64,000 bases of DNA. Source: a virus. Shown here piece after piece: positions 1 to 64,000 of the stretch. The notes beneath the pieces are model-generated. The model was not told the origin of the DNA. It worked only from the letters and a program-made list of their open reading frames with translations, and ran no database searches. The position numbers and the translations under genes were made by a program. Location: positions 1-64,000 of the IMG/VR virus record IMGVR_UViG_3300018079_000001. The stretch is one strand, 5' to 3'. Within the stretch, counting starts at the first letter, position 1; each line of letters begins with the position of its first letter.

Positions 1-228
1 ATCACGCCGAATCGCTCGAAGCGAACGGTTGTGGTATCGGCGACTGACGAAACGGCTCTGGCCCGAGTCGAGATTACTGTCAACGGAACCACGACAGTGT
101 ATCTCATGAACAGCATGACATGGAGCACGACGGTGCTGCTTCCAAACTCGAAGAATGTGACGCTGACTGTGCGCGCGGTCGATACCTCCGGCAACACAGG
201 TACCGCATCACAGACGTGGAGGAAGTAA
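1..228 (+). CDS. C-terminal part of an Ig-like (Big-type) domain protein, probably truncated by the window edge
   Basis: Beta-rich VSATD...VEITVNG...TLTVRAVDTSGN pattern typical of bacterial Ig-like domains. Confidence 0.55.
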   Translation: MTPNRSKRTVVVSATDETALARVEITVNGTTTVYLMNSMTWSTTVLLPNSKNVTLTVRAVDTSGNTGTASQTWRK

Positions 229-229
229 T

Positions 230-829
230 ATGACGACTCCAATGCTCGACGCGGTGATTGTGCTTGGTCTCGTGTTCGGCGGACTTGGCGGGCTCCTGGC
301 TCTGTTCAAGGCTGTCAACAACGCCTGGAGAAACCGAGTGTATGAGCGACGCTTCAGGTTGTTCCGTGAGCGCATCATGGCGGACGCCAAAGCGCGCCGT
401 TCGATGCCTGACGGAAACCGAGATGATGGCCCGCCGACGCTAGTCCTATCACCGCTCGACTCGGTGGTGTTTGTCGAGGCTGTACTGAAAGCACAGCGTG
501 AGCGAGACGAAGTGAAGTTGGCGTTTATCGAGTCTGTGTTGGAAGAGAAGTTCGAAGGGAAAGGTGGCGCGAGCGGTGGTGCCGGGGCGAGTGGCGAGTG
601 GGAGTCCCCTGCGAGGGAGCCCCGTGAGCCAGTCGTCGAAGCCGGGACAATCGACACCGCTCGCGCCGCTGTAGTGGACGAGTGGCGTAGTCTAGCCGAG
701 GCACGTGAGATGACGGAGATCGACTTCCCACCAGCCTCTGTGGTCGAATATACGCCGACTCCGGAGATGTCAGACCCGGTACGGGAAGAGGCGACACCCG
801 CGCCCGAGACAACGACGAACGAGCCATGA
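230..829 (+). CDS. Hypothetical protein with N-terminal transmembrane helix
   Basis: RBS GGAGG upstream; hydrophobic AVIVLGLVFGGLGGLLALF; acidic tail. Confidence 0.6.
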   Translation: MTTPMLDAVIVLGLVFGGLGGLLALFKAVNNAWRNRVYERRFRLFRERIMADAKARRSMPDGNRDDGPPTLVLSPLDSVVFVEAVLKAQRERDEVKLAFIESVLEEKFEGKGGASGGAGASGEWESPAREPREPVVEAGTIDTARAAVVDEWRSLAEAREMTEIDFPPASVVEYTPTPEMSDPVREEATPAPETTTNEP

Positions 830-999
830 ACTACCAGGCACTCGTGGGGTATGGGCGCGCGGTGGTCAAACGCGACAAGGTCACGGTACACATGGCGTGG
901 TGCAGCGAGGGCGACAAGTGCAAGAGCGAATGGCATCGAAGGGAGCCGAAAGATGAAGTTCATAGCAAAGTCCGAGACGATGTACCGCCGAGGGCCTGA
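826..999 (+). CDS. Small hypothetical protein (MNYQALVGYG..., 57 aa)
   Basis: ATGA overlap with the previous stop; fills the gap to the HD gene. Confidence 0.45.
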   Translation: MNYQALVGYGRAVVKRDKVTVHMAWCSEGDKCKSEWHRREPKDEVHSKVRDDVPPRA

Positions 1000-1000
1000 G

Positions 1001-1438
1001 ATGGAGCGCACAATGGAAGAGCGCGCGATTGCGCTTGCCGTCAAGGCGCACACCGGCCAGACGCGCAAGGATGGCTCGTCCTACATCCTGCACCCGCTGC
1101 GTGTCATGCACGCGTTTGCTCGGGTGGTCGGGCACGAGGGTCAGGTGCTTCGCACTGCTGCCGTGCTGCACGACGTGTGCGAAGATTGCGGCGTGAGCAA
1201 CGACTCTATCGTTGCTGCGTTCGGCTCCGACGTGGGTAAGGTCGTGGACCGTCTCACTCGGCGTCCAGGGGAACTGTATGCCGACTATGTGGTACGTGCT
1301 GCGGCCGACAACAGTGCTCGTCTGATCAAGATTGCGGACGTGGAAGACAACCTGTACGACGTGGACGCGATACCGTTTCCGAGTGAAGCGAAGGGTCTGC
1401 GCCGAAGGTACGAGTGGACGCTAAGTGTGATTCGGTGA
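1001..1438 (+). CDS. HD-domain (p)ppGpp hydrolase-like protein (RelA/SpoT HD, Mesh1/SAH type)
   Basis: AH.GQ.RKDG..YI.HP.RV, AAVLHDVCED, IKIAD.EDNL motifs; start taken at ATG 1001 (ORF track starts 851). Confidence 0.85.
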   Translation: MERTMEERAIALAVKAHTGQTRKDGSSYILHPLRVMHAFARVVGHEGQVLRTAAVLHDVCEDCGVSNDSIVAAFGSDVGKVVDRLTRRPGELYADYVVRAAADNSARLIKIADVEDNLYDVDAIPFPSEAKGLRRRYEWTLSVIR

Positions 1439-1606
1439 AGAAACGGAAGGCTGCCAAGCCTGCACCGAAGCCAAGAAAGAAGCGTCCACGCGGTCCTGAC
1501 ATCGTTCTGACACCGCGAAATCGCGGTAACGTGGCTCGTATCCTCGAAGATCACGCGCTGCACGTGGACTCAGTGGCGGCCGAGTTTCGGAGAAAGAGCT
1601 ATCACG

Positions 1607-1629
1607 GTTGATCCTACTAAGTAGGAGGG
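1607..1629 (+). promoter_or_regulatory. Palindromic regulatory motif B copy 1 (GTTGATCCTACTAAGTAGGAGGG) overlapping the RBS
   Basis: Same motif at 5634, 49096, 56220; TCCTACT-A-AGTAGGA inverted repeat. Confidence 0.75.
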
Positions 1630-1636
1630 ACACTCT

Positions 1637-1879
1637 ATGGAGACAGAATGCAAAGGCGACAAGCACGTGATCCTGAAGGACGGGACCTGTGCGTGTGAGA
1701 GTGCGTGGGCCAAGAGTCCAGCAGGTAAGGCTGCGGTAGAGGCGGCCGAGTATGTTCTGGTACAGGACAAGGGAGACAGCATCGGGGATGCTGTGGACTA
1801 TTTCAATCGACCTGTCGGTGCGCGTCTCGCCGATCTAGCGGCCGATCTAGCGGAAGACAGCACGGAAGGACAGCCATGA
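1637..1879 (+). CDS. Hypothetical protein
   Basis: Strong RBS; ATGA overlap with the next gene. Confidence 0.6.
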   Translation: METECKGDKHVILKDGTCACESAWAKSPAGKAAVEAAEYVLVQDKGDSIGDAVDYFNRPVGARLADLAADLAEDSTEGQP

Positions 1880-2169
1880 GCCGACAAGACGTTCCGCCCG
1901 AGATGGAGTTCGACGGGGAAGAGGGCCTGTTCGACGTAGATATCACCGAGCAAGGTCCGCGTTCTCGTCCGCGCCGACCCGAGTCGGCCTGGGAGAAACA
2001 GGCTGCGACCTGGCACGGCACCACGCACTTCTTCGAGTGCTGCGGTACCACGTTTGGTGCCATGAACGCTGACACCTTGGCGGCCATGAGGCGGCTCCAC
2101 GAGGCGAGTCAGTATCACCGCAACCAAAAGCCTACCGGCGCCGTGTTGGCACTCGGTCAGGACGTGTAG
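1876..2169 (+). CDS. Hypothetical protein
   Basis: Operon-like packing. Confidence 0.5.
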   Translation: MSRQDVPPEMEFDGEEGLFDVDITEQGPRSRPRRPESAWEKQAATWHGTTHFFECCGTTFGAMNADTLAAMRRLHEASQYHRNQKPTGAVLALGQDV

Positions 2170-2170
2170 A

Positions 2171-2485
2171 GTGGCTGACGAGCGGTCGGACAGTTCGTCA
2201 GCGGTTCTCGCCCCTTACTTTGTTGTCGAGACGCCGACCGAAGGTGGGCCTGGCGTCTACACGGACGACAAGCACAACCGCACCGCTGTGCGCACGATGT
2301 TCGCGGTCATTGAGCTACAGAATGTCGAGAAGGCGACGCAGCAGTGGAAAACGCTCGGGTCACGTGGGCAGATGGTCCAGCTACTCGCCATCGCCATGAT
2401 GAACAACCCGGGCCTGTTCGAGGCAATCGGAGCCATGATGAACCTGCTTCAGAACGACATCGAACGAACACAGAGAGGAGGCTAA
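2171..2485 (+). CDS. Hypothetical protein
   Basis: Operon-like packing, GTG start. Confidence 0.55.
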   Translation: MADERSDSSSAVLAPYFVVETPTEGGPGVYTDDKHNRTAVRTMFAVIELQNVEKATQQWKTLGSRGQMVQLLAIAMMNNPGLFEAIGAMMNLLQNDIERTQRGG

Positions 2486-2487
2486 CC

Positions 2488-2766
2488 ATGCCAAACCCTG
2501 AAGAGAAGTTCGGAGAGCAGCGGCCACAGAGGCGCGACGCGGACGGCAACAACTTTTTCCAGCTTGAGCTACACCCGATGAAGTTCGAGGTGTGTGAGTG
2601 CCGCAAGCAAAGCGACGGCCATATCACACTGTCGGGCTCGATCGAGCAGGACATGCCGAGCGTGTCGAACCCGATGGAACTGATGCAACTGATGATGACC
2701 GGGCAACCGATACCGACTGAGAAGAAATGGGTGCCGATCATGCGGGTGCTGTCCAGCTACAATTGA
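2488..2766 (+). CDS. Hypothetical protein (MPNPEEKF...)
   Basis: RBS GAGGAGG before ATG 2488. Confidence 0.55.
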   Translation: MPNPEEKFGEQRPQRRDADGNNFFQLELHPMKFEVCECRKQSDGHITLSGSIEQDMPSVSNPMELMQLMMTGQPIPTEKKWVPIMRVLSSYN

Positions 2767-2777
2767 AACCTCCAACC

Positions 2778-2795
2778 GTGGTAAAATGAAAGAGT
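2778..2795 (+). promoter_or_regulatory. Promoter motif A copy 1 (GTGGTAAAATGAAAGAGT), upstream of portal
   Basis: Extended -10 TGnTAAAAT within an 18-bp motif repeated six times. Confidence 0.75.
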
Positions 2796-2809
2796 GGGGG
2801 GACACGGGC

Positions 2810-4927
2810 ATGAGCAGGCGTGCTGGAGGGCGGGATACGTGGCTGTACTCGAACACTCGCAGCGGTAAGAAGGTCCAGAAGCAAGCGGCCGAAGCCGAAG
2901 GTCGTCTCGAACCGGGAGCAAGCGAGTATATGACTCGCATGCTCACCGCGCCCGTCCCGAAGATCATCCACCTGGGCAACGAAGTCAGCAAGAGCGAAGG
3001 CGGCCAGGTGTCCGTCATCCGCAAGTTCGTCCCCGACTACCCCGCGTCGCATCAGATCAAGGACCCGTTCGAGGGCCTGTACTCTCAAGGCATTGCGCTC
3101 GAACCCCCGCTCCCGCCTGAACGACTCCTGAACCTCACCGAAGAGAACACACTGCACTCTGGCTGTCTCATGGCGAAAGCCTATGACGCGTGCGGACGTG
3201 GTTGGGATTTCGAGCCGGTCGAGGGTCAGAAGGGCGACAAGGCTCTCATGGAGTCGGAGATGCCCGACAAGTTCCGCAAGGGCATGGAACTGATGACGCC
3301 GGACCTGACGTTCGGTGAGCTACTGTACCAGGCAGCGTGGGAGCAACAGGCAATCGGTTGGGCTGTATGGGAAGTTGTGCGCATGGCTGAAGCCTGGGCT
3401 CCGCGCGCTTACGCGCCAATCGGTGCCATCTATCCGATCCCATCGTTCACCATGCGCGCCACGATTGACCCGCGTCGGTGGGTGCAGATTCGCGCCGGCC
3501 GTATCCGCTTCTTCAAGAAGTTCGGTGCGAAATGCGAAGTGGACGCTGAGACGGGGCAGGTGTACAACTGGCAGGACTCGAAGCAGATGGCTGCGATCAC
3601 CGACCCGGAACGCCTGGCATCCGAAGTGATCATCTTCAAGGAATACAGCCCGCGCTCGCTGTGGTACGGCATCCCGAAATGGATCAGTGCTGTGCCGACG
3701 ATCGCCGAGTTGACGGCCATTCGAGAGTTCAACGTGTCGTGGTTCGCCAGTGGCGGTCAGACGGACTACATCATTCACTTCAAGGGTGAGTCACTGGAAG
3801 TCGCTGAGGCGATGAAGGACGGCGTGCTTGAGCAGATGCGCGAGAATCAGGGGCGCGGGCACACGAACCTTATCGTTGCAGGCTCGGCTGAGACGGAGAT
3901 GAACGTCGAGAAGTTGGGCGAGCTACTTCGCGAAGGGCACTTTCGGTTCCGGCGTTCCGACCTGGCGAAGGAAGTTCTGATCGCGCACAACGTGCCGCCT
4001 TACCGCATCGGTTGGGCTGAGACGGGGGCGGGCTCCGGGCTCGCTGGCAACCCCGCGACCGAGATGCTTGGCGCGTACAAGTACGGTGCTATCGAGCCGA
4101 TCCAAACCATCATCGAGGATCGACTGCGCGCTACGTTGTTCGATCCTGACATGGGCATCAATACTGGCATGTTCCGTTTGCGCTTGAAAGACCTGGAACT
4201 GGACGACATGACGCAGGAGTTGGAGCGCGTGACAAAGCTGGTTGACTCCGCGATCATGACGCCGAATCAGGCGCGAGAGGAGTTGGGCCTGGACCCGGTC
4301 GAGACGGTTAAGAAGAAGACGCCGATGCCGGGCGCGAAACCGGGCGACAAGCAGCCTGTGAACGCGCCACAAGTTGATCCGACGACTGGTGAGCCTGTGG
4401 AGGGGCAGCCGCAGTACGAAACGAAGGCGTTCGACAAGGACGGCAACCCGGTCCCGCCTGCGCCGCCCGCTGAAGGTGAGGAGCCGGCCGAGGATACGCG
4501 TCCAGGTGGCGACAGCGAAGGTGGCAACCTGAATGGGCCTCCAGGCTCAGAGGGGGAAGACGTGGGCCAAGTCGAAGCGATGAACACGTACTACTATCAG
4601 GGTGTGCCGCTTTCGGCGAAGCCGCCTGCGCCTGCCCCGCAGATCGGTCCAGATGGTAAGCCTATGCCCCCGTTCGGTGGGAAGAAGCCGCCGTTCGGTG
4701 GTCCTCCCGAGAGTCCGGACGGTGCGCCGTTGCCGGACGAGTCACAGAAGTCTGTGGACAAAGCATTCGAGTTTGTGAATGAGTTTGGAAGAACACTTCG
4801 CGAGTCGCTGAAGGGTGATTCGCAAAAGTCTGTCGTCGGGGACGAATCCGGTGCGAAGGAGAAGACTCCCTCCGAGCACCGGCCCTCCCGTCGTCCTCGG
4901 CGACAGTTCAAATCAGAGGAGAAGTGA
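2810..4927 (+). CDS. Phage portal protein with long Pro/Gly-rich C-terminal extension
   Basis: PBSX/HK97-type portal motifs: EVIIFKEYSPRSLWYGIP, FN.SWFASGG, EVLIAHNVPPYRIG, IEPIQ, IMTPNQAREELGLDP. Confidence 0.9.
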   Translation: MSRRAGGRDTWLYSNTRSGKKVQKQAAEAEGRLEPGASEYMTRMLTAPVPKIIHLGNEVSKSEGGQVSVIRKFVPDYPASHQIKDPFEGLYSQGIALEPPLPPERLLNLTEENTLHSGCLMAKAYDACGRGWDFEPVEGQKGDKALMESEMPDKFRKGMELMTPDLTFGELLYQAAWEQQAIGWAVWEVVRMAEAWAPRAYAPIGAIYPIPSFTMRATIDPRRWVQIRAGRIRFFKKFGAKCEVDAETGQVYNWQDSKQMAAITDPERLASEVIIFKEYSPRSLWYGIPKWISAVPTIAELTAIREFNVSWFASGGQTDYIIHFKGESLEVAEAMKDGVLEQMRENQGRGHTNLIVAGSAETEMNVEKLGELLREGHFRFRRSDLAKEVLIAHNVPPYRIGWAETGAGSGLAGNPATEMLGAYKYGAIEPIQTIIEDRLRATLFDPDMGINTGMFRLRLKDLELDDMTQELERVTKLVDSAIMTPNQAREELGLDPVETVKKKTPMPGAKPGDKQPVNAPQVDPTTGEPVEGQPQYETKAFDKDGNPVPPAPPAEGEEPAEDTRPGGDSEGGNLNGPPGSEGEDVGQVEAMNTYYYQGVPLSAKPPAPAPQIGPDGKPMPPFGGKKPPFGGPPESPDGAPLPDESQKSVDKAFEFVNEFGRTLRESLKGDSQKSVVGDESGAKEKTPSEHRPSRRPRRQFKSEEK

Positions 4928-4928
4928 A

Positions 4929-5309
4929 ATGGATAGTCAACGCGGCCCAAGATGGATGATCGTGGAAAAACATCACGTGATCGCGGCGCTCGCGCTCGTG
5001 TTCGCACTCGCTGGCGGTGGTTACGCAGGAGAGCCGTTGCCTGTCATCCCCGAATCGAAGCCGTCACGTGACGAGATCGTCACAGGCTGCGATGACGGGC
5101 GTCACGTGTACGCGCACGCGTGGCACAAGCAGAAGGTACTGATCTTCGGCACTGTCTATGAAGACGGCAAACATGACCCGCCCGATGTTGTGCTCACGTG
5201 GACGGGCAAGAACACGATTGACAAGCTGTGGCATCGCGGCATTCAGGTGCCCGATGCGACCGAGTGGCTTCGAGCCACAGACCTGTGCGATGGAACGGCA
5301 AAGCCATGA
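4929..5309 (+). CDS. Hypothetical exported protein (signal-peptide-like N-terminus)
   Basis: VIAALALVFALAGGGYA segment; RBS GAGGAG. Confidence 0.55.
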   Translation: MDSQRGPRWMIVEKHHVIAALALVFALAGGGYAGEPLPVIPESKPSRDEIVTGCDDGRHVYAHAWHKQKVLIFGTVYEDGKHDPPDVVLTWTGKNTIDKLWHRGIQVPDATEWLRATDLCDGTAKP

Positions 5310-5605
5310 GCGCTCTGGAAATTGACCTGGTCCTGAAGTGGTTCCCACTACTCGGCGTGCCGATCCTTGCTATGATCGGCTGGCTTATACGCCGAGCTAT
5401 CATTCGGTGGGATAAGTCGCAGGACAAAACCGCTACTGCAATTGAGAAACTGGCTGAGCAAATTGCGACCTTGGCTTCGACCTTGGCGACTACAGCCACC
5501 GAAGTCCGACTCCGCGCGCAGATGGGTGACGAACGCTCACAAGTGACCGTCGATCGTTTCGTGGCACTTGAGCTACGCGTGAGTCATCTCGAACACCCGC
5601 TCTAA
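5306..5605 (+). CDS. Single-TM coiled-coil membrane protein (holin-like)
   Basis: WFPLLGVPILAMIGWLI followed by a heptad-like region. Confidence 0.5.
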   Translation: MSALEIDLVLKWFPLLGVPILAMIGWLIRRAIIRWDKSQDKTATAIEKLAEQIATLASTLATTATEVRLRAQMGDERSQVTVDRFVALELRVSHLEHPL

Positions 5606-5633
5606 AGCGCACCCGATAAATTCACTCGCTTCA

Positions 5634-5654
5634 TTGATCCTACTAAGTAGGAGG
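5634..5654 (+). promoter_or_regulatory. Palindromic regulatory motif B copy 2
   Basis: TTGATCCTACTAAGTAGGAGG just before ATG 5660. Confidence 0.75.
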
Positions 5655-5659
5655 AACGC

Positions 5660-6937
5660 ATGCCCAAAGTCACGGCAACGGCGGAACTACCACGCAATTC
5701 CGAAGGCAAAGTCCTGTGGTCGAGGGTGCCCGGCTTCCCTCGGTGGTTCAAGCAGATGGCCCCGAAGTGCACACAGTCTGAACTGGCCCTGGCGATACGT
5801 GGCAAGTACAGCACGGACATCAGTACCCCCGCGCTCGAATCCCTGCGCCGCACCTATCGAGCGAATCAGAACGCGGACACCTTGGCACGTGGCAAGGCAG
5901 CCTTGCAACCTCCGAAACCAGAGGCACTGCCCGAGACGCCGACCGAGAAGTACGACCGTGAGGCTGCGCAGGCGACCATCCGCAAGCTGAGTGCTCGGCA
6001 GACCGCGTGGGAAGTCATTGGTGAGAAGTTGCTCGTCGGTGCTCGCGCTCTGGACCGACAACTACCCGCAATCAAACCGCCCGTTATCAAGCTGCCCGGC
6101 AAGATGCACGAGGAGGAAGCCGTCCTCGTGATCAGTGACGTGCAGGCTGGCCTGACCACGAGTTCCCGTGAGACGGGCGGGCTCGGCGACTTCAACACCG
6201 CGATTCTGGCACAGCAGATCGACTACCTTGGCGACGCTGTCGAAAGTGTCATGAAGTACCACGTCAACGTCAAGAACCTGAACGTGTGGTTCAACGGTGA
6301 CATCGTCGAGGGTGAGACGATTTTTCGTGGACAGCAGCGCGAGATCGACATGAACCTGATCGAGCAAATCCTGTTCTGCGTGGACAAATTCGAGGGCCTA
6401 CTCACGCGCATGTCGGCGCGCTTCGAGAACGTGCGGGCGACCGGCACAGTTGGGAACCACGGTCGGCTTGGCATGAAGGGCGAACACTCGCCGATGTCCA
6501 ACTTCGACTACCTCACGTACAAGTGGCTTCAGGAGCGCACGCGCCCACTGAACAATGTCACGTGGACCATTCCTGAGACATGGTGGTTGATCAACGACGT
6601 GATGGGTTGGCGTTTCCTTCAGGTGCACGGCGATGACACCGGGTCGAGTACGTGGGGAATCCCTTTCTACGGCATGGGTAGACATTCGTCGCGCTACCAG
6701 GAGATGCTACGACAGGCACGAGTTCCTCCGTTCGACTACATGGTCCTCGGGCACCACAGCGTCGAAGCACAGTTCCAGAACATAATCGCGGCTGGCTCAT
6801 GGCCGGGCGGAACCGAGTTCAGCATCAAGGGAATGCAAGCGGCGGGTACGCCGACTGCTCCGTTCTTCGCAGTGGACAAGCGGTTTGGCAAGACGTGGCG
6901 GCGAGACATTCAGCTTCGCCCCCCGGTGGCGCGATGA
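5660..6937 (+). CDS. Calcineurin-like metallophosphoesterase
   Basis: ISD.Q.G, GDIVEG, GNHGR, HGD, GHH metal-binding motifs. Confidence 0.85.
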   Translation: MPKVTATAELPRNSEGKVLWSRVPGFPRWFKQMAPKCTQSELALAIRGKYSTDISTPALESLRRTYRANQNADTLARGKAALQPPKPEALPETPTEKYDREAAQATIRKLSARQTAWEVIGEKLLVGARALDRQLPAIKPPVIKLPGKMHEEEAVLVISDVQAGLTTSSRETGGLGDFNTAILAQQIDYLGDAVESVMKYHVNVKNLNVWFNGDIVEGETIFRGQQREIDMNLIEQILFCVDKFEGLLTRMSARFENVRATGTVGNHGRLGMKGEHSPMSNFDYLTYKWLQERTRPLNNVTWTIPETWWLINDVMGWRFLQVHGDDTGSSTWGIPFYGMGRHSSRYQEMLRQARVPPFDYMVLGHHSVEAQFQNIIAAGSWPGGTEFSIKGMQAAGTPTAPFFAVDKRFGKTWRRDIQLRPPVAR

Positions 6938-7073
6938 ACTGCCCATACTGCAAGGAAGTCACGGTGCCGACACCGCTCGGGATGCTGTGCGTGGCGAAGA
7001 CGAACGAGAAGGGCCGCATGTGCGGCACGACCCTTGGCGACTCAGAGCAGGTGCGAAAGGAAGTGAAGGTGTG

Positions 7074-7289
7074 ATGGCAAAGATTGACATGAAGTTGTCA
7101 CAGGCACTTGGGTACGTGCGGCTTGGACTTATCTCAGCACGCGAGTATCCAGAGAAGCTGGAAGTGGCACTCGGTCTGCTCGACGAGATCATCCCTCAAG
7201 TGCTGGCAATCGAAGTGCCGGGTGGGATACTCGGCGATAAAGTAGAAGAAGGTGCCGTGAGTCCAGCGCAAGGGGAAGCTGCATCATGA
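7074..7289 (+). CDS. Hypothetical protein (MAKIDMK...)
   Basis: Overlapping start/stop packing. Confidence 0.5.
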   Translation: MAKIDMKLSQALGYVRLGLISAREYPEKLEVALGLLDEIIPQVLAIEVPGGILGDKVEEGAVSPAQGEAAS

Positions 7290-7477
7290 AGATGACAAGC
7301 GGGAAGCGTAAGCAGGAGCGGCAAGGTCGCTCGCTGGATCGGCTGCTTGTGATGGCCCCGCCGAATCGTATCGGCGAGATCGAAGACGACAAGGCGCGAC
7401 ACACGGCACTCGCTCAGTGGGAAGAGCGCGCGAAGGTCGAAATCGAAACCCTCAAGAAGCGAACAGGGAGGTTCTGA
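7286..7477 (+). CDS. Hypothetical protein
   Basis: ATGA / TGATG overlaps. Confidence 0.5.
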   Translation: MKMTSGKRKQERQGRSLDRLLVMAPPNRIGEIEDDKARHTALAQWEERAKVEIETLKKRTGRF

Positions 7478-7974
7478 TGCGCGTATATCTCTGTGGCCCT
7501 ATTAACGGCTGCACCGACACCGAGGCGAAGGACTGGCGCGAGGCAGCGAAGAAGGACCATCCAGAGCACACGTACATCGACCCCATGCGTAACGACTACC
7601 GTGGGCGCGAGAACGAGCCTGGTATCGACGCTCTGATCGTCGAGGCTGATAAGCAGGACATCATCGACTCCGAAGTCGTGCTTGTGAACTACGACAAGCC
7701 GAGCGTCGGCACGAGCATGGAAGTGCTCTTCGCATGGGAACAAGCCCGCGACATAGTTGTCGTTGCCAAGGAAGGCACTATCATTTCCCCGTGGCTCAAG
7801 TACCACGCGGACACCATCGTCCCGACGTTTGCCCGCGCGTTCGCGTACATCAACGAGCTATCAAAAGAAGAAAGCGCGATACTGGACCCGTTCGAGCGTC
7901 TCGATATTCTGTTCGACGAGATGGACAAATCCTGGGAGCGCATTTTCGGACGAGGGAGAAAGTTTGATTCATGA
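7477..7974 (+). CDS. Nucleoside 2-deoxyribosyltransferase / nucleotide N-hydrolase family protein
   Basis: VYLCGPI..., D...I..S.VVLV, SVGTSMEV.FAW motifs. Confidence 0.85.
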   Translation: MRVYLCGPINGCTDTEAKDWREAAKKDHPEHTYIDPMRNDYRGRENEPGIDALIVEADKQDIIDSEVVLVNYDKPSVGTSMEVLFAWEQARDIVVVAKEGTIISPWLKYHADTIVPTFARAFAYINELSKEESAILDPFERLDILFDEMDKSWERIFGRGRKFDS

Positions 7975-8192
7975 TCAAGCACACACTGCCCGCAACACTG
8001 TTCGTTCGTATGGACAACGATACCGGCGAGGAAAGCGTTTTACTCGCCGAGGAGAGCATGGCAAAGGTTCTGCCAGACGACGACATGGTCACAGTTGTCG
8101 GCGTATACGGGCTGATCAAGGTGATGCGTGTTCAGCGAGAAGCCAAGGTGCTCGCGGAGGAGTCTGTTCGAGTACCAGGCGAGCGCACATGA
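7971..8192 (+). CDS. Hypothetical protein
   Basis: ATGA overlaps on both sides. Confidence 0.55.
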   Translation: MIKHTLPATLFVRMDNDTGEESVLLAEESMAKVLPDDDMVTVVGVYGLIKVMRVQREAKVLAEESVRVPGERT

Positions 8193-8737
8193 AGGTACGC
8201 CGGCTAACGGCCCAACAGGCTGTCAAGCTGCTTTCCGAATTCTACAACACCTGCCCCGATGAAATGGAGAAAGCCTTCGGCTGGTCGCACGAGCCGGAGA
8301 CACTCGGGCGTAACGAGACGGTCTACGAAGTCAGCGATGACATAGACGGTGCCGACGCTGACGGCAAGGTCGAGCGTCGCCGTGTGGTTGTGGGCTTCGG
8401 CATCATCGAAATGAACCTCAAAGACGCCCGCGACACCGAGGCGTTCCTGAGTGCGGGTGTGTTCCCTATGTACCGGCGCATGGGGTACTGGCATAAAATC
8501 ACAGCCTGGACAGTGGCGAAGTCGAAAGAGTTGGGAGCCGACTTCGCGTCTCGTATCGTCAACAAGGACAACGAAGAGCACTACAATCGGTCTATGCGCG
8601 AGGCGCACACTGAGGGCTCAGGTTGGGTGTACGCTGGTGATAATTGGTGGCCAGGAAAAGGACACGGCTATTTCGTGTGGCCGTTCGACGAGAAAGAGCA
8701 CGCTGAAGCCAAGAAGAACGGGCACCATGAGAGTTGA
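8189..8737 (+). CDS. GNAT-family acetyltransferase-like protein
   Basis: VVGFG...[11 protein letters not shown] acetyl-CoA motif A, V.KDN. Confidence 0.65.
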
Positions 8738-9689
8738 CGCTGAGAGGAAGCTGGACTTCGACGACGTGCTGATTCGCCCCAAGCGCTCGAAGTTGAAGTC
8801 TCGGGCGCAGATCGACCTTGAGCGAACCTTCAGAATGCTGCACTCCGACAGGACAATCAGAGGGGTGCCGATCATCGCAGCCAACATGGACACGGTTGGC
8901 ACGCCCCGCATGGCGCAAGCACTGGCGAAGCACCGGATGTTCACGGCGTTGCACAAATTTGTTACGATCGACGAATGCAAGAACGTCCCGAATGCGTTTG
9001 CCTTCGTCACGCTCGGGCTCGGGGAGTGTGAGGTAGACGAGTCAATGGACAAAATCTGCCTCGACGTGGCGAACGGGTACATCGAAGACTTCGTGGACTT
9101 CATCGACACCATTCGTGGCATTTACCCCGGCAAGGTCATCATGGCTGGCAACGTGGCGACCCCCGACATGACCGAGGCACTGATTCTCGCGGGCGCGGAC
9201 ATCGTAAAGGTCGGCATCGGGCCAGGATCGGCCTGCACCACGCGACAGGTCACAGGTGTCGGCTACCCGCAACTATCCGCCGTCATCGAGTGCGCCGACG
9301 CCGCGCACGGGCTCGGGGGCCTTATCTGCTCTGACGGTGGCTGTCGAACCCCTGGCGACGTGACGAAAGCCTTCGCTGCCGGCGCCGACTTCGTTATGCT
9401 CGGTGGTATGCTCGCTGGTCACGCTGAGTGCTTTCCTGATGGCACGCCCGTGGTGCCGCCCTTAGTCAGGTACTACGGCATGGCGTCTAAGGTCGCGATG
9501 GACAAGCACGCTGGCGGCGTGGCTCCCTACAGGGCGGCTGAGGGTCGAGTCGTCGAGATCGACTACCGAGGCAGCGTGGACGACACCGTGCAGGAAATCC
9601 TCGGCGGGCTCAGGTCAGCGTGCACATACGTGGGAGCCTCGAAGCTGAAAGAGTTGTCGAAACGCACGACGTTTGTGATTGTGCGATGA
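8727..9689 (+). CDS. guaC: GMP reductase
   Basis: [80 protein letters not shown]. Confidence 0.93.
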
Positions 9690-9842
9690 TGGTACAGTGC
9701 GCTTTGGTATGGTTCACCCTGTCCGACAACTTGTACGTTCTGTTCGGGCTCGTCTTTGCGTTCGGTATCCTGGCTGGCCTGGGCACCGCCCCGTACCTCT
9801 CCAATAGGTTGCGCAGGTTCCTGGGCTTCTGATCTACCAGTC

Positions 9843-9860
9843 GTGGTAAAATAAAAGAGT
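9843..9860 (+). promoter_or_regulatory. Promoter motif A copy 2 (GTGGTAAAATAAAAGAGT)
   Basis: Exact motif at the head of a structural operon. Confidence 0.8.
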
Positions 9861-9916
9861 GGGGGTGTGCACACCCCGAAGAATTCCTGTTCGACAACTT
9901 TTCAGGGGGAAACCAA

Positions 9917-10351
9917 ATGAGCAAGGGCAATACGTTCGAGTCAGACATCCTCAAGCTGTTCTTCAATGCCACCGCTATCGCGGACTTGGCTCAGGACGAC
10001 ACGACGGGTCCAGCAACCACGATCACCGTCGCGTTGCACACGGCGGACCCGGGTGAGGCGGGCGACCAGACGACGAACGAGACGGCCTACACCGGCTATA
10101 CGCGAATCGCTGTCGCGCGGACAACGGGTGGTTGGTCGGTGACAGGTACCGCTCCTACGGTCGTGAGCCCGGTTGCGAACATCGACTTCCCCGAGTGCAC
10201 GGCGGCGCCAGGTGGAGCAATCACGCACTTTAGCGTCGGTTCGGGCGTCGCGAACAAGCTGATGTACAAAGGTACGGTGACCCCCAACATCACAATGGCG
10301 GTCGGCGTCATCCCAAGGCTCAAGACCACGAGCACCATTTCCGAGGACTAA
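9917..10351 (+). CDS. Putative virion structural protein
   Basis: VALHTADPGEAG.QTTNE.AY.GY.R.AV pattern common in small phage fibre-associated proteins. Confidence 0.65.
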   Translation: MSKGNTFESDILKLFFNATAIADLAQDDTTGPATTITVALHTADPGEAGDQTTNETAYTGYTRIAVARTTGGWSVTGTAPTVVSPVANIDFPECTAAPGGAITHFSVGSGVANKLMYKGTVTPNITMAVGVIPRLKTTSTISED

Positions 10352-10387
10352 TCCCACTAGCATTTCCAAAGTGGAGGCTGTGTTGCA

Positions 10388-12655
10388 GTGCCGCGAAAAC
10401 CCGCGAAGGCTCAGAGTAGCGGTACTGCAACAGTCATCGGGCACGGTGGAAATGCAAAGGACTCTATGGCCCTCGAACACGCGCACGGTACGATCCGATG
10501 GCTAGCCGCTGACGCTGTTAGCACGGTCTACACTGTTAGCGGTCTATCCTTTCAGCCCAAGGCTCTAAGGTTCTACTGGCAGGGTTTAGGTAACGCCACC
10601 GACCAAGCCTCTCAGACAATCCATTCTCGACGCGGAGTTGGATTTTGCACAAGCACTTCCTTGCGCCGCGCAGTTGGGTCTCAAGATCAAGACGCCGCTG
10701 GCACGATGGTGTGTACGTCTGGTCTGCGAAACGATTGTGTAGCTTTTAGTCTCACAAGCACTCCCGCCGCTGACGGCCTTCTAGACATCAATGCAATCAA
10801 CAGCGATGGATTCAGTCTGATAGTTGACGACCAAGGTGTCGTTGACCTTGCGATCCATTGGGAAGCATGGGGCGGTACTGACATCACAGTCGCCACTGTT
10901 ATCGACATCGCTGAGCCCGCCGCCACGGGTGATGTCGATTACACGGTCACGGGGTTTACTTCAGGCGCGACGAATCAGGTTGTCATGTTCGCTGGAGTAC
11001 AATCTACCGCTGCCGCGAATACAGCCACACGCGCGGATAGCGGCCTCTGCGTAGGCTTCGCGGCTGGAATCAACGCTGCTGACAACGTCCACGTTGAAGG
11101 TAATAACGACGATGCCTCGACGACAGCCGATACGGACGGATACTGCAAGACCGGCGAATGTCTCGGCATGATCGCGGTGGCGGGAGGCAATCCGACTGCG
11201 CGAGCGCAGCTTACTCTATTCGGGACCGACAACTTCAGGTTGAACTGGATCGCCCGCGCTACGACGAGTCGCCGCTATATTGCTCTGGCAATCAAAGGTG
11301 GCGGCTGGAAATCGGGGGCGTTGACAATCGACGGCAGCACATTGAACGCCACGGCAACAGTTAGCAGTTTGCCTTTCGCACCCAAGGGTCTATCGCTCAT
11401 GGGCCGCATGTCGATAGAACAAACAGCCGCGACATCGGTGATCGAAGATCGTATGTCTCTTGGCTCGGGCTCGTCAATATCCTCGCGGCGTTGTCAGGGC
11501 ACGTGGTCGGAAGATAACAGCATCACGGGCTCGTCGGTTTGCGAAATTGACTTAGTGCTTGAATACGATCAGGTTCTCGCTTATCCTACAAACGCTGGAG
11601 CGGTGACCGCTGCTAAAGACATTGACTTGATGAACGGAAGCAGTTTCCGTTTGATCGTCGATGCGACCGGCGGTGTGGCAAGCGAGTGGATTGGTTATCT
11701 CACGTTTGGAGACGAGCCCGCAGATATTCAGGAAGGAGACGGGAATTCGGCTGGTGCCGCAGCTTCATCTGTTGTCGGTGCGGCTCTCACTCTAGCAGAC
11801 GGCGACTCTGATGGTGTAGCAATACCGAGCGGCGCGGGTGTTACATTAACTCAAACCACCGCCTCGTCAAGTGGTGCAGCGACCGCGTCAGCCAATAGTG
11901 CTATAGTTATAGCTGGAGACGCTTCTTCTACTGGAACGTCCACAGCCAACGCCCCCGCTAACTCTGTAGCAACAAGCAGCGCAAGTGCAGCGGGTATTGC
12001 GGTAGCGGATGCACCCTCAAGTGCCATCGCTCAGGTTGTGGTGTCAAGTGACGGTGTAGCAACAGGATCGGGTGTCGGCGTGTCGTTCGCTCAGACTACG
12101 GCCGCATCGGCTGGTGTAGCAGTGGGCAACGGCTCGGCGGCTGCTATCGTCACGACAAACGGTAGTTCGGCTGGTGTAGCGGTCGGTGCTGATGTAGGAG
12201 CAGCGATTGCCACCACTGTGTATTCGAGTACAGGTGTGGCGACAGTCCTCGGTGAAGGTGCTAATGGTGCCGAGACCGGGTCTGACTTTGACGCTGACGG
12301 TGTTGCGATCGTGTTGGGTGTTGGGGCCAGCATGACTCAAGCTAACGGGTCGAGCACTGGAACCTCGACAGTAGATGGCCTAACGTCGAGTGTCTTCAAC
12401 GGTGTCGCGAACAGCGCAGGCGTTGCGACTGTTCTTGGTGAGGGTGCTAACGCCGCCGCTGGTGGGATTGTCGAGGCGGTTGCGAACGCGAGCGGAGTCG
12501 CGACTGTCAACGGCATTAGCGACGCTGAGCCAAGCGAGCCGATCGGTCCGACGATCGGTGTGTTCGAGCAGCGAAGCACTTTGGTTGTTCGACCGAGCAC
12601 CAGATTCACAGTGAAATTCAATACTGGTCGGCGTCAAACAGTGAAGCTAGGATAA
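10388..12655 (+). CDS. Fibre-like virion protein (FQPK beta repeats + Ala/Ser/Gly repeat stalk); alternative start 10466
   Basis: GLSFQPKAL and LPFAPKGL repeats; SAGVATV-like repeats. Confidence 0.6.
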   Translation: MPRKPAKAQSSGTATVIGHGGNAKDSMALEHAHGTIRWLAADAVSTVYTVSGLSFQPKALRFYWQGLGNATDQASQTIHSRRGVGFCTSTSLRRAVGSQDQDAAGTMVCTSGLRNDCVAFSLTSTPAADGLLDINAINSDGFSLIVDDQGVVDLAIHWEAWGGTDITVATVIDIAEPAATGDVDYTVTGFTSGATNQVVMFAGVQSTAAANTATRADSGLCVGFAAGINAADNVHVEGNNDDASTTADTDGYCKTGECLGMIAVAGGNPTARAQLTLFGTDNFRLNWIARATTSRRYIALAIKGGGWKSGALTIDGSTLNATATVSSLPFAPKGLSLMGRMSIEQTAATSVIEDRMSLGSGSSISSRRCQGTWSEDNSITGSSVCEIDLVLEYDQVLAYPTNAGAVTAAKDIDLMNGSSFRLIVDATGGVASEWIGYLTFGDEPADIQEGDGNSAGAAASSVVGAALTLADGDSDGVAIPSGAGVTLTQTTASSSGAATASANSAIVIAGDASSTGTSTANAPANSVATSSASAAGIAVADAPSSAIAQVVVSSDGVATGSGVGVSFAQTTAASAGVAVGNGSAAAIVTTNGSSAGVAVGADVGAAIATTVYSSTGVATVLGEGANGAETGSDFDADGVAIVLGVGASMTQANGSSTGTSTVDGLTSSVFNGVANSAGVATVLGEGANAAAGGIVEAVANASGVATVNGISDAEPSEPIGPTIGVFEQRSTLVVRPSTRFTVKFNTGRRQTVKLG

Positions 12656-12666
12656 GGGGAAGATCA

Positions 12667-12993
12667 ATGATACAGTTCTACGCGGCTGAAGTTGGAATCG
12701 ACCTGGTCTTCCTTCTGACAGACTCGAATGGTAAGCCTATTCTCGATATGCCAACCGCCAATTGGCCAAAGCTATTCGTGGAGGGACTTGCTGCGAGTCC
12801 GATCACACTGCTCGCGACCACGACACCGGGAGAGTATCATCACCTTATCCCCGCTGCGCAGTGGCCTGTGTCGGTCGGCGAAGTCATTCACTACTACGAA
12901 GCCTACATTGAATTCAAGAGTTCGGGAAAGACCATCCTGGCCGACGAATTCAAAATCGCAGTCATCAAGGCTCCGACTGTCAGTCTAGCCTAA
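12667..12993 (+). CDS. Hypothetical Ig/BppU-like structural protein
   Basis: Beta-rich; RBS AGGGGA; structural context. Confidence 0.45.
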   Translation: MIQFYAAEVGIDLVFLLTDSNGKPILDMPTANWPKLFVEGLAASPITLLATTTPGEYHHLIPAAQWPVSVGEVIHYYEAYIEFKSSGKTILADEFKIAVIKAPTVSLA

Positions 12994-13005
12994 AGGAGAC
13001 TTATC

Positions 13006-13704
13006 ATGGGTTTTCCGATCATTCAAAGTGTCACTCCGTACTCGTTTCCTGAAAGGTCGAAGTCCCACCCCGTCACGCTGCCTCCTGTGGACGCGGGAGA
13101 CTTACTCGTTGCGTTCTTCGTCAACCACGGCGACACGGAACTAACCAATCCGTTCGGTGGCGGTCCATGGGTGGTCCTGTCGATCAACAACGGGCGGAAC
13201 GTAAGATTCGGTGCGTACTGGAAGAAGGCACTCGCCGAGGACGCGGGAGCAGTGGTTGACTTCTCGACGTACGCCGCTGCCAAGGCTGCGGCACAGGTAT
13301 ACCGCGTGAAGGGGTGGCGCGATAGCGGGGTCATCTTCAAGGATGTCAACATCACGCACAATCAGTCAATTCCGACTGTCACGCCTGACCCCGGCCCGCT
13401 GTATCTGTGGAGTTGGGGTTTGGAGGATACACTCTGGATCGCGGCGTACGGAGCAGACGGAGACGAGGAAGTTATGGAGTACCCTGTCGATGACGACGGA
13501 GTCGCTTACGAGGATGGCCTCTACGTGGAGAGCGATCACTCGCAAACGTCGTGTTCGATGGCAACGGCTCACAGGAATCGTGTGGTGCTTGTGGAAGACC
13601 CGGGCGGGACTTTTCCGGTGGTTCCTCCAGTTCACCCCTTCAAGACGACGGGCGCGCAGGCGTGGGTCGCGTTTACTATGGGAATCCGACCGACAATCAT
13701 CTAA
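13006..13704 (+). CDS. Putative virion fibre/adhesin-like protein
   Basis: VTLP.V.AGDLLV, YWKKA beta-sandwich pattern; RBS AGGAG. Confidence 0.55.
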   Translation: MGFPIIQSVTPYSFPERSKSHPVTLPPVDAGDLLVAFFVNHGDTELTNPFGGGPWVVLSINNGRNVRFGAYWKKALAEDAGAVVDFSTYAAAKAAAQVYRVKGWRDSGVIFKDVNITHNQSIPTVTPDPGPLYLWSWGLEDTLWIAAYGADGDEEVMEYPVDDDGVAYEDGLYVESDHSQTSCSMATAHRNRVVLVEDPGGTFPVVPPVHPFKTTGAQAWVAFTMGIRPTII

Positions 13705-15045
13705 ATGCAAACAGCAGTCGGCAGTTTTGCGATTGGGGTAGGAGGCGTTGGCACAACCGTCACGGTTAGTGGTCTGCCATTTCAACCCAAGGCTGTCATC
13801 TTCTCGTGGTCTGGCCGCACGGCGGTAGGCCAGGCCGAGGCGGATCACAAGATGGGCGCGGGCTTCATGGTGAACGCCACCGAGCGAGGCGGCTCGGCGA
13901 CGGCCAGCATCAACGGGTTCGACATCACAGGCGCCAAGAATCGCTCGTTCTCCGACGCGTGTATCAAGATCATCGAGGCGTTCACTAACACAGTCGAAGG
14001 CGCAGCCGATTTCGACGCGTTCCTGTCTGATGGTTTCCGCGTCATAATCGACGATCAGTTCCCCGTGAGTTTCCTGATTAACTACATCGCGATCGGCGGC
14101 GCCGACCTGACGAACGTCAAGGCAATCACGATAACGCCTCCGGACGTTGACGGCGATCAGGACACGACGACCGTTGGATTCAAGCCCGACTGCGCGATGT
14201 TTTTCGGAGGGGCGGAAGTGACGACCAGTGGAAGCGGCTTGGGTTTTGGCGTGGCTGCACAGGACCCACCCGTGAACGCCGTCTTGGTGGGCAACGCGCG
14301 TGACGGTTTCACGACGACGGAGACGAAGTCTTACTGCCGGTTGGGCGACGAGTGCACAGCGGGGCGCCCAAACCCGGCAACGTTTGACATGCTGCGTCGG
14401 GGCAAGGTGACGAGTTGGCTGAGCAACGGCTTCCGCATGGCCTGGCTGGACACGTCTGTTCTTCAGCCAAATATTCAAGTTCTCTGCCTGAAGGGCGGCA
14501 CGTACGCGGTCGGCGACCTGCTGACGCGGACGGACGGGACGCCGTTCAGCGAGATGGGCCTGCCGTTCGAGCCGCGAGGGCTGATCTTCGCGTCGCACAA
14601 CAAGGCGCAGAGCGCGGCTGATACCGCTCAGGCTCTCGACGAGCGGTCCATTGGATTCGTTGCAAGTGCCACGCAGAGAAACTACGTCGGCGTACTTGAC
14701 AAGGATGCGATTCAGGTTGACCCAGGCCCCGGGGTGACCGAGGTTGGTGTAGCACATAATACAAACGAGTGTTATGTCAATCAGAGCACCGCCGCGACCA
14801 TCATCATCGAAGGATTGATGGATCTAACGTCGATGAACGCCGATGGTTTCACAGTCGTTATGAACGATCCGGACCCGGTGTCGTCCTTTGTGTGGTATCT
14901 TGCGATGGGTGACGGAGTTGTGGACGTAGGGGGGGGGGTTTCATCCAAACCAAAACAAAAACCGTCATCAGGTGCTTTGTGGGCTGCTATTCGTGAGCAA
15001 CTTCGCAGTGAACCAAAGAAGTATAAAAGACCTATGATTTTATGA
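13705..15045 (+). CDS. Fibre-like virion protein, paralog of the 10388 N-terminal region
   Basis: TVSGLPFQPKA, GFKPD, LPFEPRGL, DGF repeats. Confidence 0.6.
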   Translation: MQTAVGSFAIGVGGVGTTVTVSGLPFQPKAVIFSWSGRTAVGQAEADHKMGAGFMVNATERGGSATASINGFDITGAKNRSFSDACIKIIEAFTNTVEGAADFDAFLSDGFRVIIDDQFPVSFLINYIAIGGADLTNVKAITITPPDVDGDQDTTTVGFKPDCAMFFGGAEVTTSGSGLGFGVAAQDPPVNAVLVGNARDGFTTTETKSYCRLGDECTAGRPNPATFDMLRRGKVTSWLSNGFRMAWLDTSVLQPNIQVLCLKGGTYAVGDLLTRTDGTPFSEMGLPFEPRGLIFASHNKAQSAADTAQALDERSIGFVASATQRNYVGVLDKDAIQVDPGPGVTEVGVAHNTNECYVNQSTAATIIIEGLMDLTSMNADGFTVVMNDPDPVSSFVWYLAMGDGVVDVGGGVSSKPKQKPSSGALWAAIREQLRSEPKKYKRPMIL

Positions 15046-15869
15046 TTCCAAGCACCTACTGCGTAAGTAAACGCCACAAAGTGCTTTGGGCGACCATGAA
15101 CTTCCTGGCCGAGCGGGACAGGTGCGGCATCCGCACAAAGAAGTGGGATCGCCCTGTGATCAAGGAAACGGTGGACCGCCGCAAGCTGATCCTTGAACAC
15201 AACGCAGCCGACGTGTTCGCGGACGTATTCGATCGCCAGCGGAACGCCGTGCTTGACGTGTACCCATCGAAGCGGCGCATGAGCGAGGCCCTGCAAGAGA
15301 CGCGCGAAGCCTTAGAGCAGGCGTACTGGAAAGTGTACCTCGACACCGCGTCAAGCTACGGTCCGTGGGCGGCTCGGCACCTGGACGCGACGATGAAGGC
15401 TCCCGATCCGTTCCGTGATCCGATGGTGAACTGGCTTCGTGGCAACGCAGCGAGTCGCGTGGCAGACATCAACAAGACGACACGTGATCGGTTGCAGGTT
15501 ATCCTGGCCGAGGCGACCGAAGAGGGCGATAGCCTGCAAGAGACTGCGAGCCGGATCGACGATCTGTTCCTCGACGAGATCATTCCCAACCGAAGCATGG
15601 TGATCGCGCGGACCGAAGTCGGTAATGCGGCTAACTTCGCGGCGCACGAAGCGGCACAGGCGACGGGCGTGCCGATGGAAAAGACCTGGAACACACTCGG
15701 CGATCCGTTCGTGCGCGATATTCACGCGGACGCAGACGGGCAGACAGTCGAGATCAATCAGGACTTCACCGTGGGTGGCGAGTTCCTGGGCTGGCCAGGA
15801 GACATCAGTAAGGGAGCGAGTGCTGGCAACGTCATAAACTGCCGGTGCTTCTTGACGTACGACGTATGA
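15042..15869 (+). CDS. Phage head morphogenesis protein (MuF / SPP1 gp7 family)
   Basis: IN.TTR, RSMVIARTE...A.N, KTW...D..VR..H...DGQ, VINCRC. Confidence 0.92.
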   Translation: MIPSTYCVSKRHKVLWATMNFLAERDRCGIRTKKWDRPVIKETVDRRKLILEHNAADVFADVFDRQRNAVLDVYPSKRRMSEALQETREALEQAYWKVYLDTASSYGPWAARHLDATMKAPDPFRDPMVNWLRGNAASRVADINKTTRDRLQVILAEATEEGDSLQETASRIDDLFLDEIIPNRSMVIARTEVGNAANFAAHEAAQATGVPMEKTWNTLGDPFVRDIHADADGQTVEINQDFTVGGEFLGWPGDISKGASAGNVINCRCFLTYDV

Positions 15870-18800
15870 TCTACAATCGTACCCCGGACTACGTGATCAA
15901 GACCGCGCTCGACAAGAGCGACGGAATCATGGTGGCACTCAAGGTGCCCACCGACGCTGCCCGTCTGCTCGCGCTCGAAGGTGGACAGCCGCCAGAGGAC
16001 TTGCACCTGACACTCGCTTACCTTGGCAAGCGTGACGAGTTCACGCCTGAGCAATTGGGTACGCTACACGACATTGTCGGAGCCATAGCGCGCACAAGTC
16101 AGCCTGTCGAGACGCAAGTTCGCGGGTATGACGTGTTCCCCGACACCGACGACGGTCCGTGCCTATACGCGACGGTGGACACGACGCAATCGCTCCTGGA
16201 CCTGCAAGAGACGGTCGTCGAGGCTGTGTCGTCCTATGGCATGCCGCCACAGGGCAAAGGACAAAGCAACGGGCGGTGGATTCCCCATATCACTCTGGCG
16301 TACCGGGAGAGTGCTTCCCCGCCTGACGTGCCGCCTGTATCTGACCTGACTTTCGATTGGCTTCGCGTCGCGCTAGGCAGCACCGAGGCACTGATGCGTC
16401 TGAAGAAGTTCGAGGGCGCCATTGCGGCGCAGCCGGAACTGAAGCGGCCAGAGGACACGAAGGAAGAGAACTTCCTGAAGGGCGCAACGACCACGAGCAC
16501 CATGGACAGCGGCGGGCGCATCGCACCGGGCCAGGGCAGGTTCCGCCGCATCAAGGACAGCGGCGGGCTCACGGCACCCACGGACGGTGGTGAAGTTAAC
16601 CCGTTACACTTGGTGCCGCGCCGGCCGAAGCGCACGGGTGAGGGCACCGAGGCGTACACGGCATCGAACGAGATATACACACCGACGCCCGGCCTCATGA
16701 AAACCATCACGAAGGTAGGCAAGGCGGTCGCGATCGACTTCGATGGTACGATAACGCTCGACGAGAAGGGCACCGAGAATCCGAAGATGCGGCGGCTGGT
16801 AGACATGCTCCTAAGCAACGGGGTCCGTGTGGTGATCTTCACCGCGCGCCCCGGCGCCGAAGTTCACGCGTGGCTGCGCGAGCATGCCTGGCCGTCGCTC
16901 GAAGTGACAGATCGCAAGTCACCTGATTTCGCTGTGTACCTGGACGATCGAGCCGTGGGTTTCTCCCCGGACAAGGTTGGACAAGGGCTTGCGCAGGAGT
17001 TGGCCGAATTCAAGACATGGTGGGAAAAGAGTGCGAGCGACATGGGTGCACAGCCAGAGACGCGCGATCGTCTGGCGAAGCTGCCGGCCGTGGCGATCAC
17101 GAACGCCGAAAATAACACCGCTGAATGGAACGAAGCCATGCACCCGCGTACGGCTGCGGGTACCGCTGAGGGCGGTCAGTTTGCGGCTGCGGGCGGTGGC
17201 AATGCTGCTACACCGGCTGATGCGCCGAAGGGCGATGCCGACCAGGAACACCGCGCACAGCGGGCGCGTGAGTGGAACAAGCAACATCCTGACGATCAGG
17301 TGCCGATACCTGGCGACAAGCCGAAGACTCCTACTGAAGATCAGGCAAGACAAGCGGCGCAGCATCAGTGGCGCGAGGGTAACCCCGAGCGAGCAGCCGC
17401 CGCTGATCGGTGGAACGCTGAGCATCCGGGTGAAGAGCCCGCGAAGCCGGGCGGCACGGCCAGGACTGACCGTACCGACGAAGCTGCGGCGTGGGTCTTG
17501 GCACATCAAGGAGTACCGGGAGCATTTGCTGACGATTGGGCGAAGCCCGCACAGGTAGGCGACACGTTGCCGGGCGGTGGACGTGTGCAGCCGGGCGACT
17601 TGGGCACAGAAGAGAACAAGCCACTGGCCCCTGGTTTGCCAACCGATCAGTTGGGCAAGGAACCGCGCGTGGGGATGCCGGGCGGCGGTACGACGCCGAC
17701 ACCGGAGTCTGTGCCTGGCACCCCGCCGACGCCTGAGTCGTGGGGTGATCTGAACGCCGATCAGCAGGACAAAGCGCTCGTCGCCTGGAAGAATGCAGCG
17801 CGTGATGACTTCATGCAGATGGAACGAGAGGGTTGGGAGGAAGACGAATCCAACTTCGAGCACGTGCCGAAGGACTTGCAGGGCAATCCGGAGTGGAACG
17901 AACAAGCGCTCAAGGACATCAACAACGGGTTCTATCCGGGCGATCCTGTCGAGGGTCTTGACGACCAGGGCGGCGGAACACCGGCCGCACATGCTGAGCA
18001 AGAGCGACGCATTGCTGAGTGGCGTGATAGCTTCGCGATTGACGACTCGATCAAGGCAGGCGCGTTCTCTGTGGATACTGGTGCGGTGGGCGCACTCGAA
18101 GTCAATACCGACTTGCTTGTGTTCAAGGACAATCCGTACACCGAAGACTCGGGACAGCAGATGCTCCCCGGCATCGACCGTGAGATGATGTACAAAGAGT
18201 TCAACAAGCAGAAGTGGGCCACAGTCAAGTCTGATTTCGAGGAGAGGTATAAGGAAGCGTTCGACACGGAAGTCGAGAAGCGCGTTGACATGATCAAGGA
18301 GAATCCGCCCACGTTTGACGTGAACGAGCGGATGGGTGACTATTGGGACGAGATGGACGACAAAGAGAAGTTCAAGCAGGCGCAGGAGCATCTGCCTAGT
18401 AGCGATCTGCGTGGTGGTGGTACAAGCAGTGAAGGTAGTCAGGGCGAGGGCGAAAAGGGAACAGTTGGACCAGACAAAGAATACGACACGAAAGAACAGA
18501 AAACAATTCAGAGTAAGAAACCAACAACTAAGAAAAATCTCGGTGGTGGTGTCAGCGAATCAAAGGTAGTCACAATGGCTGACGGTTCAAAGTACGTGTG
18601 GAAACCTTCTACTGGAGAGGCCAATGTCCGTGACGGTATCAATGCTGGTGTACAGTACCAGCGAGAAGTTGCGGCTTACGATATCGGACGCATCGTCGGG
18701 ATGAAAAACTTTATGCCAGTTGCGTCCATCTTCAAGTATGAAGGCAATTACGGTACAATGATGGAGATGATTCCGGACGCCGACAACGACGGTAAGAGCG

Positions 18801-19183
18801 GGGATGATGACTTCGCTGATAGTGCTTTGCGAGGTACATTCTTTGATTTCATTATCGGCAACACTGACCGCCACGGTGGAAACTGGATGTCCGACGACGA
18901 TGGCAAATTGTGGTTGATTGATAACGGGTTGTCTTTCTCTGAAGACAAAGCCGAAACAGCACGTTTCGGTATGTGGAGTAAAGTCGATCACGGTGCAGGC
19001 GAAGATGATGAAATTCCCGAATCAATAAAGAAGCCGTGGAAGGGGAAATGGTCGAAGATCAAGGAAGCAATGGAGCGGCGCAAGATCAGTACAAAAGCAA
19101 TGAGGTACGTCGAAGAGCGTTATAAAAAAGCCATAGAAGATGGCGTGACGTGGAAAGACTTGGGCGTGGAGGGGGCATTTTGA
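15866..19183 (+). CDS. Head-associated polyprotein 1: 2H phosphoesterase + HAD-like phosphatase + HPR motif + shared helical domain + C-terminal PI3/4-kinase/HipA-like kinase
   Basis: LHLTLAY/PHITLAY; AIDFDGT..IFTAR..YLDDRA; WNEAMHPR..GGQF; KYVWKP..REVAAY..FDFIIGNTDRHGGN..LIDNGLSF. Confidence 0.85.
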   Translation: MIYNRTPDYVIKTALDKSDGIMVALKVPTDAARLLALEGGQPPEDLHLTLAYLGKRDEFTPEQLGTLHDIVGAIARTSQPVETQVRGYDVFPDTDDGPCLYATVDTTQSLLDLQETVVEAVSSYGMPPQGKGQSNGRWIPHITLAYRESASPPDVPPVSDLTFDWLRVALGSTEALMRLKKFEGAIAAQPELKRPEDTKEENFLKGATTTSTMDSGGRIAPGQGRFRRIKDSGGLTAPTDGGEVNPLHLVPRRPKRTGEGTEAYTASNEIYTPTPGLMKTITKVGKAVAIDFDGTITLDEKGTENPKMRRLVDMLLSNGVRVVIFTARPGAEVHAWLREHAWPSLEVTDRKSPDFAVYLDDRAVGFSPDKVGQGLAQELAEFKTWWEKSASDMGAQPETRDRLAKLPAVAITNAENNTAEWNEAMHPRTAAGTAEGGQFAAAGGGNAATPADAPKGDADQEHRAQRAREWNKQHPDDQVPIPGDKPKTPTEDQARQAAQHQWREGNPERAAAADRWNAEHPGEEPAKPGGTARTDRTDEAAAWVLAHQGVPGAFADDWAKPAQVGDTLPGGGRVQPGDLGTEENKPLAPGLPTDQLGKEPRVGMPGGGTTPTPESVPGTPPTPESWGDLNADQQDKALVAWKNAARDDFMQMEREGWEEDESNFEHVPKDLQGNPEWNEQALKDINNGFYPGDPVEGLDDQGGGTPAAHAEQERRIAEWRDSFAIDDSIKAGAFSVDTGAVGALEVNTDLLVFKDNPYTEDSGQQMLPGIDREMMYKEFNKQKWATVKSDFEERYKEAFDTEVEKRVDMIKENPPTFDVNERMGDYWDEMDDKEKFKQAQEHLPSSDLRGGGTSSEGSQGEGEKGTVGPDKEYDTKEQKTIQSKKPTTKKNLGGGVSESKVVTMADGSKYVWKPSTGEANVRDGINAGVQYQREVAAYDIGRIVGMKNFMPVASIFKYEGNYGTMMEMIPDADNDGKSGDDDFADSALRGTFFDFIIGNTDRHGGNWMSDDDGKLWLIDNGLSFSEDKAETARFGMWSKVDHGAGEDDEIPESIKKPWKGKWSKIKEAMERRKISTKAMRYVEERYKKAIEDGVTWKDLGVEGAF

Positions 19184-21666
19184 AAGTTACCGTAATCGGC
19201 TACTCGGGCAACGATCACATTGTTATTGGTGAGCTACGTGTACTCGGTGGCAAAATTGTCGTCGCGCCGAATCCTCACTACCGAAATCAAGATCGCGCCC
19301 GTAAAATACTAGAGTCGATTGCAACTGACCCTGTACGGTGGGCTGGACAAAAAATCGGTCCGGACAAAGTACAGGTGTTTATGAATCTGTTGCATACGCA
19401 GTATAGTGGCTCGTACTTGCGTGTTACTAAGCCGGAGATTGACAGCCTGAAGAAGTGGGATGAAGCTGACCATCCGCGCGTGGGCTCTGGCGAACACGGT
19501 GGCGAGTTCACGTCTGGTGGTGGCGGTGGAGCGGGAGCGGCTGACGACACGAAATCCTGGACGAAGGACAAGGCCCCGGCAGACCAGGAGCGCGCTGCGA
19601 AGTTGGAAACGGAGCGACAGACGGCGGTCGGCAACGTCGAGAAGCTGGTGTCAGGCGTAACCGGCTCCGACGAGAGTGGTCAGGCGTTGACGAGTCCGTC
19701 CCAAGTCAAGACGTGGGCGAACATGCCGCAAGAGTGGCAGGGGCACGCGGCGAACGGATTCATCAGTGACTACGTCAATGGCAACATGCCCGCCAGTGAA
19801 GAGTGGCAATCCAAACCCCACACGTGGGACCAGGTGCCGCAAGATTGGAAGGACAAGGGCAAAGCGGACTATCTGACCGGGTACGCTGTTGGTGATAGCC
19901 CTACGCCCGCTGCTCTTGCCGAGGGCGTGGCGAATTGGGAGAAGATGCCCGATCAGGAAAAGCTGGAATACTCACAGCAGATGTACAACCAAAATGCTGC
20001 AAAGGAACGGCAGAGACTCACTGACGAGGCGGGCAGCCTGTGGGGTGACATGGGCGACGAGGGTAAGCTAAACTTCGCGCAAACCGAGGCGAAGGACTTC
20101 CCTGAGTTAGCGGTCGAGGAAGATGACCCTGACTCCGACGAGCCGCCGAGTGAAATGTCTGTTGATGATTTCGGTGATTGGGACGGGCTTCCGAGCGACT
20201 GGCAGGAGAAGACAAAAGAGAAGTGGATGGAGGACTCCTACGCCGAGTTCGAGCAGAGCGAGAAGGAATCATTCGAGCCCGACCGCGACTACCACGAAGA
20301 GCGCGTCTCCGAGGACGAGGATGCGGTGCACGCCCTGATCAAGGAAATTCCCGAGGAAAACTACATCTACCCTGGCATGGGCGAGTACGAGACACCGGAG
20401 GATGCGGAGGAAGGTGGAGCCGAGGACAAACGCCGCGAGAAAGAGTGGCAGGAAAACTTCGACCTGAAGGCGTCGGTCGATGACGGCGCGTTCACCTGGG
20501 ACAAAAATGGCGAACTGACTGTGGATACTGACAGGTTGGTCTTCCACAAAAATCCTCACGAGGATGACGCGCAGCAGATGATCCCTGGCGTTGATCGCGC
20601 GGAGTTGTCGAACGCGTACAAGAAAAGCCAGTGGGAAGGCGTTGCTCGGGACTACGAAAAAGAGTTCAAGGCGAAGTTCGAGAAGGCCGTCGAGAAGAGC
20701 ATGGAGGAAGAGTCCGAGAACTACGAACCGGACAAATCCTCTGTCGAAGAGTACATGGAGCAGCAGTGGGATGACGGCTTTAGCGACAAGCAGAAGTTCA
20801 AGCACGCGCAGAACTACCTGTCTGACGAGACGGTCGAGAGTGATCAAGAATCGACAGCAGGCAGTGGTGGACCAATCCGCATACCGAAAGCCTTCGAGTT
20901 GTTCAGCGGCGAAGACGAAAAGAACCCTGGCGACTACAAGATGACCGGGCGCCTGGGTCGTGCGCTCACCATCGCCCGTGCCGAGCAGATTGCGAAAGAA
21001 CGCGGCATCGAGGATTTTGGTGGTGTCAGTTCGATGGAGAGTTTGGGCAACACGCTGTGGGAGGGCTGGAAAGGTTCGTCCACAAACAGCCACGGTAAGT
21101 TGCTTCAGGTTGCGTCGGCGGACGAGTTGGGCGGCAATTTGCAACCGTGGCTCGCTGAGGAAGCAGACGCGATTCGCAAGAACAGAGGATACCCGGCCGC
21201 AAAGGCATACGTGCGCGGGCTGTGGGAAACTTCACAGTACCTCATGCACAAGGCGGGCATGAAGGAACTGGACATATACCGGGGCATCATGGTGGACGGC
21301 GACAAGTTGGCAGCAGAAAAAACCGAGCGCGTCGTGGTACACGGCAACGATATGGAGCGTATTGCAGAAAAGCACTTCGACCAGAACGGAGCCGCGTCGT
21401 TCACAATGAAGCGCGACGTGGCAAACGGCTGGAACGGCATCGGGCACAACATGCCGCCGAACCCGAAGCGGGTCGTGCTTCGCGCTCGTGTCCCTTTAAC
21501 GGCTGTGCTTGCGCTGCCCGCGTATGGCAAGAACTACCACGAGGAAAAGGAAGTCGTCGTGGTTGGCACCCCGTGGAAGAAGTGGGACGCCTGGAAGCAC
21601 AAGGCCCCGACGATTGGGGAGACGGAATCAGACGTAGCGCTCAAATGGAGGACGGCTCGTGCTTGA
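19180..21666 (+). CDS. Head-associated polyprotein 2: small N-terminal domain + HPR motif + shared helical domain + C-terminal ADP-ribosyltransferase-like domain
   Basis: TTG start with RBS GGAGG; WDEADHPR..GGEF; IYRG, ASFT, HEEKEVVV (R-S-ExE). Confidence 0.75.
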   Translation: MKVTVIGYSGNDHIVIGELRVLGGKIVVAPNPHYRNQDRARKILESIATDPVRWAGQKIGPDKVQVFMNLLHTQYSGSYLRVTKPEIDSLKKWDEADHPRVGSGEHGGEFTSGGGGGAGAADDTKSWTKDKAPADQERAAKLETERQTAVGNVEKLVSGVTGSDESGQALTSPSQVKTWANMPQEWQGHAANGFISDYVNGNMPASEEWQSKPHTWDQVPQDWKDKGKADYLTGYAVGDSPTPAALAEGVANWEKMPDQEKLEYSQQMYNQNAAKERQRLTDEAGSLWGDMGDEGKLNFAQTEAKDFPELAVEEDDPDSDEPPSEMSVDDFGDWDGLPSDWQEKTKEKWMEDSYAEFEQSEKESFEPDRDYHEERVSEDEDAVHALIKEIPEENYIYPGMGEYETPEDAEEGGAEDKRREKEWQENFDLKASVDDGAFTWDKNGELTVDTDRLVFHKNPHEDDAQQMIPGVDRAELSNAYKKSQWEGVARDYEKEFKAKFEKAVEKSMEEESENYEPDKSSVEEYMEQQWDDGFSDKQKFKHAQNYLSDETVESDQESTAGSGGPIRIPKAFELFSGEDEKNPGDYKMTGRLGRALTIARAEQIAKERGIEDFGGVSSMESLGNTLWEGWKGSSTNSHGKLLQVASADELGGNLQPWLAEEADAIRKNRGYPAAKAYVRGLWETSQYLMHKAGMKELDIYRGIMVDGDKLAAEKTERVVVHGNDMERIAEKHFDQNGAASFTMKRDVANGWNGIGHNMPPNPKRVVLRARVPLTAVLALPAYGKNYHEEKEVVVVGTPWKKWDAWKHKAPTIGETESDVALKWRTARA

Positions 21667-24088
21667 GATAGAACTGGACAAACCTGGCGACCCTCACTGG
21701 CTGTCCAAGCCGAAGAAGCTGCGCAAGTTCGACCCGAGTCAGCAGCGTGACGAGGACGGCAAATGGTCGGAGACGGGTGCGGGAGGTGGCGCGACCACCG
21801 AACCGAAGGGCAGCGCAGGTCACGGATACGAGGCCCCGAAGGGGCAGGCTAGCTTACCGGCCGAAGCCAAGGACATCGCGGACGAATACGATTCCGCCCC
21901 CGAGATCGGACCAGGCGCAAAGGAAGCGTGGGCGAAGCTGTCGGCTGACATTGACCGGGACTTCGCCGAGATCACCAAGACGGTTGCAGTCGAGAAGGTC
22001 ACAGGTCAGCCGTACTCGTCGATCGACGAGATGTTCGCCGACATCGACGCTGGCCGCTTCAAGGTGACGACCGACTACTCGCAGCATCCGCTGTGGTCGG
22101 AGGATCAGAACTGGAAGTTTCGTGTGGTGCATGACTACTACGGACACTACAAGACGGGCGACAAGAGCGTGGACTTCTCGCTGGAAGGCGAACGTAGCGC
22201 GTTCTTGAGCCAGGCGCAACGGTCAAGCGACCTGGACGCGCGTCGGGCGTTGCAGACCGAAGTATACGGGCAAGCATCCGCGTTCTACAAGAACGGTGCA
22301 TTTGGCAAGCAGAAGGTGTATCTGCCGGGAGCGGACGTTGCGGAGCGGTGGACCGCGCCGGCAGCGCAGGACTTCATCACGGCGCGTGACCGGAACCCTC
22401 GGGGGGACTTCTTCTCGCACCTGGAGCCGGGCGACCTGAAAGGCTACAAGCTGATCATGAATGAGTCGCACTCGGCGGGAGCGGCCGTTGCGCCCGATGG
22501 CGACATTCAGAACGTGTTCCGCAACCCCAACTCGCCGAAGGGTGCCGGGACAGCCGCATTGCACGAGGCTGTACGGCAGGGCGGGCTGATGCTCGACGCG
22601 TACGAATACGAGACTCCGGGTCAGCCGGGCCTGCCAGACGTGTACCGCAAGGCGGGGTTCGTCGAGACGGGCCGCATGAAGTTCAACCCGGCGTACCGTC
22701 CAGCCTGGGGACCAGAGCGGCGGCCAGATGTTGTGTTCATGGCTTACGTGGGTGGCGATCAATCGAAGTCGCCGAAGTCAGACCACTACTACCAGCCGCA
22801 CGAATGGGATCGTGCTAAGAAGGAATCCCTGGCCTCGGCCGATGCGCCAGGCGAGAGCGAAATAGCACGGCAACTGCGTGAGCAGCGCTCCCGTCGCGCA
22901 TATCAGGATGTGAACAGGCCGAAGCTGCCGCCAGAGGTAGATCAGGCACTGAGAGGGCTCGGCAAGTCAGTGCTCTCGTCCAAGGACCGTGAGGACCTGA
23001 AAATCAAAACGAACAAAAAGAAGTGGGGTGGTCGGCCACATGTCTTCACTGCCGCCGAGTGGACGCACCCGAACGGACATCCGCGCTGCGTTCGTTGCGG
23101 CGACGAGGAACCGAGTGACGGGCTGTGTATGCCGGAGTTGCTGAAGTGGGCAACCATGCTCGATGTTGCCATGTCTGGCACTCATCAGGTGGATAGTGGT
23201 AAAATAAAAGAGAAGGGAACCTTCATGTCGAAGAGTTGGATCGCAGAGTTTCATGCCGATTGCATCACAAAGGGAGCCGCCTGCTCCGTGAAGTGGCCAG
23301 TGTGCCCCGAGAAGAAAGCTGCCGTCGAGAAGTACATCCGCGAAGAGGGTGGGAAGTTCAACGTCTACTCCGAGGACGGCAAGAAACTCGGCACGCATTC
23401 GACCCGAGCCGAGGCCGCCGCGCAGCTTCGCGCAATCGAGGCGAACAAGGACGCGACGCGCGGATATCCCGAGTTGGGTGTACCTCCGGCTCCAGTCGCG
23501 ATGAAGGCATTGCAGGGTGCATGGAACGCGTACGCGAAGTCGGTCGGGATCGTGTTCAAATCTGAGGAAGTTCAAGCTGAGCCGGTCGAAAAGGGCGTGT
23601 ACCGAGTCGCGGCTCCGGGCGGGAAGTGGGTATACTTCGCGGTCGAGGGTGACCAAGCGGGGCGGGTCGAGTATCAGCGGAAGAACGGTATGCTGGCCCC
23701 GGTGGTGAAGGCCGAGAAGCAGCGCTATACCCTCGGCGCCGTGTACGCGCCGGGTGAGACGGATTTTCATGGCGACACCATGACCGAAGTCGAATTGGAA
23801 AAGGCGGCGTGGGCGTTCGCACAGAAGGACGGGCTCACGGGCCGCGTCGGGCTCATGCACCAATCAGGCACGGAAAAAGCGGGCAAGGTAGTCGAGTCAT
23901 ACGTCTACCGTGGTCCGGTGTGGAAGTTCAAGGACACCTCGGGTGTGACTCAGACGATCACACCGGGCACGTGGATGCTCGGTGTCGTGTGGGAACCGGA
24001 GGGCTGGAATCAAATCGAACGTGGCAGCGTGCGGGGTTATTCACTCCAAGGGGTTGCCCGCAAGTTCGCCAATGGGGAGGAAGTATAA
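21659..24088 (+). CDS. Head-associated polyprotein 3: HDxxGH domain + GNAT-like domain + Zn finger + C-terminal XkdF-type prohead serine protease
   Basis: FRVVHDYYGH; GDIQNVF..KGAG..GG.MLDAY..YRKAGF; protease GAVYAPG..D.HGD, MH, VVESY, GTWMLG, GYSLQG. Confidence 0.8.
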   Translation: MLEIELDKPGDPHWLSKPKKLRKFDPSQQRDEDGKWSETGAGGGATTEPKGSAGHGYEAPKGQASLPAEAKDIADEYDSAPEIGPGAKEAWAKLSADIDRDFAEITKTVAVEKVTGQPYSSIDEMFADIDAGRFKVTTDYSQHPLWSEDQNWKFRVVHDYYGHYKTGDKSVDFSLEGERSAFLSQAQRSSDLDARRALQTEVYGQASAFYKNGAFGKQKVYLPGADVAERWTAPAAQDFITARDRNPRGDFFSHLEPGDLKGYKLIMNESHSAGAAVAPDGDIQNVFRNPNSPKGAGTAALHEAVRQGGLMLDAYEYETPGQPGLPDVYRKAGFVETGRMKFNPAYRPAWGPERRPDVVFMAYVGGDQSKSPKSDHYYQPHEWDRAKKESLASADAPGESEIARQLREQRSRRAYQDVNRPKLPPEVDQALRGLGKSVLSSKDREDLKIKTNKKKWGGRPHVFTAAEWTHPNGHPRCVRCGDEEPSDGLCMPELLKWATMLDVAMSGTHQVDSGKIKEKGTFMSKSWIAEFHADCITKGAACSVKWPVCPEKKAAVEKYIREEGGKFNVYSEDGKKLGTHSTRAEAAAQLRAIEANKDATRGYPELGVPPAPVAMKALQGAWNAYAKSVGIVFKSEEVQAEPVEKGVYRVAAPGGKWVYFAVEGDQAGRVEYQRKNGMLAPVVKAEKQRYTLGAVYAPGETDFHGDTMTEVELEKAAWAFAQKDGLTGRVGLMHQSGTEKAGKVVESYVYRGPVWKFKDTSGVTQTITPGTWMLGVVWEPEGWNQIERGSVRGYSLQGVARKFANGEEV
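23196..23213 (+). promoter_or_regulatory. Promoter motif A copy 3, internal to polyprotein 3, before in-frame ATG 23225
   Basis: GTGGTAAAATAAAAGAGA followed by AGGGA and an in-frame ATG. Confidence 0.65.
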
Positions 24089-24459
24089 TGGCACACACAT
24101 GGTACAGAGAAGACGCATTCCTGAACACGAAGAAGCCGGCCAGTTTCGACCCTGTCCAGCCGGGCAACATCGGCGGCATCGAGCCGAAGCCGAAGACGAT
24201 GGCCGGTCCGCCCGAACCGTACGTGTGTGAGATCGCGAACACGGACGAGACAGCGAAGGTTCGCACCGAGACGGCGAAGGTTGGTGACGCAGTGAATCCG
24301 GTGGCGACCGACGCGGCGATGGGCAAGGACACGTCTTTCAGTCCTGGTCGTCAGGAAGACGGCAAGTACGAGGGCTCACCCGAGTTGTACCAGCCCGGCG
24401 ACGAAGACGCGAACCTGTACAGTCCTCGGGACTGGACCGCGACGAACGAGAGGAACTGA
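24088..24459 (+). CDS. Hypothetical head-module protein
   Basis: TAATG overlap; RBS GGAGG. Confidence 0.55.
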   Translation: MAHTWYREDAFLNTKKPASFDPVQPGNIGGIEPKPKTMAGPPEPYVCEIANTDETAKVRTETAKVGDAVNPVATDAAMGKDTSFSPGRQEDGKYEGSPELYQPGDEDANLYSPRDWTATNERN

Positions 24460-24460
24460 C

Positions 24461-24976
24461 ATGTTCAAGCACGACGCGTTCTTGGGAAAGGTCGAGAAGC
24501 AGGCCGATACACCAGACCCGCTTTGCAATACTTCGGTAGTCGAGAAGTCCGGGTTCGCTGGCAGTGATCCGTTCCTTCGCGATCATGGTTTCGAGACGGT
24601 CGAAAAGTGTGGTGAGTGTTCCGCGTGCAAGGGCTTGAAGAAAGGCAGTGGAGACTTCACCGATTGCATGACCCGGATCGTTCCGGCTGCGAAGCCCGAC
24701 GATCCAGAGGCGTTCTGCGCTGACTACGAACATCGGCAGACCGGCCACTGGCCGGGCGAGAAGCGCGCGTCGGAGTCGTTGCAGAAGGTGTGGAGTGACG
24801 AGGCGCGAGCGGCTGCTGCTGAGGCACGGGAAAACAATGCTAGGGCGCGGTCAAGAGACGAGGGCGGTCCACCTGATGTTCTTCCAGAGAAGCCGAAAGG
24901 TAGACGGCCACCGCCTGTAGGTTCGCCGGGACGTAGAGATTGGGCGCAAAGCGCTACGATTCGTCCTGGATCATAA
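24461..24976 (+). CDS. Hypothetical Cys-rich head-module protein
   Basis: CxxCxxC; FTDCM..DDPEAFCA..H..TG.WPGE; KVWSDEARAAA. Confidence 0.55.
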   Translation: MFKHDAFLGKVEKQADTPDPLCNTSVVEKSGFAGSDPFLRDHGFETVEKCGECSACKGLKKGSGDFTDCMTRIVPAAKPDDPEAFCADYEHRQTGHWPGEKRASESLQKVWSDEARAAAAEARENNARARSRDEGGPPDVLPEKPKGRRPPPVGSPGRRDWAQSATIRPGS

Positions 24977-24978
24977 AA

Positions 24979-25212
24979 ATGGGCGAATGCGCTCCGATCT
25001 TGTACAACTGTACGGGCATCAACGAACACGGCACACGCTGTGGCAAGTTGCTGTTTGTGTTTCAATCCCCGAGCACCATGCCGATTGCAGGCGGCGGTAT
25101 GAAGCAGCCTGACCTGGGCATGATCGAGATGAAGTGCCGACGCTGCAAGACGCTGAACAAGTTCCGGTTGGCCGACTTCGACACCGCGATCCAGACCCTA
25201 CAGGTGGGCTAA
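24979..25212 (+). CDS. Mu Com-like zinc-ribbon protein
   Basis: C...RCGKLLF...IEMKCRRCKTLN. Confidence 0.65.
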   Translation: MGECAPILYNCTGINEHGTRCGKLLFVFQSPSTMPIAGGGMKQPDLGMIEMKCRRCKTLNKFRLADFDTAIQTLQVG

Positions 25213-25252
25213 ACACATGGGTGCCCTTCAAGTGGGGGTCGAGAATTAAGGC

Positions 25253-25289
25253 TTGCACTATATCTTGTAGAACGGTAAAATAAAAGAGT
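25253..25289 (+). promoter_or_regulatory. Promoter: TTGCAC-17 bp-TAAAAT including motif A copy 4, upstream of scaffold/capsid
   Basis: -35 at 25253-25258, -10 at 25276-25281, followed by AAAAGAGT. Confidence 0.8.
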
Positions 25290-25367
25290 AGAGTTGTAGA
25301 CAGGAACCGCCCCCTACCAGAAGTGCCATCGAGCACCAGTGCTGAGGGCCAACAACGGGAAAGGCAC

Positions 25368-26162
25368 ATGGCGCGCAAAAGCGAATTGGCAACCGAGTTG
25401 AAAGACCTGGACGTGGATCGAGTGGACGGAGTAGACCGTCCTGCCACGGGTCGAGCCTTTGCACTGTTCAAATCCGAAACCCTCACCAAGCAGGAGACGA
25501 CTACAATGGCGACGGAAATCACGAAGGCGCAACTGGACGAAATCCTCAAGAACTATGCGTCCGTCGCGACTGCGGCCGACATGCTCCTGAAGGCTCTCCG
25601 CAAGGATGCGGCCGGCAAGGTGAGCAAGAACACCGCCGTTGCAGTCAACGGACTGGCGCAGATCATGGGCGCCGAGCCTGTGTTCGTCGCGAAAGCCGTT
25701 CCCACGCAGCCGTACGAGATCAGCGAGAACGTGGACGGTGACAAGCGCGGCCCGGCCGACGAGAACATCGGTCCCAACTTCACTCCTCGCAGCATGCCCG
25801 GTTCGATGGTCGGCAAGGTTCAGTTCTCGGTGAAGGCTGCCGATGCTTCCTTGACCAAGGCCGGCGCACCGATGGTGGCTCCGGACGAAGAGAAGCCAGT
25901 CGAGCCCGAGAAGCCGAAGATGCCGTGGGACGACATGAAGATGGCGAAATCCATCGAAGATGCTGTCGCCAAGGGTATCGCCGAGGGGCTGAAGAAAGCC
26001 GCTCCGGTCGCGAAGGCTGAGAATGTCGAGAAAGCCGAGGGCAAAGCTGCCCCCGAGAGCAAGCAGGTTCAGACCGACGAGCAGCGCGCGGTTCGCAAGA
26101 GCGCGGGCTACCGTTTCGGCGAGTCGTTCGAGAACGTGGTTTTCGCGCGGCAAAGCGCGTAA
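25368..26162 (+). CDS. Capsid scaffold-like protein with XkdF N-terminal-like motif
   Basis: ELKDLDVDRVDGVDRPA..F..FKS; many V/L-x-K-A repeats; directly before the capsid gene. Confidence 0.7.
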   Translation: MARKSELATELKDLDVDRVDGVDRPATGRAFALFKSETLTKQETTTMATEITKAQLDEILKNYASVATAADMLLKALRKDAAGKVSKNTAVAVNGLAQIMGAEPVFVAKAVPTQPYEISENVDGDKRGPADENIGPNFTPRSMPGSMVGKVQFSVKAADASLTKAGAPMVAPDEEKPVEPEKPKMPWDDMKMAKSIEDAVAKGIAEGLKKAAPVAKAENVEKAEGKAAPESKQVQTDEQRAVRKSAGYRFGESFENVVFARQSA

Positions 26163-26194
26163 CGGACATCTGAAAGGACAAGAGGACAACGACA

Positions 26195-27187
26195 ATGCAG
26201 ATTCAACGGTGGCTCGAAAAGGCAACCTGGACGACTCCCGACATCACGTCTCCGGCTGGTGGCGGGTTGCTCTCCCCGCAACAGGCGCGTGAGTTCCTTC
26301 GCGTCCTGATCGACGAGAGTGTACTGCTTCGAGAGGCGAATAACCAGACTTCGCTCTCGCCGAAGTTCGAGGTTCCCCGGATCAGCTTCGGAGCCCGCAT
26401 CCTCCATGCCGGTGTCGAGGCGACTCGTTCGACTTCCGCTCAGCGTGTGAAGCCGGCAACGGGGCTCGTGACGCTTTCGACCAACCTCTTCAAGGGTGAA
26501 ATCGAAGTGTCGGACGAGATGTTCGAGGACAACATCGAGCGCGACGCGCTCGCGGACACGATCATGGTCATGCTGGCCGAGGCTGTCGGGCGTGACATCG
26601 AGGAGTACGTGATCAAGTCGGACACGGCCCGTACGGCTGCGGACGGCGCGGACTTCCCGGTCCTGGACCAGTTCGATGGGATGGTCAAACAGCTTCAGAC
26701 CAACCTGCCGGCTGCTCAGAAGGTGGACGCTGCTGCGATCGGTTCGTACGACGAGTTGTACCGGAAGATGATCAATCGTCTGCCAGCGCGGTATCGCCGC
26801 GACATGACGGCTCTTCGCCTGTACGTTCCCGTGAAGCACGGTGACGGCTACCAGACGGAGTTGGCTGGACGCGGCACTCCGCTAGGTGACACGAACGTCA
26901 TCGAGAACCTTCGGCTCAAGCTGGCTTTCCGAGGCGTGCCGGTCGTTCCGGTTCCGCTGATGACGGGTCAGTCCACGGTCGCTGGTGCTGCGATCGACTA
27001 CGACAACTTCGCGATCCTGACGCACCCGCTGAACCTGTACATCGGTTGGCATCGGCGCATTCGGGTCGAGCGGTGGCGCGATCCTCGGGACGGCGCGACC
27101 AGTTTCCTTCCGAGCATGCGCGTGGACGCGAAGTACGCGGACCCCGACTTCGGCGTGCTCGCGTTCAACATCGGCTTGGGTGTCTAA
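26195..27187 (+). CDS. Major capsid protein (HK97 fold, XkdG-like)
   Basis: GGLLSPQQA..F, EVSDEMFEDNIE, DIEE..I..DT, ILTHP.NL..G. Confidence 0.92.
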   Translation: MQIQRWLEKATWTTPDITSPAGGGLLSPQQAREFLRVLIDESVLLREANNQTSLSPKFEVPRISFGARILHAGVEATRSTSAQRVKPATGLVTLSTNLFKGEIEVSDEMFEDNIERDALADTIMVMLAEAVGRDIEEYVIKSDTARTAADGADFPVLDQFDGMVKQLQTNLPAAQKVDAAAIGSYDELYRKMINRLPARYRRDMTALRLYVPVKHGDGYQTELAGRGTPLGDTNVIENLRLKLAFRGVPVVPVPLMTGQSTVAGAAIDYDNFAILTHPLNLYIGWHRRIRVERWRDPRDGATSFLPSMRVDAKYADPDFGVLAFNIGLGV

Positions 27188-27214
27188 TCCAAGCTGATCC
27201 AGAGTGACTGAACA

Positions 27215-27240
27215 CCCCCGGGGCTTCACGGCCTCGGGGG
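27215..27240 (+). terminator. GC-rich hairpin after the capsid gene (terminator/attenuator-like, no U tract)
   Basis: CCCCCGGGGC-TTCACG-GCCTCGGGGG. Confidence 0.45.
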
Positions 27241-27281
27241 TCGAAACCAAAACGATCGAAACGTAGGCCGAGGAGACGACA

Positions 27282-28292
27282 ATGGCTCTGAACAAGAATC
27301 GGGCGTACACGCAAGGCATCGGGCGCAGCACGGTCATCATTCCGACCGGAGCGGGTGTGGACAACGACCCGGATGTCGGGACTCGAACTCCTGTTGCCGG
27401 GCTTCGCGAAGACGACATCATCACGAACGTGACACACGTCACGGCTGCCGGTGTCGAGTCCGACAAAACGTCTCTGCTCCGCACCTTCCGTGGCGCGAAG
27501 ACGGCCATCAGCAACATGGGCGGCGCGAACACGTCGCTCGACTATAGTGCGAAGACTCCGCAGGTGACCACGATCCAGTACGTTGTGACGGCCGGCACCG
27601 TGGGTGTTGTGGTGACCGCTAGCGGAGCCGCCATCACGGCGACCTTCGCCTCTGGTGCTCTGACCCGCGACATCGCGTCAGCGATTCGGAATCACTTCAG
27701 CGCTGGCCGAATCGTGTCGGTCAACAACACAACGGGCCACGACGGTTCGGCTGCTGCGATCGCGCTCGGTCCGTACACGCTCGGTCTGGACCCGGACGGC
27801 AATACGGCAGCGGCCGTGTTGGGCTACAATAACAACCAGGGTGGCACGCGGCCTTTCCACGTGATCGCTCAGGGCGTTCCGGACTCGGACATGATCATCG
27901 AACACACCGAAGTAGGTGTGACTGCATCGTACACAACGACGTTCGCGGACACCGACCAGGCAGTCACGACAGTCGCGTACGCTGCCCCGGCCATCACGGT
28001 GGACCTGCGGACGGTTGCGACTGTTCCAGTGGCAACCTTCGCCGAGATTGTCGCGGCCATCAACGCGAAGCACACGGCTGAGGGTTCGGCCTTCCCGTTC
28101 ACGGCGAAATTGCTTCCGAATCCCCGAGGCAACGACGGGACCGGCGTGGCGGTGGCTGCTGTCTCGGCAGCGTTCACCGATGTTGGGTTGGCGGCTGGTG
28201 TCATTCTCTTCGCTGACCTTGACGAAGTTGCTTCGCAGACGATCTTCACGGTCGATCGGCGCGACAACACGCCGACCGAGTCGAACGCGTAA
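27282..28292 (+). CDS. Putative capsid decoration / head fibre protein
   Basis: Directly after MCP; Ala/Thr/Gly-rich; carries the shared sheath-like domain. Confidence 0.55.
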   Translation: MALNKNRAYTQGIGRSTVIIPTGAGVDNDPDVGTRTPVAGLREDDIITNVTHVTAAGVESDKTSLLRTFRGAKTAISNMGGANTSLDYSAKTPQVTTIQYVVTAGTVGVVVTASGAAITATFASGALTRDIASAIRNHFSAGRIVSVNNTTGHDGSAAAIALGPYTLGLDPDGNTAAAVLGYNNNQGGTRPFHVIAQGVPDSDMIIEHTEVGVTASYTTTFADTDQAVTTVAYAAPAITVDLRTVATVPVATFAEIVAAINAKHTAEGSAFPFTAKLLPNPRGNDGTGVAVAAVSAAFTDVGLAAGVILFADLDEVASQTIFTVDRRDNTPTESNA

Positions 28293-28303
28293 CGAGTGAC
28301 TTT

Positions 28304-28340
28304 CGCCCCGGGGGTCAGCTAATCTCCTGACCCCCGGGTG
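28304..28340 (+). terminator. Hairpin, terminator-like
   Basis: CCCGGGGGTCAG...CTGACCCCCGGG inverted repeat. Confidence 0.5.
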
Positions 28341-28374
28341 TTGCAGTACCCAGGCGAGTCCCGAGGAGGACCAC

Positions 28375-28707
28375 ATGACACGAACGTACCTGTTGCTCGA
28401 AGCGGAAGTGAACATCAGCGGCGTGAAGTTCCCCGCTGGCCCGCGAGAGTGCACGGACGATAGTTGGACGAAAATGCTCCGGGAAGCCGGGGCGACTGTC
28501 CTGACCGAGACGCAGTACAACGAAATGGTCGCGGCTGCCGCCGCAACGGCGGGCGAACCTGACGCCGCGACGGCCTCAGCCGGTGACGGAGAGGCGAATG
28601 GCACGCACGACACTAACGACGGTCGAGGAGATCAAGGAACGGCTCTCGATTCCATCCGATCAAACCGACCGCGACGCAATCATCGACGTATATCGCGAAG
28701 CCGTTGA
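28375..28707 (+). CDS. Small head-module hypothetical protein
   Basis: RBS GAGGAGG; 3' end overlaps the adaptor gene. Confidence 0.5.
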   Translation: MTRTYLLLEAEVNISGVKFPAGPRECTDDSWTKMLREAGATVLTETQYNEMVAAAAATAGEPDAATASAGDGEANGTHDTNDGRGDQGTALDSIRSNRPRRNHRRISRSR

Positions 28708-29281
28708 AGAGTCCATTCTTGCCCTGACGGGTTTTACGTTCGTCGGTGGGCAGAAGATAGACACTCTCAATGACTGGCAGCGTGGCACAGTGCGGTTTTC
28801 CAAATACCGCCCGGTCCTAACGCTCGACAACGTCGAGGGGCGTGTGCTCGGCACGACGGCCACGTTCAATCAACTGCTCGGAGACGTGAAGGACTCCTTC
28901 AAGGGGCGTGTTCTCCTGGTAGGCTACTTGAATGCGTTCTATGATCCTCGCGCCGGCTATGGTGCGGCGTACGGTGGCGGCACCTGGGAGAATTGGTTCA
29001 AGTGGCGTGAGTACACCTGGCCGTTCATCCGGATAACCTACACCGTTGACCCTCTTGGCTCGGACACGAACCCTATCCCGAGGGCACTGATCGTAGCGGC
29101 TCTTGAGTCCGTGGCAGCTATCATGATCCGTCCGGCTGGCTCGGGTTCTCTCACGAGCGTATCCATCGAGAGTGTGTCGGAGAGTTACGGCCAGGGCATA
29201 AAGCCCGGGGCTTTGCTTGCACCCGCTGCGCACGCGCTGCTCGCGCGATACTTGCGCGGCTCAGTCATCATGCAGACGTAA
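28598..29281 (+). CDS. Head-tail adaptor (gp6/gp15-like)
   Basis: LTTVEEIKERL, IRITYT, IPRAL..AALE, SVSIESVSESY, LLARY. Confidence 0.75.
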   Translation: MARTTLTTVEEIKERLSIPSDQTDRDAIIDVYREAVEESILALTGFTFVGGQKIDTLNDWQRGTVRFSKYRPVLTLDNVEGRVLGTTATFNQLLGDVKDSFKGRVLLVGYLNAFYDPRAGYGAAYGGGTWENWFKWREYTWPFIRITYTVDPLGSDTNPIPRALIVAALESVAAIMIRPAGSGSLTSVSIESVSESYGQGIKPGALLAPAAHALLARYLRGSVIMQT

Positions 29282-29295
29282 TAGGAGAGACGACG

Positions 29296-30045
29296 ATGAT
29301 TCTGTACCAAAAGACAAAACTGGTTCCGGCTGCGGGCAACGTGGACTTCATCGTGGCCGTTGACGGTAAGGCCCCGCTCACGTTGATGTTGGCGAACGTG
29401 GACATGAAGGCCGCGCTCGTGATGCGGGAGGGCGGCACGGACGTGGGCGACAACACTGTCGCTACGCGAGCCGTGTCGTACGTCACGCAACGTGCTGGCA
29501 AGAATGCGTGCTTGCTGTTCGAGAACGTGCCGGGTGGCGCGGCGGCTGCTGTAAAGACGCTCGCGATTACCTTGGCGGCGAACCAGGCGTTCAGCATCGT
29601 GGACCTGACAAGCGATGACTGGAAAATCAACCTGGCGTGTGGTGCGGACGGTCAAACGACACAGACGGCCTCGCAAGTTCTGAAGGCGATCGAGAACGAT
29701 GTGACCGTGGATGGCCTGGCGTTCAAAGCGGCGATCAACACGACGCTGGCTCCTGGCTCAGATGGTTCGGCTCAGATGCTCTCACTCGACGGCTCGACGA
29801 CTCGGGTCATTGCGGATGCTACGGCCCTTCTCGGCGGGTCTGACTCGACGACGACTGGCACTACGACTATCTCGGTTGGCCCCGGCACGGACGGACCGTG
29901 GGTTGCGATCACCAACACGGACCTGAACGCGGTGGCAAACGATACGATGAAGACAACCACGCTGACGACTCCTAATCCGGCGATCAAGGTGAACGCCGCC
30001 ATCGCGGCCACGGGCACCTGGGTGACGCTGACTGTCGCAGGGTAA
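29296..30045 (+). CDS. Virion structural protein with sheath-like inserted domain
   Basis: INLA.GADG....TASQV..AI...GSDGS...LLGGSD. Confidence 0.5.
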   Translation: MILYQKTKLVPAAGNVDFIVAVDGKAPLTLMLANVDMKAALVMREGGTDVGDNTVATRAVSYVTQRAGKNACLLFENVPGGAAAAVKTLAITLAANQAFSIVDLTSDDWKINLACGADGQTTQTASQVLKAIENDVTVDGLAFKAAINTTLAPGSDGSAQMLSLDGSTTRVIADATALLGGSDSTTTGTTTISVGPGTDGPWVAITNTDLNAVANDTMKTTTLTTPNPAIKVNAAIAATGTWVTLTVAG

Positions 30046-30046
30046 C

Positions 30047-30337
30047 ATGGCTCCGATCGTTGAGAACATGGTAAACCGCCCGACTCGGGCGGTGGCAAGT
30101 GCGTTCAAGACGACATGGATCGACCACGACACGGGACAGTTCTCGCTCCTGCGGTTCATTCCTGTCGTGACGTGTGCGTTCCTGTCGTATGCGTTCGCGA
30201 AGAACAGTCTGAAGTTCGATCTGGCGTGGGACGACTACATGGGCTACGCGCTGTCGATGGCGTCAGCGTCGAGCCCGGCACTTATGGGCAAGTGGCTGGC
30301 ACTGAAGTTTGGGAAACCGGCCGAAGAGGCGAAGTAA
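30047..30337 (+). CDS. Holin-like membrane protein
   Basis: D..TGQFSLLR plus two hydrophobic segments; upstream of the spanins. Confidence 0.5.
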   Translation: MAPIVENMVNRPTRAVASAFKTTWIDHDTGQFSLLRFIPVVTCAFLSYAFAKNSLKFDLAWDDYMGYALSMASASSPALMGKWLALKFGKPAEEAK

Positions 30338-30358
30338 GCCAGAAAAAGGAGAATGACA

Positions 30359-30502
30359 ATGAGTTACGCGTGGGCTGTGTGGGCTTGGGTTCTTTCCGGT
30401 GGTCTGCATCTCTTCGTTGGCGGCTACCTCGGATATCGGTTCGGACCGACCATCGAGCCGTACATCATGAAAGCACTCGGCTGGCTGAAGGCACGGGCGT
30501 GA
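30359..30502 (+). CDS. Small membrane protein (47 aa)
   Basis: RBS AAGGAG; MSYAWAVWAWVLSGGLHLFVGGYLGY; GTGA overlap with the next gene. Confidence 0.5.
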   Translation: MSYAWAVWAWVLSGGLHLFVGGYLGYRFGPTIEPYIMKALGWLKARA

Positions 30503-30942
30503 GCCTTCGCCGTATCCTGGGCGACGAGCGGGGCTTCTTCCCGCTCGTCATGCCTGCTGTAAGCCTGCTCTCGAAGCCGATTGTGTGGGTGTCGATTGCC
30601 CTCGTCGTCTCCGTGGGGGCAAACTACATTCTGTACAAGTCTTGGCAGGGTGAGGTTCGCCGCTCGGGCGCCTACGTCGAGCAGAGGGACCAAGCCATCG
30701 AAGCAGGGAAGCTGTGCTCGGAGGGAGTCGAGAGGTTGCGCAAAGCGGGGGATGCTCGTGCCAAAGAGGCCGCACGAGAGCTAGCGCGGGCGCGCGATGC
30801 TGCTCGACGCGCCGAGGCACGAGCCCTCGAAACGCTCGGGACCGCGCCTACGGTTCCGGGCGACCTTTGCGCCAGTGCTGCTGTGCTAAATCAGCGCAAG
30901 CTGAAAGAGCGCGCGGCAGTACGGGAAGGGGTGCCTCGGTGA
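30499..30942 (+). CDS. Inner-membrane spanin (Rz-like)
   Basis: N-terminal TM, Ala/Arg coiled coil, Cys residues; adjacent lipoprotein. Confidence 0.7.
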   Translation: MSLRRILGDERGFFPLVMPAVSLLSKPIVWVSIALVVSVGANYILYKSWQGEVRRSGAYVEQRDQAIEAGKLCSEGVERLRKAGDARAKEAARELARARDAARRAEARALETLGTAPTVPGDLCASAAVLNQRKLKERAAVREGVPR

Positions 30943-31202
30943 TCTCGAAGCCTCTCGTGTGGTTGTATGTGTTCGTGCTGCTCAGCCTATCGGGCTGTGC
31001 GATGTTTGCTCGCACGAACATCGTTGAAGTTCCGGTGCCGGTGCCGTGCATCGTGCCAGACATACCACGCCCGGCATTCGCCATTGACGGCGTATCGCCA
31101 GAGGCGGACTTGTTCGTAGTGGCGCGGGCGTTGTGGGCAACGGTCGAGCAATGGGAAGCGTACGAGATTCAACTACAGGCGGCCATCGCTGCCTGCAAGT
31201 GA
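30939..31202 (+). CDS. Outer-membrane lipoprotein spanin (Rz1-like)
   Basis: Lipobox LSGC, VEVPVPVPC, C-terminal AACK. Confidence 0.8.
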   Translation: MISKPLVWLYVFVLLSLSGCAMFARTNIVEVPVPVPCIVPDIPRPAFAIDGVSPEADLFVVARALWATVEQWEAYEIQLQAAIAACK

Positions 31203-31208
31203 GGCGGC

Positions 31209-31577
31209 ATGATCGGCGAGGCGTATCGGCGGTTTCTCTGGCATCGAGTCACGGTCAAGCGCAACACGACCGTGCAGTCTGACACTGGCGTCTCGAAGTA
31301 CGTCTACTCCGATCTGTACACGAATGTCCCTTGCAATGTCCAAGACGGCGGTGGACGCCTGAAGGTGGACGAGCAGGGCAATACGACGGGCAAGAAGGTG
31401 TCGGTCCTCTTCGCCCGCGAGTGGTCGAGCAAGCTGCAACACAACGATCTTCTTGTGATCAACGGCGAAACCTACCGAATCACGCACGCACACGACAGTT
31501 GGTACTATGGACAGCACCATGTCGAAGTGCTCGTCGAAGTCTACACGCCAGCCGGAGACATGGGGAGCGCAGCCTGA
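31209..31577 (+). CDS. Head closure (stopper) protein
   Basis: VTVKR, NVPCNVQ, D.LVING.TYRI, HHVEV. Confidence 0.75.
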   Translation: MIGEAYRRFLWHRVTVKRNTTVQSDTGVSKYVYSDLYTNVPCNVQDGGGRLKVDEQGNTTGKKVSVLFAREWSSKLQHNDLLVINGETYRITHAHDSWYYGQHHVEVLVEVYTPAGDMGSAA

Positions 31578-32059
31578 TGGCAACCGAGGGCATGAAGGTC
31601 GTGTGGAACGGCCAGCTAGTGAAGCAGATCGTCGAGAAGAAGATGCCCCGTTTCATGACGGCGATCGGCACGACGTACACGAACATGGTCAAGCAGGATA
31701 TACGAAATTCTCCACGTGGCGGTCAGAATGAGAACGTGCGGGGACAGAAGCGATCCGCACCAGGCGAACCACCAGCCCCCGAATTCGGTGACTTGATCAA
31801 GAGTGTGCGCTTCCAGGTGCGCCACACAACTAGCGGTTGGATTGTCGAGTGCGGCTCGACACTGCGCAAGGCGGTGTATCTTGAGTTTGGTGCCGCCCGT
31901 GGGCGTGTCATGCAAGCACGCGATGTATCCGGGAAGTTCATCAAGGCGAAGACGATGTCCTGGATTCTATACCCGCGTCCGGTGTGGGGGCCGGCAATGA
32001 TGCGGCTTCGCTCGAAGATGCCCGAGATCGTCAAGCGGTACATCGGTGGGAGGAACTGA
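31577..32059 (+). CDS. HK97 gp10-like tail completion protein
   Basis: RSAPGEPPA..GDL.KS, YLEFG, PRP...PA. Confidence 0.75.
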   Translation: MATEGMKVVWNGQLVKQIVEKKMPRFMTAIGTTYTNMVKQDIRNSPRGGQNENVRGQKRSAPGEPPAPEFGDLIKSVRFQVRHTTSGWIVECGSTLRKAVYLEFGAARGRVMQARDVSGKFIKAKTMSWILYPRPVWGPAMMRLRSKMPEIVKRYIGGRN

Positions 32060-32490
32060 TGGCGGACCTTAGATCGGCACTGCGCAAAGCGATCATGACG
32101 AAGCTGACGGCGGATGCTACACTGAAGGCATTCTTCCCGTCAGGGACAGTGAACATCAGCTATCGGCCGACCCGCATGCCGCTCACGCTGCCTCGGATCA
32201 CGATGTTTGACTTTGGCGACCGAGGCGACGAAACCACTCCTCTGTGGGACCGAAATCATCAACTGGACGTGTGGGATGCGGACCTGGACAAGTGCGAAGC
32301 GATGGGGCAACGGATTGTGGAGTTGCTCGATCATCAGGGCTTGACCTTGGCCGAGGACGAGGGGCTGGCGGCCCGTGTGCATGTGATCAGCGATCTGGAC
32401 GCCACACAAGAGGACGCCGACCTGGCGCGCAAGACGCTTCGGGTGCGCATCCTTGCGTACGACTACGTGACCCCGTATGCGAACAACTGA
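32059..32490 (+). CDS. Tail terminator protein
   Basis: L.ADATL, QLDVW; position before the tail tube. Confidence 0.7.
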   Translation: MADLRSALRKAIMTKLTADATLKAFFPSGTVNISYRPTRMPLTLPRITMFDFGDRGDETTPLWDRNHQLDVWDADLDKCEAMGQRIVELLDHQGLTLAEDEGLAARVHVISDLDATQEDADLARKTLRVRILAYDYVTPYANN

Positions 32491-32535
32491 CCCCTACAGT
32501 GCGCCGCTCAAGGGGCTAGTGTAAGTGCTGGTCTA

Positions 32536-32553
32536 GTGGTAAAATAAAAGAGT
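32536..32553 (+). promoter_or_regulatory. Promoter motif A copy 5, upstream of the tail tube
   Basis: Exact GTGGTAAAATAAAAGAGT. Confidence 0.8.
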
Positions 32554-32631
32554 AGCGAACTGAACGTAACCTGCCCGGACAAGTAGTGCCGCGCGAGCAC
32601 CAGTGCCAGGCCAACAGGGAGAAACAAGGCA

Positions 32632-33531
32632 ATGGCGAAGAACGCGAGACTCTTGGAACTTGGGCCGGCGAACATCTACCTCTACCTCCGGCCGCGAGCC
32701 TTCCTTCTGATCCGCAATGCGGCTCCCGCTGCGAACAGCGACGTATACGTGCAGGCGTACAAGGGCGGCAACCTCTTGCCTGATCGGCCAGGCAACAGCA
32801 TCCGCGTTGCGTTCACGAATGACGGTGTGAACATCCCACTCTCTGTCAGCGTGGCGACGTTCGACATCACTGTTCACCTGGCGACGAATGGCGGCGGTAC
32901 GATCACTTCGACGGCCGACAATGTCATCGCGGCTCTGACCAATTCCGGACAAGCGCGTGGCCTAATTACGGCGGCACGAGGTGTTGGCGGCTCCGGCTCG
33001 GCGGTGGTCGAGGCGCATGCTCTCACCAATCTCGCAGGCGGTAGTGAGACTGGCGTGGCGACGGACGTAGGTTTCCTCGGTGACGCCGTGGCCTACCAAG
33101 TGACAACGGAAGCTGCGAACCTCACGGGTGCTCAGGCAGGCAACGTGCCACTGAACAAGGTCATCATCGGTGGTATGTGCAAGGTAGTCATCCCGTTCAA
33201 GGAAATCTCCCTCGACAACCTTCGGCTCGGTGTGCCGAGTGCACGAGTCGTCGAGAATGCGGACAAGTCCCTCCGGCGTGTTGATTTCGTAGTCGCGGTC
33301 GGTGCTGACTTGCGGTCGCTTGCTTTGAAGATGGAGATTCGGAAGATCAAGGGAGGCTTCGAGTCGTCCGAGCCGAAGGACATCATCATCATTCCCGAGA
33401 TCAGCGCAGCCGAGGGTGAAGTCAACTTCCCCTTCGCCCCGACGACTCAGCGGGAGATTCTGACCAATTGGTACGCCTGGCCGGACGACGTTACAGGTCG
33501 GTGGGCCTTCCTTGGCGACGAGCAACCATAA
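32632..33531 (+). CDS. Major tail tube protein with inserted sheath-like domain
   Basis: LELGPANIY ... DVGFLG, PFKEISLDNL, YAWPD tube pattern, interrupted by a TNLAGGS-type domain. Confidence 0.7.
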   Translation: MAKNARLLELGPANIYLYLRPRAFLLIRNAAPAANSDVYVQAYKGGNLLPDRPGNSIRVAFTNDGVNIPLSVSVATFDITVHLATNGGGTITSTADNVIAALTNSGQARGLITAARGVGGSGSAVVEAHALTNLAGGSETGVATDVGFLGDAVAYQVTTEAANLTGAQAGNVPLNKVIIGGMCKVVIPFKEISLDNLRLGVPSARVVENADKSLRRVDFVVAVGADLRSLALKMEIRKIKGGFESSEPKDIIIIPEISAAEGEVNFPFAPTTQREILTNWYAWPDDVTGRWAFLGDEQP

Positions 33532-33544
33532 GAGGGAATGACCA

Positions 33545-34066
33545 ATGAATCGGACAATCGTGGTAACTTCGGCTCGTAACATCGTCGGTACACTCGTCGC
33601 ACCCGGCACTTATGTGGTGGACCGGAAGTGGGGCGAGATTCTGTTGCAGCACGGTGGTGTCGAGGTTGTCGCGGCGGTCGCGGCCACCAAGACATCGTCT
33701 GAGGCGGCCGGCGTGAATGCGCGGGTTACATACACCGCTGACGCTGCGGGTAAGGCTGGCGACTCCATCTTCATCAAGGTGGTAGATGGCGTTGCGCTGT
33801 CGATTTTGGTGATCGGAAAATCCATTCAGGTTACTGTCAACGCTGGCGTGAGCACGGCGGCTCAAGTCGTCACCGCTGTGAACGCTGACGGCGGTGCGGC
33901 GGCTCTCGTCACGGCTGTGGCGGCAGGTGATGGTACGGGCTTCCCAACTGCTGCGGGACAGCCAGGGTTTCTGGCGGGTGGTTCGGATGCAACAGATGGA
34001 CACCCTCCGGTTGAATACGTGGCCGGTTATGGTTGGCGTTTCACTGGCGATCCACTGGTTCCCTAA
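33545..34066 (+). CDS. Structural protein with sheath-like domain
   Basis: VTYTADAAG.AG.SI...STAAQVVTAVNAD...FLAGGSD. Confidence 0.5.
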   Translation: MNRTIVVTSARNIVGTLVAPGTYVVDRKWGEILLQHGGVEVVAAVAATKTSSEAAGVNARVTYTADAAGKAGDSIFIKVVDGVALSILVIGKSIQVTVNAGVSTAAQVVTAVNADGGAAALVTAVAAGDGTGFPTAAGQPGFLAGGSDATDGHPPVEYVAGYGWRFTGDPLVP

Positions 34067-34106
34067 TCCCATAAACCCCTAGCGAATTAGGGGAAAGGAA
34101 AAGACA

Positions 34107-34481
34107 ATGGCTGAGACACAGGCAGGTTTCGGATATGCGGCGTCGCCAGCGGTGTACGAAGAGACGGCTCTTCTGAACGCGAAGCAGCAGGCGAAGAGCG
34201 GCGCATTCAAGCAGTACAACATCGACATCGACAACCAGTCGAACGCGATCGTGTACGTGAAAGCGTACTTCAAGTCGGCGGGCGATGTGATCGTGGGCAC
34301 CACGGCTCCGGACGAGATTTACGCGGTGCCGACACTCACACGGATCAACGAAGTGTGCGTGGCGGCGGTTGACGTGGAATTGCCGACAGGGCTCACGCTC
34401 GCGGCGGTCACGACACCCGGCACGGCGGGCGTAACTTCACCTGCGGCCGGCAACGTGGCCGTTCGCGTGACCTTCGAGTAA
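34107..34481 (+). CDS. Small beta-sandwich structural protein (paralog of 34494)
   Basis: YVKAYF...V.VGTTAPD. Confidence 0.55.
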   Translation: MAETQAGFGYAASPAVYEETALLNAKQQAKSGAFKQYNIDIDNQSNAIVYVKAYFKSAGDVIVGTTAPDEIYAVPTLTRINEVCVAAVDVELPTGLTLAAVTTPGTAGVTSPAAGNVAVRVTFE

Positions 34482-34493
34482 AGGGGAAAAATC

Positions 34494-34862
34494 ATGGCTC
34501 AGTCACTCATCAATCTTGCATTCAGTGCGTCGAAGGTGTGGGGCGAAACCGCTCTTGGCTCGACGGTCAAAGAAGTGAAGGCGACTTCCCCCACGGTGAA
34601 GGCGATCGAGGTTGTCAACACGGGAAACCAAGGCGTGTACGTGAAAGGATGGTTCGCTTTGGCGGTGAACGTCACCCTCGGGACGACGGCTCCCGACATC
34701 TCCAGGTTTGTGCCAGCGCTTAAGACGCGTCGCTTCCTGATCCCTGGTGCGGGTCTTGTGTGTCCTACGGCTCTTTCGGTCGCGTGCGTAACGGATGGCG
34801 GTGGTACGGCAGGTACCACGGTTCCGACCACGCCGCCTGCGGTGAAGGTCGTCTACTCGTAA
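34494..34862 (+). CDS. Small beta-sandwich structural protein (paralog of 34107)
   Basis: YVKGWF...VTLGTTAPD. Confidence 0.55.
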   Translation: MAQSLINLAFSASKVWGETALGSTVKEVKATSPTVKAIEVVNTGNQGVYVKGWFALAVNVTLGTTAPDISRFVPALKTRRFLIPGAGLVCPTALSVACVTDGGGTAGTTVPTTPPAVKVVYS

Positions 34863-34989
34863 TCACAAGGTTCGGGCGGACCTACGAACCGCCCTCGGCT
34901 GTCAGCGGAGAAACCCTCCGCATCCGACAACACGACAGCCCCGAGACAGCGGGGCTGTAACCACCCAAGCGAGGCACAGGAGGCCCAAC

Positions 34990-35442
34990 ATGGCAAGCGA
35001 CAAAAACGGCATCAGCAAACGAAACGACGGCGCGTGGGAGATGGACACGGCGGCGTTTATCCCCGAGCCACAAGGCTACATCAAGATCAGAAGCGAGGAG
35101 TACCCCATTTTCTCGTTTCTCGACATTCCTGTCGAGGACAGCCTGCGCGTAGTCAAACTGAGCGAGGAAGTCGAAGACGCACCCAACTACGACGCCCGAA
35201 TGAAACGCTCAATCGAGCACCTGATCGCGTTGAATGCTGGACCGGACGTGGGCCGCGATAAGCGCAAGCTGCTCAAGACTGAAGACCTAAAGGGGCTCAC
35301 GGCGCGGCAGATCATCGGACTGGTGGTTATGGCGAGCACCATCGCGGCGGTCCCTCAGAAGGCCGACGAGAGCGGGAGCGAGACAGCGTCTCCCTCCTCT
35401 GTGCCCGCGTCGGCCGTTTCTACGGTTGGGACCCCCGTGTAA
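34990..35442 (+). CDS. Tail assembly chaperone (gpG-like)
   Basis: Position before the tape measure; Ser/Ala tail overlapping an open -1 frame. Confidence 0.75.
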   Translation: MASDKNGISKRNDGAWEMDTAAFIPEPQGYIKIRSEEYPIFSFLDIPVEDSLRVVKLSEEVEDAPNYDARMKRSIEHLIALNAGPDVGRDKRKLLKTEDLKGLTARQIIGLVVMASTIAAVPQKADESGSETASPSSVPASAVSTVGTPV

Positions 35443-35681
35443 TACTGCGGATGACGCTCAGACAACTTAGCGTGTGGTTGAATCACATTCCCGTGATCAT
35501 GGCGAGGGAGGCTATTTCGGCGTCGTTGGTCGCGTCCATGCCGTACATGGACGAAGATATGCGTGGTGAAGTGATGCGCTCGTGGCAGGGCACTGCCGGG
35601 CAGGACGTGACGGCGGGTGTACCGGAGCGGCAGTCGTTCGAGGATTTCGTGCGAAGTGACATGAGAGAAAGGATCGTGTAA
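35352..35681 (+). CDS. gpT-like -1 frameshift extension of the tail assembly chaperone
   Basis: -1 frame reads GRRERERDSVSLLCARVGRFYGWDPRVILRMTLRQLSVW, a typical gpT motif. Confidence 0.7.
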   Translation, partial: PSEGRRERERDSVSLLCARVGRFYGWDPRVILRMTLRQLSVWLNHIPVIMAREAISASLVASMPYMDEDMRGEVMRSWQGTAGQDVTAGVPERQSFEDFVRSDMRERIV

Positions 35682-37934
35682 GTGGCCGGCGAAAACGACG
35701 TGTTCACAGTCCTTGGAAAAGTAGGAGTCGATCAGAAAGCGCTCGACGCTGAACTGGCGACGACTGAAGCCAAGGTCCGTGCGTCTGCCAATCGGCAAGG
35801 GGCGACCTGGAAGCAGGCGAGCGAGCAAGCTGTCAAGATATTCACGAAGCCTGGTAGTGTGCAAGGACTCGCCAGTTCCAAGGAAGGTCAATGGTGGTCT
35901 GATCCCAACATGGCAGGCTTCGCCGACAAGGCGGCGGGGAGCCTCGACAAGCTGAGCAAGGCGTCGGGGGGGAGTCTTCAGAGTCTACGTTTGATGGGGA
36001 ACGTCGTCAGTGCCCTAATTCCAGGCATGGGCGGCGTAGCTGTTCAGGCGACGCAGATGGCACTGCGATTCGGCGTCATGGCGGCGGCGGGATTCGCAGC
36101 CATTCAAGTGTTCCAAATGATCACGGAATCTGCCGAGAAGCTGGCCGAGGAACAGGCCGAGCTAAACAGGATGATCGAATCGGCCGACCTGGAAGGACTC
36201 AGTGCGAAGTTCGTGCAAGCGTCGGCTGCTGCGGACAGAGCGAAAACCAGTTGGAGTGGCGCGTTCATCAATTTGATCGGCGGCATCGACTCCGCGACGG
36301 TCAAGGCAAACATCCTGGCTGAGGAGATGCGCAAAGCGTTTGAAGGTCCGATTCCTGCGATGAACCGGCAGCAAGATATTTTCAAGATCACGAACGCTGC
36401 CGCGCAGGATGCTGCTCGTTACAATCTGTCGCTCGCACAATCGGTGAGGGAGGTTGACAAGGCTCAGCAAGACCTGAACAAGGCGCGGCGGGATGGCTTG
36501 GCTCAGGACATTGCAATCGAAAAGGTGAACCTGATCGCAAGTAAACAGTACCAGTTCAATGCAGCTTCCGTTGCTGGTCGTATAGTGAACGAGAGACTGC
36601 TACAGCAGGTCGAGGCGAAAGGGGCAGCACAACGGAAGGTTCTGGCTGAACAGGAAAATCGTGATGATGCGGCGAACGATCAGAAAAAGGCGCAGATGCG
36701 GGCTCGGCGGCTCGACGCGGAAATCGCCCGCATCGGGTTCGAGAAGGCCGCCATTACCGCATCGAACGCAACGGCAACGGCAGAGATCGAAAGCAAACGC
36801 GCTCTGGCCGTAGCCGAAGCGAGATTCAACGGTGAAAGGATTCAGGGCACCGAAGAGTATCTGAAGGCGAAGAAGGAATCGGCGGACAAGGAAGTCGATC
36901 TTGAGAAACGTGCGGCCGAGCAGTCCTTCGCCATCAAGAAACAAAAGCTGCAAACGCTGATCGCAGGCGGGGTCAATGTCGCGCAGTATCGGGAGGAACT
37001 GGACACTCTGGCGAAAGAAGAGGAGTCGGTCTACGCGGGGCTCGCTGAGAAAAAGAAGCAAATCACCATTCGCTCGAATCAGGAGGAGATCGAAGCAGCG
37101 AGGGCCGCTACCGCTGAGAAGATCGCGCTCGCGGACAAGGCGTTCAACTTCAGTGTTGCGTTGGGGCAGAAGTCGTTCAACGCTGAAATTGCGCAGGCGC
37201 AGGATGCGGCAAGGGACATCGGACGCAGTGTTGACGATCGAAATGCTGCTGAACTTCGTGGCATCAGCCTAGCCAAAGAAGCAACCACTGCGTACTTCGG
37301 TTTGCGAAAGGCGATGGGGCAGGAGACGATTTACGGTGAAATAACCGCACAGAAAGAGCTAAACAAGACGTACGCAGAAGGTTCGCGTGTTTTGATCGAG
37401 GGGCAAACAAAAGTTCTGAACCTGCAAAAACAAGCACGCCAAGAAGCACAGTCGGCGTATCTTGGCATCGCAGGCGAGGCGGCTGCGGAACTGCAAAAGA
37501 AGAGTCCAGGCAAAAAGGAATTCACACAATCCGAGATTGAAAAACAGGCAGACGCGATCCGTGAACGACGTGAGAAAGCCCTCAGTAAGTTTCAAGCTGG
37601 CGGAAGTGCTGTATTTGAAGACGTGGCTGCTGGTCTCAGTCAGCGAGAGACATACAGGAACCTAGACCGAAAAGGCGGACTAAGTGGCGCGTTTGATAAA
37701 GCGACATTTGAGGGTTTCAAAGAAAGCACGGATCAGTTTGGTGATTCTGTAAGTGCGTTTCGCGAAGCGGCGGAGATGGCAGCCGGGGCGATTAGAGCGA
37801 GAGCGGCATCGGACTCGGCAAAGGAATCGCCGTATCTCAAGGACCCGGCGACGCACCAGGCGAGCGAGACAACTGGACGCATGTACGACCGTGAAAGCAA
37901 ACGCGGTCCGCAATCTGGACAGTCAGTAGAATGA
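35682..37934 (+). CDS. Tape measure protein
   Basis: Ala/Glu/Lys helical composition, hydrophobic patch, follows the chaperone. Confidence 0.8.
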   Translation: MAGENDVFTVLGKVGVDQKALDAELATTEAKVRASANRQGATWKQASEQAVKIFTKPGSVQGLASSKEGQWWSDPNMAGFADKAAGSLDKLSKASGGSLQSLRLMGNVVSALIPGMGGVAVQATQMALRFGVMAAAGFAAIQVFQMITESAEKLAEEQAELNRMIESADLEGLSAKFVQASAAADRAKTSWSGAFINLIGGIDSATVKANILAEEMRKAFEGPIPAMNRQQDIFKITNAAAQDAARYNLSLAQSVREVDKAQQDLNKARRDGLAQDIAIEKVNLIASKQYQFNAASVAGRIVNERLLQQVEAKGAAQRKVLAEQENRDDAANDQKKAQMRARRLDAEIARIGFEKAAITASNATATAEIESKRALAVAEARFNGERIQGTEEYLKAKKESADKEVDLEKRAAEQSFAIKKQKLQTLIAGGVNVAQYREELDTLAKEEESVYAGLAEKKKQITIRSNQEEIEAARAATAEKIALADKAFNFSVALGQKSFNAEIAQAQDAARDIGRSVDDRNAAELRGISLAKEATTAYFGLRKAMGQETIYGEITAQKELNKTYAEGSRVLIEGQTKVLNLQKQARQEAQSAYLGIAGEAAAELQKKSPGKKEFTQSEIEKQADAIRERREKALSKFQAGGSAVFEDVAAGLSQRETYRNLDRKGGLSGAFDKATFEGFKESTDQFGDSVSAFREAAEMAAGAIRARAASDSAKESPYLKDPATHQASETTGRMYDRESKRGPQSGQSVE

Positions 37935-38338
37935 TCAAGACAATCGGCCGTGTGTTCATTGGTGGCAAGCAATTCACGACCGATCCGCATATTCAGCGGA
38001 GTTGGCCGTCGCGGCAGACTGTTCTTACTGGCATTAGTGGTGCAAGCACCGTGCAAGACTTTAACCGCTACGCGAAGGACATGCGGCTCGCCCTCACGAG
38101 TAACGGACAGTTCATCAATCAGGCATTCAAGGCTGTGCTTGAGGGGCTGTGTGCGGTACGTGGCGCGGTGTACGTTTACGTGGATTACCAAGGCATTGAA
38201 GGAACAGTGAAGATTCTTAGCTTCGATGCACAACCGACGTTCATCCGTGACGGGGACGGTGTGTTGTTCGAGTACCAAATGGAATTGAAAATCATGACAC
38301 TGACGAAGCTGGACTTCGCTTCATACTCGGGGAGTTGA
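37931..38338 (+). CDS. Distal tail / tail tip protein (putative)
   Basis: Directly after TMP; beta-rich. Confidence 0.55.
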   Translation: MIKTIGRVFIGGKQFTTDPHIQRSWPSRQTVLTGISGASTVQDFNRYAKDMRLALTSNGQFINQAFKAVLEGLCAVRGAVYVYVDYQGIEGTVKILSFDAQPTFIRDGDGVLFEYQMELKIMTLTKLDFASYSGS

Positions 38339-38341
38339 ACA

Positions 38342-39133
38342 ATGGCAGAGATTCGACACCTTAATGCGAACGGCTTCACGACGCAAGCGCAGCAGACCTG
38401 GGGGCCGTTTGTCTCCGGTACGATTGAGGTTCGTTCAGGTAAGGTGAAGTTCGGTATCGAAAACACAGGTACCCGCGTACTCGGTGCAACGCCGTTTGCA
38501 GCAATTGCTCTTGAGATTCAGCAGACGGGTACGAACGATGGTTATACGTTCTACTACACGGCCGAAGATTCGGCCGGCACGCTTAGTCGTCCGTGGGGCA
38601 ACACTGTGGATGGTGCGCCCACGTCTCTGTTGCTTGGTTCTGGCGGTGTGTTCGGCGCGATAGGCACATATGGCTACAAGGTGACGGCGACAAACGCGAC
38701 GGGTGAGACCATCGGTTCCGTCGAGGCAATCGCAGTCGTTACGGTCACGACGCAACGGGTTCAACTCACGTGGGTGCAAACACCAGGTGCGACGGGTTAC
38801 AAGGTATATCGGACAGCAACCGCTGGCACGTATGGGGCAACAACACTGCGGGCTACCATTGTGGGCGGTGCGACAGTATCGTACATTGACGATGGTTCGG
38901 CGACCGCAGCCGGAACACCGCCGAGCGAGAACACGACCGCTGGCGTTGGTCCGACATACGGTACGGCGCCTGTTGATGGCAGTTTCAATCAGACGGATAA
39001 GGTGATCGCCGTTACTCCGGCCGGATTGGCGATTGGGCAACAGTGGTTCTATTGGGCGCAGATTCGTGTGCCCGCTGCGACGAGTGAAATCGGCAATCGG
39101 CGGACGTTGAACGTCACGCCCGTGGAGTCGTAA
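38342..39133 (+). CDS. Tail protein with FN3-like domain
   Basis: YGYKVTATNATGET, LTW...GATGYKVYR, YIDDG. Confidence 0.6.
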   Translation: MAEIRHLNANGFTTQAQQTWGPFVSGTIEVRSGKVKFGIENTGTRVLGATPFAAIALEIQQTGTNDGYTFYYTAEDSAGTLSRPWGNTVDGAPTSLLLGSGGVFGAIGTYGYKVTATNATGETIGSVEAIAVVTVTTQRVQLTWVQTPGATGYKVYRTATAGTYGATTLRATIVGGATVSYIDDGSATAAGTPPSENTTAGVGPTYGTAPVDGSFNQTDKVIAVTPAGLAIGQQWFYWAQIRVPAATSEIGNRRTLNVTPVES

Positions 39134-39156
39134 AATGGAAAGGCTGAGGTAACATC

Positions 39157-39564
39157 ATGGCACTGCTAGTTCCGGACGTTGGCGAAGTTCAACTGCTCAG
39201 CTATGCGCTGAACAAGTTGACGCCTGAAAATCAAATCATGCGTCTGTTCAAGAACGATTACACACCAGTCGAGGGCTCGGTGCTCGGCGACTTCACTGAA
39301 GCGACATGGACCGGATACGCGCAGAAGTCATTGACTGGCTCAAGCTGGACAGTTGCCACAGTAGCGGGAGTGACGACAGGGACGTTCGCGGTGCAGACGT
39401 TTACGTCCACGGCGAATCAAGCGGCAGAGTTGTCCTACGGATATTATGTCCTGGGCGCGACGAGCGGTATTTTGCTGTGGGCCGAACGGTTCACGGACGG
39501 ACCGTACGCTATCGCTGTGCTCGGCGACAACATCGCAATCACTCCAAAGATTACAGGAGCGTAA
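39157..39564 (+). CDS. Minor tail protein
   Basis: LFKNDYTP...DFTEATWTGY, YGYYV...LLWAERF. Confidence 0.65.
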   Translation: MALLVPDVGEVQLLSYALNKLTPENQIMRLFKNDYTPVEGSVLGDFTEATWTGYAQKSLTGSSWTVATVAGVTTGTFAVQTFTSTANQAAELSYGYYVLGATSGILLWAERFTDGPYAIAVLGDNIAITPKITGA

Positions 39565-39565
39565 G

Positions 39566-40063
39566 ATGGCCAGGATCAAGGCCGAGTACGATTCAGAAGC
39601 CCAAGCGATCACGTGCACCCTCGCGTCGCTGGCGAACAACGCGGCGCGGGAGTCCACGGCGATCCTCAATACATCCGTGCTGCATCTCGATGATTTGGTA
39701 CAGGTGCGAATCGACCTAGCAGACGGTGGTACGATCGCTTCAGACAAGAAGGTGTACGTGTACGCGTACGGTACCGTGGATTTGACTACCCCGATCTACC
39801 CGGACCGTGTGACCGGCACGGACGCGGCAATCGTGCTCGACGCCCCGACGCAGTTGAAACTGATCGGCGTCATTGAGTGCGCCGCATATGTCACCGTCAC
39901 GAAGACGATTTTTACGTCTGAGCCGCTATCGGTGGCAAAGGCGTTCGATGGTATCATGCCGCAGAAGTGGGGCATTGTCGTCGAGAACAAGACGAGCATT
40001 GCGTTTCGGGCTTCTGAAACGAACCAGAAAAAAATCTTTCAGGGCGTGTGGGCGCAGTCATAA
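39566..40063 (+). CDS. Minor virion protein
   Basis: ITCTLASLAN..ARES, P.KWGIVVEN; tail context. Confidence 0.55.
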   Translation: MARIKAEYDSEAQAITCTLASLANNAARESTAILNTSVLHLDDLVQVRIDLADGGTIASDKKVYVYAYGTVDLTTPIYPDRVTGTDAAIVLDAPTQLKLIGVIECAAYVTVTKTIFTSEPLSVAKAFDGIMPQKWGIVVENKTSIAFRASETNQKKIFQGVWAQS

Positions 40064-40064
40064 A

Positions 40065-40772
40065 ATGGCGATTAACGTTTGGCCGAAACATTGGGGTAGT
40101 AGTCCGGTATTGGGGATTCCCATGCAGGGGCATCCTCTGACACCGCGCTACGGCTTCATCATGGACGGCTCCGTGGCAGATATCGTACGAAACGTTCGTG
40201 GCATTTTAATTGCAGGAACGTGGGCGCCGAATAGTGCTCGTGGTTACTCGGGGACGGCGCGGAAGCACACAGCGACGACGGACCGTGTAGACATTGGGCT
40301 CGATTCTGAACTTCTGACGACAGGGCCGTGTTCTATCGTCCTGGGATATCAGAAAACAGACGCGGTTGCACGAGGCTCGGTGGCGTTTGGAACCACAACA
40401 GGCACCACGAGCACATGCGACGCATATGTTCCGTTTTCGGACAACGTGGTCTATTGGGACTATGGTGGAACTGCCGGCGGTAGCACCAGACTTACTGCTA
40501 GCGGACTCACGTTCGGGGATGATATTTGGGCGTTCACGCAAGGTCTGCGTGGCGCGGAGATTTGGCAAAACGGCATTCTGCGTGCAGCGAACGGTAGTAA
40601 CAATGTAAGAGTCAATGCCGGCACCCAATTCATGCTAGGGAAAAACAACGCGGGGAGTGGACAGCTTTCTGACCTGGCATTGTGGAAATTCTTTTATATC
40701 TACCATCGTCAGATTCTTCGAAGTGAGATCAGTGATCTGGTACGGACGCCGTATTCGTGGGTTGAACGATGA
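40065..40772 (+). CDS. LamG/concanavalin-like tail protein
   Basis: IWQNG, IY.R.L..SEI..L...PY ending. Confidence 0.55.
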   Translation: MAINVWPKHWGSSPVLGIPMQGHPLTPRYGFIMDGSVADIVRNVRGILIAGTWAPNSARGYSGTARKHTATTDRVDIGLDSELLTTGPCSIVLGYQKTDAVARGSVAFGTTTGTTSTCDAYVPFSDNVVYWDYGGTAGGSTRLTASGLTFGDDIWAFTQGLRGAEIWQNGILRAANGSNNVRVNAGTQFMLGKNNAGSGQLSDLALWKFFYIYHRQILRSEISDLVRTPYSWVER

Positions 40773-41230
40773 GACCACTGAGGATTTTTTTCACTCCTAG
40801 CAGCAGTTTTACTTATGTGGCGTCGGGCGGTGTTGTCTTCGGTGGTGCCGCTGACACAGAGAATAACCGTGATCCGATTACCTACTCGTACACACCTACA
40901 GGCGGGCTCGCCTTTGGTGGCTCTGCGCAGGTCCAAATCTCGAAGAACTACAACGCATCGGGCGGGTTCGTTTTCGGCGGCACAGCCGATATTGTGGCCG
41001 ATGTCACGCAGATTGCCTTCGACATCTTTCAAGCGTTGAATTCACCACGAACAATATTCTTTGACATCATCTCGTCGTTGGAACCGTTGAATGGGATCGA
41101 GGCGTCGTTCGACATATACGAAGGTGTTGCGGGTGCGATGATTTCGTTTGACATCTATTCCGAGCGTCTGCGGACGGCTCGATTCTCAGAGGACGTTCAA
41201 ATGCCTGTGGCCGAAGTGGAGATTTCATAA
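40769..41230 (+). CDS. Minor tail protein with Y.ASGG..FGG.A repeats
   Basis: Three GG.VFGG.A repeats; FDI repeats. Confidence 0.5.
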   Translation: MRPLRIFFTPSSSFTYVASGGVVFGGAADTENNRDPITYSYTPTGGLAFGGSAQVQISKNYNASGGFVFGGTADIVADVTQIAFDIFQALNSPRTIFFDIISSLEPLNGIEASFDIYEGVAGAMISFDIYSERLRTARFSEDVQMPVAEVEIS

Positions 41231-43905
41231 TGGCTGAAGTTCTCATAAATCACGTCTTCAACAATCCGCAGCCGGACGATGTGGGGCCGCACACGTATGT
41301 GAAACCGACTGATTGGAATGCCTCTGAAGTGTTCGGTGGCGGCGGTACAGACGGTGACCTTGTCACGTGGAACCCGGCGTCTTCGACGAAAGCATCATTC
41401 CGTACAATCGTCGCGGGCACGGGTATTTCGGTCAGCATCACGGCTGGACAGATTCAAATTTCGACGACGGTCTCTGGGGTTGGTGGGACAGGTACGGCCG
41501 GGAAGTTGTCGAAGTGGACGGGTGTATCCTCACTCGGTGACTCTATGGTCATCGAAAGTGCAACCGGTCTCACGATCGGGGGTGTCGGACCGCACGCTTG
41601 GGGCGCAAGTACGAATGCTAACGTACAGTTCTTGATTGCAGGGACATTCTCGCCTGCTGGCACAGGCAGAGCCTTCGAGGTTGGTTCGACTCTCAGCGGC
41701 GCCTCGGGGCAGGACGAATATCTCGTCAACATCAACGGATCGGTTGTGGCTTTTGGCTCGCCCTCTCTCCTGGCGGGTTTGCGGGTCGCTCCGACCTTTA
41801 GTGGCGGTACCCCTGTCGATACGGTCGGTATTCGAGTCGCATCCTTTACGGCGATCGGCACGGTGGCTTCGGGCATCAAACTAGACGCTCCGACTGGTGC
41901 TACTACTAACTACGCTCTGTGGGCGCCCACAGGAAACGTGCAGTTCGATGGTTCGATCGTTGCGGCCGGGAACGCGGCGAAGACTGTACGGACTGACTTC
42001 CAGATAGAGTCAAACTCCGGGCGCGGGAACTTCTTTGTTCAGGGTTCGGCGGACGGCGGCACCCACGCAGGCATTGGTCGAGCAGTGAAATTCATTGCGG
42101 CTGCTACGACCGCGTTCCCGTTTGTCATCTCTCACAGCGCGGCGCAGCCGGTCGTGTTCGGGACAAGCGACACAGAGAGAATGCGGATTGACAGCGCAGG
42201 GTCTTGGACCCTCAGCATTGCCGGGCCGCACGCCATCGGTGGCACTGTCGTTACTGGCACGCAGCTAACCTTGAAGGGTACATTTAGCCCGGGTGTCTTC
42301 GAGGTACGCGGACTAGAAGTAGCAATGTCACTCCAAGCAGCGTCAAATCTTGACGTATACGGATTGGTGCTGAGTCCTACCCTGATCGAATCGGGAGCAG
42401 GTACACACCCCAACCTTGCGGCTCTTAAAGTCGCTCCTTCTGTAACTGGCAATATTGCAAACGTCACCGATCTTTCTGGTATTTTGGTCAACACTTTCGT
42501 CGCCGGTTCAATCGGCACCACCACCAACGCGTCTGGCATCAAGATCAACGCTGCTCCTACAGGCGCGACAAACAACCGCTCATTGTGGGTAGCGGCAGGT
42601 AGTGTTGAAATCACTTCAGCCGGATCGCACGCTATTGGTGGTGTGATTAACGATGGGGTTGGATTCTATATCAGAGGCACATTCGCGTCGGCGCAGTCCT
42701 TCGCGCGGGCTTTGCAAGTAGATCAAACCCTAACCGCTACCGGGGACAACGGCAGCCTGGTTGGCCTCTATATAAATCCAGTGCTGACAGAACGAGCAGC
42801 CGGTACGCACCCAATTCTGGCGGGTATCTTCGTTCAACCGACCGTTATAGCCGGTGCCGCAGCAACAACTCTATTCGCGGGCATTCATGTCGCCGCCCTG
42901 GTAGCTCAAAGCGGGACGAGTGCCGCAGCCTCTCTGAATATCGACAGTGAACCGACCGGAGCTACTACCAACTATGCATTACGTGTCCAGTCCGGTAAGA
43001 CTCTCCTAGTAGGTCAGACCGCCGTAGGGTCTCTTGGTGGTGGCGACGCGCAGTTTACACTCGCTGGTGCGTGGACCGGAACAACCCAAACAGAAATGAT
43101 GCGAGCGTCTACAACGCTGACTGCTGTAGTGGGGGCGGGGGCTTTCGGACTTATCTTCGTCCCAACATTCGTCGAGGCAGGCTCAGGCACACACAGTCAG
43201 CTTACCGGCATCTATGTGGCCCCGACGTTCACGAACGGTGCCGGAGCGACCACGAATATTTTCGGTATCAATATCGACATGGGCGCAGTCGGAGCGATTG
43301 CCCCGACTACCGCCGCTGCGCTGCGCATTGCGGCCCCGACCGGCGCGACGAACAACTATGCGATCCTGGTAGCATCGGGCCTCACCTTGCTTGGCGGCGA
43401 CCTGACTATCACTAAGACTGCCCCGGTCCTGACGATCGAGGGCTCGGGCGTCACTTCGGCCTTCGAAGTTTGGCGGACGAACGGCACCGACCGCTGGTCT
43501 GTAGGAGTGGCTTCGGGAGCCACCGACTTGTTATTTCAAGCGGGCAGCCCTGGCGCGACCGCCTTTCTGACATTGACGAATGCCGGTAACATCGCACTCT
43601 TCGCGGCCGGTTCGTTCGGTAGCGGCACCCTGGTGCTGTTTGTCGGCAACGCGACGACTGCACCGACGACAAATCCGACTAGCGGCGGCATCCTATACTC
43701 GGAGGCGGGCGCAGGGAAGTGGCGCGGTAGCGGCGGCACAGTGACAACCTTCGGCCCTGCCGAACCGCATTGTCCGACGTGCGGTAACGACTTTATGCAT
43801 GAGTGGGAGAATGAGCGGACCGGCTACTTGGCGGTCTGCATGTCATGCTTGACTGACGAGATTGGCGCGCGGTCGTGGATCATCAAGCGCGCGGGAAGGG
43901 CATAA
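41230..43905 (+). CDS. Tail fibre protein with internal repeats and C-terminal Zn-finger-like motif
   Basis: Gly/Thr/Ala-rich; PTGAT.NY repeats; ERMRIDSAG; HCPTC..VCMSC. Confidence 0.75.
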   Translation: MAEVLINHVFNNPQPDDVGPHTYVKPTDWNASEVFGGGGTDGDLVTWNPASSTKASFRTIVAGTGISVSITAGQIQISTTVSGVGGTGTAGKLSKWTGVSSLGDSMVIESATGLTIGGVGPHAWGASTNANVQFLIAGTFSPAGTGRAFEVGSTLSGASGQDEYLVNINGSVVAFGSPSLLAGLRVAPTFSGGTPVDTVGIRVASFTAIGTVASGIKLDAPTGATTNYALWAPTGNVQFDGSIVAAGNAAKTVRTDFQIESNSGRGNFFVQGSADGGTHAGIGRAVKFIAAATTAFPFVISHSAAQPVVFGTSDTERMRIDSAGSWTLSIAGPHAIGGTVVTGTQLTLKGTFSPGVFEVRGLEVAMSLQAASNLDVYGLVLSPTLIESGAGTHPNLAALKVAPSVTGNIANVTDLSGILVNTFVAGSIGTTTNASGIKINAAPTGATNNRSLWVAAGSVEITSAGSHAIGGVINDGVGFYIRGTFASAQSFARALQVDQTLTATGDNGSLVGLYINPVLTERAAGTHPILAGIFVQPTVIAGAAATTLFAGIHVAALVAQSGTSAAASLNIDSEPTGATTNYALRVQSGKTLLVGQTAVGSLGGGDAQFTLAGAWTGTTQTEMMRASTTLTAVVGAGAFGLIFVPTFVEAGSGTHSQLTGIYVAPTFTNGAGATTNIFGINIDMGAVGAIAPTTAAALRIAAPTGATNNYAILVASGLTLLGGDLTITKTAPVLTIEGSGVTSAFEVWRTNGTDRWSVGVASGATDLLFQAGSPGATAFLTLTNAGNIALFAAGSFGSGTLVLFVGNATTAPTTNPTSGGILYSEAGAGKWRGSGGTVTTFGPAEPHCPTCGNDFMHEWENERTGYLAVCMSCLTDEIGARSWIIKRAGRA

Positions 43906-43911
43906 AAAGCC

Positions 43912-44277
43912 ATGGCTTCTCTGGATAGGAAAGTTGCAGCGCTTCAAACGACCGATGCCGTGCAGGTGAGTGCGTTCACGTTCGCGGTGGCTGATGACAC
44001 TGTCGTTTCGATCACGGCCAAGGTGACAGCCCTGCAATCGGGACAGGGAACCGGAAAGTCCTTCTGGCTATTCGGCTCAGCCAGGAAGGCGGGGGCGGCG
44101 GCAGCGGTCTTGCTAGGAGCCGCCTTGGCTATCGTCACTGCGCAGGGAGACGCAGGGGCGGTGTTGTGGGATGCAGTCATCGACCTGAGTTCTCCTAACC
44201 TTAGGATTAGAGTCACAGGCGTAGCCGCGACCACGATCAATTGGTTGGTCAGCGTTGACATTCACGTCGCACCCTAA
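43912..44277 (+). CDS. Fibre-associated small protein
   Basis: TTDA...IRVTGVAATTINW. Confidence 0.5.
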   Translation: MASLDRKVAALQTTDAVQVSAFTFAVADDTVVSITAKVTALQSGQGTGKSFWLFGSARKAGAAAAVLLGAALAIVTAQGDAGAVLWDAVIDLSSPNLRIRVTGVAATTINWLVSVDIHVAP

Positions 44278-44299
44278 AAAGTGAGGCCCTAGAGGCTCC

Positions 44300-46102
44300 A
44301 TGGCGACCGCATTTCAGTTAAACGCATTCCAGAACCCGGAGACGTACGACCACTTTGGGTTTCAGGTTTCAGTCACGCCCATTGTAGGGCCTGATGGAAT
44401 CGCCAGCGCGTTCACTATTGACCAATCAGTACAGATGGCGTCTGACCAGTGGGAGTTGGCACTCACTTCTTCGGAGCAGTGGCGTGCCCGTTCACGAACG
44501 AATTCGGTTGATTTGTCCACCGGTCTGATCAACGCACTCGGCGACCCTGATCTAGTCAAGCACGTCAAGGAGGGCAAGACGGACGAGTGGGAGTTAGAGT
44601 TCTTGCCGGACAAGCTGATTGGTCGCATGCGTGGGCGCGATGCGATGGCGTTTGCACTCGACACCGCACTCTTCATCTCATACGTGAGCGGCGGTGTGGC
44701 TCCTCCGGCTATCGACCCTGCGCTTCTGCCGCCCGGTCTACAGCCTATATTGGGAGTGACAGAGCGGCTCTACCTGCCGGGTCATTGGCTTGCATCCACC
44801 ATCTGCCGTGACCTGGCAACGCGAGTCGGACTCGACATAAGCTATCAGGCGCCGGAGTATGTGTTGCGGGAAGACGTGGAAGTCAACGGACCAGCCCTTG
44901 GGGCGATTCAGCAAATCATTGAGCCCTTTACCCACTTCGAGCCGTTCAAGGTTGACGTGTGGGTTGAAGGTAAGACGCTGATGATTCGTCAGCGGCAGGG
45001 ACTCGTCGAGAGTCCTGGGCCGCTCGGTCCGCTGCCGGGCACGTTGAACACGGTTTCCATCGGTGATTTGCGGGCGAACAGTCTAACGATTCGTGCACAC
45101 TTTCTCGACTACATCCGTATCTTTCGGGCACTTGGTGCCGTGTTGGATTGTAGTGCGAGTAGCGCGAACAGGACGATAGGCATAAGAGATCAATTCACGG
45201 CTGGTGACTTCCGCACTACCATCGCCAAGGAAGTTCGTGTTCTTGACAAAGCGGACATGGGCTCGCAGACCGATGTTGTAGACCTGCGAAACGCCCACAT
45301 GGTGTCCCGTGAAACTGTAGTGCATCTTCAGGACCCTTTGATTCTCGACGCGAATTGCCGCATCATAAACAGTCCACTAGACCGGGGCTCCCAAACACTG
45401 CTCGAAGAGGAAATCCAAGAGACGTTTGAAGGGCTGACTACTACTGCCTTTCGACAGACGAAACGCATTACGGTGACTAACGTGTACGACAACAACAACT
45501 TCATGACCGGGCAGGACACCGTCACTGAGGAACGAGATGCGACCGATCCCGCGTCGCAGCTTCAGGTAACTAAGCGCGAAAGCCAAGTCTTCAGCGACAA
45601 CGGTCCTAAAATGTGGGGGGCGCGTGCGACGAAATGGTCAATCGACAGCGACGGTACATCATCTGTTGATTCTGTGCAGTCGGCTCCTGGTAGCGGTGTT
45701 CGTCCTGGTGGTCCCGGTCGTGCACCCGTAGAGACAGCGACAGATTCACAGCGAGCGTTCAAGGCGGCGATCATTGACAATTTACCAGGGGCTAAGGATT
45801 TTTCCCTGAAGAACGACAACCTGAAGCAGGACCAAATCGACATGATCTATAATCAGGCGGTCGCGTCATCGGGGGCGCAGGAGTACGAAGTCCAGTTCGT
45901 CGCCGCGCAGATTCCCTGGATCAAGAAAGGGCAGATGCTCAAGATCACCGGCCTGGTGTACGAAGACGGAGTGACGCCTGTGGATTTGCCTAACATGCTC
46001 GTTCTCGACACCAGAATTGTCCACACAGAAGAGTCGTCGAATCCGACTTCGCTTGTGCAAATAAAAGCGGTCTTTTGGTCGAAGACGTGGGGGCAGGGAT
46101 AA
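44300..46102 (+). CDS. Baseplate hub / central tail tip protein (putative)
   Basis: MRGRDAMAFALD, ICRDLA..VGL hub-like pattern. Confidence 0.55.
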   Translation: MATAFQLNAFQNPETYDHFGFQVSVTPIVGPDGIASAFTIDQSVQMASDQWELALTSSEQWRARSRTNSVDLSTGLINALGDPDLVKHVKEGKTDEWELEFLPDKLIGRMRGRDAMAFALDTALFISYVSGGVAPPAIDPALLPPGLQPILGVTERLYLPGHWLASTICRDLATRVGLDISYQAPEYVLREDVEVNGPALGAIQQIIEPFTHFEPFKVDVWVEGKTLMIRQRQGLVESPGPLGPLPGTLNTVSIGDLRANSLTIRAHFLDYIRIFRALGAVLDCSASSANRTIGIRDQFTAGDFRTTIAKEVRVLDKADMGSQTDVVDLRNAHMVSRETVVHLQDPLILDANCRIINSPLDRGSQTLLEEEIQETFEGLTTTAFRQTKRITVTNVYDNNNFMTGQDTVTEERDATDPASQLQVTKRESQVFSDNGPKMWGARATKWSIDSDGTSSVDSVQSAPGSGVRPGGPGRAPVETATDSQRAFKAAIIDNLPGAKDFSLKNDNLKQDQIDMIYNQAVASSGAQEYEVQFVAAQIPWIKKGQMLKITGLVYEDGVTPVDLPNMLVLDTRIVHTEESSNPTSLVQIKAVFWSKTWGQG

Positions 46103-46368
46103 TGCCAGTCCCACGAGCTACGACAGCAGTTACGAAAGCCGGGGCAATAGGGACCACCACGTTTTCCTCCGGTGGAGCGGGCTGGATACTGAAGGCTGTG
46201 ATCGTGGGCAAAGTCAGCGACCAGAACAACACGTACTATCTAAATCTGAACGGGTCCATCGTGCGCGCGGAAGCCTCGATCGACGCCCCCCTTGATGTCG
46301 GGCACACAGTATGGGTAGGACCAGGACCTACCAAAGGCACGTATGTGATTCAAGGAACGGGTGCGTAA
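46102..46368 (+). CDS. Small OB-fold-like tail protein
   Basis: G.V......Y.L.L.G....A.....L.VG..VWV. Confidence 0.5.
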   Translation: MPVPRATTAVTKAGAIGTTTFSSGGAGWILKAVIVGKVSDQNNTYYLNLNGSIVRAEASIDAPLDVGHTVWVGPGPTKGTYVIQGTGA

Positions 46369-48602
46369 TGCCCGCGCCGAGAGCGATCACTCAGATACAG
46401 GAAGCCAGAGTTGGCACAAAGATCACGAAGGAAGTGGTCGAAGGAGTGCAGGGCAACCGCTACCGCATACACGGTGTGTGGGTGCCTGGCGCAGATACGC
46501 AGGCAAAAGTAGGGGATGTTGTGCACGTGCAGTGGTTGACTCATACGCGTGAGCTGGATACCCCACTCAGGATCGTCAGCTACAATGTCAGACGCGGCAG
46601 TGTGTTCTTACCTTCGGAGGAGGGACTAGCACTCGTCGAAGAGTTGTTCGTGGACGTACCTACTGGAGAGGTTTACTTCAGGAACAGCAAACAAATCACA
46701 AAACTCAAAGTTCGTGAGTTGCTCCCGCGCGATCCCGACTACGTGCAGTTCGGAATTGACGGCGTGTATTTTGTTGTCAGAACTTCAACACCGTTTACGC
46801 CCGGCAGCTACACAATCGGGCAGACGCCTCTCTATCATATCTTCAAACTGAACCGAACAAGCGGTACAAAACACCTGTCTGCCACGGCCGTCGCGACGTT
46901 CGTGCGCACGGAGAGTCCCGTCGCGAGTAATCTGGCCTTAGTTGACGTACGTCTCGTCGGGGCAATGACCGGGTCGTCGAAATGGGCTCAGGGAACCACA
47001 GTCCATCCAGGCGGAATCGGGGATTCAACAGGGACCAGCATCAGCGATATATCCGCTTCGGCTTCGCAGGACATCACTCGAACCATCCATTTGAATGTAG
47101 CCAATCACGACGGAACCAGTCCGTTCTTCTTCAAAAGTCAAACTATTGACGAAGTGCATGTAAACGAGGCGGGGGATCTGCTCATTGTCTTGAGTGTTCA
47201 AGTAGACCTCTGCATGAACAAAGAACACGGCATTGGTATCATCAACCCGCTGACCGGCCTCGTCGGCACCCAAAAACTTTATGTAGAAGGCGCAGAGTGC
47301 GTCTTCACCCCAACACTAGAAGACTTCGGTGTCGCTGATTCTGATTTCTCGTACCCGATCGCCAGGTCTCATGTCTTCGTAATCAATAACACGCTTGGGG
47401 TCATTCTCTTCCGTTCCTGTCCGCCGATAATCACGAAAACCGTCACCTCAGAATACCACCAGTTTCGCGGAGCACAAACCCACCTTTTTGATTCACTAGG
47501 CGCGGAGTTGTGCGGAATAGCTCGTTTCGATCCGGAAGTTTGGACTGGAAGTGATGCAGGAGCACCCACAGTCGCTTTTGGAAACATTGGGGTTCACGGT
47601 CATCTTGGCAAGTCTATTGATGGTTGGGATACGCGCTTAACCTTCATCGGAAACCCGGCGACCTTTTTCACCACGGTAGACATTGCTGACAGTAAATCTT
47701 TAGAAATGGCATACGGGCCAAGTGGCGCATTTCCTCAGGGAGGACTCAAAGTCACTTACAACCGCACTCTTCGACAAATCAATCACATTATCCAGTGGGA
47801 GATCGCCGGGAGGTTTATCCCTCGGCTCGTCAAGGACAAGGCGGGTGTCGGAACTGTCTTTCTCCGCGCGAGAAAGGTGATACAAGGGGTTGGAATCGCC
47901 TATGAGGTGGGCGCCTTTATGTTGGACCTAGAGACCAGTGTGCTCACCACCATCCACCCGATGACCGCCAGCCCGGTCGGAGGCCAGTTCATCGGCAGCG
48001 ACATCAAAGTCGGGTTCGATGACATAACATTCCCTTGGCTGGACTATGTTTCAGCACAGAACGCGACGGCGCACGAAATCCTGATGCGTGTACGGTACGC
48101 GCCGGACGCGACAAATGTGACAGACGCGATCGAAGTATACAATCGCGACACAGAAGTTCTTCGAGTGTTGGACACGGTCACAACAGTGCAAGGAGACGAG
48201 ACGCATCTACCACCAGACCCCGCGCTCGCTCCGATTCTGGCGTGGACCAAACGACAATTCGCGCTTCTACGTCCTGACTTTACGTTTTGGGCCGCTGACG
48301 CGGATATGGACCCGACTGAACAAATCTTTCCTGCACCAGCCATAGATGCGGAGAAAGACGCGGACATTTTCCTGGACATCAAAAAAGCAAACGTACCAGG
48401 CTCGACTCTTACGATGGGAGTACGACCGAAAGAGTTTCGTGATGGTTCAGTTCCTAGAACCGCTGGAAAGAGAAAAAAGCTACCGACGACAACGCCGCCT
48501 CCTCTTCTCGTACCGAAGAGGCAGAACGTCGTCAGAGACTCTAACGAGCAGCAGGAAATTTATCCTGGGCCGTCGTTCAGAACAACCAAAGCAGGGAGCT
48601 AA
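46368..48602 (+). CDS. Large tail tip / receptor-binding protein (putative)
   Basis: Beta-rich; N-terminal OB-like segment; end of the tail module. Confidence 0.5.
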   Translation: MPAPRAITQIQEARVGTKITKEVVEGVQGNRYRIHGVWVPGADTQAKVGDVVHVQWLTHTRELDTPLRIVSYNVRRGSVFLPSEEGLALVEELFVDVPTGEVYFRNSKQITKLKVRELLPRDPDYVQFGIDGVYFVVRTSTPFTPGSYTIGQTPLYHIFKLNRTSGTKHLSATAVATFVRTESPVASNLALVDVRLVGAMTGSSKWAQGTTVHPGGIGDSTGTSISDISASASQDITRTIHLNVANHDGTSPFFFKSQTIDEVHVNEAGDLLIVLSVQVDLCMNKEHGIGIINPLTGLVGTQKLYVEGAECVFTPTLEDFGVADSDFSYPIARSHVFVINNTLGVILFRSCPPIITKTVTSEYHQFRGAQTHLFDSLGAELCGIARFDPEVWTGSDAGAPTVAFGNIGVHGHLGKSIDGWDTRLTFIGNPATFFTTVDIADSKSLEMAYGPSGAFPQGGLKVTYNRTLRQINHIIQWEIAGRFIPRLVKDKAGVGTVFLRARKVIQGVGIAYEVGAFMLDLETSVLTTIHPMTASPVGGQFIGSDIKVGFDDITFPWLDYVSAQNATAHEILMRVRYAPDATNVTDAIEVYNRDTEVLRVLDTVTTVQGDETHLPPDPALAPILAWTKRQFALLRPDFTFWAADADMDPTEQIFPAPAIDAEKDADIFLDIKKANVPGSTLTMGVRPKEFRDGSVPRTAGKRKKLPTTTPPPLLVPKRQNVVRDSNEQQEIYPGPSFRTTKAGS

Positions 48603-48604
48603 AT

Positions 48605-49075
48605 ATGGTCATCACAGCGCAAATTCCAAAGGACCGCATCGGACACGGCACGATCACCTGGGAAGGTGGCTTCGGCCGCTGTCGCGGCAAGGCCGACAAT
48701 CAGAAAGCCTCCGAGCACGGCAACCCAACCCGTGACCCCCGACGCCCGTGGGGCGATCACCCTGCCGGCCACTATGTCGTGACTGGTGTTCGCACAGTCA
48801 TCGTCGGACAGGATCACAGTTACGGCCCGGTGAAGATCGACATTCAGCCTGCCGATCTGTCGAGTGACGACGAGTGCGCGACGCGCGAGAATGCCGAGGG
48901 CGGCGACGATGGTATTTTGATTCACGGGGGCGACCCACAAGCTGATGGGGTTTCTCTCCGAGCGACCTACGGCTGCTTGCGTGTCTCGAATGAGACAGCC
49001 CGCGCGCTTGCTCTGGTGATCAAGGCCGCGATGGCAGCCGGCGAGCACGTCGAGTACAACTGCGAGGCAGCCTGA
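48605..49075 (+). CDS. L,D-transpeptidase (YkuD/Tlde1-like) protein, candidate endolysin
   Basis: GDHPAGHY, GILIHGG...LRATYGCLRVSN (His...Cys catalytic motif). Confidence 0.75.
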   Translation: MVITAQIPKDRIGHGTITWEGGFGRCRGKADNQKASEHGNPTRDPRRPWGDHPAGHYVVTGVRTVIVGQDHSYGPVKIDIQPADLSSDDECATRENAEGGDDGILIHGGDPQADGVSLRATYGCLRVSNETARALALVIKAAMAAGEHVEYNCEAA

Positions 49076-49095
49076 CCACAAAAGCGAAGCAGCCC

Positions 49096-49118
49096 GTTGA
49101 TCCTACTAAGTAGGAGGG
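49096..49118 (+). promoter_or_regulatory. Palindromic regulatory motif B copy 3
   Basis: GTTGATCCTACTAAGTAGGAGGG, identical to the 1607 copy. Confidence 0.75.
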
Positions 49119-49125
49119 CACTACC

Positions 49126-50607
49126 CTGGACTCTTCTACTATTGAAGTCGGACCTGTGTGGGCTCGGTTGCGTGGACCTGTCGGACAGGTGAACTACGTC
49201 CGCGAGTCTCTGACGCTCGACACGCCCGGTGTCGAGTACATGCGATGGAAGGTCGGTGACGGCAAGACGCGCTTCCTGCGTCGCGGTGATGTTTTTCTGT
49301 CTGGCCTCACGTGGCGCGTGGCGCAGATTCTTGTCGGGGGCGGCTACCCGATGCCCACCGTGAAGTGGCCGCTTGTCATGGAGCGCAAACCGTGGACGCC
49401 AACACCGCTCGACACGCGCGGGTACCAGGAGCCCGCTGTCGTGAAGATGGTGCGAGCGCGTCGTATGGGTGTGCAATCACCAACTGGTTCGGGCAAGACG
49501 ATGATTGGCGTCGAGGCTGCGCGTCGCATCGGGCACCGCACGCTGTGGCTCACACACCGAAAGGAACTGTTGGCGCAGACAGCCGACGTATTCCGTGACA
49601 GCCTCGGCATCGTGCCAGGTATAGTTGGGGCGGGCAAGGATTTCGAAGGCGACGGCCGTCTCGTGATCGCATCGGTGCAGACGCTCGCGCGCATGCTCGA
49701 TAAGAAGCGTGGGGCTCCTGACACAGTAAAGCCGTGGCTCGCTGACTTCGGCTGCGTCATCGGAGACGAAGGGCACCACGCATCGGCGCCGACGTGGCAG
49801 GACATCTTCGAAGCATGCACGAACGCCAACTACCGTTTCGTTCTCTCCGCGACACTCGACACCGGCAATGAAGTGAGCAACTGGAAGATCGAGGGTGCGA
49901 CCGGACCGACATACATCGTCGCCGAGACAGCGGACCTGGCAAGGCAAGGCTTCCTCGCCATGCCCCACGTGATCGTTCTTCGAGTGCCCACTGACACTTA
50001 CCCGTCATACGAAGAGATCAGGGATGTTGTCTGCCCTGGCTGGCAAGCCAACCCTCGCGCCTTGCGCTCCCTTGGGGCCAGGCTATTCACCGAGACGTAC
50101 GAACGTGGCATCATGAACAATGGAGCCCGCAACAGCATGGTCGTTCTAACGGCTGTTCAGCACGCGACTAGACAGGAAAAAGTTCTCGTGCTATGCTCAA
50201 GGGTTCCCCATGCGGCGGCTCTCATGGACGATGCACGACGCCTGAACCCCTGCCCCGTGTATGTACTCGACGGCGGGTGTAACGACCTGACACGACAGGC
50301 GACCCTGAACCTGTTCAAGCGTGGAGCCGGCGCAATCCTGTTCGCCACACCGTTTTTCCGAGAGGGAGTTGACATACCACAGATCGACGTGGGGGTACTG
50401 GCAGGTGGTGGGCTCTCCGACGTGGCCGTGACTCAGGGGCTCGGGCGGGTGCTTCGACCACGACCCGACAAGGCTGAGGTTCTCTGGTACGACTTCATGG
50501 ACGGCGGGGCTCTGACCGACCGCCCCGAGAAGGACTACCTTCGGGTACACTCCGAGTCGCGCCTGGCACTCTACACAACTTCAGGCTTCAAGGTGGAGAC
50601 TCGCTAA
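49126..50607 (+). CDS. Superfamily 2 DNA helicase (probable CTG start at 49126; GTG 49156 alternative)
   Basis: SPTGSGKT, DEGHH, LSAT, REGVDIP, QGLGRVLR. Confidence 0.9.
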   Translation: MDSSTIEVGPVWARLRGPVGQVNYVRESLTLDTPGVEYMRWKVGDGKTRFLRRGDVFLSGLTWRVAQILVGGGYPMPTVKWPLVMERKPWTPTPLDTRGYQEPAVVKMVRARRMGVQSPTGSGKTMIGVEAARRIGHRTLWLTHRKELLAQTADVFRDSLGIVPGIVGAGKDFEGDGRLVIASVQTLARMLDKKRGAPDTVKPWLADFGCVIGDEGHHASAPTWQDIFEACTNANYRFVLSATLDTGNEVSNWKIEGATGPTYIVAETADLARQGFLAMPHVIVLRVPTDTYPSYEEIRDVVCPGWQANPRALRSLGARLFTETYERGIMNNGARNSMVVLTAVQHATRQEKVLVLCSRVPHAAALMDDARRLNPCPVYVLDGGCNDLTRQATLNLFKRGAGAILFATPFFREGVDIPQIDVGVLAGGGLSDVAVTQGLGRVLRPRPDKAEVLWYDFMDGGALTDRPEKDYLRVHSESRLALYTTSGFKVETR

Positions 50608-50620
50608 TGATCGGAAGAGC

Positions 50621-51493
50621 ATGACCCGCTACTTCTGCAAGGACTGCGGTGCACGTCAGGGAAGCAAGCGCGAGTTGAATGAGCACGTGTGTCGAAAGCG
50701 GGTCAGGAATGAGATACCCGAGGGTCAGGAACTACCGCCAGTTGGGGTCAGGAATTTGACCCAACCACTACAGGAGGGGGTCAGGAACCTGACCCTTGGT
50801 GGGTCAGGAATCGGGTCAGGAAATGAAATCCTGACCCGAGAATTATCTAATGAAGACGATACGTTGTCTAATGGCGCGGGGGTCAGGAATGATGAAAGTC
50901 GTTGTCCTCCTCTTCTTGATCTCTCTAAAGAGAGAGGAACGCACACGGGTCAGGAGTGGTGTGCGATCTCTGATCCTGAGCCGATCAAAAGTGCCCACGC
51001 CCGAGAGCAGGAAGCCATCGCATACGTCTCGTCTCGGACGGAGTACCTGACAGCGTGGGAGAGATCATTCTTTATTGGGGTTCAATTCACAAACCAGACT
51101 CTATCGAGCAAGCAGAAGTTGACCCTGTTCGAGATCGAAGCCAAGATCAAGAGTCATGAGCATGGACTCGAAGAGTGGCGTGAGGCTGACGCACGGGCTC
51201 AGCACCCTCTGAAGAAGCTACAGCCCGATCACCCGAAGGCTGACTGCAAGTATTGCCAGGCCGAGGCTGAATCAGCCGTTCAGGCCAAAGCCGATTTCGA
51301 GGAAGACATGGCCGAGTTGCTTGTGCTCGGGGAAGAGATCAAGGTCCGTCGTGCCCGTGAGGCCCTACAAGCCTCTAGGACGCGTCCAGGACACCGACCC
51401 GCTGGTAGGACCCTCCTGGACTCCTCAAAGCGGCGCATTACCCCCAATCCGCCCCGATTTGCCCCCAAGGAAGAGGGACCCGCCAATGCCTGA
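50621..51493 (+). CDS. Hypothetical replication-associated protein containing iteron array
   Basis: N-terminal C2HC-type finger (CKDC..H.C); lies between two helicases. Confidence 0.55.
   Translation: MTRYFCKDCGARQGSKRELNEHVCRKRVRNEIPEGQELPPVGVRNLTQPLQEGVRNLTLGGSGIGSGNEILTRELSNEDDTLSNGAGVRNDESRCPPLLDLSKERGTHTGQEWCAISDPEPIKSAHAREQEAIAYVSSRTEYLTAWERSFFIGVQFTNQTLSSKQKLTLFEIEAKIKSHEHGLEEWREADARAQHPLKKLQPDHPKADCKYCQAEAESAVQAKADFEEDMAELLVLGEEIKVRRAREALQASRTRPGHRPAGRTLLDSSKRRITPNPPRFAPKEEGPANA
50700..50955. repeat. Iteron-like array: 8 direct GGGTCAGGA copies plus inverted copies; putative replication origin
   Basis: Copies at 50700, 50722, 50745, 50778, 50801, 50813, 50880, 50947; inverted CCTGACCC at 50788 and 50830. 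Confidence 0.75.
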
Positions 51494-52865
51494 TCGACAG
51501 TTCACGGACGGAATCGCCCGGCTGGTCCTGGTCGCAGCGGTCTATGGCGACCTGTTGACTGCCCTGCCAGGAGCCTTCGCCCCGGACCTGTTCGGGGAGT
51601 CGAGTGCCCGCCAGAGGATCGCGGAAGCCGTCGCGCGGTACGCTGAGCAGTACCCTGGCACCCGGCCGGCGCCGGAGTTCATCGACGACCTGATCAGTAA
51701 GGATATGGCGAACCGGAGCGAAGCCGAGCAGGATGCCGTCGCTGACGAGTGGGGCTTTGTCCAGGCGGCAGACCTGCCCGAAGACACGGGCTACCTGTAT
51801 CAGCAAGTCAGGGAGTGGATCGAGTTTAGGCGGACCCGAGACGCTCTTATAGCCGCCCGGGAAGTGATGGACAAGGACGGTGGGCTCGAAGAAGCCCGGG
51901 AGATTCTAGCGAAGGTCGAGCCGCTGAAGCCGCGTATCGAGATCAAGCAGGAGATTTTCTGGCTCCGCGACGCCGAGGAACGGCTGACCCTGTGGCGCGA
52001 GGGTATCACGATGGGGGAGCGCATCCCGACCCGAATGTCAGCGTTCGATGCAGCGGTGAGCGGTGGACCGACGAAGAAAGAGGCGTGGTATTTCCTGGCC
52101 CCGCCGAAGGGGGGCAAGACGACGTTCCTGCTGAACGTCGCACGCGGTGCTGCGCGTGGTGGTTACGGGGTGTACTACAACACGTTCGAGATGCAGGGCA
52201 TGCGCACCGCGCTCCGCTTCGATCAGATGATGGCGAAGTCAAGACGCGAAGAATTGGCAGGCAAGGATGGTGAGATTGGGAACATCGCCCCCCTCGAAGC
52301 GGCGATCAAGGGCATGACGGCAATCGGGAGCGGAGAGATCGTGTTCACTCGCCGCGCAACGCAGGCGAAGAGCAGCGTGCGGCAGACGGCGCAGGACATC
52401 AAGCGGCTACGGAACGATGGCGTGCAAATCGACGTGGTCGTCTTCGACTATCTGAACATCATGGGTGGCTCGAAGAACGAGTCGGAGCTACGACGCGAGT
52501 TGTTCGGCATCTCGTATGAGATCGCGGACCTGGCGCAAGAACTGGACGTGCTTGTGTGGTCGGCGGCCCTCGTGACCCGGCAAGCCGTGGACAAGTATCC
52601 TATCCGCAAGACAGACATCGCCGAGGCGTTCGGTGTGATCGCAGCACTCGATGGTGCCGTCGCCATTTGCTCCCCGCCTATCCTCGTGGCGAACAACTTC
52701 CGCCGACTGTACATCGCAGCAGCGCGTGAAGAGCGTGACGAAGTGATGGCGGGTGACTATCTGGTCGAGTTCGATCGAATGCGTATTCGACCCGCCGACT
52801 CGCAGCGCGTGGATCAGCTACTCGAATCGACACGCAAGCGGAAGAACGGGGAGGAAACGGAATGA
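51486..52865 (+). CDS. DnaB-like (SF4) replicative helicase
   Basis: APPKGGKTTFLLNVA, TFEM, VVVFDYLNIM, LA.ELDVLVWSA, DIAEAF. Confidence 0.88.
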   Translation: MPDRQFTDGIARLVLVAAVYGDLLTALPGAFAPDLFGESSARQRIAEAVARYAEQYPGTRPAPEFIDDLISKDMANRSEAEQDAVADEWGFVQAADLPEDTGYLYQQVREWIEFRRTRDALIAAREVMDKDGGLEEAREILAKVEPLKPRIEIKQEIFWLRDAEERLTLWREGITMGERIPTRMSAFDAAVSGGPTKKEAWYFLAPPKGGKTTFLLNVARGAARGGYGVYYNTFEMQGMRTALRFDQMMAKSRREELAGKDGEIGNIAPLEAAIKGMTAIGSGEIVFTRRATQAKSSVRQTAQDIKRLRNDGVQIDVVVFDYLNIMGGSKNESELRRELFGISYEIADLAQELDVLVWSAALVTRQAVDKYPIRKTDIAEAFGVIAALDGAVAICSPPILVANNFRRLYIAAAREERDEVMAGDYLVEFDRMRIRPADSQRVDQLLESTRKRKNGEETE

Positions 52866-53881
52866 CCGACGACCGCCGACGTATCGACCTGGATAAGTGG
52901 CTTCGCACTCGCGTCAAGATTTTGAATGATTCTGGTGGGCGCGGCTTCGACACAGGAGTGCGCACGTACAATTGCCCGCTGTGCCGTGACACGAAAGGAC
53001 GCGGCTGGTCGAACGTCGCGTACTGGACGACGGGCTGTTTCAACATCGGATGCGTGGCGTGCGAGCGGCTGGAGGGTGGCGCCCTGGAATTGGCGCGACG
53101 GCTCGAAGGCATCCGTATGCGCGCCGACACGTTCATCTTGCTCAAGAACAAATTCGGTGTCGCGCGCCCGATCGAGTACAAGCCGCTCCCGCGACAGGGT
53201 GACGATTTCGTGCGCTGGCCCGAAGGCATGAAGCCGCTGGCCGGCCCTGCTGATCCGTGGCGACGAACCTATCTGAAGTTTATCGAGAAGCAGTGGGGTA
53301 TCAGTGAGGCTGACGCGGAGACGTGGGGCCTGGGCTACTGCCTGACGGGTTACTACGCGAACCGCGTCATCATCCCGATTGTGATGGACGGCGAGCCCGT
53401 CGCATTTCAGGCGCGGGCAATTGTGGACGTGAAGCCAAAGCCAAAGTACCTCACGAGCCGGCACGGCGCACAGGACGACCCGAAAGCTGAGTGCTTCAGG
53501 AGCGCGAGCGCAATCCTGTTCAACTACGATCGCGTGAACGAAGGCGATGAAGTCCTGCTAGTCGAGGGGGTGGGCGACGTGATGGGCTGGCATCGGGGCA
53601 AGCCTGATCGTAAGCCCGTGGCCGTCGCGATGCTCGGTATCAGCCTGACTCCCGAGAAGCTGAGCCTGCTCGCGGCGAAAAGCCCGAGCCGCATCATTCT
53701 CGCGGTGGACGCCGAGCCTGCCGCGCAGAAGCAAGCTGACGAGATGTTCTCGACGCTTCTCGATAATGACTTGCCCGTGGTGCTCGCGACCTGGCAGGGC
53801 GGGAAAGACGCGGGCTCAGGTGCCCTGCCAGTCGAGCGCGCGGCAACACTTCGAGACGCGGACTTGAACCGACTGCGGTAG
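52862..53881 (+). CDS. DNA primase (Zn finger + TOPRIM)
   Basis: CPLC..C..C, RVIIPI, FQAR, LFNYD, LVEGVGD, AVDAE.A, KDAG. Confidence 0.88.
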   Translation: MTDDRRRIDLDKWLRTRVKILNDSGGRGFDTGVRTYNCPLCRDTKGRGWSNVAYWTTGCFNIGCVACERLEGGALELARRLEGIRMRADTFILLKNKFGVARPIEYKPLPRQGDDFVRWPEGMKPLAGPADPWRRTYLKFIEKQWGISEADAETWGLGYCLTGYYANRVIIPIVMDGEPVAFQARAIVDVKPKPKYLTSRHGAQDDPKAECFRSASAILFNYDRVNEGDEVLLVEGVGDVMGWHRGKPDRKPVAVAMLGISLTPEKLSLLAAKSPSRIILAVDAEPAAQKQADEMFSTLLDNDLPVVLATWQGGKDAGSGALPVERAATLRDADLNRLR

Positions 53882-53933
53882 AAGTGCCTGTTAAATAAGC
53901 GAAATCCCCTTCCGGAAACCCTAAAGATTTTTC

Positions 53934-53961
53934 TTGTTCCCCGCCCCCACTATGCTATTAT
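53934..53961 (+). promoter_or_regulatory. Sigma70-type early promoter (TTGTTC-16 bp-TATTAT, extended -10 TG)
   Basis: AT-richer intergenic region at the start of the early small-gene region. Confidence 0.55.
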
Positions 53962-54235
53962 GAGTGTGTAGTCAGAGCAGCAAGACGCCAAGTAGGTGGC
54001 AGAGGCGATCGAAAGTACGAAGCAAGCCACCGAGTAGCGTAGAGCGCAGAGGGCGCGGCACAGATCCCCTCAGACGCGGCTCTGGCTAAAGTCACGCGGC
54101 CAACCTCTAGGGCACCGGGCGTGACAGCGCATGCCGCCACGAGATGCGCAACCGGGGGCGATAACAGGGACCCAAACCCTGCTAACCGCGAGGGGTCTTA
54201 ACCCGGACGATCTAACAAAATTGAAATTAAGGGGG
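53962..54235 (+). ncRNA. Putative structured leader/ncRNA
   Basis: About 280 nt without a credible ORF; GATCCCCTC/GAGGGGTC long-range pair, GGTGGC/GCCACC, GTCACGC/GCGTGAC, GCGCAT/ATGCGC, CAGGG/CCCTG. Confidence 0.45.
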
Positions 54236-54243
54236 AGCAACCC

Positions 54244-54489
54244 ATGAGATGCGACGATGGCAAAGCAACGGCGATCAAAGACACGTTCGTGGTCGAAGGC
54301 AAGCGGGACGAGCGCGGCGAGAGTTTCATCTCTATCGCAATCGACCCGGCTGATCCTTACGGTTCGTTCAAGCGTCTGCCTGCGGGCGTAGAGTTTGAGG
54401 GCAAGACGTACGGCAAGACAGGCTACGACAGCGACAAGAACCTGGCCTACTACGCGACGAGCGCCCCAATAGCGCGCGGGAGAAAGTAA
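54244..54489 (+). CDS. Hypothetical early protein
   Basis: RBS GGGGGAG; FEGKTYGKTGYDSD. Confidence 0.6.
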   Translation: MRCDDGKATAIKDTFVVEGKRDERGESFISIAIDPADPYGSFKRLPAGVEFEGKTYGKTGYDSDKNLAYYATSAPIARGRK

Positions 54490-54716
54490 TGCTGATCAAC
54501 GGGAACGACCTGAACCAAACGCAGCGAGCGCAGGTGCTTGCCGTATTCATCTATCGGCACCACGCAATCGGCGCGGGCCTGTACTACGCCACTGAGCGGG
54601 CGTGGCTGACCGACCATGCGTTTCACTTCATTAAGAGTGGTGCGCGCCTGGCGTTGAATAAGCGGTATGCCGAGTGCCCGACGACAACCGCCGCATCGCG
54701 GCGAAAGGGGAACTGA
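54489..54716 (+). CDS. Hypothetical early protein
   Basis: TAATG overlap. Confidence 0.55.
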   Translation: MLINGNDLNQTQRAQVLAVFIYRHHAIGAGLYYATERAWLTDHAFHFIKSGARLALNKRYAECPTTTAASRRKGN

Positions 54717-54765
54717 CATGGACAACATGCACCCGGTGGTGATGATCAAAACAAGGGGAAATGAC

Positions 54766-54972
54766 ATGGACAATATGCTCACGGTCGAAGAGGTTGGTCT
54801 GATCATGCAGGGTAAGCCGATCCTGGCGATCAAGTCTGTGCGCACCAGGCTCGCCCTGGACCTTCGTGACGCGAAATACCTGGTCGATTCGTACGCAATC
54901 GCGATGGGCAAGCGGGTCGAAGACGTTTGCCACTATTGCGGCGGCGCAGGCAAGGTCGGTCGTTACATCTGA
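54766..54972 (+). CDS. Ribosomal L7/L12 CTD-like protein with CxxCxGxG tail (alternative start 54718)
   Basis: GKPILAIKSVRTRLALDLRDAKYLVD matches the K..AIK..R....L.EAK..VD pattern. Confidence 0.6.
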   Translation: MDNMLTVEEVGLIMQGKPILAIKSVRTRLALDLRDAKYLVDSYAIAMGKRVEDVCHYCGGAGKVGRYI

Positions 54973-55136
54973 TGCGAGTGAACATCAAGGCGATCCTGGC
55001 CGACCCGGCGAAGCGGCGTGAGTTGATGGTCAGAGCGATCATCTCGACGCAGGCGGTAGAGGGCATCGTCACAACGCGAGAGCAAGCCGAGCACGCGTAC
55101 GATACGGTGCAGGCTGAGAGAAAGGCAAAACGATGA
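54972..55136 (+). CDS. Hypothetical early protein
   Basis: TGATG and ATGA overlaps. Confidence 0.55.
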   Translation: MRVNIKAILADPAKRRELMVRAIISTQAVEGIVTTREQAEHAYDTVQAERKAKR

Positions 55137-55390
55137 ACTGCCCAACAGTCGGTTGTCCTAAAACGCTTCCTTATGGGGAGCCCGGTCACACGATATGCTG
55201 GACTCCAGTGCTCGACGTAGAGGCAACCTACGCGGTTGTGCCGTGCCCTGACTACGGCAGACCGTTTGCGGTAGTGGACCTGAATCGCGACCTGGTCATC
55301 AGCAAGCACAGTGATCAGTTGACCGCGATTCGAGCAGCGAACATCCTTAACAGGAAGGGGAACCTACTCTTCCCCGAGAGAGGAATCTAA
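55133..55390 (+). CDS. Hypothetical early protein
   Basis: ATGA overlap. Confidence 0.5.
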   Translation: MNCPTVGCPKTLPYGEPGHTICWTPVLDVEATYAVVPCPDYGRPFAVVDLNRDLVISKHSDQLTAIRAANILNRKGNLLFPERGI

Positions 55391-55393
55391 CCC

Positions 55394-55687
55394 ATGCACT
55401 CACTCGAAACGATCATTGCCCGCAACGCCAAAGCGGCTGGACGCGAGGGCGCCCACGCTGACAGCGACGGCGACGACAGGTTAGCGTCGGCGATTCATGC
55501 CGCCGCGACCGAGCACGGCGCGTCCGCGTTCTGCGGCGTGTGCGTGTATCCTATGATTGACCACGCGGGAGCCGACCACGATTTTGTGGTTGTCGCCCAC
55601 GACCCAACAGTAGACAAGCCGGACCTGAATGACGAGAGCTACCCTTGGTTCGCCACTGGCTACCTCGACGGTCGCAAAGACGGCTGA
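55394..55687 (+). CDS. Hypothetical early protein
   Basis: RBS GAGG; CxxC..H..H. Confidence 0.5.
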   Translation: MHSLETIIARNAKAAGREGAHADSDGDDRLASAIHAAATEHGASAFCGVCVYPMIDHAGADHDFVVVAHDPTVDKPDLNDESYPWFATGYLDGRKDG

Positions 55688-55770
55688 GCCGAGCGAGCAG
55701 TGAACCTTAAACGAGCGGACGGTCAAAGGCGAGTAAGTGCTGGCTCGCCCCGCTCACAAAGGAAACAACA

Positions 55771-55935
55771 ATGCCACGTATCGCGTACGCGAACATTCTC
55801 AGAGAGTGCCAGTGCGGTGCCCCCGCCACGGCGGGTCGCTACTGCCACGAGTGCAGAGACAACGTGAGAGAGCAGGACACCTACAACGGCCGCGTGGTTG
55901 CCACGCTGGTCGAGCAAGGTGGAGGGCAAGCGTGA
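55771..55935 (+). CDS. Small Cys-rich protein (MPRIAYANILRECQCG...)
   Basis: RBS AAGGA; CxC...CxxC. Confidence 0.45.
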   Translation: MPRIAYANILRECQCGAPATAGRYCHECRDNVREQDTYNGRVVATLVEQGGGQA

Positions 55936-56207
55936 GCAAACATGTTCAGGATGTGATGGACGCATTGAAGCTAGCGCTCGAAGCCAAGCCGTTTCCAGAC
56001 AGCGCGGCGTTGTCTGCTGAGCGGACGTTAGAAGCCAGGTGGTGTGGTCGCTGGCGGCTGGTGCAGGCGGGCATCACGTTCAAGGTTACAGCGGTGCGCA
56101 CTGGCAATGTGCACTGTCACTCGCGTGTCGGTGGACCGGCGACGATCAAGGTTGCTGACATGGAGTTTCTGACAGCGAGCGGCGAGTTGCAGTTCATCGG
56201 GAAATAA
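55932..56207 (+). CDS. Hypothetical early protein (MSKHVQ...)
   Basis: GTGA overlap, RBS GGAGG. Confidence 0.45.
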   Translation: MSKHVQDVMDALKLALEAKPFPDSAALSAERTLEARWCGRWRLVQAGITFKVTAVRTGNVHCHSRVGGPATIKVADMEFLTASGELQFIGK

Positions 56208-56219
56208 CCCTAGTAGGCT

Positions 56220-56245
56220 GTTGATCCTACTAAGTAGCGGGAGGG
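56220..56245 (+). promoter_or_regulatory. Palindromic regulatory motif B copy 4 (variant)
   Basis: GTTGATCCTACTAAGTAGCGGGAGGG before ATG 56249. Confidence 0.7.
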
Positions 56246-56248
56246 ACT

Positions 56249-56455
56249 ATGGCTGAACTGAAGCATTGCGAGAAGTGCCGCATGAGCACCGCGCACGTTG
56301 ACGGTGCCTGTCAGCGTTGTGTCTTCCAAAAGACAAAGGGCAAGAAAAAGCCGATGTCGGCTGAGGCAAAGTCGAAGCTGAAAGCATTGCGGGAGTGGCG
56401 CGCGGGGAAGCGTGACACGGACCCGAGACTTGAACCCAACAACGGAGGGAGCTAG
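56249..56455 (+). CDS. Small Zn-finger protein
   Basis: CEKC...T.H..G.CQRC. Confidence 0.55.
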   Translation: MAELKHCEKCRMSTAHVDGACQRCVFQKTKGKKKPMSAEAKSKLKALREWRAGKRDTDPRLEPNNGGS

Positions 56456-56458
56456 ACC

Positions 56459-58093
56459 ATGGAACTGCTGAAAGCATTCAAGGCCGCCCGCGTGGCGGCG
56501 GTGCCGATTGTCGCCGTGTCGTGCTTCGACCCGGCCGACGTGATCAAGAAGATTCGCGCGTCGAACGAAGAGGGCGCGAAGACGCCGATCCCGCTTGTGC
56601 AGTGGGATGCAATGGACGGAATGAAGGGCCTGAACACGGCGGGCAAGGCGGCGGTAGCTGCCGTGCTGAAGGGTGACGAGAAAGACTGGCCGGGCATGAC
56701 GAGCAACCCAGGTGCCGCGCTCGGGTTCATGAGCGAGCTACCCGGCGAGCAACGCGAGGGCGGTCGGCCGGACGGTGCCATTCAAATGCGCGGTACGATC
56801 GTGTTCGCCCTGAACCTGCACAACTACTTCGAGGATCGGCCGAGCAAGGAAAACGCGCCGATCGTGCAGGGCGTGTGGAATCTGCGGGACCGGTTCAAGG
56901 CCAACCGGCGCACGCTCGTGGTGCTCGGGCCTGGCTTCAAATTTCCGGCTGAGATCGCGAATGACGTGATCAGCCTGGACGTGCCGATGCCGACCGACGA
57001 GGAACTGACCGCGATCATCGCCAAGGAAGTTTCGGGTGTCGCGGGCCTCGCTGCGCTGGACGAGAAGACGATGCAGTCCGCCGTTGATGCGGTGCGCGGG
57101 CTGCCGAGCGCGTTCACGGTCGAGCAGGTATCGCGGATGTCCATGACGAAAGAGGGCATCGCGATCGACGAGTTGTGGGAGCGGAAGATCAGTACGATGG
57201 AGATGACTTCGGGCCTGAGCGTGGACCGGGGAACCGAGACGTTCGATGATGCAGGCGGGCTGGACCAGTTTAAGACGTTCGGTCTGCGGCTGGTCAAGAG
57301 CGAGAAGTCGCCGCTTCTGTACGTGCGCATTGACGAGATCGAGAAGTTTCTCGGTGGACTCGGTGGTGGCGGTAACGCGGGCGACAACACGGGCGTGTCT
57401 CAGGATGCGCTCGGGGTGTTCCTGCGCGAGATGGAAGACAACGGCTGGAATGGCCTGATCGCACTCGGCCATGCCGGCGCGGGAAAGTCGCTGATCACGA
57501 AGGGCCTCGCGAATACCGCCTCGAAGCTGACCGGGCGGCGGGTCCTGAGTGTGGCTCTGGACCTGGGTGCGACGAAGAACAGCCTGCTCGGTAAGAGTGA
57601 AGAGAGGTTGCGCACTCTATTCAAGGTGCTCAAGGCGGTCGGGGGTAAGCGCGTGTGCTTCATCGCCACGTGTAACGACCTGGACGTGATGCCGCCTGCT
57701 CTGCGTCGGCGGTTCAAACTCGGTATGTGGATGTTCGACTTGCCGACCCGCCCGCAGAAAGACGCAATCTGGAAGATCAACCTGACGAAGTTTGGTCTGA
57801 AGAAGCCGGCACGGCTGCCGGACGATACGGACTGGACTGGCGCAGACATTCGTAACGTGTGTGAGCAGGCCGATCTGCTTGGTTGCTCGCTGGACGAGGC
57901 GTGCAACTACGTCGTATTCGTCGCGAAGAACGACCCGGACAGCATCTCGCGTCTTCGGGCCAAGGCGGACGGGAAGTACCTGGACGCCAACCGGCCTGGT
58001 GTGTATCGGGCCGCGCGACAGGAAGAGCTAGTGCCGAGCCTGGACGCTCCAACGCAGGGGCGAGCCAAGGTGAGCACGGACGAGGAAGTCTAA
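56459..58093 (+). CDS. Ycf46-like AAA+ ATPase with rearranged Walker motifs; ends RAKVSTDEEV
   Basis: TFDDAGGL, VRIDEIEK, GHAGAGKS, LDLG..SLLGKSE, IATCN..PPALRRRF, WTGADIRNVC. Confidence 0.85.
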   Translation: MELLKAFKAARVAAVPIVAVSCFDPADVIKKIRASNEEGAKTPIPLVQWDAMDGMKGLNTAGKAAVAAVLKGDEKDWPGMTSNPGAALGFMSELPGEQREGGRPDGAIQMRGTIVFALNLHNYFEDRPSKENAPIVQGVWNLRDRFKANRRTLVVLGPGFKFPAEIANDVISLDVPMPTDEELTAIIAKEVSGVAGLAALDEKTMQSAVDAVRGLPSAFTVEQVSRMSMTKEGIAIDELWERKISTMEMTSGLSVDRGTETFDDAGGLDQFKTFGLRLVKSEKSPLLYVRIDEIEKFLGGLGGGGNAGDNTGVSQDALGVFLREMEDNGWNGLIALGHAGAGKSLITKGLANTASKLTGRRVLSVALDLGATKNSLLGKSEERLRTLFKVLKAVGGKRVCFIATCNDLDVMPPALRRRFKLGMWMFDLPTRPQKDAIWKINLTKFGLKKPARLPDDTDWTGADIRNVCEQADLLGCSLDEACNYVVFVAKNDPDSISRLRAKADGKYLDANRPGVYRAARQEELVPSLDAPTQGRAKVSTDEEV

Positions 58094-58200
58094 CCGAGTG
58101 GAGGGTGCCCGGGCGCAAGGCAGGTAACGCGGACACCGCTGAAGGCCGAAAGCCTGAAGGCGACTAGGTGCCGCCCCGTAAACTCACAACGGAGGGAAAC

Positions 58201-58407
58201 ATGGCAGACAGTTTCGAGATTCAGATTCTCGATGACGGCACGATCAAGAGCACGACGGGTAAGGTTGGCGCGCAGAACCACCAGAGTGCCGAGGGCTTCT
58301 TCGGGATGCTGGCCCGCGTGATGGGCGGCAAGACGACCCGTAACCGTCGCGGCGAACACGCTCACGTGCACTCGCACGGTGAGGGCGAGCAACACGAGCA
58401 CGCGTAA
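58201..58407 (+). CDS. DUF2997-like small protein (His-rich tail)
   Basis: FEIQILDDGTIK...LARVMGG; adjacent to the Ycf46-like ATPase; RBS GGAGGG. Confidence 0.55.
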   Translation: MADSFEIQILDDGTIKSTTGKVGAQNHQSAEGFFGMLARVMGGKTTRNRRGEHAHVHSHGEGEQHEHA

Positions 58408-58444
58408 CCTTTAACCGGGCGAGAGCCTGAGACAGGAGCCACAT

Positions 58445-59389
58445 ATGAGCACGATCCCAACAACGGCAACGGTCATGGAGCAGAGCGTCGCGTTTGTCCT
58501 GGCCTTCTCACGCCCCGGCGTCAAGCGGGTCGTGCGGAAGTCGCAGGTGTCCGAGAAGAGCGAGGGCACCGACAACGCGGTTGTCGTGGATGCCGACAAG
58601 AGCATGATCAACGTCGGCAAGGAAATCATTGACTCCCCGCAACTGCGGGCGATCATCTCGCGCGATGGCGCGGTCCGCCAGTGGGTGAAGGCGCGCAGTC
58701 TGCCGAGTCCGCTGTTCAAGTCGGGTACGACGATCGTGCCGACTGTGCTCGTCGAGGCGGTGTACGAGTACCTCGAAAAGTCGAAGGCTGATCGGGACGC
58801 CGACATCGCGACGTTCCTTGAAGCCTACCCTGGCCTGGTCGAGGAAGCGAAGACGAAACTAGGGCCGCTGTTCGACGCTCGTCAATACCCCGCCGCGACG
58901 GCACTCAAAGGCGCGTTCGAGATGCGGTGGAACATCATCGAATTCGGGACGCCCGGCAAGCTGAAGACTATCAGCAAGGCTCTGTACGATAAAGAGCGCG
59001 CCAAGGCCGAGGCCGAGTGGGCGGACGCCACGTCGCAGATTCGCAACGCGCTTCGCGTGGCGATGGCGGAACTGGTCGAGCACATGATCGAGAAGCTGTC
59101 GTCGGACAACGACGGCAAGGCGAAGACGTTCCGCGATAGCATGGTCAAGAACCTGACCGAGTTTTCCGATTTGTTCAACGCACGCAACCTGACGGGCGAC
59201 TCGGAGTTGGCAGCACTCGTCGAGAAGGCGCAGAAGGTCATGAGCGGCGTGGACGCGAAGTCACTGCGGACTGACGCCGACATCAAGCAGCGTGTGGCTG
59301 ATGGTTTCGCGGAGATCAAGGCGAACCTCGACACGATGGTGATTGACCGCCCGACGCGGGCGTTGACGATCGCTGACGAGGAAGTCTAA
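58445..59389 (+). CDS. DUF3150-like helical protein; ends RALTIADEEV
   Basis: F...YP.LVEEAK..LG.LFD..QYP, FRDSMV.NL.EF..LF..RNLT.D.EL. Confidence 0.6.
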   Translation: MSTIPTTATVMEQSVAFVLAFSRPGVKRVVRKSQVSEKSEGTDNAVVVDADKSMINVGKEIIDSPQLRAIISRDGAVRQWVKARSLPSPLFKSGTTIVPTVLVEAVYEYLEKSKADRDADIATFLEAYPGLVEEAKTKLGPLFDARQYPAATALKGAFEMRWNIIEFGTPGKLKTISKALYDKERAKAEAEWADATSQIRNALRVAMAELVEHMIEKLSSDNDGKAKTFRDSMVKNLTEFSDLFNARNLTGDSELAALVEKAQKVMSGVDAKSLRTDADIKQRVADGFAEIKANLDTMVIDRPTRALTIADEEV

Positions 59390-59472
59390 CAGCGGGACGG
59401 GCGGGGGTTCCTGGGCACCAGGTTCAGAGACGGGCACCGTCTCGCCCCCGCCCGGTACTCATGGAGGGAACA

Positions 59473-59658
59473 ATGGCAGCGAAAGATCGGACGCGAGCAG
59501 GCGCGTACATGATCGCAACACCTTCGGTGCGAATTGCGCATCGACACTACACGCATCTGTGTCCTGCAACGGGGAGGCCGTTGACGTTGTCGTGGTTTGA
59601 TTCGCCGTGGTTTGAGATGATGCGGCGCATGGTGAAGGGTCTGAGACGATCTAACTGA
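59473..59658 (+). CDS. Small hypothetical protein
   Basis: RBS GGAGGG before ATG. Confidence 0.4.
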   Translation: MAAKDRTRAGAYMIATPSVRIAHRHYTHLCPATGRPLTLSWFDSPWFEMMRRMVKGLRRSN

Positions 59659-59886
59659 GAACGAAAACGAGACGGGCAGCATGGCGTTGCCCGTTCACAA
59701 ATGGAGATGACCTATGGCAGTGAGTGACAAGACAGTCCGGGGCGCGTACGAGATACCGGCCGCGCAGGTTGCGCTACAGCATTACGCGCCGTGGTTCGAG
59801 TTGCTGCGAGCGGGCGAGGCTTTGGTTCAAGGGGGTAAACATTTACTCCGGGCGTTGCGCGCCTGGCGAAAGAGGGAGGGTGTCTG

Positions 59887-60207
59887 ATGCCGTGTGATAG
59901 CGTCGTCCTGAACACAGTCGAATTGGACAAGGTCGGTGACCACGATCTACTCGAAAAGGCTCTGGCTGGAGAATTCGGCACCGTGCGCCGCAACGGTACG
60001 ACGATGACGTTCACGTACCAGGGACGCACAGTCACGATCCGCAACGGCCGCGCCGAGTCGAGCCTGAGCGAGAGCACGCTGCAACAATTGGTCGGCCAGG
60101 TGAAGCAGGCGTACAGCCGCGAGGCCGTGCACATGGCGGCGAAGCGGTTCGGGTGGATGATCAAACCCGGCAGGGACAAGAACAACTTCACGGTTGTGAA
60201 GAACTAG
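59887..60207 (+). CDS. DUF1257/Ycf35-like protein
   Basis: MPC...D.DLLEKAL...VKQAYS.EAV...AKRFGW. Confidence 0.6.
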   Translation: MPCDSVVLNTVELDKVGDHDLLEKALAGEFGTVRRNGTTMTFTYQGRTVTIRNGRAESSLSESTLQQLVGQVKQAYSREAVHMAAKRFGWMIKPGRDKNNFTVVKN

Positions 60208-60208
60208 C

Positions 60209-60703
60209 ATGTGGCCGGGCGAGTTTCCTGACGATGCGGGTAGTGCCAGTGGTGACTGGACTGTCCGCCTGGTTGGCCGTGCGCTGATTGAAGCCACGGC
60301 GGCGAGCACGGGTAAACCGTTCATGGCGCGGATTGTAGGACGTGACAATACGTACACGTGGCAGCGTCAGTGGCTCAAGCCGAAGTGGGAGTTTCCCGCG
60401 CGCAACGCGAACCCCGCCGCGATCGTGCGGCTGGTCCTGCCTGTGTCTGCTGTCGGCAAGTTGCCGGCTGCTCTGGACATACGGTGGGGGCCAGCGACGG
60501 GCGGCACGGGTATCGACGTGAAGAACGGACAGGCGTTTCGCTACTGCGGGTATCGTAGTCTGTTTATCCTGGACGCGGCTGGCTTGCGGCAGGCGACTGA
60601 GCAGCACGTGACGTGGCTGCTCGACGAGGGCATCGTGGTTTCCGGACCACCACGTCGTGAGCCGGGCTCGCGCCCGGTGCTGAGGTTCGATGAAGAAGTT
60701 TGA
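60209..60703 (+). CDS. Hypothetical protein; ends RPVLRFDEEV
   Basis: KPFMARIVGRD..Y.WQRQWL. Confidence 0.6.
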   Translation: MWPGEFPDDAGSASGDWTVRLVGRALIEATAASTGKPFMARIVGRDNTYTWQRQWLKPKWEFPARNANPAAIVRLVLPVSAVGKLPAALDIRWGPATGGTGIDVKNGQAFRYCGYRSLFILDAAGLRQATEQHVTWLLDEGIVVSGPPRREPGSRPVLRFDEEV

Positions 60704-60732
60704 CGGGCCAGCGGCCTGAGAAAGGGACGGCA

Positions 60733-61299
60733 ATGGCGACAACGGTAGAAAAACGACAATTCAAAAGCAGCCGCCCCGGATCGGCGGCACTGTATACCGC
60801 CGTCGTGTACGACGACGGCACCGCGTCCTGCGACTGCCCTGGCTGGCGGTTCCAGCGTTCAGGCCAGCCGCGAGGCTGCAAGCACACCGCCACCATGTTG
60901 ACCGGCACAACGGTCAAGGTGGTGACGAACGCCGAGATGGCGCGCATGGCGTTGCGTGGTGAGCAGTTCAACGTGATCAAGCGGTGGACGATTGCGCAGA
61001 GCGGCGCACAGATGGTGAGCCTGCGTATGGGGGAGAGCGCGTCTGCCGAGCAGACGGTGCGTCGGATCATGAAAGAGGATAACGCACCGCAGTCTTACCC
61101 GGCGCGACGGGATCGCTGGTCGCAGGCTGAGGGGAAGTGGGTGTCGGTGCCGAAGAAGATGACGCCCGAGATGCGCACGCCTGATCCACTGGCGGCGCGG
61201 GACTTCTTTCCGTCGAAACCGAAGCCGCAGACGACGCGGCGTGCAGAGCAGATCGAACAACCAACACGAGCACGCCTAGCGTTCGATGAAGAGGTATAG
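60733..61299 (+). CDS. SWIM zinc-finger protein; ends RARLAFDEEV
   Basis: SS....YT......SCDCPGWRF.....CKH. Confidence 0.75.
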   Translation: MATTVEKRQFKSSRPGSAALYTAVVYDDGTASCDCPGWRFQRSGQPRGCKHTATMLTGTTVKVVTNAEMARMALRGEQFNVIKRWTIAQSGAQMVSLRMGESASAEQTVRRIMKEDNAPQSYPARRDRWSQAEGKWVSVPKKMTPEMRTPDPLAARDFFPSKPKPQTTRRAEQIEQPTRARLAFDEEV

Positions 61300-61301
61300 T
61301 C

Positions 61302-61685
61302 ATGATAGTTCTGAAAGAGATGGACCCGTTCAAGCTGAAAGAGTACGTGCACGCTATTCAGCGGTGCGGTGATCACCCGTTGCCGGGTCTGACCGACAGT
61401 GACGTGCTCGACAAGGTTGTTGAAATTCTCGACTGCTACATCGAATCGGCCGAGACGTACGAAGACACGTCGTCGAAGATCATCTTCCTGCTCGACGATG
61501 GGCGGGTCGGTGTGTTCGAAGAGTGGTCCGACTCGTCGGGTCACGGCTGACAGTGCGGCGCATCGTGGGGGCTGTATGCTTCCAAAGACGCAGCATGCAC
61601 TGAGGGCAAGCTGGTATGGGATGAAACCGCGACGCTAATCGAGCGGCTGCAACGGGCGCCGATTGCGTTCGATGAAGAGGTATGA
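61302..61685 (+). CDS. Hypothetical protein with in-frame UGA at 61548-61550 (candidate selenocysteine); extended product ends RAPIAFDEEV
   Basis: Frame stays open for 44 codons after TGA (QCGASWGLY...) and ends with the shared DEEV tag. Confidence 0.65.
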
Positions 61686-61766
61686 TACAGCGGGAGCCGT
61701 GGGTGTACGGCTTGGCGGGAGCCTGGCTGTCAGGCAAACCTTAACCCTGCCCGCACCGCTGGTTTT

Positions 61767-61843
61767 CGGGGAATCGTCTAGCGGCCAAGGATGCCGGTCC
61801 TTCAAACCGGAAGACGCGGGTTCGAATCCCGCTTCCCCGACCA
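61767..61843 (+). tRNA. tRNA-Glu(TTC) with atypical C33
   Basis: CGGGGAA/TTCCCCG acceptor, CCGGT-CCTTCAA-ACCGG anticodon arm, GCGGG-TTCGAAT-CCCGC T arm, encoded CCA. Confidence 0.8.
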
Positions 61844-61844
61844 C

Positions 61845-61934
61845 GTAAGCGATGGGCGAATTGGCTGAGCCCGCCTGTCTGTAAAACAGGCGCAGTGACC
61901 CTGCATGGAGGTTCGATTCCTCCCGCTTGCACCA
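61845..61934 (+). tRNA. tRNA-Tyr(GTA), long variable arm
   Basis: GTAAGCG/CGCTTGC acceptor, CCTGT-CTGTAAA-ACAGG anticodon arm, GCAG/CTGC variable arm, T arm, encoded CCA. Confidence 0.88.
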
Positions 61935-62124
61935 TTCGGACGGGCGTCGTGTGAACGTCGGCTAGCAGGAGTACAGGCCGAGCAGCCGCGATGAAAAGAT
62001 CGTGAGGCAGTAGGGAGCAGCGTTGCCGATAACGACCCGTTAGACACTCGTTCGTCGGTCGGCGAGTGGTTGTACAACATAGTACGGCGTGCAAGGCCGA
62101 CTCCAAAAAAAGGGAGGATCAACA

Positions 62125-62403
62125 ATGGACATTGAACTGGACAAACCTGGCGACCCTCACTGGCTCTCAAAGCCAAAACCACCCGTGTGCTCGTGCGAGT
62201 TGGACCGCGCACCGACGTGGCGTGACGGCAAGCGGCTGGACCGTACACCGATCGCGAAGTTGTGCCCGATGCACGCGGCGGCACCGCGAGCGCTCAAGCT
62301 GCTCGCTGAGGTTCCAGCACTGGAGTCTGATTTGTCAGGGTGCGATGTTGCCTGGCAGAAGAAGGTGCGGGACCTGTGGCGCGACTTGGGGGTGACACAA
62401 TGA
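62125..62403 (+). CDS. Hypothetical protein starting with the IELDKPGDPHWLSKPK peptide shared with polyprotein 3
   Basis: RBS GGGAGG; CSC...LCPMHAAAP..L..L. Confidence 0.6.
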   Translation: MDIELDKPGDPHWLSKPKPPVCSCELDRAPTWRDGKRLDRTPIAKLCPMHAAAPRALKLLAEVPALESDLSGCDVAWQKKVRDLWRDLGVTQ

Positions 62404-62867
62404 AAATCCTCAAGGGGTCGATCACGACGCTGATGTCCGAGGGTTACATGACGTTGCAGGTGCCAACTATCGCGCTGTCGCTCGACGGCATCAAGGCAGA
62501 GATGGCTGAGGCACCGGACGATTGGTTCATGTTCGTGACGCGCGAGCGACTGGCCGTGGGCAGAGAGCAGGGCTTCCTGCATCTGTCGCCGAAGGGTTAC
62601 CGCGCCAATCTCGACGCCATCAAGGCGGCGTGGGAAGCCTGCCCACTGGATCGGCGCCGCTCTGGTCGCTACACGTCGGGCCGGGAGTGGGATGGTAACG
62701 CGAAGGGCTGGCAAGTCGTGTCGTGGGCTGCGTTCCAAGCCGAAGCTGAGATGTTCTTCGCCGTTATCCAGAAGGGCACCGAGGCCGAAGAGATCAAGAC
62801 GCGCGTGCGGACGCAAAAGCTGTATACGGCCGTCGCGACGATCCGCGATCAACGGAGAGGAAAATGA
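62400..62867 (+). CDS. Hypothetical protein
   Basis: ATGA overlap. Confidence 0.55.
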   Translation: MKILKGSITTLMSEGYMTLQVPTIALSLDGIKAEMAEAPDDWFMFVTRERLAVGREQGFLHLSPKGYRANLDAIKAAWEACPLDRRRSGRYTSGREWDGNAKGWQVVSWAAFQAEAEMFFAVIQKGTEAEEIKTRVRTQKLYTAVATIRDQRRGK

Positions 62868-63049
62868 CACGAACAATTCCGACGCACGTTCAGGTCAGTC
62901 AGTGTGACCACCGGACTCTTGGGGTGTGCTGCTCCGCGTGTCGTGCAGGCTACGTTCAGTACATGGACACAGCCTTGTGGGACCCGGAGCTAATCGAGCG
63001 GTACATCATCTGGCCCGCGCTCTATGACGAGCGCGGAGGGGAGGCTTAA
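62864..63049 (+). CDS. Small Cys-rich hypothetical protein
   Basis: ATGA overlap. Confidence 0.45.
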   Translation: MTRTIPTHVQVSQCDHRTLGVCCSACRAGYVQYMDTALWDPELIERYIIWPALYDERGGEA

Positions 63050-63187
63050 TACATGGAACTAGGAAAGCGTCAAGCCTGGGAGATCGTGATTCTCATTCTG
63101 CTCGGTATCGTGTGGGCCTCGCTCTGAGGGAGGAAACCTTAACCGGGGCGGGATCGCCAACCCTCCGTTTTATCAGGAGAGAGAGCC

Positions 63188-63367
63188 ATGAACAACATAG
63201 ACCTGATTTTCGTGGATGATTTCGAGATTGTGGAACGGCGGGAGGTAATCGAGGCTCTGGACTTCAACGGTGATGACGACAGTGAGGGTGCTTTGCGTGA
63301 GGTAGCGGAGAGGATCAAAAATCCTGGTAGGGGGCTAGTCGGGGGTCGTGCGCGGGTGGTAAAATAA
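63188..63367 (+). CDS. Small acidic hypothetical protein
   Basis: RBS AGGAG; 59 codons. Confidence 0.4.
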   Translation: MNNIDLIFVDDFEIVERREVIEALDFNGDDDSEGALREVAERIKNPGRGLVGGRARVVK

Positions 63368-63373
63368 AAGAGT
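63356..63373 (+). promoter_or_regulatory. Promoter motif A copy 6, upstream of the sigma-like gene
   Basis: Exact GTGGTAAAATAAAAGAGT. Confidence 0.8.
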
Positions 63374-63433
63374 AGACAATCAACCTTTAACAGGCCGCTA
63401 GGCGCAAGCCGTATAGGCCAGGGAGAATGAATA

Positions 63434-64000
63434 ATGGCTCAGCTATCCCCCGAGCAAGAAGTCCGTTTCGAGCAGTTTCTCATGTCTTACGAGTTGCAGA
63501 TGCGACTGCGCCGCATCGTCAAGGCGCGGACTTACCGTCACGGTCAGGGACCACGCCGCAATCGGCACGTCTACCTGGACCCCGATGATCTTCAGGCTGT
63601 TGCGCACGCCGCCGCGTACGAGATTTTCTCGAAGTATGATGGTCAGGTTCCCGAGGCTGAGTTGCTGCCGCTCACGGTCACCGCTGTAGTTCGTCGTCTA
63701 ACTAACGAGTCAATTCGGGCGCAACGTCACGGTGACGCGGATGGCATTGTGTATGCGTTCATCGACGCCTTGTACGGTGGTGCGGGTACCTATACCGGGG
63801 ATGAAATGTCGATCAGCGGGCGGGTGAACGCCGGACGCGATGACGAGCAGGACACGGAAACGCTAGCCGGTGACATTGCTCAAGCTGTTGGCGAGCCTGA
63901 CGCGTTGACTAGACTTGTCGTGCGAGAGCGCATTGACGCGGCTGTCGCCGCGATGACGCCGTCAGAGCAGACCTTCTTCAAGAAGGCGGTTAAGGCGGGC
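63434..64000 (+). CDS. Sigma70/ECF-like phage sigma factor (partial, runs off the window)
   Basis: My translation: LDPDDLQAVAHAAAYEIFSKYD (region 2-like), RERIDAAVAAMTPSEQ (region 4-like); absent from the ORF track. Confidence 0.6.
   Translation, partial: MAQLSPEQEVRFEQFLMSYELQMRLRRIVKARTYRHGQGPRRNRHVYLDPDDLQAVAHAAAYEIFSKYDGQVPEAELLPLTVTAVVRRLTNESIRAQRHGDADGIVYAFIDALYGGAGTYTGDEMSISGRVNAGRDDEQDTETLAGDIAQAVGEPDALTRLVVRERIDAAVAAMTPSEQTFFKKAVKAG

What the first reader, a model, noticed from the sequence alone, without database searches (positions are those of the whole stretch)
57240..57750. AAA+ ATPase with Walker B upstream of Walker A (internally permuted nucleotide-binding domain)
Seen: after TFDDAGGLDQFK the order is P.LYVRIDEIEK (Walker B, 57323-57346), GDNTGVSQDALGVFLREMED, GLIALGHAGAGKS (Walker A, 57467-57490), LDLG..SLLGKSEERLR, then CFIATCN (sensor 1) and PPALRRRF. 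Knowledge: canonical Ycf46/AAA order is Walker A, pore loop, Walker B, GD.G..S..LG.FL helix, sensor 1. Inference: two segments have swapped places while all catalytic residues were kept, giving a rewired AAA fold.
Basis: partly seen in the sequence, partly recalled or inferred. Interest (0 to 1): 0.75.

Follow-up and report, generated by a model that had tools for sequence, protein, structure and literature searches.

The report
Phage AAA+ ATPase with swapped core segments
This phage gene encodes an AAA+ ATPase in which the piece carrying Walker B is encoded in front of the piece carrying Walker A; hundreds of relatives share this order with every catalytic residue kept, so a very well-studied enzyme fold has been rewired in nature and seems still to work.

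Summary
ORF 56459-58093 (544 aa) is a Ycf46-like AAA+ protein with two domains. In its active C-terminal domain, segment B (Walker B strand plus helix alpha3, residues 285-330) lies before segment A (beta1, P-loop, alpha1, beta2, alpha2; residues 331-397). Normal-order relatives read A then B. Undoing the swap in silico raises the BLASTP score against a normal-order relative from 106 to 158 bits and cuts gap columns from 107 to 27. Segment HMMs find order B-A in 371 proteins, order A-B in 159, and no intermediates. One fully supported branch separates the two groups. Independent metagenome contigs, an isolated phage (Tunturi_3) and a complete Nitrospira chromosome rule out misassembly. E293, K343, N406 and R418 are invariant. 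The AlphaFold2 model is confident (pLDDT 92). Co-evolution gives the strand neighbours beta3-beta4, beta1-beta4, beta1-beta5 and weakly beta3-beta2, which is the normal 5-1-4-3-2 sheet. The gene sits in a conserved module with a DUF3150-like gene (77 of 80 viral loci). I found no paper describing the swap. This scan had already noted the same swap in at least seven other genomes. Biochemical function is not established.

The parts
56459..58093 (+). Whole gene: 544-aa Ycf46-like AAA+ protein with two domains and a permuted active domain
   Evidence: ORF and translation. More than 250 full-length homologs. AlphaFold2 model pLDDT 92.3. Matches p97/Cdc48 D1-D2 with Z 18.
56459..57208 (+). N-terminal degenerate AAA-like domain (residues 1-250), with no P-loop and no Walker B
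   Evidence: The whole model aligns to tandem AAA proteins (p97 D1D2, Z 18.4, 403 residues aligned). The domain is shared with normal-order relatives: the BLASTP alignment starts at query residue 114 and P0122 residue 81.
57209..57310 (+). Linker and helix alpha0 with the TFDDAGGLDQFK motif (residues 251-284), ending in near-invariant P285 just before the moved strand
   Evidence: Alignment A1. Helix 269-280 in the model.
57311..57448 (+). Segment B (residues 285-330), moved upstream: Walker B strand 287-291 with D292/E293, a Gly-rich loop (the position of pore loop 2), and helix alpha3 (GDNTGVSQDALGVFLREMEDNGW)
   Evidence: Secondary structure E287-291, H294-301, H313-328. E293 and K296 are invariant. 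In normal-order proteins the segB HMM hits after segA. Co-evolving pairs 292-404, 289-401 and 291-401.
57323..57346 (+). Walker B motif VRIDEIEK (residues 289-296)
   Evidence: The motif lies 39-50 aa before Walker A in 241 of 254 relatives.
57449..57649 (+). Segment A (residues 331-397): beta1, P-loop, alpha1, beta2, the LLGKSEE pore-loop-1 region and alpha2
   Evidence: phmmer aligns residues 329-392 to katanin 57-114. Secondary structure E331-337, H343-358, E363-367, H379-395.
57467..57490 (+). Walker A GHAGAGKS (residues 337-344; K343 invariant)
   Evidence: An intein sits inside this motif in homolog P0102.
57650..57676 (+). Sensor-1 strand KRVCFIATCN (residues 397-406; N406 invariant), which follows alpha2 directly
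   Evidence: An intein sits inside ATCN in homolog P0142.
57704..57712 (+). Arginine cluster R416-R418 of the second region of homology (R418 invariant, R417 in at least 90%)
57746..58003 (+). Helical lid subdomain (residues 430-515) with the WTGADIRNVC motif
   Evidence: Aligns to the lids of katanin and Rpt2. Model helices 431-503.
58061..58090 (+). C-terminal tail RAKVSTDEEV (R535 in at least 90% of relatives)
58445..59389 (+). Conserved partner gene: 314-aa DUF3150-like protein
   Evidence: BLASTP E 1e-41 to the DUF3150 protein next to the normal-order Manganitrophus AAA. Present on the same strand within 6 kb in 77 of 80 viral loci. 15 of 42 relatives hit Pfam DUF3150.
58201..58407 (+). 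68-aa small protein in the position of the DUF2997 gene; family membership not shown
   Evidence: tblastn hits in 41 of 80 viral loci. No Pfam hit.
59887..60207 (+). 106-aa ORF, weakly DUF1257-like
   Evidence: BLASTP E 0.01 to the Manganitrophus DUF1257 protein. Hits in 29 of 80 viral loci.

Best explanation
The gene encodes a classic-clade (Ycf46-like) AAA+ ATPase whose active domain carries a non-circular internal permutation. The unit 'Walker B strand plus pore-loop-2 region plus helix alpha3' (B) has changed places with the unit 'beta1, P-loop, alpha1, beta2, pore loop 1, alpha2' (A). The chain therefore runs alpha0-B-A-sensor 1 instead of alpha0-A-B-sensor 1. All three breakpoints lie in loops. 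The strands still assemble into the usual 5-1-4-3-2 sheet, so K343, D292/E293, N406 and R417/R418 come together as a normal ATP site. Only the connections differ: alpha0 leads to beta3, alpha3 to beta1 and alpha2 to beta4, and each connection keeps its usual direction across the sheet. The swap happened once in an ancestor with the normal order. A likely route is duplication of A-B to A-B-A-B followed by loss of the outer copies. The lineage then spread widely in phages and prophages. By homology the protein is an ATP-driven ring-forming protein remodeller or unfoldase. It works in an early-expressed phage module with a DUF3150-like protein and two small proteins. Shown here: the sequence order, its conservation, the single split from normal-order relatives, and the conserved partners. 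Inferred: the three-dimensional arrangement, ATPase activity, ring formation, the duplication route and the biological role.
For: The swap is shown at sequence level (106 to 158 bits; 107 to 27 gap columns after un-swapping). It is a family trait. In alignments A1 and A2, E293, K296, G337, G340, K343, N406 and R418 are invariant. The 150 best of 1.84 billion cluster representatives all match full length at more than 588 bits. Walker B lies 39-50 aa before Walker A in 241 of 254 proteins. Segment HMMs give order B-A in 255 proteins, 80 viral loci and 36 genome loci; order A-B in 121 proteins and 38 genome loci; and no mixed forms. It is not an artefact: the same order occurs in isolated phage Tunturi_3 gp103, in the complete Nitrospira moscoviensis chromosome, and in independent contigs that cross the junctions. 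On the fold, the AlphaFold2 model has pLDDT 92.3 and its element order is beta3-alpha3-beta1-alpha1-beta2-alpha2-beta4-alpha4-beta5. p97 D2 aligns at Z 15.9, rmsd 2.3 A, over 195 residues. Mean-field DCA places beta3*-beta4 pairs 6 times in the top 300 (0.57 expected), beta1-beta4 twice, beta1-beta5 twice, beta3*-beta2 once, and every other strand pair zero times. One origin is supported by a single branch with SH-like support 100 that separates 64 permuted from 54 normal-order proteins. Inteins sit in the P-loop and in sensor 1 of two homologs. The normal-order relative has the same DUF3150 partner.
Against: I could not open any model coordinates. The position of strand 287-291 therefore rests on secondary structure, homology and co-evolution from about 209 effective sequences, and the beta3*-beta2 signal is weak (1 pair in the top 300). 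No biochemical data exist for any member, permuted or normal, of this module. No duplication intermediate (B-A-B or A-B-A-B) was found among about 530 proteins, so the route is conjecture. The normal-order sample in the tree is narrow: relatives of one plasmid protein plus Planctomycetota copies. The tree was built with FastTree only.
Confidence: 0.82

Rival explanations
1. The order is an assembly or sequencing artefact, or a rearrangement private to this one phage genome.
For: The window comes from a metagenome-derived virus record.
Against: At least 343 viral contigs and 238 genome loci encode relatives, and all 80 viral and 36 genome loci classified as this family have order B-A. An isolated phage and a complete bacterial chromosome have it too. 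Contigs from four other runs cover the region identically, and X3 and X6 each span all three junctions.
Confidence: 0.01
2. There is no permutation of one domain. Instead there are two complementary half-sites: the upstream DEIEK block belongs to the degenerate N-terminal AAA-like domain, and the C-terminal domain simply lacks Walker B, with catalysis across domains or lost.
For: The protein does have two AAA-like domains.
Against: The block lies after the GGLxxxK/alpha0 element, which in normal-order relatives opens the C-terminal domain. Un-swapping makes the alignment collinear and almost gapless. The strand co-evolves with beta4 of the C-terminal domain (292-404, 289-401, 291-401) and with alpha1 and alpha2 of that domain (290-347, 287-395). 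The N-terminal domain is already complete at about residue 250.
Confidence: 0.05
3. The fold is rewired but the protein is a pseudo-ATPase. It would bind nucleotide or act only as a scaffold, and the moved Walker B would no longer be placed for catalysis.
For: No activity data exist. The pore-loop-1 position has Leu/Val instead of an aromatic residue.
Against: E293, K343, N406 and R418 are invariant and D292 and R417 are at least 90% conserved in 114 proteins that are only 39-89% identical to the query. Inteins have invaded the P-loop and sensor 1; from general knowledge, inteins typically sit in functionally constrained sites. The normal-order relatives have the same non-aromatic pore loop.
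Confidence: 0.1
4. The permuted order arose several times independently from normal-order ancestors.
For: Domain permutations by duplication and loss can recur, and my normal-order sample is limited.
Against: One branch with support 100 separates all 64 permuted from all 54 normal-order proteins, so the label needs only one change on the tree. The breakpoints are the same in all members.
Confidence: 0.04

Closest known systems
Normal-order Ycf46-like AAA ATPases of mobile elements with DUF1257, DUF2997 and DUF3150 neighbours. Examples: Ca. Manganitrophus plasmid CP114559.1 protein WDT77853.1 (P0122), chromosomal copies in Planctomycetota, and 'AAA-ATPase' genes of isolated phages such as Mycobacterium phage Catdawg gene 97, Aeromonas phage HJ05 and Rhizobium phage RHph_I4.
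   Same: The two-domain architecture, the motif signatures (IDEIEK, GD.G.S..LG.FL, GESE, ATCN/ATSN, WTGAEI) and the DUF3150 partner are the same. Identity is 25-31% over about 400 residues.
   Different: Their core runs Walker A, pore loop 1, Walker B, alpha3, sensor 1. Here the Walker B/alpha3 unit comes first. Their C-termini mostly end in RVQL-like tails rather than R...DEEV-like tails.
Tunturiibacter phage Tunturi_3 gp103, annotated 'ATPase' (XOB77284.1)
   Same: It has the same permuted order. It is 30% identical over 95% of the query and is the only hit among 50,697 deposited phage records.
   Different: It infects an Acidobacteriota host and is diverged. The record carries no annotation of the permutation.
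p97/Cdc48, Rix7/NVL and Drg1 tandem AAA proteins; Vps4, spastin and katanin single AAA domains (classic clade)
   Same: The overall predicted shape matches. p97 D1D2 aligns at Z 18.4 over 403 residues. p97 D2 aligns at Z 15.9, rmsd 2.3 A, over 195 residues at 25% identity. Vps4 aligns at Z 16.8.
   Different: All of these have the standard chain order and active or nucleotide-binding D1 domains. Here D1 is degenerate and the D2-like core is permuted.
Circularly permuted GTPases (YlqF/YjeQ type). This comparison is from my own knowledge and was not tested here.
   Same: They are P-loop NTPases in which motif order differs from the family norm while the fold and active site are kept.
   Different: Theirs is a circular permutation with new domain termini, in the GTPase class. 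Here two internal neighbouring segments are exchanged, both domain ends stay where they were, and the protein belongs to the AAA+ class.

Membership tests
Classic AAA (Pfam PF00004) / Ycf46-like group | Walker A GxxxxGK[ST] after strand beta1 | tested here: met
   GHAGAGKS at residues 337-344. G337, G340 and K343 are invariant in 114 relatives.
Classic AAA (Pfam PF00004) / Ycf46-like group | Walker B hhhhDE present | tested here: met
   LYVRIDE at residues 287-293. E293 is invariant and D292 is at least 90% conserved.
Classic AAA (Pfam PF00004) / Ycf46-like group | Chain collinear with the family profile: Walker A, then Walker B, then sensor 1 | tested here: not met
   The Pfam hit covers only profile positions 4-54. 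phmmer hits skip the Walker B region. The segment HMMs give order B-A.
Classic AAA (Pfam PF00004) / Ycf46-like group | Score above the Pfam gathering threshold | tested here: met
   31.9 bits against a cut-off of 21.2, from partial matches.
Classic AAA (Pfam PF00004) / Ycf46-like group | Sensor-1 Asn and arginines of the second region of homology | tested here: met
   N406 and R418 are invariant and R417 is at least 90% conserved. These residues align to katanin and Rpt2.
Classic AAA (Pfam PF00004) / Ycf46-like group | Parallel sheet with strand order 5-1-4-3-2 | tested here: met
   The evidence is indirect. DCA strand couplings are seen for beta3*-beta4, beta1-beta4, beta1-beta5 and (weakly) beta3*-beta2 only. 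The model's secondary structure agrees.
Classic AAA (Pfam PF00004) / Ycf46-like group | ATP hydrolysis and a hexameric ring | not testable with these tools
   This needs purified protein.
Ycf46-like AAA / DUF1257 / DUF2997 / DUF3150 module | Adjacent DUF3150 gene | tested here: met
   The protein at 58445-59389 matches the Manganitrophus DUF3150 protein at E 1e-41. It is present in 77 of 80 viral loci. 15 of 42 relatives hit PF11348.
Ycf46-like AAA / DUF1257 / DUF2997 / DUF3150 module | Adjacent DUF1257 and DUF2997 genes | tested here: inconclusive
   The 106-aa ORF matches DUF1257 only at E 0.01. The 68-aa ORF has no Pfam or BLASTP match to DUF2997. Both recur near the AAA gene, in 29 and 41 of 80 loci.
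Circularly permuted P-loop NTPases | Circular permutation: the old termini are joined and new termini open inside the domain | tested here: not met
   Both ends of the domain (alpha0 and sensor 1 through the lid) align collinearly with normal-order relatives. Only two internal segments are exchanged.

The most novel reading that the evidence does not exclude
The swap may not be a neutral rewiring. It ties the end of helix alpha3 (MEDNGW, at the position of the inter-subunit signalling element of classic AAA proteins) directly to the P-loop strand. It also ties the helix behind pore loop 1 directly to the sensor-1 strand. This large phage lineage may therefore couple nucleotide state to its pore loops and neighbouring subunits differently from every studied AAA+ motor. 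It would also be the first natural non-circular permutation of the ASCE core, showing that the chain order of this ancient fold is not needed for folding or catalysis.
Probability: 0.25. Interest if true: 0.85.

Novelty: new variant of a known kind. Interest (0 to 1): 0.7.

Why it matters
The order Walker A, Walker B, sensor 1 is treated as fixed in AAA+ proteins, and profile models assume it. For that reason automatic annotation sees only a partial AAA domain here (Pfam covers about 55 residues). A large lineage keeps all catalytic residues in a different chain order. It comprises at least 371 proteins in my samples, and the best 150 50%-identity cluster representatives all score above 588 bits. 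That makes it a natural experiment on how far this fold tolerates rewiring. It also offers a pair of families, permuted and normal, with the same partners for comparing folding and allostery. Finally, it marks a widespread early phage module of unknown function, mostly in phages and prophages of Acidobacteriota and Nitrospirota.

Tried and rejected
- Complex prediction on three copies of residues 255-515 returned 'no answer' (score 0.01). This is no evidence either way.
I took gene context from the search for related loci instead.
- No RNA run was listed as a holder of this stretch, so expression was not addressed.
- I folded the DUF3150-like partner (pLDDT 89.6). Foldseek found nothing below E 0.3. 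The wide search gave only generic helical bundles with Z 9.1 or less. No function could be drawn from this.
- PADLOC gave only weak generic AAA matches (IetA at 2e-05). NCBIfam likewise. PHROGs places the protein in phrog_8638, of unknown function. The ESM Atlas returned only AAA clusters.
- Literature searches found nothing relevant. I searched for circular permutation with AAA+, 'permuted AAA', 'permuted P-loop', 'Walker B precedes', DUF3150, DUF1257/DUF2997, and Ycf46 with phage.
- My first Walker A regex was wrong and I corrected it.
- A crude test based on the distance from Walker A to sensor 1 misfiled three loci. I replaced it with segment HMMs.
- The IQ-TREE quick search did not finish in time, so the tree is FastTree only.
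- Model coordinates are not exposed to scripts, so I could not run a non-sequential superposition.

Full report
**What is there.** The window belongs to a complete 101,821-bp virus record with direct terminal repeats. ORF 56459-58093 on the + strand encodes 544 residues. VRIDEIEK is residues 289-296 (57323-57346). GHAGAGKS is residues 337-344 (57467-57490). CFIATCN is residues 400-406 and PPALRRRF is 412-419.

Pfam AAA passes its threshold (31.9 bits against 21.2), but its best stretch covers only profile positions 4-54 on residues 336-392. phmmer against PDB sequences aligns residues 329-392 to katanin 57-114, which runs from Walker A to alpha2. It aligns residues 397-475 to katanin 167-248, which runs from sensor 1 into the lid. 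About 50 residues of katanin, the Walker B strand and helix alpha3, have only four counterparts in the query at that point. A block with all the hallmarks of that missing unit lies at residues 285-330, directly before the Walker A strand.

**It is a clean exchange of two neighbouring segments.** A plasmid of Ca. Manganitrophus encodes a relative with the normal order (P0122). Its core reads GGLENLK, then GILLLGLQGCGKS, then LVGESEE, then CVLFIDELDK, then DGGVSKHLLGTFLTWLND, then VFVIATSN.

BLASTP of the native query against it gives 106 bits with 107 gap columns. Both copies of the Walker B unit are left unaligned. I then exchanged residues 285-330 and 331-397 in a script. The score rose to 158 bits (E 6e-47) with 27 gap columns, and the alignment was nearly gapless through the whole core.

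I built HMMs of segment A (331-396) and segment B (285-329) from the permuted family.
- They hit in order B-A in 255 database proteins, all 80 viral loci and 36 genome loci.
- They hit in order A-B in 121 proteins and 38 genome loci.
- No protein had A-B-A, B-A-B or two copies of either segment.

**It is a family trait, not an artefact.**
- The search for homologous proteins returned 258 hits, and the 120 listed nearly all align over 94-100% of the query.
- In alignments of 31 and 114 members the order is the same everywhere. E293, K296, G337, G340, K343, N406 and R418 are invariant. D292, E381, R385 and R417 are at least 90% conserved.
- A profile search of 1.84 billion cluster representatives gave 3,502 hits below 1e-30. 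The best 150 all scored above 588 bits, and 148 of them matched as one full-length stretch. The other two are the intein-bearing homologs.
- Walker B lies 39-50 residues before Walker A in 241 of 254 members by regular expression. None has a true Walker B after the P-loop.
- At least 343 IMG/VR contigs and 238 prokaryote genome loci encode relatives.
- Carriers with the permuted order include isolated phage Tunturi_3 (gp103) and the complete chromosome of Nitrospira moscoviensis.
- For this phage itself, contigs assembled from other sediment metagenome runs match with no differences, indels or joints. X3 (56988-58100) and X6 (57253-57775) each cross all three junctions at 57311, 57449 and 57650.

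**The fold.** AlphaFold2 with the 114-sequence alignment gave pLDDT 92.3 and pTM 0.85. The secondary structure of the C-terminal domain runs as follows:
- alpha0 (269-280)
- strand 287-291
- helices 294-301 and 313-328
- strand 331-337
- helix 343-358
- strand 363-367
- helix 379-395
- strand 399-405
- helix 413-418
- strand 423-426
- lid helices

This is beta3-alpha3-beta1-alpha1-beta2-alpha2-beta4-alpha4-beta5 in standard AAA naming.

The whole model matches tandem AAA proteins (p97 D1D2: Z 18.4, 403 residues aligned). The N-terminal 250 residues are therefore a degenerate AAA-like domain. The C-terminal part matches p97 D2 at Z 15.9, rmsd 2.3 A, over 195 of about 254 residues at 25% identity. 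This is what an order-dependent aligner should give if everything but the 45-residue moved unit superposes.

I could not read coordinates, so I tested the sheet order independently with mean-field direct-coupling analysis. I used 251 family members (209 effective sequences) over residues 250-515. The strand pairs found in the top 300 couplings were:
- beta3*-beta4: 6 pairs against 0.57 expected, in parallel register (292-404, 289-401, 291-401)
- beta1-beta4: 2 pairs (334-403)
- beta1-beta5: 2 pairs (335-426)
- beta3*-beta2: 1 pair (287-363)
- the six other strand combinations: none

That reconstructs the order 5-1-4-3-2. The moved strand also couples to alpha1 and alpha2 of the same domain (290-347, 287-395, 288-358).

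The three new connections each shift by one or two strands: alpha0 to beta3, alpha3 to beta1, and alpha2 to beta4. As I reason it, each still crosses the sheet in the same direction as the connection it replaces.

**Origin.** I put the permuted proteins back into normal order by alignment columns and aligned 64 of them with 54 normal-order proteins. FastTree separated the two groups by one branch with SH-like support 100. The label needs only one change on the tree. The normal-order sample is narrow and the tree is unrooted. The normal order is universal in the wider superfamily, so the simplest reading is a single swap in a normal-order ancestor. Duplication of A-B followed by loss of the outer copies is a plausible route, but I found no intermediate.

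Among genome loci the permuted form is mainly in Acidobacteriota (27) and Nitrospirota (5). The normal form retrieved by the same patterns is mainly in Planctomycetota (34). Normal-order relatives occur in 94 deposited phage genomes, from hosts including Mycobacterium, Vibrio, Pseudomonas, Rhizobium, Rhodobacter and Aeromonas. The permuted form occurs in only one. This probably explains why it has gone unnoticed.

**Signs of function.** Catalytic residues stay invariant across proteins that are only 39-89% identical to the query, which argues for an active enzyme. Two homologs carry inteins. One sits inside the P-loop (GPPG|C...HN|SGKS, P0102). The other sits inside sensor 1 (FIAT|C...HN|CN, P0142).

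The gene lies after a replication block with an SF2 helicase, a DnaB-like helicase and a primase. It heads a conserved module.
- The 314-aa downstream protein matches the DUF3150 protein beside the normal-order Manganitrophus AAA (E 1e-41).
- That protein is present on the same strand within 6 kb in 77 of 80 viral loci.
- Its family hits Pfam DUF3150 in 15 of 42 members.
- The 68-aa and 106-aa ORFs recur in 41 and 29 of the 80 loci. Their assignment to DUF2997 and DUF1257 is not established.

The permuted ATPase therefore kept the partners of its normal-order relatives. What the module does is unknown. The partner's predicted fold, PADLOC, NCBIfam, PHROGs and the ESM Atlas gave nothing specific. 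By homology to classic AAA proteins I take it to be a ring-forming, ATP-driven protein remodeller. That is an inference.

**Novelty.** Seven library searches found no description of an AAA+ protein with Walker B before Walker A, and nothing on this module. This scan had already noted the same swap in at least seven other genomes, each confirmed by its follow-up agent. My result agrees with those reports. It adds the co-evolution test of sheet order, the intein sites, the cross-run contig check and the segment-HMM census. I rate the finding as a new variant of a known kind: clearly an AAA+ ATPase, but with a chain topology not described for the class.

Noticed in passing
window 58061-58090, 59360-59389, 60674-60703, 61270-61299: Four proteins in a row end in R-x5-DEEV: the AAA protein (RAKVSTDEEV), the DUF3150-like protein (RALTIADEEV), the 164-aa protein (RPVLRFDEEV) and the 199-aa protein (RARLAFDEEV). 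In the AAA family, 161 of 255 permuted members have an Arg followed by an acidic C-terminus, against 12 of 121 normal-order relatives, which mostly end in RVQL-like tails. A shared docking or recognition tail is possible.
   Followed up: partly
homologs P0102 (861 aa) and P0142 (896 aa): There are inteins in two family members. One splits the Walker A motif (GPPG|C...HN|SGKS) and the other splits the sensor-1 motif (FIAT|C...HN|CN).
   Followed up: yes
window 58201-58407: This 68-aa protein has a His-rich C-terminus (HAHVHSHGEGEQHEHA). It sits where normal-order modules have a DUF2997 gene and recurs in 41 of 80 related viral loci. It has no Pfam hit.
   Followed up: partly
window 49156-53881: A replication block lies upstream: an SF2-type DNA helicase (phrog_16), a DnaB-like helicase (phrog_19) and a primase (phrog_47). 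The large ORFs at 41230-48602 (891, 600 and 763 aa) have no PHROG hit.
   Followed up: no
window 60700-61299: This 199-aa protein has a weak SWIM zinc-finger hit (E 0.0056, below the Pfam cut-off). Relatives occur in only 6 of 80 viral loci.
   Followed up: no
loci L084-L163 (genome contigs): The two forms are split by phylum among the hits retrieved. The permuted form is mostly in Acidobacteriota (27) and Nitrospirota (5). The normal-order form is mostly in Planctomycetota (34).
   Followed up: partly
window 58445-59389: Pfam does not detect DUF3150 in the window's own protein even at E 0.1, although 15 of 42 relatives hit the model and pairwise BLASTP to an annotated DUF3150 protein gives E 1e-41. 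The Pfam model seems too narrow for this phage branch.
   Followed up: yes

Follow-up and report, generated by a model that had tools for sequence, protein, structure and literature searches.

The frame that begins at position 61302 in an uncultured 102-kb phage is closed by a TGA codon after 82 amino acids and remains open beyond it, which raises the question of whether this UGA ends translation or is decoded and, if decoded, as which residue. The phage record comprises 101,821 bp with direct terminal repeats and a G+C content of 59%; the window referred to below is the whole stretch of DNA that was analyzed, namely the first 64 kb of this record. It had been predicted from the sequence alone that the locus encodes a selenoprotein made with the SelB and tRNA-Sec of the host, and our analysis supports this claim. 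The best reading of positions 61302-61685 is a selenoprotein gene in which selenocysteine (Sec) is inserted by the host in a SECIS- and SelB-dependent manner. We regard this reading as likely, with the incorporation of selenium itself being inferred.

Organization of the gene around the UGA codon

The features of the gene are listed in Table 1. The original prediction described an 82-amino-acid ORF ending at TGA 61548-61550, with a frame that stays open beyond it as far as a C-terminal tag shared with other genes, and this description held, both coordinates and translation being exact. The GC3 of the N-terminal 82 codons was 0.77. No in-frame ATG, GTG or TTG was present among the 44 codons past the UGA, and therefore this stretch can be translated only by passing the UGA.

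Table 1. Features of the candidate selenoprotein gene and their positions in the window
Feature	Position	Strand	Remarks
Shine-Dalgarno sequence GAAGAGG	61288..61294	+	7 nt upstream of the ATG; within the DEEV codons of the preceding SWIM-finger gene; direct sequence reading
N-terminal 82 codons	61302..61547	+	ATG at 61302; carries the conserved C22-G-D-H25-P motif; last residues SDSSGHG
In-frame UGA	61548..61550	+	Codon/residue 83; invariant Cys column among homologs; likely read as selenocysteine (inferred)
C-terminal 44 codons, QCGASW...RAPIAFDEEV	61551..61682	+	Last beta-strand and helices of the predicted domain
Extended imperfect lower stem of the hairpin	61551..61602	+	From the first base after the UGA onward; unconserved among relatives
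Apical SECIS-type hairpin	61566..61584	+	7-bp stem UGGGGGC 61566-72 / GCUUCCA 61578-84 with two G-U pairs; loop UGUAU 61573-77
C-terminal tag RAPIAFDEEV	61653..61682	+	Common to 11 other ORFs of the genome; present only when the UGA is decoded
True stop TGA	61683..61685	+	No SECIS-type hairpin in the right register identified downstream

A genome-wide reassignment of UGA (genetic codes 4 or 25) was rejected, since 8 of the 12 ORFs of the genome that end in the tag, as well as this gene itself, use TGA as their stop, and no suppressor tRNA is encoded. The earlier claim that TGA is an ordinary stop elsewhere in the genome, without genome-wide recoding, was thus upheld. A scan of the whole genome for further UGA-plus-hairpin candidates returned only chance-level matches in wrong frames and no other convincing in-frame TGA.

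A further small ORF of 21 codons was noted at 61682-61747. Its ATG overlaps the final GTATGA of the gene, its TAA lies just before a tRNA-Glu gene, and the same GAAGAGG motif is found upstream of it; its translation has not been established.

Cysteine at the UGA column of homologs

HMMER was run exhaustively against 1.84 billion representatives and retrieved 39 homologs, mostly viral, which belong to an unannotated family. Cys occupied the UGA column in all 28 of the full-length homologs that were aligned, and this residue, being Cys and not Trp, favors Sec. The residues G80, H81 and G82 were invariant across the alignment, and a second invariant Cys was located two residues past the UGA column, giving the motif SD-x-x-GHG-C-Q/R-C. 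Seven database proteins terminate precisely at GHG, and six of those lie outside the 17 UGA-form genes with DNA that are described below. Ending exactly at GHG is what gene callers yield at an internal stop.

Simpler searches were not informative. A word-index protein search gave nothing beyond the 82-amino-acid product of the window itself, a single-protein scan of viral contigs found no homolog, and two apparent hits, an exact-pattern match (L004) and a match in a genome collection (L009), were rejected as chance matches. Pfam, PHROGs and PDB sequence profiles gave no family match, with 0 of the 39 members being hit in Pfam. When the Cys homolog P0004 was searched, only unannotated viral clusters and a weak lead to DUF7574 were obtained, and the lead was not confirmed by a Pfam scan.

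The pattern U-x-C-x12-C-x-E recalls that of the SWIM zinc finger (PF04434, CxCxnCxH). This assignment was rejected as a mere resemblance; none of the 39 members gave a Pfam hit, and hhalign against the neighboring SWIM protein returned a probability of 0.1%.

Conservation of the UGA and of the downstream frame in relatives

The UGA codon itself is conserved. TGA was found at this codon in 16 distinct relatives from independent metagenomes, ten of them identified in viral and metagenome contigs and six with a degenerate DNA pattern, so that together with the gene in the window 17 of 17 carry TGA at this codon, and never TAA or TAG. The identity of these UGA forms to the protein of the window falls to about 32%. 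Past the UGA, the relatives continue in frame with Q/R-C-x3-W/..-V-Y/F..., followed by LGLT-x-E-x-R as in the Cys forms, and the real stop is again TGA in 7 of 10 relatives. The value of pN was below that of pS past the UGA in all 8 pairs tested, as it was before the UGA. The downstream part is accordingly not degenerate in relatives; it is conserved and under purifying selection, which favors Sec.

In a maximum-likelihood tree, between 3 (counting well-supported branches) and 5 switches between Sec and Cys are needed, and one Cys form is nested within the main Sec clade. Repeated switching between Sec and Cys is the pattern typical of selenoprotein families.

These results bear on the possibility that the UGA is an artefact, introduced by faulty sequencing or assembly, or that a gene on its way to decay has only just acquired a nonsense mutation (TGY to TGA). 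A single substitution indeed suffices to turn TGC into TGA. However, 16 other distinct genes, recovered from independent metagenomes, share this TGA and have intact, conserved frames downstream of it, and the identical 82-amino-acid product was called on 5 contigs, so an assembly slip is unlikely, although no read-level data were available. The conserved TGA, together with a downstream frame that is conserved in relatives and shows pN below pS, rules out that the TGA was misread in sequencing or arose recently by nonsense mutation, and also that the downstream part is a relic without translation. An artefact can therefore be set aside almost entirely, subject to the same lack of reads.

Predicted fold of the protein

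The coding region continues across the UGA, and the same is predicted for the fold. AlphaFold2, supplied with the 39-row alignment, modeled a single domain that spans the UGA (pLDDT 85.6, pTM 0.77). The order of elements in the model is helix 9-21, strands 39-49, 56-64, 69-77 and 84-92, and helices 95-101 and 110-117. Residue 83 is placed in the turn between strands 69-77 and 84-92, with helix 95-101 coming next; being located between the last two strands, it leaves an 82-amino-acid product that, as predicted by the model, would lack a strand and a helix. The region of the tag was modeled with low confidence. Foldseek and VIA-align searches found nothing above Z = 5.3 and matched generic alpha+beta sheets only.

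The conserved residues of the family are C22 (with H25, or as a CC variant), H81, U/C83 and C85. The presence of C22, H25, H81, U/C83 and C85 suggests a metal or redox centre, which is an inference only.

It might be argued that the UGA does terminate translation, that the 82-amino-acid protein is functional, and that the 44 downstream codons either are a relic that is no longer translated or act at the RNA level, for instance as a stabilizer or attenuator. In support of this, the 82-amino-acid form is what gene callers report in the window, as they do for 7 homologs, and a stable hairpin lies downstream. Against it, relatives with as little as about 32% identity retain an open, conserved frame past the UGA, in which pN is below pS. 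The downstream part also supplies a beta-strand and a helix of the predicted domain as well as the invariant second Cys, has no start codon of its own, and ends in a protein-level tag carried by 11 other ORFs. We consider termination at the UGA very unlikely.

RNA hairpin downstream of the UGA

RNAfold predicted a single long imperfect hairpin at 61551-61602, which begins with the first base after the UGA. The 60-nt window of this hairpin had a folding energy of -26.7 kcal/mol, within the top 1.5% of genome windows, and a 66-nt stretch reached -31.7 kcal/mol (z = -3.5). Two pairings had been proposed earlier. The outer one, between CAGUGC and GCACUG (61551-56 / 61597-602), held in part, as it is present in the minimum-energy fold and is unconserved in relatives. 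The inner one, between GCAUCG and UG-U-AUGC, failed, as it competes with the conserved apical stem. Comparison of the UGA forms showed that the conserved part of the structure is the apical stem together with its loop UGUAU.

One hairpin of 5-9 bp was found within +13 to +42 in 17 of 17 UGA forms, with a mean energy of -11.2 kcal/mol. Its apical loop starts at +23 to +27 from the U of the UGA, and every loop contains GU, the loops including CGUGU, UGUAU, AGUU, GUU and GUC. The stems of the UGA forms vary in sequence, as in GGUUGGGU/ACCCGACC, CGUGGGA/UCCCACG, GCUGUCGA/UCGACAGC, GCGAGUCG/CGACUCGC and GGUGGCG/CGCCACC. When the 17 UGA forms were compared with their local 30-nt backgrounds, the Fisher p value was 1e-7, which is optimistic since the genes are mutually related. 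In contrast, the hairpin was absent at the equivalent place in 8 of 8 Cys forms (mean -3.7 kcal/mol, Fisher p = 0.96). The difference between UGA and Cys forms was significant for both energies (Mann-Whitney p = 7e-5) and percentiles (p = 2e-6). The SECIS-type hairpin thus occurs in the UGA forms only, which favors Sec.

The stem covaries. Among the five sequences with a common register, 90% of the cells were paired and changes on both sides were seen in 6 of 8 pairs; none of 500 shuffles matched this result, and slid controls were far lower. A second register group was left out of this set, the MAFFT alignment being gapped. Against a synonymous-codon null in which the protein sequence is kept, the excess of structure was modest (mean z = -1.06, versus -0.13 for the Cys forms), and the stem thus owes part of its structure to the amino acids encoded. 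Among local 30-nt windows, the hairpin of the window phage itself ranked within the top 11% and no higher. RNAalifold applied to the ungapped codon alignment predicted no structure; because the register of the hairpin shifts by 1-4 nt between lineages, folds of individual sequences and the same-register subset were used. No SECIS family was matched in Rfam.

According to a published rule, a bacterial SECIS element has a stem of 6-8 bp and, about 20 nt past the UGA, a conserved G in its loop (PMC4605307). The geometry of the hairpin in the UGA forms agrees with this description (PMC4605307), the loop G in the window being 24 nt downstream of the UGA.

The main rival to Sec insertion is programmed readthrough without selenium, in which the hairpin slows termination at UGA-C and a near-cognate Cys or Trp tRNA reads the codon, giving a mixture of 82- and 127-amino-acid products. 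In its favor, a C follows the UGA in 17 of 17 genes, UGA-C being reportedly the weakest termination context in E. coli (Poole et al. 1995); a hairpin lies 3' of the stop; and the Sec machinery of the host is undemonstrated. However, the C after the UGA is imposed by the conserved Gln/Arg codon and is shared by the Cys forms. Moreover, the stop is always UGA and never UAG or UAA, it falls inside a single predicted domain at an invariant Cys and not between domains, and at least 3 interchanges of UGA and Cys are required at exactly this codon. The loop GU and its spacing agree with SelB-type SECIS elements, and Trp, the usual misreading of UGA, would ruin the invariant Cys position. On these grounds, we judge readthrough without selenium to be improbable.

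Readthrough of the Qbeta A1 type, whose criterion is a complete core with an optional extension and an inserted residue of no importance, was rejected, as this UGA falls between neighboring strands of a single predicted domain, at an invariant Cys, and does not fit the criterion.

Decoding machinery and tRNA genes

Searches for selB, selD and tRNA-Sec in the phage genome found none of them, and therefore Sec insertion would depend on the host; selA was outside the search. Likewise, no tRNA-Sec was found in the records of four UGA-form relatives or in that of one Cys form. The gene was found in no cultured phage, and the capsid and portal relatives were at most 33% identical; with no cultured phage being close, no host was inferred. 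A Sec-competent host is thus an inference, as is Sec as the inserted residue.

The phage carries six tRNAs, none of which is a suppressor or a tRNA-Sec. One of them, at 61845-61934, is a class II tRNA-Tyr with anticodon GUA and a long variable arm, which comes immediately after the tRNA-Glu and lies 160 nt downstream of the selenoprotein gene. The Rfam tRNA-Sec model outscores the general tRNA model on this gene. Its identification as a tRNA-Sec was rejected, the anticodon being GUA and the score 35 bits against an Rfam threshold of 47 bits.

Another rival explanation is SECIS-directed insertion of cysteine by a Cys-charged tRNA-Sec-like tRNA with a SelB-like factor. Such Cys-charged tRNA-Sec-like systems were reportedly proposed for some bacteria by Mukai et al. 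(2017). This explanation is equally compatible with all of the SECIS-plus-UGA evidence, and the residue in homologs is Cys. Nevertheless, such systems are rare and the phage encodes no such tRNA or factor. A UGC codon would be simpler, and the repeated keeping of the UGA with its hairpin points to a benefit of Sec. SECIS-directed cysteine insertion can hardly be favored over the insertion of Sec.

C-terminal tag and neighboring genes

The original prediction that the downstream frame ends in a shared C-terminal tag was correct, and a tag of the R-A-x5-DEEV type was found at the end of 12 ORFs of the genome. The form of the tag is R-A/P-x5-[DG]-E-E-V, and the ORFs are located at 21638-24088 and 56459-61685 of the window and at 84939-98260 of the genome, past the window. 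The tagged ORFs are otherwise unrelated and comprise, among others, an AAA+ ATPase, a DUF3150-like protein, a SWIM-finger protein and the candidate selenoprotein. The DNA of the tag copies differs synonymously, so that it is the protein sequence that is conserved. In several cases, the tag codons (GAAGAGG) also provide the next gene with its Shine-Dalgarno sequence.

As an alternative to a selenoprotein, it had been suggested that regulated readthrough of the UGA controls whether the DEEV tag is attached. This was not supported. The DEEV tag was absent in 10 of 10 relatives whose 3' ends were read, and all ten keep the UGA and the hairpin; gating of the DEEV tag is therefore not what the UGA evolved for.

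The gene is surrounded by genes of early functions or of DNA metabolism. An AAA+ ATPase and a DUF3150 gene were found in both the window phage and the relative L007, and SNF2 helicase or YqaJ exonuclease genes were found elsewhere; there was no constant partner among the phages of the family members. In L007 (364-2843; IMGVR_UViG_3300023212_000059), the AAA+ ATPase, DUF3150 and selenoprotein genes occur in the same order, without the DEEV tag. The ATPase and the DUF3150 protein of L007 end in ...GRRIK and ...SRRIKS, respectively, which is possibly another shared C-terminal tag.

The most stable 60-nt fold of the genome (-42.5 kcal/mol) was located at 59396-59455, in the gap after the DUF3150-like gene. 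It may be a terminator or a regulatory hairpin.

Comparison with known systems

The gene resembles bacterial selenoprotein genes of the E. coli fdhF type in several respects. In both, an in-frame UGA stands where homologs carry Cys, the coding sequence contains a stem-loop immediately 3' of it, and UGA is also an ordinary stop in the same genome; the Cys forms of the phage family lack the hairpin. The stem in the phage family is 5-9 bp and the loop GU about 22-25 nt past the UGA, which is again similar. The loop nucleotides of fdhF are numbered G23 and U24, and the loop GU of the phage genes is 2-4 nt further from the UGA. Unlike the fdhF type, the gene is encoded by a phage in which none of the Sec machinery searched for was found, and its family is without relatives in Pfam, PHROGs or the PDB. 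The putative Sec of the phage protein is located in GHG-U-x-C near conserved Cys and His residues, and not in a thioredoxin-like CxxU/UxxC motif or a formate dehydrogenase site.

Virus-encoded selenoproteins are known from poxviruses, namely the glutathione peroxidases (GPx) of molluscum contagiosum and fowlpox viruses (PMC8310308). Like the phage gene, they are encoded by the virus and rely wholly on the Sec machinery of the host, and the SECIS element of fowlpox virus lies inside the coding region. However, they belong to eukaryotic viruses, are captured cellular GPx genes and use an eukaryotic SBP2-type SECIS, whereas the phage gene has a bacterial-type SECIS and represents a phage-specific family of unknown function.

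The Qbeta A1 protein is similar in that a phage gene extends past a UGA and C-terminal sequence is added. In Qbeta, the stop divides the coat protein from its extension and the inserted residue is immaterial; by contrast, the UGA of the present gene stands in for an invariant Cys in the interior of one domain and is accompanied by a covarying SECIS-type hairpin.

A search of the open-access literature found no paper on a phage-encoded selenoprotein. In a review of viral recoding, the poxvirus GPx genes are the sole selenoprotein entries (PMC8310308), and a review of prokaryotic selenoproteins and the paper on the BSepDB database never mention a phage or virus (PMC9312934, PMC13326102).

Proposed mechanism and significance

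In the proposed mechanism, positions 61302-61685 would form one gene for a 127-residue protein in which the UGA at codon 83 is decoded as selenocysteine by the tRNA-Sec, SelA, SelD and SelB of the bacterial host. The complex of SelB-GTP with Sec-tRNA-Sec would dock on the hairpin at 61566-61584, which presents its loop GU ~24-25 nt past the UGA, while the UGA occupies the ribosomal A site, and RF2 would be outcompeted. Sec would then take the place of the first Cys in GHG-C-x-C, a motif that is invariant. This motif and the residues C22, H25 and H81 are inferred to be the probable components of a centre that binds metal or has a redox function, located in a small alpha/beta domain, which may be part of an early or DNA-metabolism module of the phage.

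A bolder reading, which we consider unlikely, is that the selenocysteine obtained from the host acts as a ligand or nucleophile in the Cys/His metal or redox centre of this phage-specific family, and that the tag downstream of the UGA gates a hand-over. In that case, RAxxxxDEEV would be a docking tag past the UGA, and only the protein completed with selenium would be handed to a system that recognizes the tag, possibly the tagged AAA+ ATPase four genes upstream. If so, an early function of the phage would be coupled to the selenium status or SelB capacity of the host.

Catalogues of selenoproteins cover bacteria, archaea, eukaryotes and a few poxviruses. If the preferred reading of the gene as a selenoprotein gene is true, viruses of bacteria would also exploit the Sec-insertion machinery of their hosts. 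The gene would then be a marker for host prediction, since Sec-competent hosts alone would serve, and it would account for a class of "truncated" phage ORFs in databases. The hairpins of the family would provide a compact natural set of SECIS elements, with 17 different stems, for the study of recognition by SelB. The family itself would define a new small domain with a Cys/His motif, the chemistry of which evidently gains from selenium.
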